Source: Eledone cirrhosa (Eukaryota). From it: a stretch of DNA of 64,000 nt. The notes beneath the pieces are model-generated. The model did no database searches and had not been told where the DNA came from. It saw nothing but the letters and a program-made list of their open reading frames with translations. Below, one piece after another: positions 1 through 64,000 of this stretch. The stretch lies in assembly GCA_964016885.1 (NCBI GenBank), contig OZ024742.1, positions 268,150,001-268,214,000 of the forward strand, written 5' to 3'. Position numbers and translations under genes: made by a program. How positions within the stretch are numbered: the first letter of the stretch is position 1; each line of letters begins with the position of its first letter.

Positions 1-1200
1 AGTAAATGAGAGTAGGAATGTCATAAGTGAAGTAAATTCCCGAGCTGTGTCTATTATTAGGTACATTGCGGGAATTCTGAGATGGAATGTTGCTGAACAA
101 AAAGAAATGGATAGGAAGACTAGGAAGCTATTGACTATCTACAAAATGTTCCACGAGAGGAGTGATGTCGATAGACTCCACTTAAAGAGATCTGAAGGTG
201 GAAGAGGTCTTATCAGCATAGAGGACTGTGTTCAGATTGAGAAAAACAACCTGCACAAATCCGTGACCGACAGTAGGGAGCCAATGCTCAGAATTGTACT
301 GAAGGAGAGAACAATAGACCAGGGGATGTTCAATGAGGAAATAACAACAAGGAAAAAGAGCAACCTTCATGAAAAATGCCTTCATAGTACCTTCTTTGAG
401 AAAACTGAATTTAGAGATCAACAGACATGGAACTGGTTAAAAAGAGGAGACCTTAAAAAGGCTACAGAAGGATTGCTAATGGCTGCGCAAGAGCAGGCAC
501 ACAAAACGAGTGGGTGAAACACCATATTTACAAGGAGGAGGCTAGCCCACTGTGTAGGATCTGTGGAGACAGAGAGGGGACTGTGGCTCACATTGTATCC
601 GAGTGTAAACACCTAGCCCAGACTCACTACAAATACTGCAGACATGATGTGATGGGCAGGGTGATCCACTGGCACCTCTGCTAAGTAAACAATTTACCAC
701 ATTCTGAGAAGTGGTATGAGTATAAGCCAGAGTCGGGGATAAAAAACGATCAGGTGAAAGTGCTGTGGGATTTTAGGATACAGACGGATAAGAAACTGGA
801 ACACAATAGACCTGACCTGGTGGTTGTGGACAAAGAAAAAATATCGTGCCTGATTGTAGATATAGCCTGCCCATTTGAGACGAGAGTGCAAGAAAAGAGA
901 GGGAGAAAATTAACCGATACCAGGACTTAAAGTGGGATGTAAAAAGGATTTGGAACTGCCATGAAGTCAAAGTGGTCCCGATTGTTATAGGCGCACTAGG
1001 TACTATATCAAAGAGTTTCCAAGGATGGTTAAAGAAAGTTAGTCCAACCCCGCTTTTTGGAACACTTCAAAATGCATGGTTGCTGGGAACAGCAAGAACC
1101 CTCCGATACGTCCTGAATATAAATGAGGCTGCAGATAACGGCTTGATATTCATTTCAACAAACTTTCCAGATAAATAACATCAATGACTGAGACACAAAG
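1..1200 (+). mobile_element. R4/Dong-clade non-LTR retrotransposon, family A variant (A'), degenerate 3' part (thumb, CCHC, RLE, 3'UTR)
   Basis: Aligns by eye with about 4405-5600 of the intact copy. ORF fragments 47-517 and 972-1178 are separated by stops/frameshifts. Ends GACTGAGACACAAAG, then (AAC)n(AAT)n. Confidence 0.93.
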
Positions 1201-1215
1201 AACAACAACAACAAC

Positions 1216-1281
<66 letters not shown>
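1201..1281 (+). repeat. (AAC)n(AAT)n microsatellite spacer/tail
   Basis: Read directly from the sequence. Confidence 0.98.
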
Positions 1282-1292
<11 letters not shown>

Positions 1293-1895
1293 TAAAATGG
1301 CTATAAATGGAAGAAGAAGAACCCCCCCCCCCCCTCCTCTCCTCTGGCTACACTATATAGGACAGCGAAACTCACCAACACCAGAAACTAGATACACCAC
1401 CCACCCCATCATCTGTGTACACTAAACACAACAGCATTTTCACCTTCACCGCCACCGCTCACTACGGCCATCATTACCACCACTATCCCATCACCGCCGC
1501 CACCACCCCCTGACTCCTCCACTGCTGCTGCCACCGCTACAGCACCATCACTACAGTAATACGGTCGCATCACCGCCACCACTGCCTCGGTATCGACATC
1601 ACCGCCACCACTGTCTCAGTATCGCCAACGCCGCTAGTCTCTGCTGGCTACCACTTCCACATTATAGAATTCCTACTACTAACAAAGAGGAAGGCATCAA
1701 AATATATAGATAGACTCAAAAGAAAAAAGAAAAAACAAACAACAAAAGCAGCACAGCAACAACAGTAAAAAACGAGAAAAACAGAGAAAAACAAAAACAA
1801 AAAAAGAAACCCCAAAAACGTAAAGAAAATAAGAATGAAGAGAGAAGCAGGCGGACGGACAGAGAAGAGGGGGGAAAAAGTAAAACTTAAAAAAC

Positions 1896-4800
1896 AAAAA
1901 CTAAGTCAGACATTCGAATACTACATTACAATGAAACTTATGCTTATCCATTTTTGGGGCCCTTTCTGCCCGTGTGTTTGTTTGTTTATGTGTGTCCGTA
2001 TACAGCGTGGTGATAATGCCACACAAGGGCCAAGTGGGATGGCGGATCCACAGATGGCTATGTAAACATACATTCGCCAATCCTCGATAAGAGTGTTTAA
2101 ATATCGAACATAAACAGTTCGAATAACGGTGAAATGGAGACTAGAACGTCATGTGACAGACTCTCACCCAACAGGTGCCCCCTGGCTCAGCAGCAGGAAC
2201 CTGACTGTCAACGAAATACTGCTGATGTTGGAGGAAGAAGAAGAAGGAAAGGGGCCAGAACCAACTGGACGAAAGAATTGAATAGAACTGTTATGCAATG
2301 CTACCTGAAAAGTAACCCCAAGGAGAGGGGCTACAGGAGACGGATGCATAACATCTGGAACGAGATTGGTTTATTTAAATTAGATGAACAAAAATTGGCC
2401 GGGCAGGCTCGGGTAATAAGAACTAATGGGTGGATAAGCGAGCTGGAACTGGAGGAACTGAGCAGAGAGAATGGCTTGGAGATGGCGGGTGTAGTATGCC
2501 AGACAAGCGAGCCGGCGGGAAATGAAGGTGAGGAGGTCCTGAGAGCGGAGGAACCACCCGAAGCAGACAATGATCTGAATACTGAGATAAATAATACCTG
2601 GAACAGAGATACGGCCACTGAGGAGATGAATGCTGACGGGCTAGGACAAGATTCGGTTGACATCCTAAATTTAGTGGTAGATGAGTTGAACAATGATAGT
2701 GGGAGACCTATGAACCTAAGATTTGTAGACAGGAAAAAGTTAAAAGAAACAACAGCTAAGGTAAACAAAGTCATCCCATACCTTGAGGCGAGGAGTCTTC
2801 ACCAGTGCAACAATATCCTCAAAGCAACAGCAAATACGGTGAGGAAACTACTTGGTATAAAAGCGAGAGGAAACAACAGACAAGAAAGAGCAGAGCCGTG
2901 GTGGAAGAAGCGACTGAGTGGGCAAATCGGGGAAATGAGAAATGACATAGGAAAGCTTGAGTCACTACTGAATGGGACACTAAAAAACATAGGCACTAAA
3001 AATAGACTGGAAATAAAATACAAAACTAGGAGTAAAAAGCTAAATATTATCATAGAGGAATTGAAGCAACGCATTGTAGCAAAGAGTGCCAAAATCAGGC
3101 GATACGAGAACAGAGTCAGTCAGTATAAACAGAACCGCATGTTCGACAACAACCAGAAGATGCTGTTTGGACAGCTTGAGGGGAAAGAAAGAGGCACCGA
3201 CTTGATCCCTGGGGCGGAACAAGCTAAAACATTCTGGAGAGGAATATGGGAGCAGGATGTTAGACACAATGCCCAGGCAGGGTGGATTGAGACAGTACAG
3301 AGGGAGATCGGTGAGCAGGCACAGCAACAGACTGATTTGAGTATCACAGTTGAAACTCTTAAGGGGCAAGCCAAAAAACTAACCAACTGGAAATCACCAG
3401 GCCCAGATGGTGTGCAGGGGTATTGGATTAAACATTTAACATCCCTCCACCCGAAGCTGACGGCCATGTTCAATGACTGCTTGGTGTCGGGTGAGGTGCC
3501 AGAGTGGTTGACAAAAGGTACCACAGTTCTGATAATGAAAGACCGAATCAAGGGTAATGATGTTACCAACTATAGACCTATCACATGTCTGCCCGTAATG
3601 TGGAAACTGTTGACGAGCATTGTGTCTGAGGAAATCTACCATCACCTCCACACAAACAACTTGTTGCCAGACGAACAGAAAGGATGCCGAAAGAAGTCAC
3701 GTGGTACAAAGGACCAGTTGCTTATTGATAAGATGGTAATGGGGAATTGCAGGAGGAGACACACTGATCTTGCCATGGGATGGATAGACTACAGAAAGGC
3801 ATTTGACATGGTGCCTCATTCCTGGATCACCAAAAGCCTGGAGATCTTCAGGGTGGCAGATAACATCAGACAGTTGCTGGGCAGGAGTATGGGGTCCTGG
3901 GAGACAGAGTTGACATCAACTGGAGTATCCTTGGGAAGCGTGAAGATCAAGAGAGGTATCTTCCAGGGAGATAGCCTGTCCCCTCTGTTGTTTGTCCTTG
4001 CCCTGATGCCCTTGACCATTATGCTGCGAAAAGTGAGAGCAGGATACAAGTTGGGAAGGGGAGAGCTTACCATCAATCACCTCCTCTTCATGGACGATCT
4101 TAAGCTCTTCGGGAAAAGTGAGAAGGAGTTGGATGTGCTTGTTGACACTGTCCGTATTTTCAGCAGTGATATATGTATGCAGTTTGGTATTGGTAAATGT
4201 GGAGTCATTGTGATGAGGAGGGGTAGGTTGAGCAGAAGTAACGGGATCCAGATACCAACAGGTGAGATGATAAAGGAAATTGACTCTGAGGAAGGATACA
4301 AGTATTTGGGCGTTCTGGAGGCTGATGGCATAAAGAACAAAAAAATGAAGGAATTGTTAAGAACTGAATACATTCGGAGAGTAAGGAGCGTATTGAAGTC
4401 ACATCTGAACAGCAGAAATGCCATAAGCGCAGTAAATTCCCGAGCTGTGTCTATTATTAGGTACAGTGCGGGAATTCTGAGATGGAATGTTGCTGAACAA
4501 AAAGAAATGGATAGGAAGACTAGGAAGCTATTGACTATCTACAACATGTTCCACAAGAGGAGTGATGTCGATAGACTCTACCTAAGGAGATCTGAGGGTG
4601 GAAGAGGTCTTATCAGCATAGAGGACTGTGTTCAGATGGAGAAAAACAACCTATACAAATACGTGACCTATAGTAAGGAGCCAATGCTCAGAGCTGTACT
4701 GAAGGAGGGGACAGTAGGCCAGGGGATACCCAAGGAGGAAATAACATCAAGGAGGAAGAGCAGCCTTAAGGGAAAATCCCTTCATAGTACCTTCTTTGAG

Positions 4801-5600
4801 AAAACTGAATTTAGAGATCCACAGACATGGAACTGGTTGAGAAGAGGAGACCTCAAAAAGGCTACAGAAGGAATGCTAATGGCTGCGCAGGAGCAGGCCC
4901 TCAAAACGAAGTGGTTGAAGCACCATATCTACAAGGAGGAGGCTAGCCCACTGTGCAGGATCTGTGGAGAGAGAGAGGAGACTGTGGCTCACATTGTGTC
5001 CGAGTGTAAAGACCTAGCCCAGACCCACTATAAGGGCTGGAGACACGATGTGATGGGTAGGGTGATCCACTGGCACCTGTGCAAAGTAAACAATCTACCA
5101 CATTCTGAGAAATGGTATGAGCATAGGCCAGAGGCGGTGATGGAGAACAGTCAGGTGAAGGTGCTGTGGGATTTTAGGATACAGACGGACAAAAAACTGG
5201 AACACAATAGACCTGACCTGGTGGTTGTGGACAAAGAAAAAAGATCGTGCCTGATTGTGGATGTGGCCTGCCCGTTCGACACGAGAGTGCAAGAGAATGA
5301 GAGGGAGAAAATTAACCGATACCAGGACCTAAAGTGGGAGGTGAAAAGGATTTGGAACTGCCATGAAGTCAAAGTGATCCCGATTGTCATAGGCGCACTG
5401 GGGACTATCTCCAAAGGTTTCCAGGGATGGTTAAAGAAAATCGGCCCCTTCACGCTTTTTGGAACGCTTCAAAAGGCATGCTTGCTTGGAACGGCAAGAA
5501 CCCTCCGATACGTCCTGAATATCTGAGGCTGCAGGTAGTGGCTTGATATTCAATCCAACGGACTTTCCAGTTAACCAACATCAATGACTGAGATTCAAGG
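1896..5600 (+). mobile_element. Full-length, intact R4/Dong-clade element, family A
   Basis: 5' end AAAAACTAAGTCAGACATTCG matches the second full-length copy at 60782. Single long ORF, short 3'UTR ending GATTCAAGG, then (AAT)n at 5601-5653. Confidence 0.95.
2134..5526 (+). CDS. R4/Dong polyprotein: N-terminal R4-type domain, reverse transcriptase, CCHC knuckle, restriction-like (PD-D/ExK) endonuclease, 1130 aa
   Basis: Motifs KSPGPDG, NYRPITCL, WIDYRKAFDMV, GIFQGDSLSPLLF, HLLFMDD, YKYLG, CRICGEREETVAHIVSEC, RHD...RPD...VDVACP...KINRYQDL. No stops. Confidence 0.96.
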   Translation: METRTSCDRLSPNRCPLAQQQEPDCQRNTADVGGRRRRKGARTNWTKELNRTVMQCYLKSNPKERGYRRRMHNIWNEIGLFKLDEQKLAGQARVIRTNGWISELELEELSRENGLEMAGVVCQTSEPAGNEGEEVLRAEEPPEADNDLNTEINNTWNRDTATEEMNADGLGQDSVDILNLVVDELNNDSGRPMNLRFVDRKKLKETTAKVNKVIPYLEARSLHQCNNILKATANTVRKLLGIKARGNNRQERAEPWWKKRLSGQIGEMRNDIGKLESLLNGTLKNIGTKNRLEIKYKTRSKKLNIIIEELKQRIVAKSAKIRRYENRVSQYKQNRMFDNNQKMLFGQLEGKERGTDLIPGAEQAKTFWRGIWEQDVRHNAQAGWIETVQREIGEQAQQQTDLSITVETLKGQAKKLTNWKSPGPDGVQGYWIKHLTSLHPKLTAMFNDCLVSGEVPEWLTKGTTVLIMKDRIKGNDVTNYRPITCLPVMWKLLTSIVSEEIYHHLHTNNLLPDEQKGCRKKSRGTKDQLLIDKMVMGNCRRRHTDLAMGWIDYRKAFDMVPHSWITKSLEIFRVADNIRQLLGRSMGSWETELTSTGVSLGSVKIKRGIFQGDSLSPLLFVLALMPLTIMLRKVRAGYKLGRGELTINHLLFMDDLKLFGKSEKELDVLVDTVRIFSSDICMQFGIGKCGVIVMRRGRLSRSNGIQIPTGEMIKEIDSEEGYKYLGVLEADGIKNKKMKELLRTEYIRRVRSVLKSHLNSRNAISAVNSRAVSIIRYSAGILRWNVAEQKEMDRKTRKLLTIYNMFHKRSDVDRLYLRRSEGGRGLISIEDCVQMEKNNLYKYVTYSKEPMLRAVLKEGTVGQGIPKEEITSRRKSSLKGKSLHSTFFEKTEFRDPQTWNWLRRGDLKKATEGMLMAAQEQALKTKWLKHHIYKEEASPLCRICGEREETVAHIVSECKDLAQTHYKGWRHDVMGRVIHWHLCKVNNLPHSEKWYEHRPEAVMENSQVKVLWDFRIQTDKKLEHNRPDLVVVDKEKRSCLIVDVACPFDTRVQENEREKINRYQDLKWEVKRIWNCHEVKVIPIVIGALGTISKGFQGWLKKIGPFTLFGTLQKACLLGTARTLRYVLNI

Positions 5601-5613
5601 AATAACAATAACA

Positions 5614-5653
<40 letters not shown>

Positions 5654-5655
<2 letters not shown>

Positions 5656-6246
5656 CACCTAGCCCAGACCCACTATAAGGGCTGGAGACACGATGTGATG
5701 GGCAGGGTGATCCACTGGCACCTATGCAAAGTAAACAATTTACCACATTCTGAGAAATGGTATGAGCATAGGTCAGAGGCGGTGGTGGAGAACAATCAGG
5801 TGAAGGTGCTGTGGGATTTTAGGATACAGACGGACAAAAAACTGGAACACAATAGACCTGACCTGGTGGTTGTGGACAAAGAAAAAAGATCGTGTCTGAT
5901 TGTGGATGTGGCCTGCCCTTTCGACACGAGAGTGCAAGAGAAGGAGAGGGAGAAAATTAACCGATACCAGGACCTAAAGTGGGAGGTGAAAAGGATTTGG
6001 AACTGCCATGAAGTCAAAGTGATCCCGATTGTCATAGGCGCACTGGGGACTATCTCCAAAAGTTTCCAGGGATGGTTAAAGAAAATCGGCCCCTTCACGC
6101 TTTTTGGAACGCTTCAAAAGGCATGCTTGCTTGGAACAGCAAGAACCCTCCGATACGTCCTAAATATCTGAGGCTGCAGGTAGTGGCTTGATATTCATTC
6201 CAACGGACTTTCCAGTTAACCAACATCAATGACTGAGATTCAAGGA
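5654..6246 (+). mobile_element. 5'-truncated Dong-A copy (RLE domain + 3'UTR)
   Basis: Near-identical to about 5010-5600; (AAT)n on both sides. Confidence 0.95.
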
Positions 6247-6281
6247 ATAACGACAATAATAATAATAATAATAATAATAAT

Positions 6282-6815
6282 CCCATACATGAAAAATATC
6301 AGATCTCAATCCTGTGGAACTTTAGCATACAAACAGACAGAAAAATAGATGCAAATAGACCTGATATAATATTGAAGGACTTTAAAAAGAGGGTATGCCT
6401 GCTAATTGATATGTCCGTTACAATAGACAAGAATGTATCTATAAAAACATTTGAAAAATTGAACAAGTATAAGGACCTGGAGATAGAAATTGGAAAAATG
6501 TGGAAATTGAGAACTAAAACAATACCAGTGGTTGTAGGCGCTCTAGAAATGATACCTAAGGGGCCTAATGATTACTTATCGCAAATCCCACGAAACCCGC
6601 GTATAGGAGAAATACAAAAGATAGTACTAATGGGAACTGCCCATATACTGAGGAAGATTCTGTCAATATAAGTACATCACAAGTCTAAACACCTAAAGAT
6701 GCATGTGTGAATATGTATGTTTTTTCTTGAACATGGCCGACCTTGTTGTCTCTTGAGGTCACTGGTTGTGATTTGGTGATAACTCGTATGAACATAAAGC
6801 AAGATAAATGCAGCT

Positions 6816-6817
<2 letters not shown>
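6282..6817 (+). mobile_element. 5'-truncated Dong family B copy (RLE C-terminus + 3'UTR)
   Basis: ORF 6372-6671 (LLIDMSV...KYKDLEIEI...AHILRKILSI) matches the ends of 32152-32835 and 59857-60621. (AAT)n on both sides. Confidence 0.93.
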
Positions 6818-6859
<42 letters not shown>

Positions 6860-6860
<1 letters not shown>

Positions 6861-7235
6861 TTTTCTTTATTAACCACAAGGGTTTACATAAAGTAGACAT
6901 TAAGGACAGTACAGGACAATACAGGACGGTACAAATGGGCATTTCTGCGTGTAAAAAAAACATAGGATGAAATAAAATAACAAAGAAAAATTCCCCAATA
7001 GGGGGGAGACTTCCGAGGGACATTTGTGGAGAAAGCCCATTAAAAGACCACAGTGGCCCTGACCACCAGGGCAAGTGCCCTCTTCCAGTTTTCCACCTTT
7101 AATTTACAGACACATACTCAGAGAAGGCCCATTCATTCGGGCCATACTTGCTTCTCTCACCCATCTTTCAAAAACATGCTGGGAAGAGAGCACTTCCCTC
7201 TCTACCCTGATTTTCCTTTTCAAATGAAATTTGAA
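6860..7235 (-). mobile_element. Short 5'-truncated Tx1-clade copy (ORF2 end + 3'UTR)
   Basis: Near-identical to 13309-13685 and 51442-51820; flanked by (AAT)n. Confidence 0.92.
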
Positions 7236-7493
7236 TAATAATAATGATTTCTTTATTAACCACAAGGGTTTACATAAAGTAGACATTAAGGACAGCGCAG
7301 GACAATGCAGGACGGTACAAATGGGCATTTCTGCGTGTAAAAAACAAAAACAGAGGATGTAACAAAAATAACAATGAAAAATTCCCCAATAGGGGGAGAC
7401 TTCGGAGGGACATTTGTGGAGAAAGCCCAGTAAAAAGCCACAATGACCCTGACCACCAAGGCAAGTGCCCTCTCCCAGTTTTCCACCTTTAAT

Positions 7494-10400
7494 TTACAGA
7501 TATATACTCAGAGTAGGCCCATTCACTCGGGCCATTCTTGCTTCTCTCACCCATCTTTCAACAAAATGCTGGGAAGAGAGCACTTCCCTCTCTACTCTGA
7601 TTTTCCTTTTCAAATGAAATTTGAAAAAGTCAATCAGAGCATCACCGAAGGAGTAAGTGCTCGTCTTCAGCCCTTTCAAACGTGTCCACCATACTATCTC
7701 TTTCGCCATGGCCACCAGGCAGATAAAAGCTGCCTGCCCTTCCCGGCTAAAGGAGGAGGGCGGGGCAATCCTCACGATGGACTCAGATGATAGCCGGATC
7801 CGTCCTAAACGCGACAGCAGGTGTTCGACATAAACCCACAAGTCAGCAATTTTCGGACACTGGACGAGTGCGTGCAGGACGGTTTCGTCGCCCTGCGCGC
7901 ATCTCGGACATGCCCGGCTGACGGCACCTCCATGCCTGTAGAGTTTATCCCGAACTGGCAAGTCTCCTCGGTAGCACTGTCAGGCCAGAGATTTCTGGAA
8001 GTTGTCCATAGGCCCTGGCCCGAAAGTTCTTCCGAAGAGATTGGCTAGTTGATTTTCGTCGACGCCTAGAGTTTTCCCAAGTACGTCGTCGCTCTTCCCC
8101 TCCACTAATCCTCTATAGAACGCCGAGGTGGAGTTTACACCGACCACATTGCCCGATTGGTCGAGGGCTGTGAGCGCCTGAAGACATTCCAGTCTCCAGG
8201 CGCTCCCTCTCGGTCTTCGCTTGACCCAGCACTGCAGCTCCGTCAAGGAAACGAGCTGGGGAAATACGCGTCTAGCAAACGGCGACCACACCTGATCACC
8301 GTCGAGGAAGAGGTGGAGATGTCGTAGCCTGAGCGCGTGCCTGCGCATCATCAGCCACGGCATGCCCAGCCCTCCACGTAGCGGGTGTTGACAACAGATG
8401 GACCGCCTGACCATCGGAGCGCGTCCCTTCCACAAAAAGCGAAAGAGCAAACGCTCCAGCGTAGTCAGGCGAGGCTTAGGACAAGGTACGACGGTCAGGC
8501 GGTAGCAGATGACAGACGCGATGTACGCGTTAGCCACCTCCGCTCGACCTTTCAGGGATAGCTTCCTCTCCGCCCATTTTTGGGTGAGAGAAGCCACCCT
8601 GCTCGTCACCTCGTCCCAGTTTTTGTCCGTCTGGAGGGCCGGACCGAACCAGACCCCTAGCAATTTAACCGGTCCGTCCATCCAGCGTCCGACGACGCTG
8701 TTGGACGGCATGGACCTGCCTCTCCAGGTGCCGAGCTGCAGGCCCACTGACTTTTCCTGGTTGATCATTGCTCCTGTCACCGCTTCGTATTCTCTTAGTG
8801 TAGTGCCGATCGCCTCGATGTGTTTGGCGTTCGACACCACTACGATGAGATCGTCCGCATATGCTGACACGGATCTTCCGCATCCTAGTTCGCGCGGGAC
8901 GCCCCTCAATGTCTCCAGTTTGTGCAGTAATGGCTCGAGAGTCAATACGTACAAGAGGGACGAGAGGGGACATCCTTGGCGGACCGAGCGCATGATGTTG
9001 AACGGTTCCGACAGGTGACCGTTCACTCTCACTACAGAGCAGATGTCGCTGTGCATGGCAGCGATCCAGCCTCTGAAGACGGGCCCAAAGCCAGCCGCCC
9101 TCAGGACTGCCGCTAGGTAACGATGGTCGACCCTATCGAAAGCTTTCGACTGATCTAAATTGATCAAGGACCCACCCGTGCCAGGTTCCCTAGCTACCCT
9201 CTCTACGATGTATCGCATGAGGTGGAGGTTGTCGTGGATGGATCTGTCGGGAATGGCGCATGTCTGCGCCTCTCCCACCAGACCACCAACGACAAGCGCC
9301 AACCTCTTTGCTAGCACCTTGGCCAAAATCTTAAACTCTGTGTTTAGCAGAGTTATGGGCCGGAAATTGTCTATGTTATCCCCCTTGTTCGGATCCTTTC
9401 TGAGCAGTGCCACCGCTCCTCGGCTCACAGAACTGGGAATTCTCCCGTTCTGTTGCCAGTTGCAGTAGACGTCCGCCAAGAGGCCTGCGAACAAGTCTGG
9501 CATCTGTACGTAAAGTTCATAGGGCAGACCATCCAAACCAGGCGATTTACCCCTTGTGCAGCCAGTCATTGCCTCCCTTACTTCAGCGACTGTTATCGGC
9601 TTTTCGCAACACTTCGCCTCAGTGGCCGAGAGCCGCGGCACTCCGTCGAGGTAGACACTAAAGTCCATCCCTCGACCCGGCCCACCGCTGCCCCCGAACA
9701 GCTGAGCGAAGTGTCGCTGAAAAGCTTCACACATTTGCCCAGGATCGAGTAGCATTTGCCCGTCGTGGTCCACCAAAGACCGGATCGTGGCTTTGTTGCC
9801 ACGACACGACGCGCCTCCGCCACTCGGGCCCATTGAACGGCTTTCGTCCCCTCGTGTCTGAGAGCACGCACCCTTGCTCTGACAACGCAGCCTTCGTGCT
9901 TTGCATTGAAGAATTGGTCAAGGGCCAATTTCGCCGCAAGCACGTCGGTCGCAATGCCTTTGCTAAGCGCCTCGTCTAATTTTCTAACTAGTTCTCCCTC
10001 TGCTCTATTTTTCTCTATTGCTAAAGCCTTACTAAACCTAATCGATTCTATTCTAATCGCTCTTTTCAGAGCAAACCACCACTTGTTGTTGACGATGGCC
10101 CCCGTCAACGCCCGCTTAACTAGTTCGCTAATCCGGTCTCTGTGGGCCTTGCGCGCTGGTAAGGACGCGTTTAGCTTCCAGTAGCCGGGTCCTCGTCTAT
10201 GAAGCCTATCTAAGTCAAGCACACAGATCACGAATTTGTGGTCCGTGTAGCTGACTATCTTGAATTGTGGACAGCCTATGCTAGACCTATCTATTTCCCT
10301 ACAAAATACTCTATCTAGATATGATCTGGATGACCCTATGCGGTTTGTCCAAGTCCACATTGGCACATTCGGGAAATCCAATCGGTACCTGTCAGACAGT

Positions 10401-10917
10401 TCAAAACGCCTGAGCAGGTTGGTGAGGCTCTTGCACCCTCCACCCCTATCCGCTAATCCCACACAGTCCCAGCGTTCATCTAAGATCCCGTTCCAGTCGC
10501 CCACTAACACTAAAGAGCGGGACGTTCCAAGAAAGTTCTCCAGACGCCGGAAGAAATCAGGCCACCCTGCTCCTGTCGGGGCATAGACGGCCACTAGACT
10601 GAAAGCTTGCCTGTCTCCGCTGGTCACGTCCAGCACCACCAGCTTACCCTCTGGGTCCAGGAAGATGGCCCGTATGGCGAGATCCAAACCTCTCCGAAAA
10701 AGCACAGCAACTCCTCCCCCCGATCCAGGACGGCTGGGAGATGCGTACACATCGTAGCCGCCGAAGATCGGTGCGAAGGCCCGTGCTTCGGAGATTCTGG
10801 TCTCGCTGATGGCCACTACATCTATGTTTAGTGACCTGAGGTCGTTGAGCAGGTGACCCTGCTTCCATGACCACCCCAACCACGCGCATTTATGCTGCCT
10901 ATTCTGAGTGAGGTCAT
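7494..10917 (-). pseudogene. Tx1 ORF2 (APE endonuclease, RT, CCHC), disrupted
   Basis: MTSLRIGSINARG, ISET, AVYAP, VGDWN, YLDRVF, TDHK; QGCPLSSLLY, AYADD; CPRC...H...C. Frameshifts near 10880 and 9810; stop at 7980. Confidence 0.92.
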
Positions 10918-10952
10918 GTTTAAAATAGAGTGGAAAAGATGGGAAAGACCAC

Positions 10953-13055
10953 TTACCGTACTTTTGGTAGAGGAGGGATGGTTTTTACATCCCTTTTCAC
11001 TTGATCGTCTGGTGAAGGGACCGTTGAATCGTCCCTTCGTCTGGTCGTCGGCTCTTCTAAGAGAATGTCTGAATATACTCTTCGATTGATGGTTCCTCAT
11101 AGGTCCCTGAAATCACCAACTGCGTTGGGGAATTTCGTTTTAATGTTTGTGTATTGTTTCTGTGCTATTTTTAGCAGTCTTATGTTAGTTGGCGTTTTGA
11201 TTGGTGCTGGTATTATGTAGTCCTGTTGTGAAATGTCTGTGTGTTCAATTATGTAAGTCATTAGTTTCTTGTTGTGTGTATTTATTGCCGTGCATTTGTT
11301 TTTATGGGGGTGGGGTGTGGTTCTGCTATTTTCTTGTCGTTGTTGCTGGGTGTGTGTGTTTTGTTGTTGTGTTTGCGATGTTGGTGCTTGTGGTTGTGGT
11401 GTTGAAGGTGTTGTTGGCGGTGGGGTTGTCGCCGGTGGTGATGGTGGTGCTAGTGTGGGTGGTGATGGTGTTGGTGGTGTAACTGCTGTGGGTCTCTTTG
11501 CAGTAGACTTAACCCTTTTCTCATTTCTTTCCTCCCTTTTCAGAGGCGACGATGCGCTGCTTCTGCGTTTGTGCCTTCTTACGACCTTTTGCCATCCCTC
11601 TCCCACCTCACACTCCATGTCTGATTCTGTGAGGTCGGGGAGGGGTACCAGCTCCACTCTTTCACTTGTTGTTGTTGGTGATGTTTGCACTGGAGTCTCT
11701 GTTGCAGCTGCATTTGGTATTGCTGTTGTTGTTGTTAATATTTCCACTGCTGCTGCTGTTTTTGATTTCCGTGGCGTGGGTATGGGTGCCACGGACCTAT
11801 CGTTCCTGGTTGCCGCTTGTCCTGTTGCTGGTAGCCGTGGAGTCTGATTCGGAAGGAGGGGGGTTTTCTCCTTTCTCAGGGTCTTCTCGTTGCAGAAGGC
11901 CCTGAGGTGAGTCTTCGATCAACAGCGAAAGCATTTCGGGCGTTTGCCCTCAACACTTATGGGCAGTTGAGTGCCGTTATCGAAGTCTATCACATCCGGG
12001 ATAGCTTCGATGCACTCCTGGTTGGTTTGGATTAGCATCTCAATGGAGGTGCCGACCCAATCTTCTCTTACTTTTTTCTGTACTTGCAGTACAGTTGTTT
12101 TGTCCTCGATTCCGACGAGGACAGACGCGGCCAGCCAAGAAGGGGCCATTCCGGGGGGGACGTGGGTCAGTTTGACCCTCACAATTTTTTGCCCGCAGTA
12201 GGAGGGCACCAACACCATTTCCTCGCTCCTTAGTGTCACTACTGATTGGGCCTTTGCCTCCTGGGGTGTGGCAAAAAGTACGTCTACGGTGGCATATTTT
12301 TTGCCTCGGGTGATGTGCGTTTTCCGCTCCCACACAGACCCCAAGGCTTTTTGTATCTGAGCCTCTGTGGCTCTTTCCACCCTACGGGATTTTGTACTTA
12401 CTGTACGGTACGTGACCGTACAGTGCTGTTGGGTTTCGAAAAATTTTTCCGCTGCCTTGCAGATTGCTCGGTGTCCATTCTTTGTCACCATCTTCTTCGC
12501 TTCCTCTAATTCCTCATTTGTTATGAGGATTGTTTCCAAGTTTTTCGCAATGCCTGCAAATGAGATTGGTTTTTCTTTGCTGCTATTGTTGTTGTTGTCG
12601 TCAGAGCTGCTGGTACTTTTGTTGTTGCTGCAGGTACTACGACTACTGCCTCCGCCGCTGTTGCTGTGGTTGTTGTTGGTGTTGCTGCTGCTAATGCTGT
12701 TGTTGTTTATGCTGCTGGTGATGCTGTTGCGGCTGCTACTGTTGTTTTCATTGTCACTGTTGCTGTTGTTATTACGGCTGCTACTGCTATTATTCCTGAC
12801 GTCAGACGAATGAACTGGGTTTTCGTATTTCCCGCACACCTGTTTCGTCGCTGTCGTCGTCGTCGTGGAGAAACCTTGCACGCTTTGCACGAGACTTTTC
12901 TTTTCTTTCGTCACTTGCGAAAGAGAAGGGAGGGAGAGAGACACATTTAAAGAAGGGAGGGAGAGAGACAATCTTCTCTCTGCTGTAGTGATGATTGAGG
13001 AAGAAGAAGACGGAAAGAGTGGGAGTGACGTATGAAATTTCTTTTTCGTAGCCAT
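10953..13055 (-). pseudogene. Tx1 ORF1 alpha (Asn/Ser-rich N-terminus, RRM-like core, CCHC knuckle, Pro/Thr-rich tail), 701 codons with two in-frame TGA
   Basis: One reading frame through CFRC*SKTHLRAFC (TGA 11919-11921) and DFRDL*GTINRR (TGA 11097-11099) to TAA at 10953. Confidence 0.85.
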
Positions 13056-13267
13056 GTTGTTTTTTGTTTAAAATGAATATTGGGTACAAAACCCCCAATA
13101 ACTGGTTATTTAACCCCGAAGGGCCAAATAACGGACAGAAAGACCCCTCTCACGTGAGGAGGGTGTCTTTATCAACAATTTGGTTCAAGTTTTAAACAAT
13201 TTACAATTGTTTTAACGGTTAAAAATTAATATACCTTACAGAGCCGAGCCTCCGTCAACCATGGCAT

Positions 13268-13309
<42 letters not shown>

Positions 13310-13551
13310 TTTTCTTTATTAACCACAAGGGTTCACATAAAGTAGACATTAAGGACAGTACAGGACAATACAGGACTGTACAAATGGGCATTTCTGCGTG
13401 TAAAAAAACAGAGGTTGAAATAAAATAACAAAGAAAAATTCCCCAATAGGGGGGAGACTTCCAAGGGACATTTGTGGAGAAAGCCCATTAAAAGACCACA
13501 GTGGCCCTGACCACCAGGGCAAGTGCCCTCTCCCAGTTTTCCACCTTTAAT

Positions 13552-16500
13552 TTACAGACACATACTCAGAGAAGGCCCATTCATTCGGGCCATACTTGCT
13601 TCTCTCACCCATCTTTCAACAAAATGCTGGGAAGAGAGCACTTCCCTCTATACCCTGATTTTCCTTTTCAAATGAAATTTGAAAAAGTTAATCAGGGCAT
13701 CACCGAAGAGGTAAGTGCTCGTCTTCAGCCCTTTCAAACGTGTCCACCATACTATCTCTTTCGCCATGGCCACCAGACAGATAAAAACTGCCTGCCCTTC
13801 CAGGCTAAAGGAAGGGGGCGGGGCAATCCTCACGATGGACTCAGATGATAGCTGGATAGGTCCTACACGTGACAGCAGGTGTTCGACATAAACCCACAAG
13901 TCAGCAATTCTCGGACACTGGACGAGTGCGTGCAGGACGGTTTCGTCGCCCTGCGCGCATCTCGGACATGCCCGGCTGACGGCACCTCCATGCCTGTAGA
14001 GATTATCCCGAACTGGCAAAGCTCCTCGGTAGCACTGCCAGGCCAGGGATTTCTGGAAGTTGTCCATAGGCCCCGGCCCGAAAGTCCTTCCGAAGAGATT
14101 GGCTTGTTGATTTTCGTCGACGCCTAGAGTTTCTCCAAGTACGTCGTCGCTCTTCCCCTCCACTATTCCCCTATAGAACGCCAAGGTGGAGTTTCCACCG
14201 ATCACATTGCCCGATTGGTCGAGGGCTGTGAGCGCCTGAAGACATTCCAGTCTCCAAGCGCTCCCTCTCGGTCTTCGCTTGACCCAGGACTGCAGCTCCG
14301 TCAAGGAGACGAGCTGGGGAAAAACGTGTCTAGCAAACGGCGACCACACCTGATCACCGTCGAGGAAGAGGTGGAGATGTCGTAGCCTGAGCGCGTGTCT
14401 GCGCATCATCAGCCACGGCATGCCCAGCCCTCCACGTAGCGGGTGTTGACAGCAGATGGACCGCCTGACCATCGGAGCGCGTCCCTTCCACAAGAAGCGA
14501 AAGAGCAAACGCTCCAGCGCAGTCAGGCGGGGCTTAGGACAAGGTACGACGGTCAGGCGGTAGTAGATGACGGATGCGATGTACGCATTCGCCACCTCCG
14601 CTCGACCTTTCAGGGATAGCTTCCTCTCGGCCCATTTCTGGGTGAGAGAAGCCACCCTGCTCGTCACCTCGTCCCAGTTTTTGTCCGTCTGGAGGTCTGG
14701 ACCGAACCAGACCCCTAGCAATTTAACCGGTCCGTCCGTCCAGCGCTCGACGTCGCTGTTGGATGCATGGACCTGCCTCTCCAGGTGCCGAGCTGCAGGC
14801 CCACTGACTTTTCCTGGTTGATCATTGTTCCTGTCACCGCTTCGTATTCTCTTAGTGTAGTGCCGATCACCTCGATGTGTTTGGCGTTCGACACCACTAT
14901 GGTGACATCGTCGGCATATGCTGACACGGATCTTCCGCATCCTAGATCGCGCGGGACCCCACTCAACGTCTCCAGTTTGTGCAGTAATGGCTCGAGAGTC
15001 AATACGTACAATAGTGACGAGAGGGGACATCCTTGGCGGACCGAGCGCATGATGTTGAACGGTTCCGAAAGGTGACCGTTCGCTCTCACTACAGAGCAGA
15101 TGTCGCTGTGCATGGCAGCGATCCAGCCTCTGAAGACGGGCCCAAAGCCAGCCGCCCTCAGGACTGCTGCTAGGTAACGATGGTCGACCCTATCGAAGGC
15201 TTTCGATTGATCTAAATTGATCAAAGACCCACCCTTGCCAGGTTCCCTAGCTACCCTCTCTACGATGTATCGCATGAGGTGGAGGTTGTCGTGGATGGAT
15301 CTGTCGGGAATGGCGCATGTCTGTGCCTCTCCCACCAGACCACCAACGACAAGCGCCAACCTCTTTGCTAGCACCTTGGCTAAAATCTTGAACTCTGTGT
15401 TTAACAGAGTTATGGGCCTAAAATTATCTATGTTATCCCCCTTGTTCGGATCCTTTCTCAGCAGCGCCACCGCTCCTCGGCTCACAGAGCTGGGAATTCT
15501 CCCGTTCTGTTGCCAGTTTCAGTGGACGTCCGCCAAGAGGCCTCCAAACAAGTTTGGCATTTGTACGTAAAGTTCATAGGGCGGACCCTCCAAACCAGGC
15601 GATTTACCCCTTGTGCAACTAGTCATTGCATCCCGTTCTTCAGCGGTTGTTATCGGCTTTTCGCAACACTCCGCCTCAGTGGCCGAAAGCCGCGGCAGTC
15701 CGTCGAGGTAGACACTAAAGTCCATTCCTCGATCCGGCCCGCCACTGCCCCCGAACAGTTGAGCGAAGTGTCGCTGAAAAGCTTCACACATTTTCCCGGG
15801 ATCGAGTAGCATGCGCCCGTCGTGGTCCACCAAAGACCGGATCGTGGCTTTGTTGCCACGACGCGCCTCCGCCACTCGGGCCCATTGAACGGCTTTCGTC
15901 CCCTCGTGTCTGAGAGCACGCACCCTAGCTCTGACAACGCAGCCTTCGTGCTTTGCATTGAAGAATTGGTCAAGGGCCAATTTCGCCGCAAGTACGTCGG
16001 TCGCGATGCCTTTGCTAAGCGCCTCATCTAATGTTCTAACTAGTTCTCCCTCTGCTCTATTTTTCTCTATTGCTAAAGTCTTACTAAACCTAATGGACTC
16101 TATTCTAATTGCTCTTTTCAGAGCAAACCACCACTTGTTGTTGACGATGGCCCCCGTTAACGCCCGCTTAACTAGTTCGCTAATCCGGTCTCTGTAGGCC
16201 TTGCGCGCTGGTAAGGACGCGTTTAGCTTCCAGTAGCCGGGTCCTCGCCTATGAAGCCTATCTAAGTCAAGCATACAGATCACGAATTTGTGGTCCGTGT
16301 AGCTGACTATCTTGAATTGTGGACAGCCTATGCTAGACCTATCTATTTCCCTACAAAATACTCTATCTAGATATGATCTGGATGACCCTATGCGATTTGT
16401 CCAAGTCCACATTGGTACATTCGGGAAATCCATTCGGTACCTGTCAGACAGTTCAAAACGTCTGAGCAGGTTGGTGAGACTCTTGCACCCTCCTTCCCTA

Positions 16501-16970
16501 TCCACTAATCCCACACAATCCCAGCGTGCATTTAAGATCCCGTTCCAGTCGCCCACTAGCACTAAAGAGCGGGACGTTCCAAGAAAGGTCTCCAGACGCC
16601 GGAAGAAATCAGGCCGCCCTGCTCCTGTCGGGGCATAGACGGCCACTAACCTGAAAGCTTGCCCGTCTCCGCTGGTCACGTCCAGCACCACCAACTTACC
16701 TTCTGGGTCCAGGAAGATGGCCCGTATGGCAAGATCCAAACCTCTCCGAAAAAGCACAGCAACTCCTCCCCCCGATCCCGGACGGCTGGGAGATGCGTAC
16801 ACATCGTAGCCGCCGAAGATCGGTGCGAAAGCCTGTGCTTCGGAGATCCTGGTCTCGCTGATGGCCACTACATCTATGTTTAGTGACCTGAGGTCGTTGA
16901 GCAGGTGGCCCTGCTTCCATGATGACCCCAAGCCACGCACATTTATCCTGCCTATTCTGAGTGAGGTCAT
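13552..16970 (-). pseudogene. Tx1 ORF2 (APE-RT-CCHC), disrupted
   Basis: ORF pieces 15519-16970, 14715-15485 and 13648-15030 tile one protein, near-identical to the alpha copy ORF2. Confidence 0.92.
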
Positions 16971-17004
16971 GTTGAAAAGGAGTGGAAAAGATGGGAAAGA
17001 CCAC

Positions 17005-18852
17005 TTACCTTACTTCTCGTAGGGGAAGGACGGTTTTTCCATCCTTTTCACTGCTTGTGGCCTCCTCAGGAAGGATGTCCTTATAAATCCTCCTGGAGAG
17101 TGCTTGTCGGAAGTCTCCGATGTCTTTGGGGATGTAGTGAATAATTGCTTGTTGTTCAAATTTAATGCTGTGTAGTGTGTATCGTTTTGGTTGTTTTGTT
17201 TTGTTTGCGTTTGTTGTGGGTTTGTTTCTGTTTCGCATTTTGGTGACTTTTGTGGTGTAGGTGATGGTGGTGTTGGAGTTAATGATGGTGATGGTGTTGG
17301 TGTTTGGGTTGATGGGGTTGGTGATGCTGGTGTGGATGGTGGCATATCTGTCCTAACTTTTTTGTTTGTTAGTTTATTTGTTTCCCTCTGTATTTTGTTT
17401 TTGGAGGGGGAAGGAAGAGAATTTTTTTCTTTTTTGGTTTCCCACTCCTCGTCGTCACAATCTGTCTCCAGTTGTGATAGGCGGGGGAGTGGAAAATCCT
17501 CCACAGCCGTTAGTTTTGGTTGTGGCGTGGTGGATGGTGTAGGCGCTGGCGCTAGTTCTGAAGCGTTGGGTGGCGGTGGTGTTGATTTTGCTGGTGGTGG
17601 TAGTGGTGTTGGTTTTGCTACTGTTGCTGGGGTTGTTGCTGTTATAGTTGCTTCTGTTGTTGCTGCTACAGTTGTTGCTGCCATCTCTGCTACTGGTGGT
17701 GTTGATGGTTGTGTCACTGGGGTGGGTAGGAGAGGTGGCCTCAACCTTTTAGCCTGAGGGCAGAAAGCCCTTAGGTGGGTTCCTTCACCACAAACGACAC
17801 ACCTAGGTCTTCTGCCCTCGACAATTACCGTGAGGTGGCTGCCGTCAGTGAGGTCTATTACCTCTGGGATCTCCTCAATTCTTTTTTGGTCCGCTTGGAT
17901 CAGGAGCTCCATCCCAGATCCGGACCAGTTTTCCTGCTTTTCTTTTGCTACTGCTATTATTTTCGTGTTGGCTTCGATGCCGGCGAGGACGGCCGCTATT
18001 AGCCAGGGAATTTCGATGACCGGTGGAACGTGGGTCACCCTGATCTTTACGAGTCTCTGGCCACAATAGCTTGGTACGAGTGTGAAGTCGTCACTTTTTA
18101 ATGGGGCCATGGAGTGTTCTCTAGCCTCCTCTGGTGTTTCAAAGAACACGTCCACGGTTCCATACTTTTGCCCACGTCTGATGTGGGTTTTTCTTGCCCA
18201 CACATGTCCCAAAGCTTTTTGGATTTGGGACTCGGATGCCCGTTCCACTCAGCGCGATTTTACATTTATTGTTCTATACGACACGGTGCATAGGCGCCGA
18301 TGCTCCATTTTATTAGGTGGTGGGGGGTGGGTGAGGCTGACCCTGTACCCATCTTTCTTTACCATTTGTTTGGCATTTTCTAAATCTTCCTGAGTTACCG
18401 TACAAGCTTCGAATTGTTTTGCTACTCTGGCGAAACTGAGGGTCGGTTTTATAATGTCATTGTTGTTGTTGTTGCTATCGTTAATATTAATTTTAGTTTC
18501 AGTTGTGGTGGTGTTGACGTCAGTCGTCTTTGGTGGGGAAGAGTCCATTTTGCTTGATTTCATTTCGACGTCACGAGTTAATTTATTTTTTTCTTCTTTT
18601 TTTTCTATTGTCGCGGTGGTGGTGGTGGTGGTGGTGGTCGCGGTGGTGGTGGTGGTGGAGGCTTTAACACCTGCAGTCATTGGTAATGGCGGGAAATGAA
18701 TGTCTGCCTGAGACAAATTTAAAATATTGCTACTGCTTATATTTTTTTTTTGTGTTGGCAAACGTAGTAACATTTACAATGGTGGTGTCGGTGTGAGGTG
18801 TTAATTTGTGAGGAAGGCTTTCAGCTGCTTGTTGCAGAGGTGAATTAGCCAT
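17005..18852 (-). pseudogene. Tx1 ORF1 beta (Thr/Asn-rich N-terminus, CVVCGEGTHLRAFC knuckle, Pro/Thr-rich tail), disrupted
   Basis: TGA at 18249 where the 57 kb copy has CGA; frameshifts in homopolymer runs; deletion near 17132 relative to the copy at 55250-55370. Confidence 0.85.
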
Positions 18853-19085
18853 TTTTTTTCAAAGAAATATTTTGATAATAATAAAAGTTAAAATTTTGGG
18901 CACAAGGCCTCAATCTTTTTAGGTGTCCTTTTCGGAAAACAATGTATGTGTGCTTATAAACAGTTAACAATAAAATTTTCCATAAATGGCAATTTTTAAA
19001 CAAACGGAAATAACAAACCTTTGCGGAGCTCACGATAATACGATTTCCTACGTAGGTCGCCAATAATAATAATAATAATAATAAT

Positions 19086-20305
19086 ATTAATCGTGGAATT
19101 TTTCAGGGTGACTCTTTATCACCGCTTTTATTCTGCATCGCGCTTATACCATTAAGTAAAATGCTCAATGAAACAAAACATGGATATAAAGTCTATGACA
19201 AAACCATTAATCACTTGTTCTACATGGATGACCTGAAACTATTTGCAAAAAATGATGAACAATTGCAAGGGCTATTATCCACTGTGGAGCAGTTCAGTGA
19301 TGACATTAAAATGGAGTTTGGACTGGATAAATGCGCCAAAGCAACGTTCACCAGAGGAAAGATGCTGAAAAGTTCAGACATTAATCTTGATCGAGGGAAT
19401 GTGATAAGAGAAATTGATCAAGAGGAAACTTACAAATATCTAGGTGTTTGTGAAGGAGACGGAATCAAACACTCGACAATGAGGGAAAGGATAAGGAAGG
19501 AATGTTACCGCAGAGTAAGAGCAATCTTCAGAACGGAATTGAATGCAAGGAATAGGATCGATGCCATAAACACGCTTGCCATACCAGTAGTAACCTACAG
19601 TTACAATGTCATCAACTGGTCAAGCACAGAGATCCGTAGGCTCGATACAAAAATTCGAAAATTCTTAACCATGCACAGAATGCATCACCCTAAGGCAGAT
19701 ACAGATAGAATATATCTCCCTAGGAAAGAAGGAGGACGTGGGTTAATCCAGTTAGACATTGCGTTGAAAACTGCAACAATTGGATTATCTACATATCTAA
19801 GGGAATCACATGATTGGATGATCAAACTCGTTTTGATGCACGAAAGCATCAAAAGATCATACTCCATTACAAAAGATGCACAAAGATACAGTAATGGACT
19901 GCACATTTCAGAAGTCCCATTTACTGCTGAAATGGAAAACACAGAAAAAGCAAAGCAGGTAAAAGTAACTGCAAAGAAATAACTGCTACAGAAACTGGCT
20001 AAGAAATGGCAAGAAAAGCCTCTGCATGAAAAATACCCAGAACGAGCTAACAATCTTGATGTTGACAAAACTTTAACCCATTAGTGGTTGGCATCCTCTG
20101 GACTGAAATCGGAGACTGAAGGACTGATTATATCAGCACAAGATCAGTGTCTGCCAACAAAAAATTACCAAGCCAACATAATAAAAAACGGATGCAGCCC
20201 ATTATGCCGTGTATGCAAAAAACAACCAGAGACCATTGATCATATAATTTCAATGTGCAGTCCTATAGCTCCAACCGAATACCTAAACAGGTATGACAGA
20301 GCTGC
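19086..20305 (+). mobile_element. Dong-B internal fragment (RT to CCHC), degenerate
   Basis: GIFQGDSLSPLLF, HLFYMDD, CRVCKKQPETIDHIISMC; stops at 19980 and 20082. Confidence 0.93.
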
Positions 20306-20546
20306 CATGAAGTCAAAGTGGTCCAGATTGCTATAGGCGCACTAGGTACTATATCAAAGAGTTTCCAAGGATGGTTAAAGAAAGTTAGTGCAACCCCGCT
20401 TTTTAGAACACTTCAAAAGGCATGGTTGCTGGGAACAGCAAGAACCCTCCGATACGTCCTGAATATAAATGAGGCTGTAGATAACGGCTTGATATTCATT
20501 TCAACAAACTTTCCAGATAAATAGCATCAATGACTGAGACACAAAG
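20302..20546 (+). mobile_element. Dong-A' 3' fragment fused directly into Dong-B
   Basis: Nearly identical to 955-1200; junction overlap CTGC; followed by (AAC)(AAT)n at 20547-20627. Confidence 0.9.
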
Positions 20547-20558
20547 AACAACAACAAC

Positions 20559-20627
<69 letters not shown>

Positions 20628-21050
20628 CCCATACTTTAAAAAGATCACATCTCAATCTTGTGGAACTTTAGCATCCAAACAGACCGAAAAATAGATGCAA
20701 ATGGACCTGATATAATATTGAAGGACTTTAAAAAGAGGGTATGCCTGCTAATTGATATGTCCGTTCCAATAGACAAGAATGTATCTATAAAAACATTTGA
20801 AAAATTGAGCAAGTATAAAGACCTGGAGATAGAAATTGGAAAAATGTGGAAATTAAGAACTAAAACAATACCAGTGGTTGTAGACGCTCTAGGAATGATA
20901 CCTAAGGGGTCTAATAATTACTAATCGCAAGTCCCAGGAAACCCGCGTATAGGAGAAATACAAATGATAGTACTAATGGGAACTGCCCATATACTAAGGA
21001 ATATTCTGTCAATATAAGTACATCACAAGTCTAAACACTAAAGATGCATG
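20628..21050 (+). mobile_element. Dong-B 3' fragment, 3'UTR cut short by fusion to Tx1
   Basis: ORF 20658-20924; starts CCCATAC like the copy at 6282. Confidence 0.9.
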
Positions 21051-24000
21051 TAACAAAACAATAACAAAGAAAAATTCCAAAATAGGGGGGAGACTTCCGA
21101 GGGACATTCGTGGAGAAAGCCCATTAAAACCACAGTTAATCTGACCACCAGGGCAAGTACTCTCTCCAAGTTTTTCACCTTCAATTTACAGACACATACT
21201 CAGAGTATGCCCATTCACTCGGGCCTTTCTTGCCTCTCTCACCCATCTTTCAACAAAATGCTGGGAAGAGAGCACTTCCCTCCCCATCCTGATTTTCCTT
21301 TTCAAATGAAATTTGAAAAAGGTAATCAGGGCATCACCGAAGAGGGAAGTGCTCGTCTTCAGCCCTTTTAAACGTGTCCACCATACTATCTCTTTCGCCA
21401 TGGCCCCCAGACAGATAAAAACTGCCTGCCCTTCCCGGCTAAAGGAAAAGAGCGGGGCAATCCTCACGATGGACTCAGCTGATAGCTGGATCCGTCCTAC
21501 ACGCGACAGCAGGTGTTCGACATAAACCCACAAGTTAGCAATGCTCGGACACTGGACGAGTGCGTGTAGGACGGTTTCGTCGCTCTGTAGAGTTTATCCT
21601 GATCTGGCGAAGCTCCTGGTAGCACTGCTAGGCCAGAGGTTTCTGGAACTGTCCACAGGCCCCGGGACGAAAGTTGTTACCAAGAGATTGGCTAGTTGAT
21701 TTTTGTCGACGACTAGAGTTTCCCCAAGTAAGTCGTCGCTCTTCCCCTCCACTAATCCTCTATAGAATGCGGCTGGAGTTTCCACGGATCACATTGCCCG
21801 ACTGGTCGAGGGCTGTGATTGCCTGAAGACATACCAGTCACCAAGCGCTCCCTCTCGGTTTTCGCTTGACCCATGACTGCAGCACCGCCAAGGAGACGAG
21901 CTGGGGAAGACGGGTCAAGCAAACGGCGACCACAGCTGATCACCGTCGAGGAAGAGGTAGAGGTGTCGTAGCCTGAGCGCGTGTCTGCACATCATTAGCC
22001 ATGGCATGCCCAGTTCTCCAGGCAACGGGTGTTGGCAGCAGATGGACCGCCTGACCATCGGAGCGCGTCCCTTCCAAAAAAAAGCGAAAGAGTAAACGAT
22101 CCACTGCAGTCAGGCGAGGCTTAGGACAAAGCACGACGGTCAGGCGGTAGTAGATGACGGACGCGATGTACGCGTTAGCCACATCCGCTCCACCTTTCAG
22201 GGATAGCTTCCTCTCCGCCCATTTCTGGGTGATAGAAGTCACCCTGCTCGTTACTTCGTCCCAGTTTTTGCCCGTCTGGAGGTCCGGAACGAACCAGACC
22301 CCTAGCAATGTAACCGGTCCGTCCGTCCAGCGCCCGACGACGCTGTTGGACCTATGGACCTGCCTCATCAGGTGCCGAGCTGCAGGCGCACTGACTCTTC
22401 CTGGTTGAACATTGCTCCTGTCATCGCTTCGTATTCTCTTAGTGTAGTGCCGGTCGCCTCAATGTGTTGTCGTTCGACACCACTACGGTGACATCGTCCC
22501 CACATGCTGACACGGATCTTCCGCATCCTAGTTCGCGCGGGACGCCCCTCAACGTCTCCAGTTTGTGCAGTAATGGCTCGAGAGTCAATACGTACAAGAG
22601 GGACCAGAGGGGACATCCTTGGCAGACCGAATCGTGGCTTTGTTGCCACGACAAGCCTCCGCCACTCGGGCCCATTGAACGGCTTCGTCCCCTCTTGTCT
22701 GAGAGCACGCACTCTAGCTCTGAGAACTCAGCCTTCGTGCTTTGCATTGAAGAATTGGTCAAGAGCCAATTTCGCATCAAGTACGTCGGTCGCGATGCCT
22801 TTGCTAAGCGCCTCGTCTAATTTTCTAACTAGTTCTCCCTCCGCTCTATTTTTCTCTTTTGCTAAAGCCTTACTAAAAACCTAATGGACTCTATTCTAAT
22901 CGCTCTTTTCAGAGCAAACCAACACTTGTTGACAATGGCTCCCACCAACGCCCGCTTAACTTGTTCGCTAATCCGGTCTCTGTAGGCCTTGTGCACTGGT
23001 AAGGACGCGTTAGCTTCCAGTAGCTGGATCCTTGTCTATGAATCCTATCTATGTCAACCACACAGATCACGAATTTGTGGTCCGTGTAGCTGACTATCTT
23101 TAATTGTGGACAACCTAAGCTAGACCTATCTATTTCCCTACAAAATGAGCTATCTAGATATGATCAGGATGACCCGATGGGGTTTGTTCAAGTCCACATT
23201 GGCACTTTCGGGAAATCCAATCGGTACCTGTCAGACAGTTCAAAACGCCTGAGCAGGTTGGTGAGGTTCTTGCACCATCCTCCCCTATCCGCTAATCCCA
23301 CACAGTCCCAGCGTGCATCTACGATCCTGTTCCAGTCGCCCACTAACACTAAAGAGCGGGACGTTCCAAGAAAGGTCTCCAGACGCTGGAAGAAATCAGG
23401 CCGTCCTGATGCTGTCGGGGCATAGACGGCCACTAGCCTGAAAGCTTGCCCGTCTCCGCTGGTCACGTACAACACCACCAACTTACCTTCGGAGTCCAGG
23501 AAGATGGCCCGTATGGCGAGATCCAAACCTCTCCGAAAAACACAGCAACTCCACCCCCGATCCCGGACGGCTGGGAGATGCGTTCACATCGTAGCCGCCG
23601 AAGATCGGTGCGAAGGCCCGTGCTTCGGAGGATCTGGTCTCGCTGATGTCCACTACATCTATGTTTAGTGACCTGGGGTCGTTGAGCAGGTGGCCCTGCT
23701 TCCATGACGACCCCAAGCCATGCGCATTTATGCTGCCTATTCTGAGTGAGGTCATGTTGAAATGGAGTGGAAAAGATGGGAAAGACCACTTACCTTACTT
23801 CTCGTAGAGGAAGTACGGTTTCTCCATCCTTTTCACTGCTAGTGGCCTCCTCAGGAAGAATGTCCTTATAAATGCTCCTGGAGTGTGCTTGTCAGAAGTC
23901 TCCGATGTCTTTGGGGAATTTTTGTTTTAGTGTCATGTACGTTTTCTGTGTGATGCGAGTGATTTGTATGTGTGGAGGTGGTGTGAACTTTTGGGTTGTT

Positions 24001-25497
24001 GTGTAATATTTTTCTGTGATGCTGGTGTTATGTTGGATGTAGTGTAATAATTGGTTGTTGTTCAAATGCAATGCTGTGTAATGTGTATCGTTTTGGTTGT
24101 TTTGTTTGTTTGTGTTTGTTGTGGGTTTGTTTCTGTTTCGCTTTTTGATGACATTTGTGGTGTCGGTGATGGTGGTGTTGGGGTTAATGATGGTGATGGT
24201 GTTGGTATTTGGGGAGATGGGGTTGGTGATGCTGTCGTAACTTTTTTGTTTGATAGTTTATTTGTTTTGCTCTGTATTTTGTTTTTGGAGGGAGAAGGAA
24301 GAGAATTCTTTTCTTTTTTGGTTTCCTGATACCGTTTCCCACTCCTCGTCGTTACAATCTGTCTCCAGTTGTGATAGGCCGGGGAGTGGAAAATCATCCA
24401 CAGGCGTTAGTTTTGGTGATGTCGTGGTGGATGATGTAGGCGCTAGTGCTAGTTCTGAAGCATTCGGTGGTGGTGGTGTTGGTTTTGCTACTGTTGCTGG
24501 GGTTGTTGCTGTTACAGTTGCTTCTGTTGTTGCTGCTACAGTTGTTGCTGCCATCTCTGCTGCTGGTGGTGTTGATGGTTGAGTCACTGGGGTGGGTAGC
24601 AGAGGTGGCCGCAACTTTTTAGCCTGAGGGCAGAAAGCCCTTAGGTGGGTTCCTTCACCACAAACGACACACCTAGGCCTTCTGCCCTCGACAATTACAG
24701 TGAGATGTCAGTGAGGTCTATTACCTCTGGGATCTCCTCAGTGCTTTTTTGGTCCGCTTGAATCAGGAGCTCCATCAGGAGCTAACCCTGTACCCATCTT
24801 TCTTTACCATTTTGGGGGCTTCTTCTAGTTCCTCCTGAGTTACCTGAAATGCTTCGCACTGTTTTGCTACTCTGGCAAAACTCAGGGTGGTTTTCTTAAT
24901 GTCATTGTTGCTGTTGTTGTTATCGTTATTTTTGTTATTATTAATTTTAGTTTCAGTTGTGGTGGTGGTGGCGTCAGTGGTGTTCGCTGTGGAAGAGTTC
25001 ATTTTGGTTGATATCATTTCGATATCACGAGTTAATTTATTTTTTTCTTTTGTTTCTGTTGTCGCGGTGGTGGAGGGGGTGGTCGTTATCGCCGTGGTGG
25101 TGCTGGTGGCCGCTTTAACACCTGCAGTCATTGGTAATGGCGGGAAATGAATATCTGCCTGAGACAAATTTAAAATATTGCTACTGCTTATATTTTTGGT
25201 GTTGGCAAACGTAGTAATATTTACAATGGTGGTGTCGGTTTGAGGTGTTAGTTTGTGAGAAAGGAGTGACTCTGAGTCAGCCATGATGTTTCAAAGAAAC
25301 ATTTTTGTTTGATAATTATAAAAGTTTAAATTTTGGGCTCAAGGCCCCAATCTTTTTGGGTGTCCTTTTCAGATAACAATGTATGTGCACTTATATACAG
25401 TTAACACTAAAATTTTCCATGAATGGCAATTTTGAACAACTGAAAATAACAAACCTTTGCGGAGCTCACGATGATACGATTTACTACGTAGGTCGGC
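21051..25497 (-). mobile_element. Tx1-clade element type beta, older, with internal deletions
   Basis: Fragmented APE/RT/ORF1 ORFs; deletions near 21588, 22625 (most of the RT N-half) and 24775; 5' end abuts (AAT)n at 25498-25545. Confidence 0.92.
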
Positions 25498-25545
<48 letters not shown>

Positions 25546-25547
<2 letters not shown>

Positions 25548-28500
25548 TTTCTTTATTGGCCACAAGGGCTGAAATCATGAAAAACGGCACAGGACGGTAC
25601 AGGACGGTGCGATGTGGGTTTTGTTCGTGTAAAGATTTTTATTATTTATATAAGAAAAGAAAAAGAAAAAGACATATAAACATATATATATTATTAAACA
25701 ATAAAAATGAAAATTGAAACAATGAAAAATTCTCCAATAGAGGCGAAACCTCCGAGGGTTACTCGTGGCTAAAAACACACAAAAGACCACCAGGGCAAGG
25801 ACCCTCTCGCAATTTTTCCATTTCTCATACTACGGGTGTATATTCAGAGCGGTGTCGTTCACTCGGACCATTCTCGCTACATTAACCCAGTTTTCAAGAA
25901 ACTTGCTAGAAGGCAGCACTTGCTTTCCACCCTCATTTTCCTTTACAAGTGAACCTTGAAAAAGTTAATTAACGATTCCCAAAGCGGAAAGTATCTGTCT
26001 TTAACCCTTTAAACCGTGTCCACCACACAATCTCTTTCGCCATGCCCACCAGGAAGATGAAAACCGCCTGCCATTCCTCCTCGAAGGAAGACGCCGAGAC
26101 CATCTGCACAATGGACTCAGTCTATAACCGGATCAGTCCTACACGCGACAGCCACTGTTCGACATAGCTCCACAAGTCAGCAATGCTCGGACACTGAACG
26201 AGTGCGTGCACGACTGTTTCGTCGCTCTGTGCGAATATCGGACAGGATCGGCTGACGGCAATTCCGTGCCTGTAGAGCTTATCTTGAACCGGCAACGCTC
26301 CCCGGTAGCACTGCTAGGCTAGGGATTTCTGGAAGTTATCCATAGGCCCTGGGCTGAAAGTTCTCCGGAAGAGAGCAAACAGCTGATCTTCTTCGACCCC
26401 CAGGATCTCTCCGAGAACGTCGTCGCTCTTCCCCTCCACTAGGCCTCTATAGAACTCCGAGGTGGATGTTCCACCTGTACTGGTGCCCAGCTGGTGAGCG
26501 CCTGGAGACATTCCAGTTTCCAAGCGCTATCCCTCGGTCTTTTCCTGACCCAGGACTGCAGCTCCGTCAAGGAGACGAGCTGTGGGAAAGCGTGCCTGGC
26601 GAACGGCGACCACACCTGGTCACCGTCAAGGAAGCACCACAGATGTCGCAGCCTCAGTGCATGTTTGCGCATTATCAGCCATGATGCTGAACGGCTGCGA
26701 CAGGTGACCGCTCACCCTTACAACCGAGCAGATATCGCTGTACATCGCAGCCAACCAACCCGGTGAAGACGGGACCGAAACCGCCTGCCTCGGGGACCGC
26801 CGCCAGGTACCGATGGTCGACCCTATCGCATGCTTTGGATTGTCACCCACTAACACTAGAGAGCGCGACGTTCCAAGAAATGTCTCTAGAGGTCTAAAGA
26901 AATCTGGCTGTCCTGTCCCTGTCGGGGCATAGACGGCTATTAGCCTGAAAGCGTAGCCTTCGGTGCCGGTCACGTCCAGTACCGCCGACTTACCTACTGG
27001 GTCTAGGAAGATGGCCCGTATGGCGAGATCCTAGCTTCTCCGAAAAAGGACGGCAACCCCTCCACCCGATCCTGGACGGATGGGAGATGCGTATACATTG
27101 TAGCCGCCGATGATCAGTGCGAAGGCTCGTGCTGCGGAGATTCTGGTCTCGCTGATGGCCACCACATCTATGTTTAGTGACCCGAGGTCGTTGAGCAGGT
27201 GACCCTGCTTCCAAGATGACCCCAGGCCACGTGCATTTATACTGCCTATTCTGAGTACGGCCATGTTGGATGAGAAACAGGGCAACTGAGAAAGGATCAC
27301 TTACCTTGATCGTGTGGTGAAGGGACAGTAGAACCGTCGCTTTGGCTGGTCATGGGTGTTTCCAGGAAGATGTCAGTGTATATCCTCTTGGTAACCGACC
27401 CTCTGAAGTCTTCAACTGCGTTGGGGAATTTTTGTTTTAAATTGTGTACTGTTCTATTGAGATTTCAATGATGCTTATGTTTGTCGGGAGAGTTCTTGGT
27501 GTTGGTGGGGTGTAGTAGTTTTTTTTCTGAGATGTCTGTGTGCTGCTTTATATATTGTATGAGTTTATTTTTGCCATGTTTATGGCTGTGTACTTTTTGG
27601 GGCGGGGTGATTTTGTTGCTGTTTGGTGTGTGAGTTTTGTTTTGTTTGCGCTGTTGGTGTTTTTGCTGATGCTGCTGGTGGTGGTTGCTGTTGGCGGTGG
27701 TGCTTATGGTGGTGATGGTGATGGTGGTGGTGTTGCTGCAAGTTTCCTTGCTGCCTTTACCCCTCTTAGTGTGCCTTCGCTTTTGGAAGGCGAAGCTAAG
27801 GGTTATTTTGTTTTTTTGTTTGTTGTGGCAGACCGTTTGCCACTTCAATCCCGCCTCAAACTCCATGTCGGATTACGTGGTGTATAGGAGGGGTATGTGC
27901 TCGACGGCTGTTGGTGGTGGTAGTGGATCTCTCTTCGGCAATTTTGTTGCCTGTGTAGCTATTGGTGTTGCCGCCACTGATGCTGATGCTTTAGTTGTCC
28001 GTGGCCTTGTTACGGGTGCCACGGACGTTGCCCTCCTACGCACCGTGGAAGGGGATTCTGCGTTTGTTGCCTGCCCTGCTCTTGGTAGCAGCGGAACAGG
28101 TATTGGATGGAGAGGGGCCTTCTTCGCTTTCTTCTGCGGGCAAAAGGCCCTGAGGTGACCCTTTGACTCACAGAGATAACATTTTGGCCGTCTTCCTTCT
28201 ACGCTTATAGGGAGTTGGAGTCCTTCCTCGACATCTATGATATCGGGGATAGCGTCGATACATGGTCAGTTTGTATAAGCATTTCCATGCCTATACCTGA
28301 CCAGTTCTCTCTCCCTATTTTCTCTACTTTCGGCATGGTCGTCCTGACCTCGATTCCAGCAAGGTCAAACGCAGCCTGCCGAGGTATGGGCATGTCGGGT
28401 GGGACTTGTGTCACTTTGACCCTCACAATTGTCTGCCAGCAGCAGGAGGGCACCAAGACTATCTCCTCACTCTTTAGAGTTTCCAACGTGTGAGACTTCG

Positions 28501-29534
28501 CTTCTTGGAGGGCGCCAAATGTACGTCTACTGTGTCGTATTTTCTGCCTCGGGTGATGTGGGTTTTGCGTGCCCAGATGCACACCAAGTCCTTCTGGATT
28601 TGAGCCTCCGTGGTTCTCTCCACCCGATGTGAGATTTTGATTACGGTGCGGTAAGTCGTCGTCCGTAGCTGATAGTTCTTGAAAAAATCGGGTGGAAGTT
28701 TGAGGGAGAGTCTATTGGCGCTTCTTGTCACCATGGCCCTTGCGACTGCCATATCCTCCTCTGTGACTAACACTGTTTCGATATTTCTGGCAACACCTGC
28801 AAAAGAAATGGTCCCTTTTCAGCAGCACCACTATTGTTGCCGCTACCGGTCCTGCTTGTGGTGCTGGGATCGCTGTTACAGGTATCGATGTCATTGTTGA
28901 TGTTTTCGTTGGTACTGTTGTTGTTGTTGTTTTCGTTGATACTGTTGCTGTTGTTACTGTTATTGTGGCTGTTGTTATTATTGTTGTTTTTGTTGATACT
29001 GTTCCTACTATTATTGTTGTTGTGGCTGTTGTTATTGTCATTGTTATTGTCGTTCTCGCCCTTACAACTGTTATTTTTGTTATTGCTTTTGTTAATGATG
29101 GTGTTGTTGTTGGTGTTATTGTTGGTATTGTTTGTGTTAGAAATATTTGGTGATTTTAAATCTGTAACAATATCGTTAAAAATGATAGTGTTCCTCTTTT
29201 CCTTCGTAATATTTTCTTTTAAAATTACCTTCGCTGGAACGCTGTCTTGCTGATATGTTGACAAAATCTCCCTCTCTCTGTGTTGTCTGACAGCGCTCTC
29301 TCGCTTTCTTGTGTTATCAATGTTGAAAGACATTTTTTCCAAATAATATTTTACACAATACGACACCCCGTAAAGGGGTGCCGTATTATTTACGAGTGAA
29401 CCCCTCTATTAGGTGGGTCACTTCTTCTGAACTTTTATCAAGTTTGAAACTTGAATAACAAGTTTAGAACGGGTGAAAACGAGGTGAACTGTTGAAAAAA
29501 AACTGGAGGCGATAAGAAGCGTGACTTCCCCTTC
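25546..29534 (-). mobile_element. Divergent Tx1-clade element, ORF1 type gamma, most of ORF2 deleted
   Basis: ORF2 start MAVLRIGSINARGLG (ATG 27264); distinct 3'UTR ending AATAAAGAAATC; ORF1 remnants 27297-29333 with poly-Asn N-terminus; deletions near 26680, 26760 and 26840; (AAT)n on both sides. Confidence 0.88.
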
Positions 29535-29555
29535 AATAATAATAATAATAACAAT

Positions 29556-30136
29556 GAGAGGTATATTCCAGGGAGATAGTTTGTACCCTCTGCTGTTTGT
29601 CCTTCCTCTGATACCCCTGACCGTTATATTGCGAAAGTGAGAGCAGGATACAAGTTGGGAAAAGGAGAGCTTACCATCAACCACATCCTTTTCATGGACG
29701 ATCTTAAACTCTTTGGAAAGAGTGAGAAGGCGTTGGATGTACTTGTTGACACTGTCCGTATTTTCAGCAATGACATATGTATGGAATTTGGTATTAATAA
29801 GTATGGAGTCCTAGTGACGAAGAGGGTTACATTGAGCAGAGCAACGGAATCCAGGTACCAGGGCTTAAAGTGGGAGTTAAAAAAGGATTTGGAACTGCCA
29901 TGAAGTCAAGGTCGTCCCGATTGTCTTAGGCGCACTAGGTACTCTCTGAAAAAGTTTCTAAAGATAGTTAAAGAATATTAGTCCAGCCCCGCTCTTTGGA
30001 ACACTTCAAAAGGCATGCTTGCTGGGAACAGCAAGAACCCTCCGATACGTCCTGAATATCTGAGGCTGCAGGCAGCGGCTTGATATTCATTTCAACGAAC
30101 TTTCCAGTTAAATAACATCAATGACTGAGACTCAAA
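29556..30136 (+). mobile_element. Older Dong-A subfamily fragment with about 1.07 kb internal deletion
   Basis: RT (INHILFMDDLKLF) joined near 29852 to the RLE end (RYQGLKWE); followed by (AAT)n. Confidence 0.9.
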
Positions 30137-30140
30137 GAAC

Positions 30141-30191
<51 letters not shown>

Positions 30192-30194
<3 letters not shown>

Positions 30195-31115
30195 GGAGCC
30201 AATGCTCAGAACTGTACTGAAGGAGGGGACAATAGGCCAGGGGATGCCCAAGGAGGAAATAACATCAAGGAAAAAGAGCAGCCTTCAGGGAAAATCCCTT
30301 CATAGTACCTTCTTTGAGAAAACTGAATTTAGAGATCCACAGACATGGAACTGGTTGAGAAGAGGAGACCTCAAAAAGGCTACAGAAGGAATGTTAATGG
30401 CTGCGCAGGAGCAGGCCCTCAAAACGAAGTGGTTGAAACACCATATTTAAAAGGAGGAGGCTAGCCCACTGCAGGATCTGTGGAGAGAGAGAGGAGACTG
30501 TGGCTCATATTGTATCCGAGTGTAGACACCTAGCCCAGACCCACTATAAGGGCTGGAGACATGATGTGATGGGCAGGGTGATCCACTGGCACCTGTGCAA
30601 AGTAAACAATTTACCACATTCTGAGAAATGGTATGAGCATAAACCAGAGGCGGTGATGGAGAACGATCAGGTGAAGGTGGTGTGGGATTTTAGGAGACAG
30701 ACGGACAAGAAACTGGAACACAATAGACCTGACCTGGTGGTTGTGGACAAAGAAAAAAGATGGTGTCTGATTGTGGATGTGGCCTGCCCATTCAACACGA
30801 GAGTGCAAGAGAAGGAGAAGGAGAAAATTAACCGATACCAGGACTTAAAGTGGGAGGTAAAAAGGATTTGGAACTGCCATGAAGTCAAAGTGAACCCGAT
30901 TGTCATAGGCGCACTGGGGACTATCTCCAAAAGTTTCCAGGGATGGTTAAATAAAATCGGCCCCTTCACGCCTTTTGAAACGCTTCAAAAGGCATGCTTT
31001 CTGGGAACAGTAAGAACCCTCCGATACGTCCTGAATATCTGAGGCTGCAGGTAGTGGCTTGATATTCATTCCAACGGACTTTCCAGTTAACTAACATCAA
31101 TGACTGAGATTAAAG

Positions 31116-31116
<1 letters not shown>
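30192..31116 (+). mobile_element. 5'-truncated Dong-A copy (CCHC + RLE + 3'UTR)
   Basis: ORFs 30121-30450 and 30500-31042 match the intact copy; (AAT)n on both sides. Confidence 0.94.
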
Positions 31117-31185
<69 letters not shown>

Positions 31186-32978
31186 CCGCTTTTATTCTGC
31201 ATCGCACTTATACCATTAAGTAAAATGCTCAATGAAACAAAACATGGATATAGAGTCTATGACAAAACCATTAATCACCTGTTCTACATGGATGACCTGA
31301 AACTATTCGCAAAAAATGATGAACAATTGCAAGGGCTATTATCCACTGTGAAGCAGTTCAGTGATGACATTAAGATGGAGTTTGGACTGGATAAATGCGC
31401 CAAAGCAACGTTCACCAGAGGAAAGCTGCTGAAGAGTTCAGACATTAATCTTGATCGGGGGAACGTGATAAGAGAGCTTGATCAAGAACAAACTTACAAA
31501 TATCTAGGTGTTTGTGAAGGAGACGGAATCAAGCACTCGACAATGAGGGAAAGGATAAGGAAGGAATGTTACCGCAGAGTCAGAGCAATCTTAAGAACGG
31601 AATTGAATGCAAGGAATAGGATCGATGCCATAAACACGCTTGCCATACCAGTAGTAACCTACAGTTACAATGTCATCAACTGGTCAAGCACAGAGATCCG
31701 TAGGCTCGATACAAAAATCCGAAAATTCTTAACCATGCACAGAATGCATCACCCTAAGGCAGATATAGATAGAATATATCTCCCTAGGAAAGAAGGAGGA
31801 CGTGGGTTAATCCAGTTAGACATTGCGTTGAAAACTGCAACAATTGGATTATCCACATATCTAAGGGAATCACATGATTGGATGATCAAACTCGTTTTGA
31901 AACACGAAAGCATCAAAAGATCATATTCCATTACAAAAGATGCACAAAGATACAGTAATGGACTACACATTTCAGAAGTCCCATTTACTGCTGAAATGGA
32001 AAACACAGAAAAAGCAAAGCAGGTAAAAGTAACTGCAAAGAAAGAACTGCTACAGAAACTGGCTAAGAAATGGCAAGAAAAGCCTCTGTATGGAAAATAC
32101 CCAGAGCGAGCTAACAATCCTGATGTTGACACAACTTTAACCCAATAGTGGTTGGCATCCTCTGGACTGAAATCGGAGACTGAAGGACTGATTATATCAG
32201 CACAAGATCAGTGTCTGCCAACAAAAAATTACCAAGCCAACATAATAAAAAACGGATGCAGCCCATTATGCCGTGTATGCAAAAAACAACCAGAGACGAT
32301 TGACCATATAATTTCAATGTGCAGTCCTATAGCTCCAACCGAATACCTAAACAGGCATGACAGAGCTGCACAATACATACATTGGATAATGTGTAAGCAT
32401 TTTGACCTGCCCCATCAAAAGAATTGGTGGGAGCATCAACCACCTCCCATACTTGAGAAAGATCACATCTCAATCTTGTGGAACTTTAGCATCCAAACAG
32501 ACCGAAAAATAGATGCAAATAGACCTGATATAATATTGAAGGACTTTAAAAAGAGGGTATGCCTGCTAATTGATATGTCTGTTCCAATAGACAAGAATGT
32601 ATCTATAAAAACATTTGAAAAATTGAGCAAGTATAAAGACCTGGAGATAGAAATTGAAAAAATGTGGAAATTGAGAACTAAAACAATACCAGTGGTTGTA
32701 GGCGCTCTGGGAATGATACCTAGGGGGTCTAATGATTACTTATCGCAAATCCCAGGAAACCCGCGTATAGGAGAAATACAAAAGATAGTACTAATGGGAA
32801 CTACCCATATACTAAGGAAGATTCTGTCAATATAAGTACATCACAACTCTAAACACTAAATACATGTGTGAGTATGTATGTTCTTTCTTGGACATGGCGG
32901 ACCTTGTTGTCTCTTGCGGTCACTGGTTGTGACTTGGTGATAACTCGTATGAACATAAAGCAAGATAAATGCAACTGT
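31186..32978 (+). mobile_element. 5'-truncated Dong-B copy (RT C-half, CCHC, RLE, 3'UTR)
   Basis: ORFs 31225-32148 and 32152-32835 are separated by a single TAG; (AAT)n on both sides. Confidence 0.94.
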
Positions 32979-33002
32979 AATATTAATAATAATAATAATA
33001 AT

Positions 33003-33960
33003 TCAGGCTATCAAGCATTGGACTTGATCACTACCTTAAAAGCACATCGTGAAAATGCTGATGATTCTGCAATTAAAGCCATAAAGAAGATCAAAACCTC
33101 GGAAAAAACATCAGACTCAACAGAGATTGTGTACTGAATGGCCCTAAACTCCACTGCATCAGCAGTATGTTATCCGTAGCAAAGAATCTGATGTAGACCA
33201 ATATGTCATCCAGCAGTGGTTGCTGATTTCTGGGTTAAAGGCAGAGAGTGGGGGCTTCGTTTTATCTGCCCAATACTATTTTCTGTCAACACACGATGTT
33301 CAAGCCAATGTAATCAGCAATGGAACTGATTCAAATTGTTGACTCTGGGATAAGCATGTTGAAACTTTTGACCGCCTGGTTCTATGCTGCAAAACTGTAG
33401 CTCCTCGAAAATATAAAGCGAGGCATAATAGTGTGAGTACATATTTACACTGGGTAATGTTCAGGTTCTATGGTCTGAAAATGGAGGGAATATGTTACAT
33501 CAATTACCCAGAGGAAGTAAGAGGAGGCAATATTTCCCTGTGAACACTGACCGAACAATCCTCATCTCCCGAAAGACTTTGGAAAGTTCAGTAAGTAGAA
33601 AGATCTATCAATTAAAATTGAGAAAATGTGCCATCTATAGACATATACCTTGCCTGCCATAGTCAGCGAACTTGGAATGATAACAACGGGAACTGACAAA
33701 TTTTGGATCAGATAACTGGTAAGCTATCTCTACAAGATATACAGAAAATTAGTGCTAACTGGTACTGGCCATCTCGCGAGAAGGTCATTATCAATTAAAA
33801 AAACCTTGCAAAGACATTTAATGCTGTTCTTGCCCTTCTGGTATCATTTGTATGGTAATTGATTATAAATTGTACGTATTGTGAAATGTTGCCTCAGGTG
33901 CCAGTTTAACACTGCATGATTTGGGAAAGAAGCAGAATTCAAAGTAATTTCAAATGATTA
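33003..33960 (+). mobile_element. Ancient, highly degenerate third R4/Dong family (C), 3' part
   Basis: Hand translation near 33210 gives QQWLLISGLKAESGGFVLSAQ...QANVISNGTDSNC, homologous to Dong-B HQWLASSGLKSETEGLIISAQ...QANIIKNGCSPLC. Starts right after (AAT)n. Right boundary approximate. Confidence 0.72.
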
Positions 33961-34379
33961 TAATATTCTTGTTAGGTCACTCTTGAGTGCTACTGGTAGC
34001 TTGTAACCCAGTACAACATGTCGCATGGTTCGGCGTCGGCGACTATTCGAGCAACCCCACCAAGTTTACTTTGTGAGGAGGGTGATTTTGGACATCCTTC
34101 AGGACAAAAAACATAAGTGGAAACTGCCATCTAAAAAAAAAGAAATGCTGCCAAGTCAACGGGTGGCAGTAGTTCCAGCTCACGCATCGAAAGACTGGTG
34201 TAGTGTTTTTGAGAACAAAGCGGATTTGCAGATGATCAATGCAAATTGACAATGGAAAGGCATTCCCGATTGAGTGAGAAGAGAACTATTGATCTTCAGG
34301 AGAAGCAGCGACCCCTGATTGTATTCAGCAACCGAAACAAATATGAAGTACGACAAATCCAATGCTCCTAAGGGCGGCC

Positions 34380-34532
34380 CTTGCTCTTGTCCTCGCCGCA
34401 GTGCTCTGGAAACCGGCGGTTGGAAGAAGAGACGTGGGATGACAGGCTGAGAAATGTCATGCTCGACCGGGACGACTGGAGAAGGCGTGCGGAATCTTTG
34501 TGAGTGTAAACTCGGCCGAACGAACGAACGAA
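34380..34532 (+). mobile_element. RTE-clade LINE 3' end remnant with (CGAA)n tail
   Basis: Translates to LWKPAVGRRDVG and LRNVMLDRDDWRRR, typical RTE C-terminal motifs; ends GAACGAACGAACGAA. Confidence 0.55.
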
Positions 34533-34545
34533 TAATATTAATACT

Positions 34546-34578
34546 TCGCTGTTTCGGATACTAATCTTTCATCTGAAA
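34546..34578 (-). ncRNA. Degenerate minimal hammerhead motif (Penelope pLTR-like)
   Basis: Minus strand CAGAUGA-AAGAU-UAGU-AUCC-GAAAC-AGCG. Core and helix III are mutated; related to the motif at 45872. Confidence 0.4.
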
Positions 34579-35111
34579 GAAAACAGGCAATGGGGAAATG
34601 GATTAATATAGCAGATGAAAAGTATAGAACAGTGGAATAAAATGGCAAATAAATGAAGATAGAAAAGCACACGTGTCGAATAATTATTTTAGAAAGGATA
34701 TAGTAGGAGGGGTGAATATTGTTTTTATACGACAGAAGTTGGAAAAGAGAGATCAGTAATGGGTAAATTTGTTTCCTTTGAAATAATATATGTGCTAAGG
34801 GGATTTGAGTTAATACGTATGATTTTAAGCATAGCATTTGTTAAAAAGGTGTGTGTCTGTGGGTGTGTTTGCCAGCGGGAGTAGGCCAATTAATTGGATG
34901 GACTTATTTAGGGTCTTTTCAGGTGTGTCATTCGTTTGAAAAATATTGTGTGTATCTGTGCATACATGTATAGCGTGTTGTATTTGCAAATACTTCTACT
35001 TAGTAAATTACTTTACCAACTAATGTTAAATCAATACCTCATAAATAGTAAATTGTCTGTGTATATTAGTTCATACATCTCATATATTTATGCCCATATA
35101 TACAGACAAAA

Positions 35112-35135
35112 AAACACACACACACACACACACAT

Positions 35136-35176
<41 letters not shown>

Positions 35177-35290
35177 GAAAGAGAGAGAGAGGGGGGAGAG
35201 AGAGATGCGGAGAAATAGAGAGAAAGAAAAATAAACATATATACATATATATAGAGAGAGAGAGAGAAGGAGGGAGATAAAGAGATAGAT
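35112..35290. repeat. Compound (CA)n(TA)n(GA)n microsatellite
   Basis: Read directly from the sequence. Confidence 0.95.
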
Positions 35291-38134
35291 AGACATATAA
35301 ATAGTCATACAGATAGATAAATAGATCTGATATTGTATATAATGTAATGTAAAAATAATATACACATTCGTATGAATAGATGTATATTGACATACACTGA
35401 AAACGAAATACAATTATAGATATACGCATCCACATATGATTTTATTTAAAATGCTTCAAGCTGGACCATGTTAAATGAATTAAACTTGACTATATTCCTG
35501 CTGAATTTGTATACATTCCATACAGATGGAACATGTATTTAAATGTTAGGTTCATACACACAAACAAATCAAATATGCTTGCATACATACGTAGATGCAT
35601 ACATATGCATGCATTGAAAGAAAAGCATACGGAATACCATTAAAACTGACATACGTCTATAAATAAGAATATAAACGTAGCTTTCACGGTCGTGTTAAAC
35701 AATATAATTATAGCTATATGAATATAGACAATCATATTCCTAAACACACATACAAATAAATAAACATTCATACTCAAACATACATACACTCGCAGCAAAT
35801 ACATTCAGTACACAGACAAATACATATGCGTGTCTCTCTCTCTTTATAATTACGAATGTATATTTATGCGTATCTACGTGTTTTATATATTTCATTCTTC
35901 AGTATGTGTGTGTGTGTGTGTGTGTATATACACATACATACACATACTGAAGAATGAAAAGTATAAATTTCAGTGAAATATTATTGTGTATTTAATGACT
36001 TAGCTCTTGATATCTTTATTGATATTTTCTATCGACATGTCGTCTGCTAAATGATACATATTTCATGAGGTTTCAATGGTCGATGTTAGCGATGGCTGAC
36101 GTTTAAGTTGATTGAAAGCAATCCGGTTATTAAATATTTCAATAGACTTCGCTATTCCTCTGATGGTATTTATTCAATATCAATTTTCAGTTATTTTTAC
36201 AGTGACATAATAATGAAAACGTAGTGAATAGTTTAAGCTTTCGGTAGTTTTAGGTTTTGTATTGATATTTCGAATCATGCTACAAGCATTTCCTTTCTTA
36301 GTTTTCAAAATAGCAACAATTCACTATTAAATTAATTTTAAAAATAACTTTAATAATATTATTTTTAATGTGTATTTTAACTTTACATTCACGAGCACGT
36401 CTGTATGTATTCTAGTATGAGCAGTATTTTATGTCTGATTATTGTAGTTATGTGTCTGTATGTTGTGTATCCGTGTAAGACTGGGAGATTTGGTTATCTA
36501 TTGCCTGCTTCGTTATAATAGCTAAGTCTCTTATAATTGTTGTTGTGCTCTCCCCATTATTTGTTATGTATTTTCATATGCATATCTTTAAATATCGATA
36601 GTTGCGCCGTTGCATGAGAAATGAAACCTCAATAAGGAAAGAGCTGCTTTTCTGAATGATTTTCAAAAAATAATATAATTGCCCACCATTAATATCCTTG
36701 CCTACATGAATTAGATCATACCACAATATCGTTATTTTCACGATATTTGAAGCGTTTCCTCTCCTATATTTCTACAGGGGATTAAATGTTTACATGCGCC
36801 ATCAATATAATATCATTATTCAACATTCTTAGTTGTTATTTTGTTGATTAGCTTATTGTTTTATTCTATCTAGTGAGGTTTTGAATATTTTATGAAAAGG
36901 TGAGTAGATATTCATTGTGTTTCTTTAGATTGTTTCTCTCAACACAGAGATGGATTTTGTGTATTCTGTGAGGGCAGTTGAAAATCCGTTCAGACCTAAA
37001 GTTAGTAGGTCGCTATATTTCATAATTTTCAGTACTACAACCATACAACGCTTCATCCTGCTTACGATTCTGCAGATCATATTGTCAATAGGGTACTTGA
37101 TATTTGGATTTATATATCATCGGATCCCATATGATTCACGGAATGTCAGATTCATGAAATGTCAGTGCAGGTTACTGATTTTGAATTGGTTCGCTGTCGA
37201 GCTGATGCAGGTATTTTGTTAACTTACATTCATATCGTGTTGTTGTACAATAATTTAGACATTAGGAGCTAGTTTACAGGTTACCTATAGTAGTATTCTC
37301 TTATGCCGTGCTTGCTGTTTGGTGGGATAGGAGTTGCTGGGGATGCCAGGATTATAATTGCATGTGTTCTTTTACGTTCTACAATTTCCCTGATTAGGGC
37401 ATGTTGTTCCGGGATTTTCCCTCAAATAACTGTTACTTTGCTTGCAGTTCCTTATTTGGTTATGTTGTTGCGGAGGAGAATGTTGTTTGTTTTTGTGACT
37501 AAGTACGTTGTGGTTTATCTTTGCTACGTATGTATTAGGTTCATAGTGGCGCAGTATGAAAGTTTAATTTTGAGATAATTAATAATTGCACAGCTTATAT
37601 GAGACGGTGGGACATTAATTTCAATTTTTTCATAGTAATTGTTAATTATTTTTTCCTTACCTGATTGAGAATGTTTTACAACATTTTCGCTAAGATTATT
37701 CAGTCGTATGGACGTTTAGATTTGTATAGTGCAATGTTTTTGTGTTCCTTTAGCTGCTGTCGTGTTATTGCTGTTTTGGTTTTTATGGAGAGAGAGTTTA
37801 CTTGAGGGGTTATTTGAATTTCCAACGGTGTTTTTTGTAATCCGTTCTCCATATGTTGTTTCTAAGTGCGACATTGATTTCAACTTTTCAATTTTTGCTG
37901 GATTCATCAAATTTGCCCGCCCAAAGATCCGTATTACCGGAACAAACATCTTGACAATAGATTTCATTTCCTTTCTCAAAAGCCGCAATTGTTTGAAAAG
38001 CTCAGTCTAGTTCAGGAAATTGGATCAGCTTACGTAATTCCGCTTCATTCTGTTGCAAGGTCTGTAAAACATGTGTAAGAGAAGTATAAATTACATTAAT
38101 TCCAATGCCTCTGTAATGATTACATCAGCACGTG

Positions 38135-38136
<2 letters not shown>

Positions 38137-38200
<64 letters not shown>
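38137..38200. repeat. (TA)n microsatellite; similar tracts at 40459, 42677, 43645, 44950-45395, 45728, 45948, 49040, 50400-50600 and 51050-51296
   Basis: Read directly from the sequence. Confidence 0.97.
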
Positions 38201-38201
<1 letters not shown>

Positions 38202-38427
38202 TGTTATAAACAGAATTAACTCGAATGTCGAGTTTGGATGCGTGAGTATATTAGAATTCGTAGAAAAATGGAAGAATTCGGCGTAAGGATGCTGTTGAAA
38301 CAGCAAAATGTTGTTGAAACGGCGTTCGGTAAACAATTACAACGAATGATAGAAATCAGCGACTCAAAGTGAGTTTGCTCGAAGAAATTGATAAGAAGGA
38401 AGAAATAGAATGGATGATTGGAAATCA

Positions 38428-38875
38428 CAAACCTTTAAAAACACTCATCAGCTTTCAGACCACCTGCAGTTTCAACGATTTGCCTGAAAGAACTGCGAAG
38501 GATTGGTGGTTCATAAGAGCGGAGAAATAAATATCTCTGTTGCTTGTGTTGGGACAGTCCAGAAAGTGAGAAAAATGAAGTGCGGCCACTCGTTCTCAAG
38601 TCGTCGCAAGAAAGGAAGAACAGTCCTTCTCTCCTTCCCCTCCTACAGGCCACTCCCGCTTACACTGCCTTTGTTCTTCCTTTCTTACGACGACTTGAGG
38701 CCGAGTGGACGTACTTTATTTTTCTCCGTCTTTCTCTGACCTACCCCAACAAAAACATATCAACAGAGACATTTTTTTCTCCGTTGTTACAATCCACCTT
38801 TCATTCGCAGTCCTTTTAGTCAAACCGTTGAAACTGCAGGTGGTCTGAAAGCTGTTAAGTGTATTTAAATGTTTG
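38428..38875. mobile_element. Foldback/MITE-like element with about 200-bp imperfect inverted arms
   Basis: CAGCTTTCAGACCACCTGCAGTTTCAACG pairs with CGTTGAAACTGCAGGTGGTCTGAAAGCTG; inner CTCAAGTCGTCGCAAGAAAGGAAGAACA pairs with TGTTCTTCCTTTCTTACGACGACTTGAG. Confidence 0.8.
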
Positions 38876-40351
38876 TTATCTATCAGGCATTCAAACAAAC
38901 GAACGAACCAGGAAGCGACGCAAAATTGTCCCGTCCGTATAGCATTATTAGGGTAAAAAGAAATGCATTGTCTTAAGGTGCATGTTGTAGTGGTAGCATG
39001 CGAAAGTGATAACAGCAGCAATCATGAATAGAGAGGGGGATAGGGTAATAAGGTAATAGGGGGAGACAGATGTAAAAGAGAAAAGCGGAGATATGTTAAT
39101 GAGGTAAGAGGCGATTTGATCAGGAATTAGTGGTAGTTACCGGCTGGGTGTTTCTTTTAAAATTCAGTCGACTTTGACCTAGATGTTCCTCCATATTAGA
39201 AAGTTAATAAATTGATAGCTGATGTTATAAGTAAACAAACATGTGTATCGAATAAAACACCTGAGGGAATATGAACGCGAGGGAATATGAACGCGAGAAA
39301 TTGCTGAATGGCATGGAAATCGTGTACTATTAACCACAACAACAGAAAAAAGTGGCCAGTGTCCTTAACGGGAAAAAAAATGAATCAAATATTTCAGAAT
39401 CGATAGATTAAAGGAGAGGGAGAAGCTAAGAAATACAGGGAGAAAGAGGGACGGAAAGATATGAGATCGAGTGAAACGTATAGATAATTAAGTAAGGAGT
39501 GTATAGGTATGGAGTATTTTATAGGAAAGGGGAATAAAAAGGAACATACGGGGAGATCAAAGTGACAAAAAATGAAAGTCAAGAAGAAGTACACAGCGAT
39601 ATCGTAAATACACCAGCTCTCACTTTGTCATGTACTGTCACACGAGACAGAAAGAGAAGCATCCCTATTTTAGGCCAGTCCATCCTCCAGAAAATAAACA
39701 TTACTGCTGGTATGATGCGTGATGGCCATAACAAATAAAAAAAAAGAAGTCGGAGAAAACTGTATTCGGCTAGTATCATGTACTAGGGCAAAAGGTAAGG
39801 TATATAAGGTAGTGGTATCAATCGGGAGTGATAGCAGTAGCCAAAACACTCTTCTCTTAATCTTACATACTTTTCACACATCCAACCTCAAACATTTCCC
39901 TCCCTATCCGTCTTAGACTCTCCTCCACTTTTGCAACTCGTGCTTCTGAAAGATATATGGAATAGGCTCTCCCGTAGAAGCCACTATATACTCTTTTCCG
40001 TCCACCCTCTTTTAGATTTCTACGGTGCTATTATTAACGCTATTCGGCTATTTTACTTTACTTTTTTCTTTACACTTATTTGCTTTTCTTCACTCTCAGT
40101 ATTTTTTCTTTCCTATATATTTCTACCCCCCATTGTTCTACCTACCGTTCCGACTTCCTCCCCCTCCCCCTCCCCTGTATCTTCTTTGACCTCATGCCCA
40201 GCTGTAGCTGGCACTACCAACGCTTGATTGGGTCTATTCCACCCCTCCCCTCTTTCTCCTACTGGCAGGTTTAGCCACCATCTCCCCTACTAATTTGCAA
40301 CCACAGAATTACGACTGATTTTTGACAATCACTTTGACCATATATGGAATT

Positions 40352-40445
40352 ACCCCTTGAGAAGATCGGCTATTTAAATACCAGGATAAATTTTCATTTA
40401 GTCCAGAATTAGCCGTCGAAACGGCTTGAGCTCAGCTGTCGGGGT
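40352..40445 (+). ncRNA. Type I hammerhead ribozyme with U3-A8 core variant and long helix II
   Basis: Helix I ACCCC/GGGGU; core UUGAGAA; helix II GA(U)CGGCUA/UAGCCGUC; GAAA; helix III ACGGCU/AGCUGU with GAGCUC palindrome; GUC triplet (cleavage after 40440). Confidence 0.75.
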
Positions 40446-40455
40446 CTTACTGGTT

Positions 40456-40508
<53 letters not shown>

Positions 40509-40999
40509 TTGCAGGTATGTGAGTATATTTCTACTCTTTTCCGTGAAGGACGTATTACCTAGCGTAGGTGCAGTTTGTACCGTGATGATGGGCTTTCGAC
40601 TATGACTAAGTGTGGACCCTGATCTATTATATGTATATATATACATACCTTTTGTAAGTAATTGTATGCAGATGTATATATCTTTGCATATTTATATTGA
40701 ATGTATATGGGAATATATTTATAGGCAACCGTATGTGTGTATGCGTATATATGCCAGTATATGTAGGCATGTGTATGTATACATTTGTAGGCTCAGATTC
40801 AAACGTACGTGCGCATACACATGTATATGCACACATGTGTGTATGTATGTATACGTGTATAAATAATTTTCATACATGTTATCTTCGTTATCATACATGT
40901 TATCTTCGTTTACGCATGCATCTACACCTGTCAGCGCATACTTATGAATGAACATAAATTGGACAACATTAGTATTAATGTTCTTCTTATTATTATTAT

Positions 41000-41180
41000 G
41001 GATAGCAACATCGATAGAGCGTCAGACACCATGCTTCGCGGCATCGTGTTACCTGTTTTTACGTTCTGAATTCAAACCCGCTGAAATTAACTTTGCATTT
41101 CATCCTTACAGTGTCGATAAAATAAAGTACTACTAATGCGTTGGAGTCGATGCAATCGGCATTCCACTCTCTTTTGAGCC
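41000..41180 (+). mobile_element. Degenerate tRNA-derived SINE
   Basis: B-box-like GTTCTGAATTCAAACCCG followed by CTTTGCATTTCATCC...GTCGATAAAATAAAGTAC; homologous to 47603-47820. Confidence 0.65.
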
Positions 41181-41599
41181 TAAATCAGAAATCTTTATTA
41201 TTAATATTTTTACTATTATTAATAATTTTACTATTAATAATACATTCAGTATTTTTATGTTTGATCAATTTACTTTTACATCATATTTTAACATCGTATT
41301 TCATATATGGTAGCATGAAATCTTTTGGTTATTCTAAAAAGAATACTAGTTTCTTGATTTATCCATAGGAAGAATGTTTCTTCCATAGGAAGAATTTGTT
41401 CTTCTCGCTACACATAATGACGTAATTATCTTTCCATACATTTCGCCTATCTCGGTATTACGTGTTCACGTACTACTGTTATGTCTTCCTGTATTCTAAA
41501 GGCCATATCTTGTGCTTATCATTTGCAGAATACTGTTTACCGCTCTGGGGTGGAAGCTGCCATGCCAAGTAAGTTGACACTATTCTCAAATAAGAAATG

Positions 41600-42090
41600 A
41601 GAACACTATCTGACCCACTGAAATATTCTCTGCAGTTGCCTAACATTTCTTATATAGTTCCTTCTCACATGTAGCATCAGAGGATCCCCTTCTTACCAAC
41701 TCCAAGCCCGACCTGCCCATGAAGACCTGGATAACCTTCCCAACATCCGATTGAAATCATACAACACATTCCGGAAATCAATGATGACCCTTCAAGACAA
41801 TCATTTTGATCAGAATTAAGAGTGGCGAAGATTTTGGAATAAGTCCAAATTTGCCAACAAGGAGGTCGTCCAGGACGCCAGCTGGCTTTGACACTCACAG
41901 GAAGCAATAAGAGTCCCTAATCGAATCTGCGCAACACATGCCAGGATAGTCCATTATCTCTATCAATGGAAAATGAAAGACAGCCCAGCATGTTACTATG
42001 AGGAGCCTGATATAATATATATAACGCTATTTATACCACGTACAAGGCAGACCTTAACATTATCCAGTCGGATTTGTTTGAATTTGTATT
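41600..42090 (+). mobile_element. Old Ingi/Vingi-like LINE 3' remnant
   Basis: Hand translation near 41870-42010 gives TPAGFDTHRKQ*..LNRICATHARIVHYLYQWKMKDSPAC, resembling the I-group/Vingi C-terminal PPGFDLPR..W..LNRLRTGH..C motif. Confidence 0.5.
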
Positions 42091-42675
42091 TAATAACATA
42101 AGAATATGTATACACAACAGAGTGTATATTGTGTAAATTGCGTCTCTAAAATGTGTAACTCACTCTTAATCAGAATATGTATATAAATAAACACACACTC
42201 TCACACAGAGAAGTAGCACATGCACAACCCAAGCAGACAGCACATAACAGAAAAACAAGATGGTGTAGGATAGAACAAAGTAGAGGCACAAAACAAAAAC
42301 CCAGTCACTGAGGAGATCACACAATGTGTGAGGAAAGAGCTTGAAAGTAAATAAATAACCATCCAGTATCGAACCAACCAGCCAAACGGAAATCTATAAT
42401 AAATTGAAATGAAAGCTAACAGGTGCGTGTGTGTTTATTGACAGTATGACCCTCCGAAAGTATAATAATATTTGTTTCAACGCACGTTTTCAGATAAGAA
42501 ATCTTGGAAAACAAATTCAAAAACGAAGTACATATATATGAATATAGATAGGGCTTTCATGGTGTGTTCCTTCGGATGAAACAGTTCTAGTCATATAGAA
42601 GCCATTGCTATACTAAAAAAATTTACTCAGCTCTGTATTGAGTACCTTACTGTGGTTACCCCGATTGAACCCTGA

Positions 42676-42766
<91 letters not shown>

Positions 42767-42925
42767 GAATTGGAGCTCTTAAATAGCAATATATATATGA
42801 ATGTATATATAATGTATTTTGCAATACATTTTATGCTTAATTAAAAGCATTTTGAAGACCCTATGCTATTGTTTTACAGTAGTGACAAACTCACTTATTT
42901 TAATCTCAGCAAACAAGGGGAGATA

Positions 42926-42970
42926 AGCCGACAAGGCCTTGTTTCGCATTTATTGATGCTTATCATGGCT
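42926..42970 (-). ncRNA. Hammerhead copy in the inverted unit (core position 3 mutated to A)
   Basis: Minus strand AGCC-AUGAUAA-GCAU-CAAUAA-AUGC-GAAA-CAAGGCCUUGUC-GGCU. Confidence 0.65.
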
Positions 42971-43153
42971 AACTACTCCCTCCTGTCTACTGAGATCACT
43001 GATGTTATCTTCTTATTGGTATTTCAGAGCTCCAATTCTAATTTTTAATTTATGCCTGACCGGCAACCGCTCTGTATAATCAGTTCCTGATTATTTACTG
43101 GAATTCTATAAGAATATAACATCAGTGATCTCAGTAGACAGGAGGAAGTAGTT

Positions 43154-43198
43154 AGCCTTGATAAGCATCAATAAATGCGAAACAAGGCCTTGTCGGCT
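43154..43198 (+). ncRNA. Type I hammerhead ribozyme, U3-A8 core, palindromic helix III
   Basis: AGCC-UUGAUAA-GCAU-CAAUAA-AUGC-GAAA-CAAGGCCUUGUC-GGCU; all helices pair; GUC cleavage after 43194. Confidence 0.85.
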
Positions 43199-43473
43199 TA
43201 TCTCCCCTGTTTTCTGAGATTAAAGTAAGTGAGTTTGTCACTACTCTAAAACAATAGCATACGGTCTTCAAAATGCTTTTAATTAAGCATAAAGTGTATT
43301 GCAAAATCCATTATATATACATTCATGTATATATATTGCTATTTCAGAGCTCCAATTCTAATTTTTAATTTCTGCCTGACCGGCAACCGCTCTGTATAAT
43401 CAGTTCCTGATTATTTACTAGAATTCTATAAGAATATAACATCAATGATCTCAGTAGACAGGAGGGAGTAGTT

Positions 43474-43518
43474 AGCCTTGATAAGCATCAATAAATGCGA
43501 AACAAGGCCTTGTCCGCT
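43474..43518 (+). ncRNA. Second tandem hammerhead copy (one helix I mismatch)
   Basis: Same as 43154 except GUC-CGCU; lies 320 nt downstream. Confidence 0.75.
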
Positions 43519-43642
43519 TATCTCTCCTTGTTTGCTGAGATTAAAGTAGTTGAGTTTGTCACTACTCTAAAACAATAGCATACGGTCCTCAAAATGCTTT
43601 TAATTAAGCATAACAAGTATTGCAAAATACATTATATATACA

Positions 43643-43708
<66 letters not shown>

Positions 43709-44257
43709 AAAAATGGCGTGCTGCGTGGTTACACATGGGTTACATATGAATAAAATTAGTCCTTCATCAGTGATCTTCCAACCTTCATTGGTATTTCATC
43801 GCTTTGAAAATCATATACCTCTGGTTGGTGCGAGAAATAACTAAATAAAGTTACTGGGACAAGTAAAATACGGTGAAGCGAGCGAGACATGTAAACAAAA
43901 AAAGATGGTATTGCAACGGAGAGATAGGAAGCGACAAGTACATGATATCTATAAGCTTAAGCTTGGTGAAATCATGGACGAGAGAGACAGACCATCCGAC
44001 CTGGGTGAGATGTGAGTGAGAAAAGGATTTCACACAGGTCAAACGGGAGGAGGTGAGAGAGGGGAGAAGCAGAGAGTGAGTGAGTGGAAGTGTGAGGAAG
44101 AGGCCAGCTGAAAGAGAGTATGACTGGCAGAGGGGATAAAAAGAAGGTGAGAGATACAGAGAGAGGGGAAGCAGTAAGAAAGAAACAGACAGGATATATA
44201 TATATATATATAGTGACGAAACATAAGTCAATTGCATGAACTCATAATCCTTTATTT

Positions 44258-44313
44258 ACTGCTATATATATTTCGATGATAGCCATTGAATGGCTATGCC
44301 CTCATCAGGCAGT
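44258..44313 (-). ncRNA. Minimal type I hammerhead ribozyme (canonical core)
   Basis: Minus strand ACUGC-CUGAUGA-GGGCAUAGCCAUUCAAUGGCUAUCAUC-GAAA-UAUAUAUA-GCAGU; helix I ACUGC/GCAGU; palindromic AU helix III. Confidence 0.8.
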
Positions 44314-45263
44314 TAGTCAGTTCTTAGATATTCCAGCTCTGTGTGTATAGTGTTGATGGTATCAGAGCCTTGGGACATATGAGCTTGTTAGGAATATTTT
44401 GATGTTGTCAGCAGGAATAGTCTTGATTCTCATTGGTCAGTTTGTAGATGGTAGTAGGTTGGTATTTGACCTGAAAGAGGCAGGTGGATCTGTAGGGTTC
44501 AAACCATCAGGCAAGATGACAATAGTTCCACATGACTGATTTTCACAAAAGGCATTATTGGTCAGATATATTTTTAAATAAGGATAATAGTATGAAATAA
44601 TACTATAGGTCATTCTTAAATTGAGGAATGTATGTGGAGTGGTGCTACTGAAAATTATGGTTGGAGTAGAAAGTTTACAAATAAAAAAGCTTATATAGGC
44701 TGGATTGCACTACACTCACATACACCTCCACAGACACATACACACTTCTACACATACAAAACGTGGGGTGGTAATACTTAATATAATGGTTAGAGTCCAA
44801 TACTTAGATAGTTTAGAAAATTTAGAAATAAAGGGTTTATGCTGGTTCATTTGTACATACACTCACACCTACCCCCTCAAACACTCACACATCTACACAC
44901 ACAAATCCATACAGGTGTGCATATATACATATGCATGCATGCATGTACGCACAAGTATACACACATATATATATACATATATAATATATATATATATACA
45001 CAGAACATTCATATATATGAAATATATACATACAAAAAGATAAAAAAATATATATATACAAAGGTACACACACACAAAATATATACACACGTAAGACATA
45101 CATATATATATATATATATAAAATACACACATACACACATATATATATAAAATATATACTTACAGCAGATACGCACACATATATAAAAGATATGCATACA
45201 TACACACATAAAATACACATATATATACACATGATACATATATATACATATATATATATATAG

Positions 45264-45300
<37 letters not shown>

Positions 45301-45363
45301 AACAAGTAAGACCCCTGGTTCCTTATCACATTTCATTCGTTATATATATATATATATATATAA

Positions 45364-45398
<35 letters not shown>

Positions 45399-45725
45399 AG
45401 CAGTGTTTTTAGTTAATGTTTTGAGCACTACTGAAGATCGACTCCAACCGTGACCAACCCCACTGAAATGTTTCGTGAAATGGTCTTTTAAAGGTCATAT
45501 AGTGCATTTGTAGTTTTCCCCAAGTTATTTTAAATTAAGATTTTATTGTTTTTTCCTCAACTTACACAAAGTTTGATAAAACAGTTTTTTCTTCTTGATT
45601 TGTTTTGAATTAAGATTGTGTTACTTTTTCCCTCATATTGCATTAAATATTTTTCATCTTAATGGTATAGTCACTTATATACCTGAATTATTGTTGGTAT
45701 TTTGTTTACATTCATTTTATTTTCA

Positions 45726-45778
<53 letters not shown>

Positions 45779-45871
45779 GTTTGTAAAAGGTAAACAGAAA
45801 TAACAACACAATCGGTACAGTATATGGAAGGGATATATTAGGTTAACGCTTGATATAGCAGGACGAGGGTT

Positions 45872-45903
45872 TTAACGTTTCGGACGCTAGTCCTTCATCA
45901 GAA
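45872..45903 (-). ncRNA. Minimal hammerhead motif, weak helix I
   Basis: Minus strand CUGAUGA-A-GGAC-UAGC-GUCC-GAAACGUUA; lies in a roughly 170-bp insert between (TA)n tracts. Confidence 0.65.
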
Positions 45904-45943
45904 GAAAGAATGAGAAATAAGATAGATTGAGGGGACGGGCCGG

Positions 45944-46002
<59 letters not shown>

Positions 46003-47602
46003 TTCGCACATACACACACATAGACACACGCACACACACACATACACACACACAATTAAGACAGACACAGAGACATACAAAAATCTCTCTCTATATATAT
46101 GTGTGCATGTATTATAACAACGTAATAAGGAGCGATGATTTAAATCACCTTATGCTAATAGGTAATCACTTATCGTTAAATAAAATACCTGGCTTGATTC
46201 ATTTGAGAGAACTAAGCGACTGAACGAAAGCATCGGTGAATTTCTCTGAGTGAAATCCGGAAATATACAAAATAATAAAAATACATATACGTTATGTGTT
46301 TATGTTTGGGCATATAAGTGTAATGGTTGTTTACTTGCACCAATGCATAACACTTATGCTTCACATAATTCTTATATATCTCCACAATATCTTTACTTGA
46401 ATCTAAATTGAATTTATAGCCTACGAGTGAATTGCGTGTTGTTTGGCATATATGACAGATTTAACTAGATGATATTAGTAGTTATGACATTCTTTGACAT
46501 ATTATAGTTTGATAACTTTCCGTAAACGTCTTTGGTTTTGATCATTGGTATGGCTGGTTAGTGGAAGGAATGGTCAAGTATAATATTCGGATGGTTCACC
46601 AGTTCAGTTTAAACTTTCATTGGTGTGGCATAATGTAAAATAAACTATTCAAAACCAGTGAATCATTCTCGTTTTTCCTTAAAATTAAGTCGATGCCTTT
46701 TTACGGCTTACTTGGTCATCAGTTCGTGTATTCACAACATATATAATTTGCAACATTTTTCATACATCATACATTTACTAAACGTTCCTGTAACATTGAA
46801 CAACCAGTACAATCTCACTTTTGGAATTCTAATATGTTTCTAGTTCATAAACCCGTCTTAAACTTCCCAGATAATCCAAGAAACTGATTTTAGAGAGACT
46901 AACTGTATGGATTATGAATAGCTCATCAACCGAGACTCTAATTGTATCTACTTTATTTAAACGTAACATATTGAGTAATGAGGATGATTGATTTTAAATT
47001 AATTAATTAACTTTTTCGGTATATGACTTTCCAGTTCCATAAGCAAAATTGAAAGAAAATGAATATTATTTCAGCTTTTTGAGAAGGCTCATACATGTAA
47101 AATAAGATGTCTATATTCCTGACGAATAAGAGCACTGTATCATTAAAGTAGTGAGGTTATTTAATTAATTTACCAAATCTGCCGACTCTAAAATATATTA
47201 TTTTGAAATAATTTCTGCATCTATCACTTATCGTAACAGATTCTAGAATGTATTATAAACAATACATACAACAAACAATCCATTTACTTGATCGGATACT
47301 TTGATCTCAATATGGTTATCATTCGGTGTTAAGCAATGTGTTTATATATAGATATTCATTCGTTGGAAGTACAGATTACTTCACGATAGGGATAATTAAG
47401 CAAGAATGATTTTAAATAAACCATCGAATGCCAAAAAAGATTGCAATGAAGATCTAATAAAATAGAGTAGTCATACATACTTTAATTGTATTCTACTGCA
47501 TTTTATTTAATTTATACACATCATGAATGTAAGCAATTTCTATGACAAGGTCCAAATGTAAAACAATGACACCGGATGAATCTTGTTATTAAACGTGCTT
47601 AA

Positions 47603-47820
47603 GGCTGGGGGATTGGCAGTAACGGTAGAGTGTGTGACAATCATGTTTTCGAGCATAGAGTTATGGCCATTTTCGTTCTGAATTCATATCCCGCCAAGGT
47701 TAGCTTTGCCTTTCATCATTACAGGTCGATAAAATAAAGCACCAGTAGTACACTGAGGTCGTTTTAATCAACTTTACCGTCCCCTTCAAATTGCTAATGT
47801 GGAGGCAGATATTAAAAGTG
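47603..47820 (+). mobile_element. tRNA-derived SINE (A/B box head)
   Basis: A-box-like TGGCAGTAACGGTAGAG; B-box-like GTTCTGAATTCATATCCCGCC; body CTTTGCCTTTCATC...GGTCGATAAAATAAAGCACCAGT. Confidence 0.7.
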
Positions 47821-48004
47821 GTTAAAACAGCACACCCATACGTTACTTTCAAATGGATCCCGACCAAAACGAGATCTTAGCCAAAACAATTTCCGTGGTT
47901 TCTTGTCCAAGAGACCAGGTTAAACAATGCTTCTATCTTGCGCCATGTCCTTGGGCAAGACACTTTACTTCACGTTGCTCCTTCTACCTGCTTTAAATAT
48001 ATAT

Positions 48005-48396
48005 ATATCATAAATCATGTCCTTAGAATTATTAGATAAAATATATACCATTTCCTCTCCCCATTAGAATAATTAACCAACATTTCAACAGCATGTAGAA
48101 ACTGACTAAATATACCGTCAACCATACACAATTAGGTGTAAATTCAAACTTAGAAGAAATGTGTACATACCGTAATTATATCTCTACCATGGTTTCGTCC
48201 GTATTTTTAGACATCCTATTATCAGAATATATCCAGAGTAACAGACTCATCAGGAGCAAACTCAAGATTGGACAGTTAATTTTCCTTTATTCTTATAGCC
48301 TGGTCTAATTGATTTTTTATATGGTTAATTATGCTAATTGGGAGAGGAAATGGTATATATTTTATCTAATAATTCTAAGGACATGATTTATGATAT
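48005..48396. mobile_element. Small element with about 75-bp inverted repeats enclosing a hammerhead
   Basis: 48005-48079 ATATCATAAATCATGTCCTTAGAATTATTAGATAAAATATATACCATTTCCTCTCCC... is the reverse complement of 48322-48396. Confidence 0.8.
48182..48256 (-). ncRNA. Type I hammerhead ribozyme (canonical core, long helix II)
   Basis: Minus strand CUC-CUGAUGA-GUCUGU...ACGGAC-GAAA-CCAUGGUA-GAG; palindrome ACCAUGGU; GUA triplet. Confidence 0.8.
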
Positions 48397-48508
48397 ATTG
48401 CTCCGATTATTTAATTTATTAATTCTTCATTGAGCCACAACGTGACCGGTTGCCACATATATATCTATGACTTTATGTATATGTAAATCTTTATATATAT
48501 ATATATAT

Positions 48509-48888
48509 TGAAAGAGTGAAGAATAACATGGTCAACAGTACAAAAAGGGTTTTATTTACAGTATTAACAATTGTTTCATTGATTAAGTTGTCTAAAATTT
48601 GCTAATCACTTGCAGTTGTGTCACTCAATTCTAAATAGAATGTATGCTTAATCAAATCATCGGAAAAACTGATTAAAATTATACACGGCGTTTGTAATAT
48701 ACTAAACGCGGTGTATAATTTGAATGAGTTTTTCCGATGATTTGATTAAGCATACATTGTATTTAGAATCGAGTGACACAACTTCAAGTGATTAGCAATT
48801 TTTAGACAACTTAATCAATGAAACAATTGTCAATATTGTAAATAGAACCCTTTTTGTACTTTTCACCGTATTATTCTTCACCCTTTCA
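48509..48888. repeat. 380-bp imperfect palindrome (about 185-bp arms), each arm with a hammerhead-like motif
   Basis: Arms pair around a centre near 48697; right arm reads CCGAUGA-UUUGAUUAAG...CUUAAUCAAU-GAAA-CAAUUGUC. Confidence 0.85.
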
Positions 48889-49037
48889 CTATTATTACTC
48901 CAAGATTCACCTGCATAGGAATTCCCGAGAACTCGCGAACTCGCCACCCAAGGAGATCTCTTGTTGAGACAAACAACGCCGTACGCTAAAACTATCACAA
49001 CCTCTAACTGGATTACCTATAACAATAATTTGTTATC

Positions 49038-49116
<79 letters not shown>

Positions 49117-49270
49117 AAGCAGTAAGCATTAAATATATACATATATACTGGGATTCTACATTAGCGTCTGAATTATGGAAAGAGAGAGTGAGAGAGAGAA
49201 AGAGAGAGAGGGAGGGAGAAAGAGAGAGAGGGAGAGAGAAAGAGAGAGAGAGAGATGTAATGGGGCTCAC

Positions 49271-50195
49271 ACTCTGTGAGCATAAAGGAATTTACTGCTA
49301 TGACAGAGTTGCTTGCAGCAGGCAGTGAAGTCACGTGAGGGATAACGAACTCTCGTTCGCCATAAGACAGTATTAAATGGCGGTAACCTTGGAAATAAAA
49401 TGTACTTCGACTATATAACCATAATTTAGATGTACACTAGTTTGCAGAAAATAAAAAGACAGAATTTGAAAGAAACACAGTAGTAAAGCGGAACTTAATA
49501 CAATTTACTTATATTTCAATTTGTTTTGTTAACTAGCAGTAATATTGACGAGGTTAATATTAGCCATAATCCATTTGGCTCATATTTACTCTCTCAATGA
49601 AATATGGTTTGAACTTGTATCGAGCAAAACCTGTCTCAGAGGGCTAACAAAGCGTATATTGTTAATGTGGCATTTGCACTTCTACTTCTGGACCCATGGT
49701 TTCTCCTAATATAGTAATATTCGAAGCAACTGGCCGAATACTTGATTCTGCATTAACGAGAGAGATAGTGATAGAGAGAGAGAAAAAATATTTCGTTTGC
49801 CCTCTGTGAGCGTAAAAAAAATGAATGATTTGGCAGCGATGTCTACAGCTGGGAGTTGCGTCACATGAGGGAGAAATACCTCTCGTTCGGTGTAGGACAG
49901 TGCTAAATGGCATCAAATATTTGAAATAAAATAAACTTCGACTATATAGCAATAATTTAGATACACGCCAGTGTGGGAGAAATGAACACAGAATTGTAAA
50001 GAAACAGAGAGTTAAAGTGGAAAGAAACGTACGTAAATTGTATTAACTTCACCTCTACCTCAGTTTTTCTTTACAATTCTGTTTTAATTTCCCCCAATAA
50101 TGATGTAGATCTAAAATATGGCTATATAGTCAAAGTAGATTTCATTTCAAACTTTTGCCGCCATTCAGCTCGGTCCTGTTTCGAACGAGAAATTC
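49271..50195. repeat. Three diverged copies of an unclassified repeat of about 220 bp (49271-49495 +, 49801-50022 +, 50046-50195 -)
   Basis: Shared CTCTCGTTCG...ACTTCGACTATATA...ATAATTTAGAT...CAGAATT..AAAGAAAC; third copy is reverse complemented. Confidence 0.65.
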
Positions 50196-50406
50196 GGACT
50201 TTCTGCTATGTTTACATGCCTACATATGCGTATTTATGCTCGTTATTGCTGTCTCAGTTACGTAGTCTGTACTTATACATATATGAATTATTCCGGCAGA
50301 GCTCAATCCGTTTCTCCTATTACTAACTCTACTACCCTAAGTATTGAGTACTCTGGTGCGTTATGGTCCATCTGGTTCCTTACCACAACTCCTTCGTTAT
50401 ATATAC

Positions 50407-50461
<55 letters not shown>

Positions 50462-50502
50462 TAACACACACACACCACACACACACAAACGCAAACACAC
50501 AC

Positions 50503-50604
<102 letters not shown>

Positions 50605-51050
50605 TTATTTTTTTTTAAGCTAAACAAGATAAAGGTAGGAGGCCCGAAAAATATTGCTTTCTAATATGCCATTATGAAGCATATAAGTTTCTTTTGATGT
50701 ATATTTTTACTGTTCTAACTAATATTTAGAACTCTTTTTTATTCACATACAGATCAAAACACTTTTCTATGGAACAATTTTATATTGAACAAAAATGTAT
50801 ACGATTTTACAATTGTTCATCTTCATTTTTTGGCATTTTTTTCTGTTTTGGTTTGTTTACTAAGCGTCTCTATGTCACATCAAAGCTTTGATTGATTTCA
50901 GAAAGAAAGATTTATATTCAGTATATCTATATGTAAACTGAGCTACGCTATCGGGGTCGTTTGTGTCTATATGTATTTGATGTGTTCAGTTATGTTTTAT
51001 TATTTTTCTTCATTATAAGTTCTCTCCCTCTTTCTCTCCCTCTCTCTCAC

Positions 51051-51128
<78 letters not shown>

Positions 51129-51219
51129 TAAATATACATATATGTGTGTGTGTGTGTGTGTGTGTGTTTGTAAGTGTGTGAATATGTCTGTGTGTGTGTG
51201 TGTGTATGTATGTGTGAAT

Positions 51220-51299
<80 letters not shown>

Positions 51300-51403
51300 G
51301 TAACATGAAATTTACACCATAGCGGAAAAAAGTAGCAGTGTCTATCATTTATTAATTTTCAGCGTAACATCAAATATGAGTAGCTTATTCAAAGTAAAAA
51401 TTT

Positions 51404-51442
<39 letters not shown>

Positions 51443-51687
51443 TTTTCTTTATTAACCACAAGGGTTTACATAAAGTAGACATTAAGGACAGTACAGGACA
51501 ATACAGGACGGTACAAATGGGCATTTCTGCGTGTAAAAAAAAAACAGAGGTTGAAATAAAATAACAAAGAAAAATTCCCCAATAGGGGGGAGACTTCCGA
51601 GGGACATTTGTGGAGAAAGCCCATTAAAAGACCACAGTGGCCCTGACCACCAGGGCAAGTGCCCTCTCCCAGTTTTCCACCTTTAAT

Positions 51688-54600
51688 TTACAGACACATA
51701 CTCAGAGAAAGCCCATTCATTCGGGCCATACTTGCTTCTCTCACCCATCTTTCAACAAAATGCTGGGAAGAGAGCACTTCCATCTCTAGCCTGATTTTCC
51801 TTTTCAAATGAAATTTGAAAAAGTTAATCAGGGCATCACCGAAGAGGTAAGTGCTCGTCTTCAGCCCTTTCAAACGTGTCCACCATACTATCTCTTTCGC
51901 CATGGCCACCAGACAGATAAAAACTGCCTGCCCTTCTCGGCTAAAGGAAGGGGGCGGGGCAATCCTCACGATGGACTCAGCTGATAGCTGGATACGTCCT
52001 ACACGTGACAGCAGGTGTTCGACATAAACCCACAAGTCAGCAATGCTTGGACACTGGACGAGTGCGTGCAGGACGGTTTCGTCGCCCTGCGCGCATCTCG
52101 GACATGCCCGGCTGACGGCACCTCCATGCCTGTAGAGATTATCCCGAACTGGCAAAGCTCCTCGGTAGCACTGCCAGGCCAGGGATTTCTGGAAGTTGTC
52201 CATAGGCCCCGGCCCGAAAGTCCTTCCGAAGAGATTGGCTAGTTGATTTTCGTCGACGCCTAGAGTTTCTCCAAGTACGTCGTCGCTCTTCCCCTCCACT
52301 AATCCCCTATAGAACGCCAAGGTGGAGTTTCCACCGATCACATTGCCCGATTGGTCGAGGGCTGTGAGCGCCTGAAGACATTCCTGTCTCCAAGCGCTCC
52401 CTCTCGGTCTTCGCTTGACCCAGGACTGCAGCTCCGTCAAGGAGACGAGCTGGGGAAAAACGTGTCTTGCAAACGGCGACCACACCTGATCACCGTCGAG
52501 GAAGAGGTGGAGATGTCGTAGCCTGAGCGCGTGTCTGCGCATCATCAGCCATGGCATGCCCAGCCCTCCACGTAGCGGGTGTTTACAGCAGATGGACCGC
52601 CTGACCATCGGAGCGCGTCCCTTCCACAAGAAGCGAAAGAGCAAACGCTCCAGCGCAGTCAGGCGGGGCTTAGGACAAGGTACGACGGTCAGGCGGTAGT
52701 AGATGACGGATGCGATGTACGCATTCGCCACCTCCGCTCGACCTTTCAGGGATAGCTTCCTCTCCGCCCATTTCTGGGTGAGAGAAGCCACCCTGCTCGT
52801 CACCTCGTCCCAGTTTTTGTCCGTCTGGAGGTCTGGACCGAACCAGACCCCTAGCAATTTAACCGGTCCGTCCGTCCAGCGCCCGACGACGATGTTGGAC
52901 GGCATGGAGCTGCCTCTCCAGGTGCCGAGCTGCAGGCCCACTGACTTTTCCTGGTTGATCATTGCTCCTGTCACCGCTTCGTATTCTCTTAGTGTAGTGC
53001 CGATCGCCTCGATGTGTTTGGCGTTCGACACCACTACTGTGACATGGTCGGCATATGCTGACACGGATCTTTCGCATCCTAGTTCGCGCGGGACCCCCCT
53101 CAACGTCTCCAGTTTGTGCAGTAATGGCTCGAGAGTCAATACGTACAATAGGGACGAGAGGGGACATCCTTGGCGGACCGAGCGCATGATGTTGAACGGT
53201 TCCGAAAGTTGACCGTTCACTCTCACTACAGAGCAGATGTCGCTGTGCATGGCAGCGATCCAGCCTCTGAAGACGGGCCCAAAGCCAGCCGCCCTCAGGA
53301 CTGCCGCTAGGTAACAATGGTCGACCCTATCGAAGGCTTTCGACTGATCTAAATTGATCAAAGACCCACCCGTGCCAGGTTCCCTAGCTACCCTCTCTAC
53401 GATGTATCGCATGAGGTGGAGGTTGTCGTGGATGGATCTGTCGGGAATGGCGCATTTCTGTGCCTCTCCCACCAGACCACCAACGACAAGCGCCAACCTT
53501 TTTGCAAGCACGTTGGCCAAAATCTTGAACTCTGTGTTTAGCAGAGTTATGGGCCTAAAATTATCTATGTTATCCCCCTTGTTCGGATCCTTTCTCAGCA
53601 GCGCCACCGCTCCTCGGCTCACAGAGCTGGGAATTCTCCCGTTCTGTTGCCAGTTGCAGTAGACGTCCGCCAAGAGGCTTCCGAACAAGTTTGGCATTTG
53701 TACGTAAAGTTCATAGGGCAGACCATCCAAACCAGGCGATTTACTTCAGCGATTTACTTCAGCGGTTGTTATCGGCTTTTCGCAACACTTCGCCTCAGTG
53801 GCCGAAAGCCGCGGCAGTCCGTTGAGGTAGACACTAAAGTCCATCCCTCGATCCGGCCCGCCACTGCCCCCGAACAGTTGAGCGAAGTGTCGCTGAAAAG
53901 CTTCACACATTTGCCCGGGATCGAGTAGCATGCGCCCGTCGTGGTCCACCAAAGACCGTATCGTGGCTTTGTTGCCACGACGCGCCTCCGCCACTCGGGC
54001 CCATTGAACGGCTTTCGTCCCCTCGTGTCTGAGAGCACGCACCCTAGCTCTGACAACGCAGCCTTCGTGCTTTGCATTGAAGAATTGGTCAAGGGCCAAT
54101 TTCGCCGCAAGTACGTCGGTCGCGATACCTTTGCTAAGCGCCTCATCTAATTTTCTAACTAATTCTCCCTCTGCTCTATTTTTCTCTATTGCTAAAGTCT
54201 TACTAAACCTAATGGACTCTATTCTAATTGCTCTTTTCAGAGCAAACCACCACTTGTTGTTGACGATGGCCCCCGTCAACGCCCGCTTAAGTAGTTCGCT
54301 AATCCGGTCTCTGTAGGCCTTGCGCGCTGGTAAGGACGCCTTTAGCTTCCAGGAGCCGGGTCCTCGTCTATGAAGCCTATCTAAGTCAAGCACACAGATC
54401 ACGAATTTGTGGTCCGTGTAGCTGACTATCTTGAATTGTGGACAGGCTATGCTAGACCTATCTATTTCCCTACAAAATACTCTATCTAGATATGATCTGG
54501 ATGACCCTATGCGATTTGTCCAAGTCCACATTGGTACATTCGGGAAATCCATTCGGTACCTGTCAGACAGTTCAAAACGTCTGAGCAGGTTGGTGAGACT

Positions 54601-55089
54601 CTTGTACCCTCCTTCCCTATCCACTAATCCCACACAATCCCAGCGAGCATCTAAGATCCCGTTCCAGTCGCCCACTAACACTAAAGAGCGGGACGTTCCA
54701 AGAAAGGTCTCCAGACGCCGGAAGAAATCAGGCCGCCCTGCTCCTGTCGGGGCATAGACGGCCACTAACCTGAAAGCTTGCCCGTCTCCGCTGGTCACGT
54801 CCAGCACCACCAACTTACCTTCTGGGTCCAGGAAGATGGCCCGTATGGCAAGATCCAAACCTCTCCGAAATAGCACAGCAACTCCTCCCCCCGATCCCGG
54901 ACGGCTGGGAGATGCGTACACATCGTAGCCGCCGAAGATCGGTGCGAAAGCCTGTGTTTCGGAGATTCTGGTCTCGCTGATGGTCACTAGATCTATGTTT
55001 AGTGACCTGAGGTCGTTGAGCAGGTGGCCCTGCTTCCATGACGACCCCAAGCCACGCGCATTTATGCTGCCTATTCTGAGTGAGGTCAT
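51688..55089 (-). pseudogene. Tx1 ORF2 (APE-RT-CCHC) broken by one deletion/duplication at about 53740-53765; YADD changed to YADH
   Basis: ORFs 53746-55089 (447 aa) and 51688-53730 (680 aa); GATTTACTTCAGC is duplicated at the lesion. Confidence 0.92.
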
Positions 55090-55123
55090 GTTGAAAAGGA
55101 GTGGAAAAGATGGGAAAGACCAC

Positions 55124-57109
55124 TTACCTTACTTCTCGTAGGGGAAGGACGGTTTTTCCATCCTTTTGACTGCTTGTGGCCTCCTCAGGAAGGATGTCCT
55201 CATAAATCCACCTGGAGAGTGCTTGTCGGAAGTCTCCGATGTCTTTGGGGAATTTTTGTTTTAGTGTCATGTACGTTTTCTGTGTGATGCGAGTGATTTG
55301 TATGTGTGGAGGTGGTGTGAATTTTGGGGTTGTTGTGTAGTCTTTTTCTGTGATGCTGGTGTTGTGTTGGATGTAGTGTAATAATTGCTTGTTGTTCATA
55401 TTTAATGCTGTGTAGTGTGTATCGTTTTGGTTGTTTTGTTTTGTTTACGTTTGTTGTGGGTTTGTTTCTGATTCGCATTTTGGTGACTTTTGTGGTGTAG
55501 GTGATGGTGGTGTTGGGGTTAATGATGGTGATGGTGTTGGTGTTTGGGTTGATGGGGTTGGTGATGCTGGTGTGGATGGTGGCATATCTGTCCTAACTTT
55601 TTTGTTTCTTAATTTATTTGTTTCCCTCTGTATTTTGTTTTTGGAGGGGGAAGGAAGAGAATTTTTTTCTTTTTTGGTTTCTTTTTTTTTCCGGATATCG
55701 TTTCCCACTCCACGTCGTCACAATCTGTCTCCAGTTGTGATAGGCCGGGGAGTGGAAAATCCTCCACAGCCGTTAGTTTTGGTTGTGGCGTGGTGGATGG
55801 TGTAGGTGCTGGTGCTAGTTCTGAAGCGTTGGGTGGTGGTGGTGTTGGTTTTGCTGGTGTTGGTGGTGGTGGTGTTGGTTTTGCTACTGTTGCTGTGGTT
55901 GTTGCTGTTATAGTTGCTTCTGTTGTTGCTGCTACAGTTGTTGCTGTCATCTCTGCTACTGGTGGTGTTGATGGTTGTGTCACTGGGGTGGGTAGGAGAG
56001 GTGGCCTCAACCTTTTAGCCTGAGGGCAGAAAGCCCTTAGGTGGGTTCCTTCACCACAAACGACACACCTAGGTCTTCTGCCCTCGACAATTACCGTGAG
56101 GTGGCTGCCGTCAGTGAGGTCTATTACCTCTGGGATCTCCTCAATGCTTTTTTGGTCCGCTTGGATCAGGAGCTCCATCCCAGATCCGGACCAGTTCTCC
56201 TGCTATTCTTTTGCTATTGCTATTATTTTCGTGTTGGCTTCGATGCCGGCGAGGACAGCCGCTATTAGCCAGGGAATTTCGATGGCCGGTGGAACGTGGG
56301 TCACCCTGATCTTTACGAGTCTCTGGCCACAATAGCTTGGGACGAGTGTGAAGTCGTCACTTCTTAATGGGGCCATGGAGTGTTCTCTAGCCTCCTCTAG
56401 TGTTTCAAAGAACACGTCCACGGTTCCATACTTTTGCCCACGTCTGATGTGGGTTTTTCTTGCCCACACATGTCCCAAAGCTTTTGGATTTGGGACTCGG
56501 ATGCCCGTTCCACTCGGCGCGATTTTACATTTATTGTTCTATACGACACGGTGCATAGGCGCCGATGCTCCATCTTATTAGGTGGGGGTGGGGGTGGGGG
56601 GTGAGGCTGACCCTGTACCCATCTTTCTTTAGCATTTGTTTGGCATTTTCTAAATCCTCCTGAGTTACCGTAAATGCTTAGAACTGTTTTGCTACTCTGG
56701 CGAAACTGAGGGGGGGGGGGGTTATAATGTCATTGTTGTTGTTGTTGCTATCGTTATTTGTGTTAATATTAATTTTAGTTTCAGTTGAGGTGGTGGTGAC
56801 GTCAGTCGTCTTTGGTGGGGAAGAGTCCATTTTGCTTGATTTCATTTCGACATCACGAGTTAATTTATTTTTTTCTTCTTTTGTTTCTGTTGTCGCGGTG
56901 GTGGTGGTGGTGGTGGAGGCTTTAACACCAGCAGTCATTGGTAATGGCGGGAAATGAATGTCTGCCTGAGACAAATTTAAAATATTTCGAGTGCTTATAT
57001 TTTTTTTTGTGTTGGCAAACGTAGTAACATTTACAATGGTGGTGTCGGTGTGAGGTGTTAATTTGTGAGGAAGGCTTTCAGTTGCTTCGTGCAGAGGTGA
57101 ATTAGCCAC
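55124..57109 (-). pseudogene. Tx1 ORF1 beta, frameshifted
   Basis: Fragments 56678-57118, 56203-56478, 55609-56178 (CCHC), 55445-55708 and 55124-55399. Confidence 0.85.
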
Positions 57110-57317
57110 TTTTTTCAAAGAAATTTTTTTGATAATAATAAAAGTTTAAATTTTGGGCACAAGGCCCCAATCTTTTTGGGTGTCCTTTTCGGAAAACAAT
57201 GTATGTGCGCTTATAAACAGTTAACAATAACATTTTCCATAAATGACAATTTTTAACAAACGGAAATAACAAACCTTTGCGGAGCTCAGGATGATACGAT
57301 TTACTACGTAGGTCGCC

Positions 57318-57356
<39 letters not shown>

Positions 57357-57382
57357 ACTACTACTAATAATAATAATAATAA

Positions 57383-60300
57383 ATTGATCAGATGTAGCTA
57401 TTAGCACAAAGTCAACGAAGGGAAAATGAAACATGTGTCAGTGAAAACGAGGTAAATTGTAACACTTCGAATTCCAGGGTTGGGACGGAATCACTGACAA
57501 CAGAACAAATTAAAGAAAGGATCGATAAAGTGGAGGGAGTGCATGCTCAAGATGAAACTCCAAATGAAAATAATGAGATCGCAAATGATAAAGAAATGAA
57601 TGAGAATGAACTTGCCAACTTGAAGGATGAAATTATGATCGAATGGATGAAATTGAAAGAATCTGACATGGGGCAACGAGACACCCTCCCTAAGATCCAG
57701 AACTCCAAACAGAACCAAAAGATAATACACAAGACTAACATAATTCTCAAAAACATTATCATCACAAACAAACTAAAAATTACTGATTTAAATCATATCT
57801 ATTATGCATCGGCTAAAGTCACCACTCACTTATGTGGAGTGAAGATGAAAAAACAAAGGAATTCCCACAAGAAATCTACTTGGCAAGAGAACATCAATCG
57901 CCAAATAAAGCTTCTCCGATCTGACATAAAAATTTTAACAAACTATAAAGTAGGTGAACATGTTAAACAAACTGAACTTAGAAAATTGAAAAAAAAGTAC
58001 AGTATAAAATCAACAAGTGACATAGACATGCTGATAGAAATAATCAAACAAAAAGTGTCGGCCAAAGCTGCTCGTATAAGGCGCTTTGAAAAACGATCTA
58101 GATTCTATAAGGACAATAATATGTTCAAAATCAACCAAAGAAACTTCTACAGAAAAATTGGTAAGTCAACAATAACTGCTAAATCAATACCACCCAAGGA
58201 GGAAGTGCAAGAATTCTGGGAAAAGATCTGGGCCGAAGAAAAAGTTCATAACATACATGCCCCATGGATAGACAGACAAATGAAAGATACAGCTCACCTT
58301 GAGGAACAAATATAGGAAAATATAACACTTGAACAGTTGCGCTTGGCTCCAAGAAAAACCAGCAAATGGAAATCCCCAGGAAAAGACAAAATACAAAACT
58401 TTTGGATAAATGCCTTCACAGAGTCTCATGAGCTGTTAGCCCAACTTTACAATGAAATAGTTAAGGAGCCAGAAAAGATACCATCATGGCTAGTTAACGG
58501 CATTACATTCCTGCTTCCAAAGAATGATGAGACAAACAATCCCAAAAATAACAGACCGATAACTTGCTTGACCACAATGTATAAAATTTTAACATCAGTC
58601 CTAACTGAATACACATATGACCTCCTGATAACAAATGACCTATTTCCCATTGAGCAGAAAGGGTGTAAACGAGGCTCATATGGCTGTAAGGTTCAGCTTC
58701 TGGTTAACAAAATGATACTGGAAGATTGTCATAATAGACACAAAAATCTATCGATTGCTTGGATAGATTATAAACAAGCATTCGATAGTTTGCCACACAG
58801 TTGGATTGAAAAATGTTTAGAGATTTTCAAAATATCCCCCGTTGTCAGGAGGTTTTTGTCATTCAGTATGAAGACATGGAAAACGACACTCCTTTTGAAT
58901 AGTGAAACAAAATCACTGGAAGCTGGAGAAGTTAATATTAATTGTGGAATTTTTCAGGGTGACTCTTTATCACCGCTTTTATTCTGCATCGCGCTTATAC
59001 CATTGAGTAAAATGCCCAATGAAACAAAACATGGATATAAAGTCTATGACAAAACTACTAATCACCTGTTCTACATGGATGACCTGAAACTATTTGCAAA
59101 AAATGATGAACGATTGCAAGGGCTATTATCCACTGTGAAGCAGTTCAGTGATGCCATTAAAATGGAGTTTGGACTAGATAAATGCGCCAAAGCAACGTTC
59201 ACCAGAGGAAAGCTGCTGAAGAGTTCAGACATTAATCTTGATCGGGGGAACGTGATAAGAGAACTAGATCAAGAAAAAACTTACAAATATCTAGGTGTTT
59301 GTGAAGGAGACGGAATCAAGCACTCGACAATGAGGGAAAGGATAAGGAAGGAATGTTACCGCAGAGTAAGAGCAATCTTAAGAACGGAATTGAATGCAAG
59401 GAATAGGATCGATGCCATAAACACGCTTGCCATACCAGTAGTAACCTACAGTTACAATGTCATCAACTGGTCAAGCACAGAGATCCGTAGGCTCGATACA
59501 AAAATTCGAAAACTCTTAACCATGCACAGAATGCATCACCCTAAGGCAGATATAGATAGAATATATCTCCCTAGGAAAGAAGGAGGACGTTGGTTAATCT
59601 AGTTAGACATTGCGTTGAAAACTGCAACAATCGGATTATCTACATATCTAAGGGAATCACATGATTGGATGATCAAACTCGTTTTGAAACACGAAAGCAT
59701 CAAAAGATCATATTCCATTACAAAAGATGCACAAAGATACAGTAATGGACTACAAATTTCAGAAGTCCCATTTACTGCTGAAATGGAAAACACAGAAAAA
59801 GCAAAGCAGGTAAAAGTAACTGCAAAGAAAGAAATGCTACAGAAACTGGCTAAGAAATGGCAAGAAAAGCCTCTGTATGGAAATACCCAGAGCGAGCTAA
59901 CAATCCTGATGTTGACAAAACTTTAACCCATCAGTGGTTGGCATCCTCTGGACTGAAATCGGAGACTGAAGGACTGATTATATCAGCACAAGATCAGTGT
60001 CTGCCAACAAAAAATTACCAAGCCAACATAATAAAAAATGGATGCAGCCCATTATGCCGTGTATGCAAAAAACAACCAGAGACCATTGACCATATCATTT
60101 CAATGTGCAGTCCTATAGCTCCAACCGAATACCTAAACAGGCATGACAGAGCTGCACAATACATACATTGGATAATGTGTAAGCATTTTGACCTGCCCCA
60201 TCAAAAGAATTGGTGGGAGCATCAACCACCTCCCATACTTGAACAAGATCACATCTCAATCTTGTGGAACTTTAGCATCCAAACAGACCGAAAAATAGAT

Positions 60301-60750
60301 GCAAATAGACCTGATATAATATTGAAGGAGTTTCAAAGGAGGGTATGCCTGCTAATTGATATATCTGTTCCAATAGACAAGAATGTATCTATAAAAACAT
60401 TTGAAAAATTGAGCAAGTATAAGGACCTGGAGATAGAAATTGGAAAAATGTGGAAATTGAGAACTAAAACAATACCAGTGGTTGTAGGCGCTCTGGGAAT
60501 GATACCTAAGGGGTCTAACGACTACTTATCGCAAATCCCAGGAAACCCGCGTATAGGAGAAATACAAAAGATAGTACTAATGGGAACTGCCCATATACTA
60601 AGGAAGATCCTGTCAATATAAGTACATCACAAGTCTAAACACTAAGGATGCATGTGTGAATATGTATGTTCTTTCTTGAACATGGCGGACCTTGAGGTCA
60701 CTGGTTGTGACTTGGTGATAACTCGTATGAACATAAAGCAAGATAAATGC
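57383..60750 (+). mobile_element. Near full-length Dong-B element (RT, CCHC, RLE), disrupted, probably slightly 5'-truncated
   Basis: ORF pieces 57530-58315, 58337-59602, 59615-59926 and 59857-60621 tile an R4-type protein; (AAT)n on both sides. Confidence 0.93.
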
Positions 60751-60751
60751 A

Positions 60752-60781
<30 letters not shown>

Positions 60782-60783
<2 letters not shown>

Positions 60784-63700
60784 AAAACTAAGTCAGACAT
60801 TCGAACACTACATTAAAATGAAACTTATGCTTATTCATTTTGGGGGTCTTTTCTGCCTGTTTGATTGTTTGTTTGTTTGTTTGTTTGTTTGTGTTCGTCT
60901 ACAGCGTGGTGATAATGCCACACAAGAGCCAAGTGGAGCGGCTCAACCACCGGAGACGGTGAATCCACAGATGGTTATGTAACCATACATTCGCCAATCC
61001 TCGATAAGAGTGTTTAAATATCGAACCTAAACAGTTCGAATAACGGTGAAATGGAGACTAGAACGTCATGTGACAGTCTCTCACCCAACAGGTGCTCCCT
61101 GGCTCAGCAGCAGGAACCTGGCTGTCAACCAAATACTGCTGGTGTCGGAGGAAGAAGAAGAAGGAAAGGGACCAGAACCAACTGGACGAAAAAATTGAAT
61201 AGAACTGTTATGCAATGTTACCTGAAAAGTAACCCCAAGGAGAGGGGCTATAGGAGACGGATGCATAACATCTGGAACGAGATTGGTCTATTTAAATTAG
61301 ATGAACAAAAATTGGCCGGGCAGGCTCGGGTAATAAGAACTAATGGGTGGATAAGCGAGCTGGAACTGGAGGAACTGAGCAGAGAGATTAGCTTGGAGAT
61401 GGAGGGTGGAGTATGCCAGGCAAACGAACCAGTGGGAAATGAAGGTGAAGAGGTCGAGAGAACGGAGGAACCACCCGAAGCAGACAATGATCTGAATACT
61501 GAGATAAATAATACCTGGAACAGAGATACGGCCACTGAGGAGATGAATGCTGACGGGCGAGGACAAGATTCGGTTCACATCCTAAATTTAGTGGTAGATG
61601 AATTGAACAATGATAGTGGGAGACCTATGAACCTAAGATTTGTAGACAGGAAAAAGTTAAAAGAAACAACAGCTAAGGTAAAAAAAAGTCATCCCATACC
61701 TTGAGGCGAGGAACCTTCACCAGTGCAACAATATCCTCAAAGCAACAGCAAATACGGTGAGGAAACTACTTGGTATAAAACCGAGAGAAAACAACAGACA
61801 AGAAAGAGCAGAGCCTTGGTGGAAGAAACGACTGAGTGGTCAAATCAGGGAAATGAGAAATGACATTGGAAAAATTGAGTCACTAAAGAATGGGACACTA
61901 AAAAACATAGGCACTAAAAATAGACTGGAAATAAAGTACAAAACTAGGAGGAAAAAGCTAAATATTGTCATAGAGGAACTGAAGCAACGCATTGTAGCAA
62001 AGAGTGCAAAAATCAGGCGATACGAGAACAGAGTCAGTCAGTATAAACAGAACCGCATGTTCGACAATAACCAGACGATGCTGTTTGGACAGCTTGAGGG
62101 GAAAGAAAGAGGCAACGATTTGATCCCTGAGGCGGAACAAACTAAGACATTCTGGAGAGGAATATGGGAGTAGGATGTTAGACATAATGACCAGGCAGGG
62201 TGGATTGAGACAGTACAGATGGAGATCGGTGAGCAGGCACACCAACAAACTGATTTGAGTATCACAGTTGAAACTCTTAAGGGGCAGGCCAAACAACTAA
62301 CCAACTGGAAATCACCAGGCCCAGATGGTGTGCAGGGGTATTGGATTAAAAATATAACATCCCTCCACCCGAAACTGACAACCATGTTCAATGACTGCTT
62401 GATGTCAGGTGAGGTACCAGAGTGGTTGACAAAAGGTACCACAGTTCTGATAATGAAAGACCGAATCAAGGGTAATGATGTTACCAACTATAGACCTATC
62501 ACATGTCTGTCCGTAATGTTGAAACTGTTGACGAGCATTGTGTCTGAGGAAATCTACCATCACCTCCACACAAACAACATGTTACCGGACGAACAGAAAG
62601 GATGCCGAAAGAAGTCACGTGGTACAAAGGACCAGTTACTTATTGATAAGATGGTAATGGGGAATTGCAGGAGGAGACACACTGATCTTGCCATGGGATG
62701 GATAGACTACAGAAAGGCATTTGACATGGTGCCTCATTCTTGCATCACCAAAAGCCTGGAGATCTTCAAGGAGGCAGATAACATCAGACAGTTGTTGGGC
62801 AAGAGTATGAGGTCCTGGGAAACAGAGTTGACATCAACTGGAGAATCCTTGGGAAGCGTGAAGATCAAGAGAGGTATCTTCCAGGGAGATAGCCTGTCCC
62901 CTCTGTTGTTTGTCCTTGCCCTGATGCCCCTGACCAGTGTACTGCGAAAAGTGAGAGCAGGATACGGGTTGGGAAAGGGAGGGCTTACCATCAATCACCT
63001 CCTCTTCATGGACGATCTTAAGCTCTTCGGGAAGAGTGAGAAGGAGTTGGATGTGCTTGTTGACACTGTCCGTATTTTCAGCAGTGGTATATGTATGCAG
63101 TTTGGTATTAGTAAGTGTGGAGTCATTGTGATGAGGAGTGGTATGTTGAGCAGAAGTAACGGAATCCAGATACCAACAGGTGAGATGATAAAGGAAAGTG
63201 ACTCTGAGGAAGGATACAAGTATTGGGGCGTTCTGGAGGCTGATAGCATAAAGAACAAAAAAATGAAGGAATTGTTAAGAACTGAATACATTCGGAGAGT
63301 AAGGAGCGTATTGAAGTCACATCTGAACAGCAGAAATGCCATAAGCGCAGTAAATTAAAGAGCTGTGTCAATTATTAGGTACAGTGTGGGAATTCTGAGA
63401 TGGAATGTTGCTGAACAAAAAGAAATGGATAGGAAGACTAGGAAGCTATTGACTATCTACAACATGTTCCACAAGAGGAGTGATGTCGATAGAATCTACC
63501 TAAGGAGACCTGAGGGTGGAAGAGGTCTTATCAGCATAGAGGACTGTGTTCAGATGGAGAAAAACAACCTACACAAATAAGTGACTGATAGTAAGGAGCC
63601 AATGCTCAGAACTGTACTGAAGGAGGGGACAGTAGGCCAGGGGATGTCCAAGGAGGAAATAACATCAAGGAGAAAGAGCAGCCTTCAGGAAAATCCCTTC

Positions 63701-64000
63701 ATATTACCTTCTTTGAGAAAACTGAATTTAGAGATCCACTGACATGGAACTGGTTGAGAAGAGGAGACCTTAAAAAGGCTACAGAAGGAATGTTAATGGC
63801 TGCGCAGGAGCAGGCCCTCAAAACGAAGTGGTTAAAACACCATATTTACAAGGAGGAGGCTAGCCTACTGTGCAGGATCTGTGGAGAAAGAGAGGAGACT
63901 ATGGCTCACATTGTATCCGAGTGTAAACACCTAGCCCAGACCCACTATAAGGGCTGGAGACGTGATGTGATGGGCAGGGTGATCCACCGGCACCTGTGTA
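60782..64000 (+). mobile_element. Dong-A element with complete 5' end, disrupted, running off the window
   Basis: Collinear with 1896-5080; frameshift near 61685; stops at 62170, 63356 and 63578; preceded by (AAT)n at 60752-60781. Confidence 0.95.

Follow-up and report, generated by a model that had tools for sequence, protein, structure and literature searches.

LINE families often acquire new 5′ ends and ORF1s. The break that founds such a family is rarely mapped because the parents are extinct.

Several described systems come close to the case presented here, and the account of each is that of the available text of the cited report. In the mouse, the recombinant L1 families Tf and Gf are new active families that combine a 5′ part or ORF1 with the ORF2 of a different family, and their parents were active simultaneously (PMC3600994). 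Human L1 SpIREs are retrotransposed copies in which the join fits a splice donor and an acceptor (PMC5860796). In human mRNA/LINE-1 chimeras, the 5′ partner is in sense orientation and terminates at a splice donor, in some cases with an acceptor in the LINE; 6 of 17 end at donors, and cis or trans splicing has been proposed (bioRxiv 10.1101/2025.02.02.635956). Lineages of plant RTE LINEs have been rejuvenated by new 5′ ends (bioRxiv 10.1101/2022.11.04.512097). The LINE family described here, alpha, is like all of these in the respects named. With regards to anatomy, Kibi and Koshi of the Tx1 clade (PMC4494074) and the L1-Tx1 elements of Octopus vulgaris (PMC13282606) have two ORFs, an apurinic endonuclease and a reverse transcriptase, and insert into simple repeats, as do the elements studied here, whereas the target of the latter is an A/T trinucleotide repeat. 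Neither chimeras nor splice signals are mentioned in the available text on Kibi, Koshi and the Octopus vulgaris elements.

The window, a stretch of 64,000 nucleotides of the 3.0-Gb Eledone cirrhosa genome, carries on its minus strand a head-to-tail array of non-LTR retrotransposons. Their ORF2 consists of an N-terminal apurinic endonuclease, a reverse transcriptase and a C-terminal zinc finger (Pfam PF03372, PF00078 and PF13966), the arrangement of the L1/Tx1 group, and its best solved relative is human L1 ORF2p (E 2e-51). ORF1 is ~700 residues long and has a putative CCHC knuckle, recognized by eye, with no Pfam match above cut-off. Trinucleotide runs flank the window copies and many other loci at both ends, by informal and uncounted inspection, as in Tx1-like elements with a repeat target. 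From this anatomy, we call the elements Tx1-type. The features of the window are collected in Table 1. The alpha copy in the window has frameshifts in both ORFs; elsewhere in the genome, several alpha copies have long open ORF1 and ORF2.

Table 1. Positions of the elements, junction parts and splice-site motifs within the window
Feature	Position	Strand	Remarks
alpha element, full length	7234..13269	minus	5′ end at 13269; polyadenylation signal at 7257; trinucleotide tail
alpha, delta-derived arm: 5′ UTR and ORF1 (ATG at 13055) up to the delta donor position	11000..13269	minus	
Bases common to both parents (AG), break within	11000..11001	minus	delta's last exon bases before the donor; AG of beta's CAG
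alpha, beta-derived ORF1 tail, 43 nt	10957..10999	minus	beta 42 nt plus one G (run at 10993-10991)
alpha, retained beta-derived 5′ splice-site consensus	10951..10956	minus	contains the ORF1 stop, 10955-10953
alpha, pyrimidine-rich spacer from donor motif to ORF2 start	10918..10950	minus	
alpha, beta-derived ORF2	7494..10917	minus	Pfam; 91-99% to beta
beta1: CAG 17053-17051, 42-nt unit, donor 17008	17008..17053	minus	young relative of the right-arm parent
beta2: same unit as in beta1	23793..23838	minus	older type than beta1; nearer the right-arm parent
gamma: ORF1 end and donor (GT at 27304)	27299..27345	minus	delta's cousin, not the parent

Two further features of the window lie outside the junction. 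Short 5′-truncated 3′ fragments are stacked behind full-length copies (window 6820-7233 and L239:6420-6720), which points to repeated insertion into the trinucleotide tails of earlier copies. On the plus strand (2101-5526, 19056-20305, 29556-33002 and 57398-64000) there is a second retroelement family with a single ORF and no Pfam endonuclease match, arranged in tandem runs of its own that are interleaved with the Tx1-type arrays. R2 proteins are its best-scoring relatives of solved structure (E 5e-30), so it is probably a LINE with a restriction-like endonuclease.

The first-pass annotation described the alpha copy as a chimera with a join at 11000/10999 on the minus strand, its left part ending like gamma at 27305, the last base before a donor whose GT starts at 27304, and its right part beginning like beta1 at 17050, directly after a CAG at 17053-17051. 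All of these positions were recovered. The alpha junction is real and family-wide. The 140 nt around it are identical in 30 of 30 best genome matches, chosen as best, and an exact 19-mer spanning the join has 2,383 genome matches, compared with none for a control. Contigs from DNA runs of two study codes (X5; X2-X4, one sample) break at the same base, so the join is not an assembly artefact.

The position of the break is also as the annotation placed it, to within the two bases (AG) common to both parents. It coincides exactly with the 5′ splice-site consensus of a fourth family, delta, and lies directly behind the CAG in beta. The removed segment starts with GT at the donor and ends in AG, within the two-base ambiguity of the break. 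In alpha, delta's last 41-nt unit is followed by the homologous 42-nt unit of beta, which places the join out of register by one unit of 41-42 nt. Among the matches listed, 98 of 100 older copies have T as the first base after the join, which is taken as ancestral; a G at this position was rejected as the ancestral base on the same count.

Comparison of majority columns, and of single copies in 150-nt windows, reveals that alpha is a derived ORF1/ORF2 chimera and not the ancestral arrangement. A chimera with a beta right arm had been proposed, and this part of the proposal stands, but the family proposed as donor of ORF1, gamma, has to be replaced by delta. The latter was found by searching with the left arm of alpha followed by any base other than T, which gave 80 places, made up of 64 delta copies and 16 point variants of alpha. 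Delta possesses its own donor, spacer and ORF2. To the left of the join, old alpha copies are 87-98% identical to delta and 51-72% to beta (single copies, 150-nt windows), whereas gamma left of its donor is only 49-77% identical to alpha in windows of the same size. Judged by these identities, gamma is a cousin of delta, the real ORF1 parent.

To the right of the join, the relationship is reversed, with old alpha 91-99% identical to beta versus 74-89% to delta (150-nt windows). A search with the right arm gave 353 matches; the 100 listed comprise 99 beta copies and one alpha, and AG precedes the common arm in 95 of these 99 old-beta rows. The oldest alpha class, defined by 51 exact matches to a 46-mer and represented by 30 loci, differs from delta in 18 of 1411 majority columns of the left arm and from old beta in 5 of 1403 columns of the right arm, where the four listed stem from one extra G. 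By this comparison, the right-arm parent is an old sub-lineage of beta. The two arms have different closest relatives and the switch between them is sharp, as in a recombinant LINE. The survival of both parents, each nearly identical to its arm, allows the break to be placed to within two bases. Alpha outnumbers its ORF1 parent ~37-fold (2,383 versus 64).

The motif at which alpha breaks is conserved throughout the clade. A pattern consisting of the donor, a pyrimidine spacer and the ORF2 start has 5,728 genome matches against 16 for its control. The donor consensus at the ORF1 stop is kept in six spacer types, the spacer ranges from 38 to 46 nt, and the context of the ORF2 start is fixed. Delta, gamma and a further family have the stop in phase 1, whereas it is in phase 2 in three families, beta, alpha and one more. 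Since the donor is invariant over six spacer types and two codon phases, it has probably been kept as an RNA signal and not for coding. As a sequence motif, the left end of the break is a full 5′ splice-site consensus. The doubled 41-43 nt unit is confined to alpha among the families of the six spacer types. A second donor-like motif occurs ~312 nt after the donor, in the endonuclease region of beta, gamma and delta, where it may be fixed by coding.

Alpha contains one extra G eight bases past the join that is missing from the beta parent, and this base affects the reading frame. The ORF1 stop sits inside the donor motif in both parents, but its phase differs, being 1 in delta and 2 in beta. 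Following an exact delta-beta join without the G, ORF1 would stop five bases before the stop of beta. With the G, alpha ORF1 reads 14 codons in the beta frame and stops within the retained donor, such that the beta-derived 43-nt tail extends delta's ORF1 by those 14 codons. Alpha copies without the G exist (five clear copies among 26 matches, plus L424); three of these six belong to the oldest type, and the haplotype of L424 is basal on both sides. All 24 betas found with a basal marker lack it as well. The G is present in three of the four most delta-like alpha copies, and was also gained in five betas. The G-less oldest alphas and G-less basal-marker betas tentatively suggest that the exact join came first and the G was inserted later.

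We somewhat favor a single RNA-level event as the origin of the join, in which the conserved splice donor of delta was cut. This estimate combines two judgements, that the donor was used at all, which is fairly probable, and that use of the donor, once granted, led to the join, which is slightly more probable again. The delta donor would have been joined to a weak cryptic acceptor in beta RNA. This could have happened where a delta-beta tandem was transcribed by read-through, in trans, or through a jump of reverse transcriptase onto the 5′ exon once cut. With an intact ORF2 retained in cis, the product would have been able to retrotranspose. Insertion of a single G, simultaneous with the join or shortly afterwards, would have restored an ORF1 stop inside the retained donor, and the G-bearing form would then have spread to ~2,400 copies. 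The broader statement, that a new autonomous LINE family owes its origin to the spliceosome, which would have joined the ORF1-end donor common to the clade to the RNA of a neighboring family upstream of ORF2, has in our estimation an even chance of being correct. Same-strand arrangements of the kind required by read-through exist, as 6 of 20 delta loci have a downstream beta 5′ end or junction. The single sequencing run presumed to be RNA yielded no sequence across the junctions.

Nearly as plausible is an event at two bases of microhomology that involved no splicing and fell on the donor by chance. It could have been a switch of reverse transcriptase from a beta RNA template to a delta one, the insertion of a 5′-truncated beta cDNA into a delta copy, or a DNA deletion within a delta-beta tandem, and selection may have helped the surviving product to lie at the donor by favoring copies in which ORF1 was complete and ORF2 intact. 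For mosaic L1 families, the available text of PMC3600994 gives strand switching and RNA/DNA heteroduplex as the accepted models. The clade's own deletions fit such an event. A survey of ~1.2 Mb of aligned sequence, without de-duplication, from 339 loci matching the elements contained 127 internal deletions, or 120 after removal of 7 double counts, corresponding to ~1 per 10 kb aligned. The overlap at the 120 deletions is mostly 1-4 nt with a mode of 2 nt (39 of 120), the length found at the alpha join, and 13 of 120 exceed 1 kb. Deletions with GT-AG ends show no excess, with 1 observed and 1.36 expected on the basis of the 127. Two copies, L198 and L200, have long deletions with 2-3 nt of overlap that start at the donor position but have no AG at the other end. 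Families also exchange sequence frequently, and one array (L231; G000:C1:198010200-198020199) joins pieces of delta, old alpha and old beta internally and out of register.

The cost of this explanation is that the break must have coincided by chance with a motif kept unchanged throughout the clade. We modeled every out-of-register delta-beta join, weighted by the overlap lengths of the clade's own deletions, within windows that represent an assumption on which products remain functional. For five choices of window, the probability of a cut at the donor behind an AG was 0.017, 0.010, 0.034, 0.076 and 0.007, that is 0.7-7.6% overall, 1-3% for central windows and up to 7.6% for the tightest. Moreover, where homology is available, families swap in register; other exchanges between families are in register and the alpha join is not.

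The acceptor weighs on the side of microhomology because it is poor. Only 8 of the 20 preceding positions are pyrimidines, so that a pyrimidine tract is missing, and within the 5′ part of beta it ranks 73rd of 132 AGs and 27th of 52 YAGs. A better CAG is found 42 nt upstream of it. This upstream CAG is not retained in other families, and the candidate of a conserved micro-exon was rejected on that account. A mini-intron of 52-54 nt fusing ORF1 to ORF2 was likewise discarded; it is in frame, in beta and alpha, only at the first CAG, and no retrocopy of it was found. A strong-looking acceptor, with a T-rich tract and a CAG, occurs in the 3′ UTRs of alpha and beta (window 13430-13460 and equivalents), with the AG absent in delta and gamma.

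Alpha goes back to a single event with one founder, and the recurrence that marks spliced retrocopies is not seen. Among 4,292 alpha/beta copies with an exact prefix, none has a canonical splice to an acceptor in the element and seven are rearranged at the donor. The same survey contains no beta-to-beta repeat of the 42-nt unit, though its product would be in frame and such tandems are common. No second join from the donor was found among 630 gamma/delta copies, and ORF1-only retrocopies are absent from both surveys. In all, ~4,900 copies yielded no other spliced retrocopy, where a copy is visible if its 19-21 nt prefix is unaltered and C is absent at +14 (alpha/beta) or +16 (gamma/delta), and a join if its second and third bases do not both equal those of the donor. 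Four loci considered as second events (L341, L390, L391 and L535) were rejected, being explained by deletion, point changes and a 3-nt insertion. At L536 (G000:C5:103262765-103262925), an ORF1 end of alpha/beta type runs into unrelated sequence 2-3 bases into the donor. The absence of further spliced copies is only mild evidence against splicing, because most splices within an element would destroy ORF2 in cis. The cis preference of L1 is well established.

The annotation also raised the donor as a possible route for ORF1 swapping in general, with breaks at the donor in other swapped subfamilies. This is not borne out. Gamma and delta form a second ORF1-swap pair, but they have ORF2 in common only from ~390 nt past the donor, and their break is in register within the endonuclease region. 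Gamma (window 25503-29534) and delta (loci L111-L140) differ at 50 majority positions over the initial 389 nt past the donor and at none between 390 and 771 nt, with 93-99% identity onward. Several single gamma/delta copies are mosaics that switch type at various other points. Since gamma and delta break away from it, the donor does not serve ORF1 swaps in general; the in-register break and the switch points of the mosaics indicate that in-register exchange is the common route and alpha the exception.

A parental delta-beta tandem was found neither at L239 nor upstream of the four betas that have both basal markers (of the 24 with a basal marker), where there is no delta. L239 contains a delta, a short 3′ fragment and an extra-G beta in succession, and was rejected as the parental locus as its delta shares 1 of 13 diagnostic states; its beta, without the two basal markers, was rejected as parent. 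A metagenome scan detected no relatives.

A two-step origin is very unlikely. It would consist of a template switch at a 5-nt match after the delta donor, followed by a 5-nt slip that removed this first donor. The match is visible between delta just past the donor and beta at the join, but the first chimera would carry delta's natural stop, and this intermediate is absent among the 80 exact-prefix copies and the 30 of 98 loci read. One of the loci read, the alpha copy L413, is locally rearranged and falls into a later class. Still less credible, and already refuted, is an ancestral or internally duplicated alpha from which the other families lost a segment: its two 41-43 nt units are indeed homologous, but each arm is near-identical to a different living family while the other family reaches only 51-72% (left) or 74-89% (right), and the doubled unit is missing from all other families of the six spacer types.

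If made by splicing at the delta donor, the alpha join would represent a fourth mechanism beside the three considered for mosaic L1 families. In the available text on the mouse recombinants, breaks fall inside aligned regions and are explained by three non-splicing models, whereas the alpha join is out of register and on a splice-site consensus; it is the gamma/delta pair that belongs to the ordinary mouse kind (PMC3600994). The switching of 5′ ends in plant RTE LINEs is ascribed to template switching, mRNA fusion and truncated insertion, and splicing is not mentioned in the available text (bioRxiv 10.1101/2022.11.04.512097). In the literature covered, mostly open-access papers, we found no precedent for a successful LINE family that arose through a splice between two families. 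Should microhomology have made the join instead, alpha would still be a well-resolved case of a chimera overtaking its parent.

The systems in which splicing is invoked differ from alpha in partner and in outcome. In mRNA/LINE-1 chimeras, the partner is a host exon and the products are individual insertions, whereas alpha acquired the promoter and ORF1 of another LINE and became a large family (bioRxiv 10.1101/2025.02.02.635956). SpIREs arise by splicing within one element, are dead on arrival and are called evolutionary dead ends in the available text (PMC5860796); alpha joins two families, numbers 2,383 copies and exceeds its ORF1 parent ~37-fold. If its join was indeed spliced, LINE copies of this kind would not be dead ends only, splicing would be a source of successful new lineages, and alpha would be a fossil record of the use of this donor.

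What the first reader, a model, noticed from the sequence alone, without database searches (positions are those of the whole stretch)
42762..43650. 320-bp tandem + inverted hammerhead element (retrozyme-like) with a U3-A8 core inserted in (TA)n
Seen: two direct 320-bp units plus an inverted partial unit, with no ORF. Each carries AGCC-UUGAUAA-GCAU..AUGC-GAAA-CAAGGCCUUGUC-GGCU, or a one-base variant. The usual C3-G8 pair is replaced by the compensatory U3-A8, and helix III is a 12-nt palindrome. Established: metazoan non-LTR retrozymes are tandem monomers of a few hundred nt with type I hammerheads that give circular RNAs; Penelope pLTRs form tandem and inverted copies with palindromic-helix-III hammerheads acting as dimers. 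Inference: cleavage at 43194 and 43514 would release a 320-nt monomer able to circularise. This would be a non-autonomous ribozyme replicon mobilised by a Penelope-like RT.
Basis: partly seen in the sequence, partly recalled or inferred. Interest (0 to 1): 0.78.

Follow-up and report, generated by a model that had tools for sequence, protein, structure and literature searches.

The report
Hammerhead retrozyme with Penelope insertion footprints
This is one copy of a roughly 320-base, protein-free jumping element, present thousands of times in this animal genome, that carries a predicted self-cutting RNA (hammerhead ribozyme) and whose insertion ends have the signature of Penelope-type retrotransposons, so it likely spreads by borrowing their enzymes.

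Summary
Observation confirmed. The locus has two 320/321-bp units and an inverted partial arm in (TA)n. It belongs to a dispersed superfamily: 332 exact copies of this ribozyme core and 9,496 of a shared 24-nt motif. Rfam scores are below threshold, but the hammerhead fold is supported by covariation across subfamilies. Position 3-8 switches between U-A and C-G and stays paired in 33 of 33 aligned copies.

The insertions carry the Penelope (PLE) footprint: head-to-head arms, a (TA)n target, and a ~29-nt 'tail' on exactly one end in 33 of 38 classifiable inverted insertions (both ends tailed: 0). Intact young Neptune PLEs in the same genome make the same two-ended insertions, and three Neptune families also use U3-A8.

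No copy was contiguous with a PLE ORF, and no homologous pLTR was found, so this is not an ordinary solo pLTR. The partner enzyme is unidentified. Self-cleavage and circles were not testable. This copy is decayed: the second ribozyme has a helix I mismatch and the inverted one has A3·A8.

Verdict: a new member of a known kind (animal non-LTR retrozyme, non-autonomous PLE) with unusually direct genomic evidence of PLE mobilisation.

The parts
42678..42762 (.). (AC)n(AT)n microsatellite, left part of the target
42762..42791 (-). ~29-30-nt 'tail' ending the inverted arm (second fixed end, inferred RT start site 2)
   Evidence: 1,586 exact tail-(AT)n junctions genome-wide
42762..43016 (-). Inverted, 5'-truncated arm: unit positions 95-321 plus tail
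42926..42970 (-). Hammerhead of the inverted arm; core has A3·A8 (A at 42966), predicted inactive
43014..43016 (.). Head-to-head junction with 3-nt overlap between the arms
43014..43333 (+). Unit 1, 320 bp; 4 differences from the subfamily majority over ~267 aligned columns
43126..43222 (+). Long extended helix I enclosing the hammerhead; 8 of 13 distal pairs change on both sides across subfamilies
43154..43198 (+). Intact type I hammerhead 1: helix I 43154-57/43195-98, core 43158-64 with U3-A8, helix II 43165-78, palindromic helix III 43182-93, predicted cut after C43194
43225..43347 (+). Possible 123-nt spliceosomal intron (GTAAGT ... TTCAG) crossing the unit junction; splicing not shown
   Evidence: GTAAGT in 128 of 167 and TTCAG in 99 of 105 motif-selected sites
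43334..43654 (+). Unit 2, 321 bp; 9 differences from the majority; ends without tail in (TA)n (fixed end 1, inferred RT start site 1)
43474..43518 (+). Hammerhead 2; predicted cut after C43514; C43515 breaks the first helix I pair, predicted impaired
43646..43706 (.). (TA)n microsatellite, right part of the target

Best explanation
This is a slightly decayed copy of a protein-free ~320-bp retroelement superfamily (an animal non-LTR retrozyme) that carries a predicted type I hammerhead and is likely inserted in trans by the RT/GIY-YIG protein of a Neptune-type Penelope element. Shown: tandem monomers, a covarying ribozyme fold, (TA)n targets, two fixed 3' ends about 29 nt apart, head-to-head arms with the tail on one end only, variable 5' truncation, no ORF. 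Inferred: a master locus is transcribed as a multimer; two ribozymes pair through the palindromic helix III and cut; the monomer is likely circularised by a host ligase; the PLE protein cuts both strands of (TA)n and primes cDNA from each at one of the two internal sites; copying through the monomer junction gives 1-7 units per arm; the two cDNAs join head-to-head by microhomology.
For: Copy numbers: 332, 9,496 and 1,586 exact pattern hits, controls 0. Covariation on 33 copies: 92.5% of cells paired, 16 of 26 pairs change on both sides, 0 of 500 shuffles reach it, slid controls 36-46%. Pair 3-8: 73 U-A, 46 C-G, 2 U-G and 5 other among 140 segments, 14 without a core. Ends: of 39 head-to-head insertions, 33 have one tailed and one untailed end, 5 have two untailed, 0 two tailed, 1 unclassifiable (P = 1.2e-6 on the 38). 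This is the described PLE signature (PMC8557442), and the tail equals the distance between two internal RT starts (PMC11167929). An intact 938-aa Neptune ORF flanked by U3-A8 pLTRs exists, with family copies ~97% identical in protein; that family makes the same two-ended insertions into (TA)n (5 loci). Palindromic helix III: no hairpin alone, -19.5 kcal/mol as a duplex; the monomer ribozyme fold lies 4.9 kcal/mol above the best fold. cDNA runs through cut sites, and 5' ends are not enriched at the cut (3 of 119 within 3 nt), which excludes a cut linear monomer as the usual template. One locus holds six complete units ≤0.4% apart but 7.5% from any other locus.
Against: No PLE with a homologous pLTR was found: 0 of 90 GIY-YIG loci (six Neptune-type families and one other group) and 0 of 24 further loci of one family; about 10,600 GIY-YIG candidates exist, so the sample is small. 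Tail lengths of the sampled Neptunes are ~68, ~62 and ~35 nt, not 29. Uncut multimeric RNA explains the DNA pattern equally well, and for the anole PLE ribozyme cleavage was not needed for insertion in vitro. Only 1 of 9 predicted Xenopus retrozyme dimers cleaved in vitro. Rfam scores are below threshold. The shuffle control ignores relatedness, and I picked the 33 rows by hand for completeness and diversity.
Confidence: 0.8

Rival explanations
1. Same element and same PLE machinery, but the template is an uncut read-through multimer. The hammerhead is a structural or regulatory element and no circle is an intermediate. This is a variant of the best explanation that differs only in the RNA step.
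For: Insertion ends ignore the cut site. HHR mutants of the anole PLE insert normally in vitro. Most arms hold only 1-2 anchor motifs (92 of 101).
Against: The catalytic core stays paired through a C3-G8/U3-A8 switch, and all helices covary, which points to selection on catalysis. No position-specific variants distinguish first from second units in subfamily A (0 shared differences in 12 within-locus pairs, star-like family). Circles are documented for coral, mussel and axolotl retrozymes.
Confidence: 0.35
2. Ordinary solo or truncated pLTRs of one autonomous Penelope element not yet sampled.
For: pLTR-like anatomy (hammerhead, splice-like signals, tail). Xenopus retrozymes match pLTRs in 24 of 57 families. 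Flanks examined were only 1.5 kb for 60 loci and 4-5 kb upstream for 40.
Against: Units repeat head-to-tail at a fixed 314-324-bp period, up to 7 times, with unit sequence and not ORF upstream. In 101 insertions none joins an RT/EN frame; the 8 loci with a PLE protein hit have it on the other strand, kilobases away, behind a (TA)n run, or as an N-terminal fragment beside an inverted tail end. An ancestral origin from a pLTR remains likely.
Confidence: 0.08
3. A LINE-mobilised SINE-like repeat with twin-priming inversions, or a satellite spread by DNA-level processes.
For: The window is full of APE/RT LINEs; twin priming also gives head-to-head arms (recalled).
Against: No poly(A) or simple-repeat 3' tract of its own; priming is internal at two fixed sites; the one-end tail is described as not seen in LINE TPRT. 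Dispersed copies with common 3' ends and variable 5' ends argue against satellite spreading.
Confidence: 0.07

Closest known systems
Animal non-LTR retrozymes (Cervera & de la Peña 2020, PMC7229834; coral, mussel, axolotl)
   Same: Tandem 150-450-bp low-GC units, one type I hammerhead per unit, no ORF; dimer-type ribozyme as in axolotl; PLEs were proposed there as the likely mobiliser.
   Different: Here mostly 1-3 units, dispersed, with PLE-type inverted arm and tail; 12-nt palindromic helix III; U3-A8 in many subfamilies; RNA circles not shown.
Retrozymes as non-autonomous PLE derivatives (Li, Clavereau, Pollet, bioRxiv 10.64898/2026.07.22.740005)
   Same: Same overall conclusion; unit length near their amphibian and insect averages (313-316 bp).
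   Different: They argue from co-occurrence and pLTR homology. Here no pLTR homology was found and the evidence is the insertion footprint; the word 'tail' has 0 occurrences in their text.
Penelope-like elements, Neptune/Poseidon (Cervera & de la Peña 2014 PMC4209133; Arkhipova 2013 PMC3846280; Craig 2021 PMC8557442; Frangieh 2024 PMC11167929)
   Same: Partial tandem plus inverted truncated copy, 30-40-bp tail at one end, microsatellite target, hammerhead with palindromic helix III, U3-A8 variant, two internal RT starts.
   Different: No RT/GIY-YIG ORF; the whole element is one repeating unit.
Non-autonomous Chlamys PLEs such as MRC1 (Craig 2021)
   Same: Non-autonomous, multicopy head-to-tail PLE-type insertions.
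   Different: Those share 3' sequence with an autonomous family and belong to a clade described as lacking canonical hammerheads.

Membership tests
Animal non-LTR retrozyme | Tandem repeats of 150-450 bp in many genomic copies | tested here: met
   320/321-bp units; arms with 2-7 anchor motifs in 37 of 101 insertions; 9,496 motif hits
Animal non-LTR retrozyme | Type I hammerhead in each unit | tested here: met
   Covariation in helices I, II, III and pair 3-8; Rfam HH9 only below threshold; two of the three ribozymes of this copy carry damaging changes
Animal non-LTR retrozyme | Non-coding, low GC | tested here: met
   Longest stop-free frame 67 aa, GC 33.8%
Animal non-LTR retrozyme | Self-cleavage in vitro (monomer or dimer) | not testable with these tools
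   Folding only
Animal non-LTR retrozyme | Expressed as linear and circular monomer RNA | not testable with these tools
   No run on record as RNA was available
Animal non-LTR retrozyme | Target-site duplication longer than 4 bp when present | tested here: inconclusive
   Both flanks are (TA)n, so a duplication cannot be read
PLE-mobilised element | Partial tandem plus inverted 5'-truncated copy, head-to-head | tested here: met
   39 of 41 two-orientation insertions head-to-head
PLE-mobilised element | 30-40-bp tail at one end only | tested here: met
   29-36 nt; 33 of 38 one-tailed, 0 two-tailed; 1,586 exact tail-(AT)n junctions
PLE-mobilised element | Microsatellite / AT-rich target | tested here: met
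   Most ends run into (TA)n
PLE-mobilised element | Sequence shared with the pLTR of an autonomous PLE | tested here: inconclusive
   0 of 90 and 0 of 24 PLE loci, out of about 10,600 GIY-YIG candidates
Autonomous PLE or its solo pLTR | RT plus GIY-YIG ORF between or next to the repeats | tested here: not met
   No contiguous ORF in 101 insertions

The most novel reading that the evidence does not exclude
An orphan retrozyme superfamily of about 10^4 copies that no longer shares sequence with any host PLE, yet is copied from a 320-nt circle by a dimeric Neptune protein that primes both target strands at two fixed sites 29 nt apart. It has switched its catalytic pair between C3-G8 and U3-A8 while staying mobile, and keeps a spliceosomal intron across the monomer junction. 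With intact Neptune ORFs in the same genome this would give a defined enzyme-template pair to test directly how animal ribozyme circles re-enter DNA.
Probability: 0.3. Interest if true: 0.65.

Novelty: new member of a known kind. Interest (0 to 1): 0.42.

Why it matters
Which enzyme inserts animal retrozymes was left open in 2020 (LINE or PLE) and argued from homology and co-occurrence in 2026. Here the insertions themselves carry the PLE-specific one-end tail and head-to-head geometry, at high counts. The family is also a natural covariation series for dimeric hammerheads, including the C3-G8/U3-A8 switch within one lineage. The class, the U3-A8 variant and the PLE link are all in print, so the surprise is moderate.

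Tried and rejected
Rfam scan: hammerhead hits below gathering score only.

Expression: no RNA holder listed. Three contig runs of unknown kind, from one sample, were laid twice. They showed subfamily variants and the monomer junction, no donor-to-acceptor joint, and no recurrent run-on into other sequence among the loose ends displayed. None of this bears on expression or splicing.

Parent search: the unit profile against 90 + 24 PLE loci gave three real hits (L032, L107, L176), each a separate insertion. A tail-length match to Neptune family L110 (first read as 28 nt) proved to be ~35 nt; weak lead only.

No conserved reading frame: the AUG in helix II of this subfamily is absent in the sister family. 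The cluster of 5' ends near profile position 68 may be an alignment artefact between subfamilies and was not used.

Earlier scan findings: none returned. Literature searches for an octopus or tail-based description found none beyond the papers cited; subscription journals, Repbase and Dfam were not searchable, so the family may already be annotated there.

Full report
OBSERVATION. Units 43014-43333 and 43334-43654 are 94.8% identical, and 42762-43016 is an inverted arm made of unit positions 95-321 plus the first 30 nt of a following unit. The arms meet head-to-head with a 3-nt overlap, and both 3' ends point out into AT microsatellite. There is no ORF (longest stop-free frame 67 aa) and GC is 33.8%. 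The type I hammerhead of unit 1 is intact, with C17 at 43194. Unit 2 has C at 43515, breaking helix I pair 1.1-2.1. The inverted arm has A3·A8. Rfam finds all three only below threshold.

FAMILY. The window lies in a 3.0-Gb animal genome (a cephalopod is my recalled guess, untested). The unit has 1,701 first-look candidates, of which 40 were scored, with full-length copies at 93-98%. The 37-nt core occurs exactly 332 times, control 0. A sister family turned up in a PLE locus (2,767 candidates). A 24-nt motif shared by both occurs 9,496 times, control 0. I fetched 40 regions from the first 100 listed hits of that motif (20 chosen mainly for one motif variant or odd spacing, 20 mostly single hits). 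Where enough of the unit is kept, they are 314-324-bp units of several subfamilies. In subfamily A, 40 units lie on average 0.7% from their majority (biased, being best hits); the window's units differ at 4 and 9 of about 267 columns, so this copy is older than those and not the source.

RIBOZYME. Among 140 segments from 97 loci, pair 3-8 read U-A 73, C-G 46, U-G 2 and other 5 (two of these look like parsing shifts, one is the window's inverted arm); 14 had no core. I aligned 33 of these, picked by hand for completeness and diversity and leaving out chimeric or truncated ones. On the named structure, 92.5% of 854 cells pair, 16 of 26 pairs change on both sides, 0 of 500 shuffles reach this, and slid controls give 36-46%. 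All four helix II pairs, 2 of 4 proximal and 8 of 13 distal helix I pairs covary; pair 3-8 is 19 U-A, 13 C-G, 1 U-G, none unpaired. The shuffles ignore relatedness, so the number of independent changes is smaller than the cell counts. Helix III stays palindromic or nearly so while changing sequence. The region folds well (z -5.35; predicted monomer z -6.27), but the best monomer fold pairs the core away. The ribozyme fold costs 4.9 kcal/mol more, while two helix III strands pair at -19.5 kcal/mol, and do so in the best fold of the dimer. Dimer cleavage is therefore the likely mode (inference). U3-A8 is known from about 1,300 Schistosoma PLE motifs (PMC4209133, parts 1-2 of 4 read).

INSERTION FOOTPRINT. 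In 96 loci (three overlapping duplicates and one region without the motif dropped) I found 101 insertions. Sixty showed one orientation by the anchor motif (36 untailed, 24 tailed; short inverted arms lacking the motif are missed). Forty-one showed both, 39 of them head-to-head. Of these 39, 33 have one end at unit position ~321 and the other ~29-36 nt further on; 5 have two untailed ends (some look eroded); none has two tails; 1 was unclassifiable. Random placement gives P = 1.2e-6 for no double tail. The tail-(AT)n junction occurs exactly 1,586 times. Craig et al. describe PLE insertions as partial tandems with an inverted truncated copy and a 30-40-bp tail often at one end only, not seen in LINE TPRT (PMC8557442, passages; also PMC3846280, passages). 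Frangieh et al. show for an anole PLE that both target strands are cut and extended, and that the tail is the distance between two internal RT starts (PMC11167929, parts 1-2 of 4). 5' ends are spread along the unit, with 3 of 119 within 3 nt of the cut site, about the uniform expectation. Arms often run through one or more ribozyme sites, so the template is a circle or an uncut multimer, not a cut linear monomer. Six complete units at L130 are ≤0.4% apart and 7.5% from any other locus; two sister-family insertions share 4 and 9 private changes between arms against 0.5 between loci, while three others share 1. This fits one template per insertion but does not separate circle from multimer, and local duplication could also explain L130.

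PARTNER. The genome has 10,597 GIY-YIG candidates. Ninety fetched PLE loci fall into six Neptune-type families (clade name from the CxxC linker, as described) plus six loci of another type. L091 is intact and young, with U3-A8 hammerheads in both pLTRs, and its family shows the same geometry with ends 68 nt apart in five loci. Two more families have U3-A8 cores. None shares sequence with our unit: the three profile hits are separate insertions, and 24 more loci of the family with the closest tail (~35 nt) gave none. Conversely no unit joins a PLE ORF: 8 unit-bearing loci had PLE protein hits, none contiguous. So the solo-pLTR reading is rejected and the specific partner stays open.

MECHANISM. 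Shown: unit structure, covarying fold, target, two fixed ends, one-end tail, variable 5' ends, no ORF. Inferred: multimer transcription, dimeric self-cleavage, host-ligase circularisation (as found for coral, mussel and axolotl retrozymes; PMC7229834, abstract, passages and Discussion), trans-capture by a Neptune protein, two-strand priming and head-to-head joining. I put PLE mobilisation near 0.9, an active ribozyme in the family near 0.75 and a circular intermediate near 0.5. Against the RNA steps: ribozyme cleavage was dispensable for the anole PLE in vitro, and only 1 of 9 Xenopus dimers cleaved. Conserved donor- and acceptor-like motifs (128 of 167 and 99 of 105 motif-selected sites) suggest an intron across the junction; these counts are partly circular and splicing is unshown.

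NOVELTY. The class is published, and a 2026 preprint (parts 1-3 of 5 read; supplements closed, and they may hold similar families) concludes that animal retrozymes are non-autonomous PLE derivatives. My searches found no description of this family or of tail-based evidence for a retrozyme; repeat databases could not be checked. Verdict: new member of a known kind, interest 0.42. What it adds is the countable PLE footprint and a ready enzyme-template test system.

Noticed in passing
window 42230-42540 and 42540-42680: Two decayed remnants of other hammerhead repeat families sit directly left of the element and end in the same microsatellite (matches to motifs seen in L040 and L106): a nested (TA)n hotspot.
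   Followed up: partly
L091 (G000:C1:145868500-145876500), ORF 3809-6622 minus: Intact Neptune-type PLE: 938-aa stop-free frame with RT, CxxC linker and GIY-YIG, two 750-bp pLTRs 99% identical, each with a U3-A8 hammerhead; family has two ends 68 nt apart.
   Followed up: yes
L032 2438-2871, L061-L090, L111-L150: Sister subfamilies at 70-90% identity with C3-G8 or U3-A8 cores and different (near-)palindromes in helix III; one has 2,767 first-look candidates.
   Followed up: yes
L101 7068/7579; L118 5575/5995; L141: Further tandem hammerhead repeats with ~510- and ~420-bp periods, unrelated to this unit: more retrozyme families in this genome.
   Followed up: no
L091, L110 and this unit, tail regions: In this family and two Neptune families a YAG acceptor-like site lies about 19-21 nt after the first insertion end, which begins with TATA; two other Neptune families do not show it. 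Possible link between splice signals and RT start site; read by eye.
   Followed up: partly
window 2101-19982, 30437-32835, 51688-63358: Many LINE fragments (RVT_1, APE endonuclease, zf-RVT), several next to (AAT)n runs; a 1141-aa RT frame at 2101-5526; a 390-bp two-copy tandem at 6848-7625.
   Followed up: no
L096, L105: Neptune insertions that are large inverted duplications of the ORF 3' half, head-to-head.
   Followed up: no
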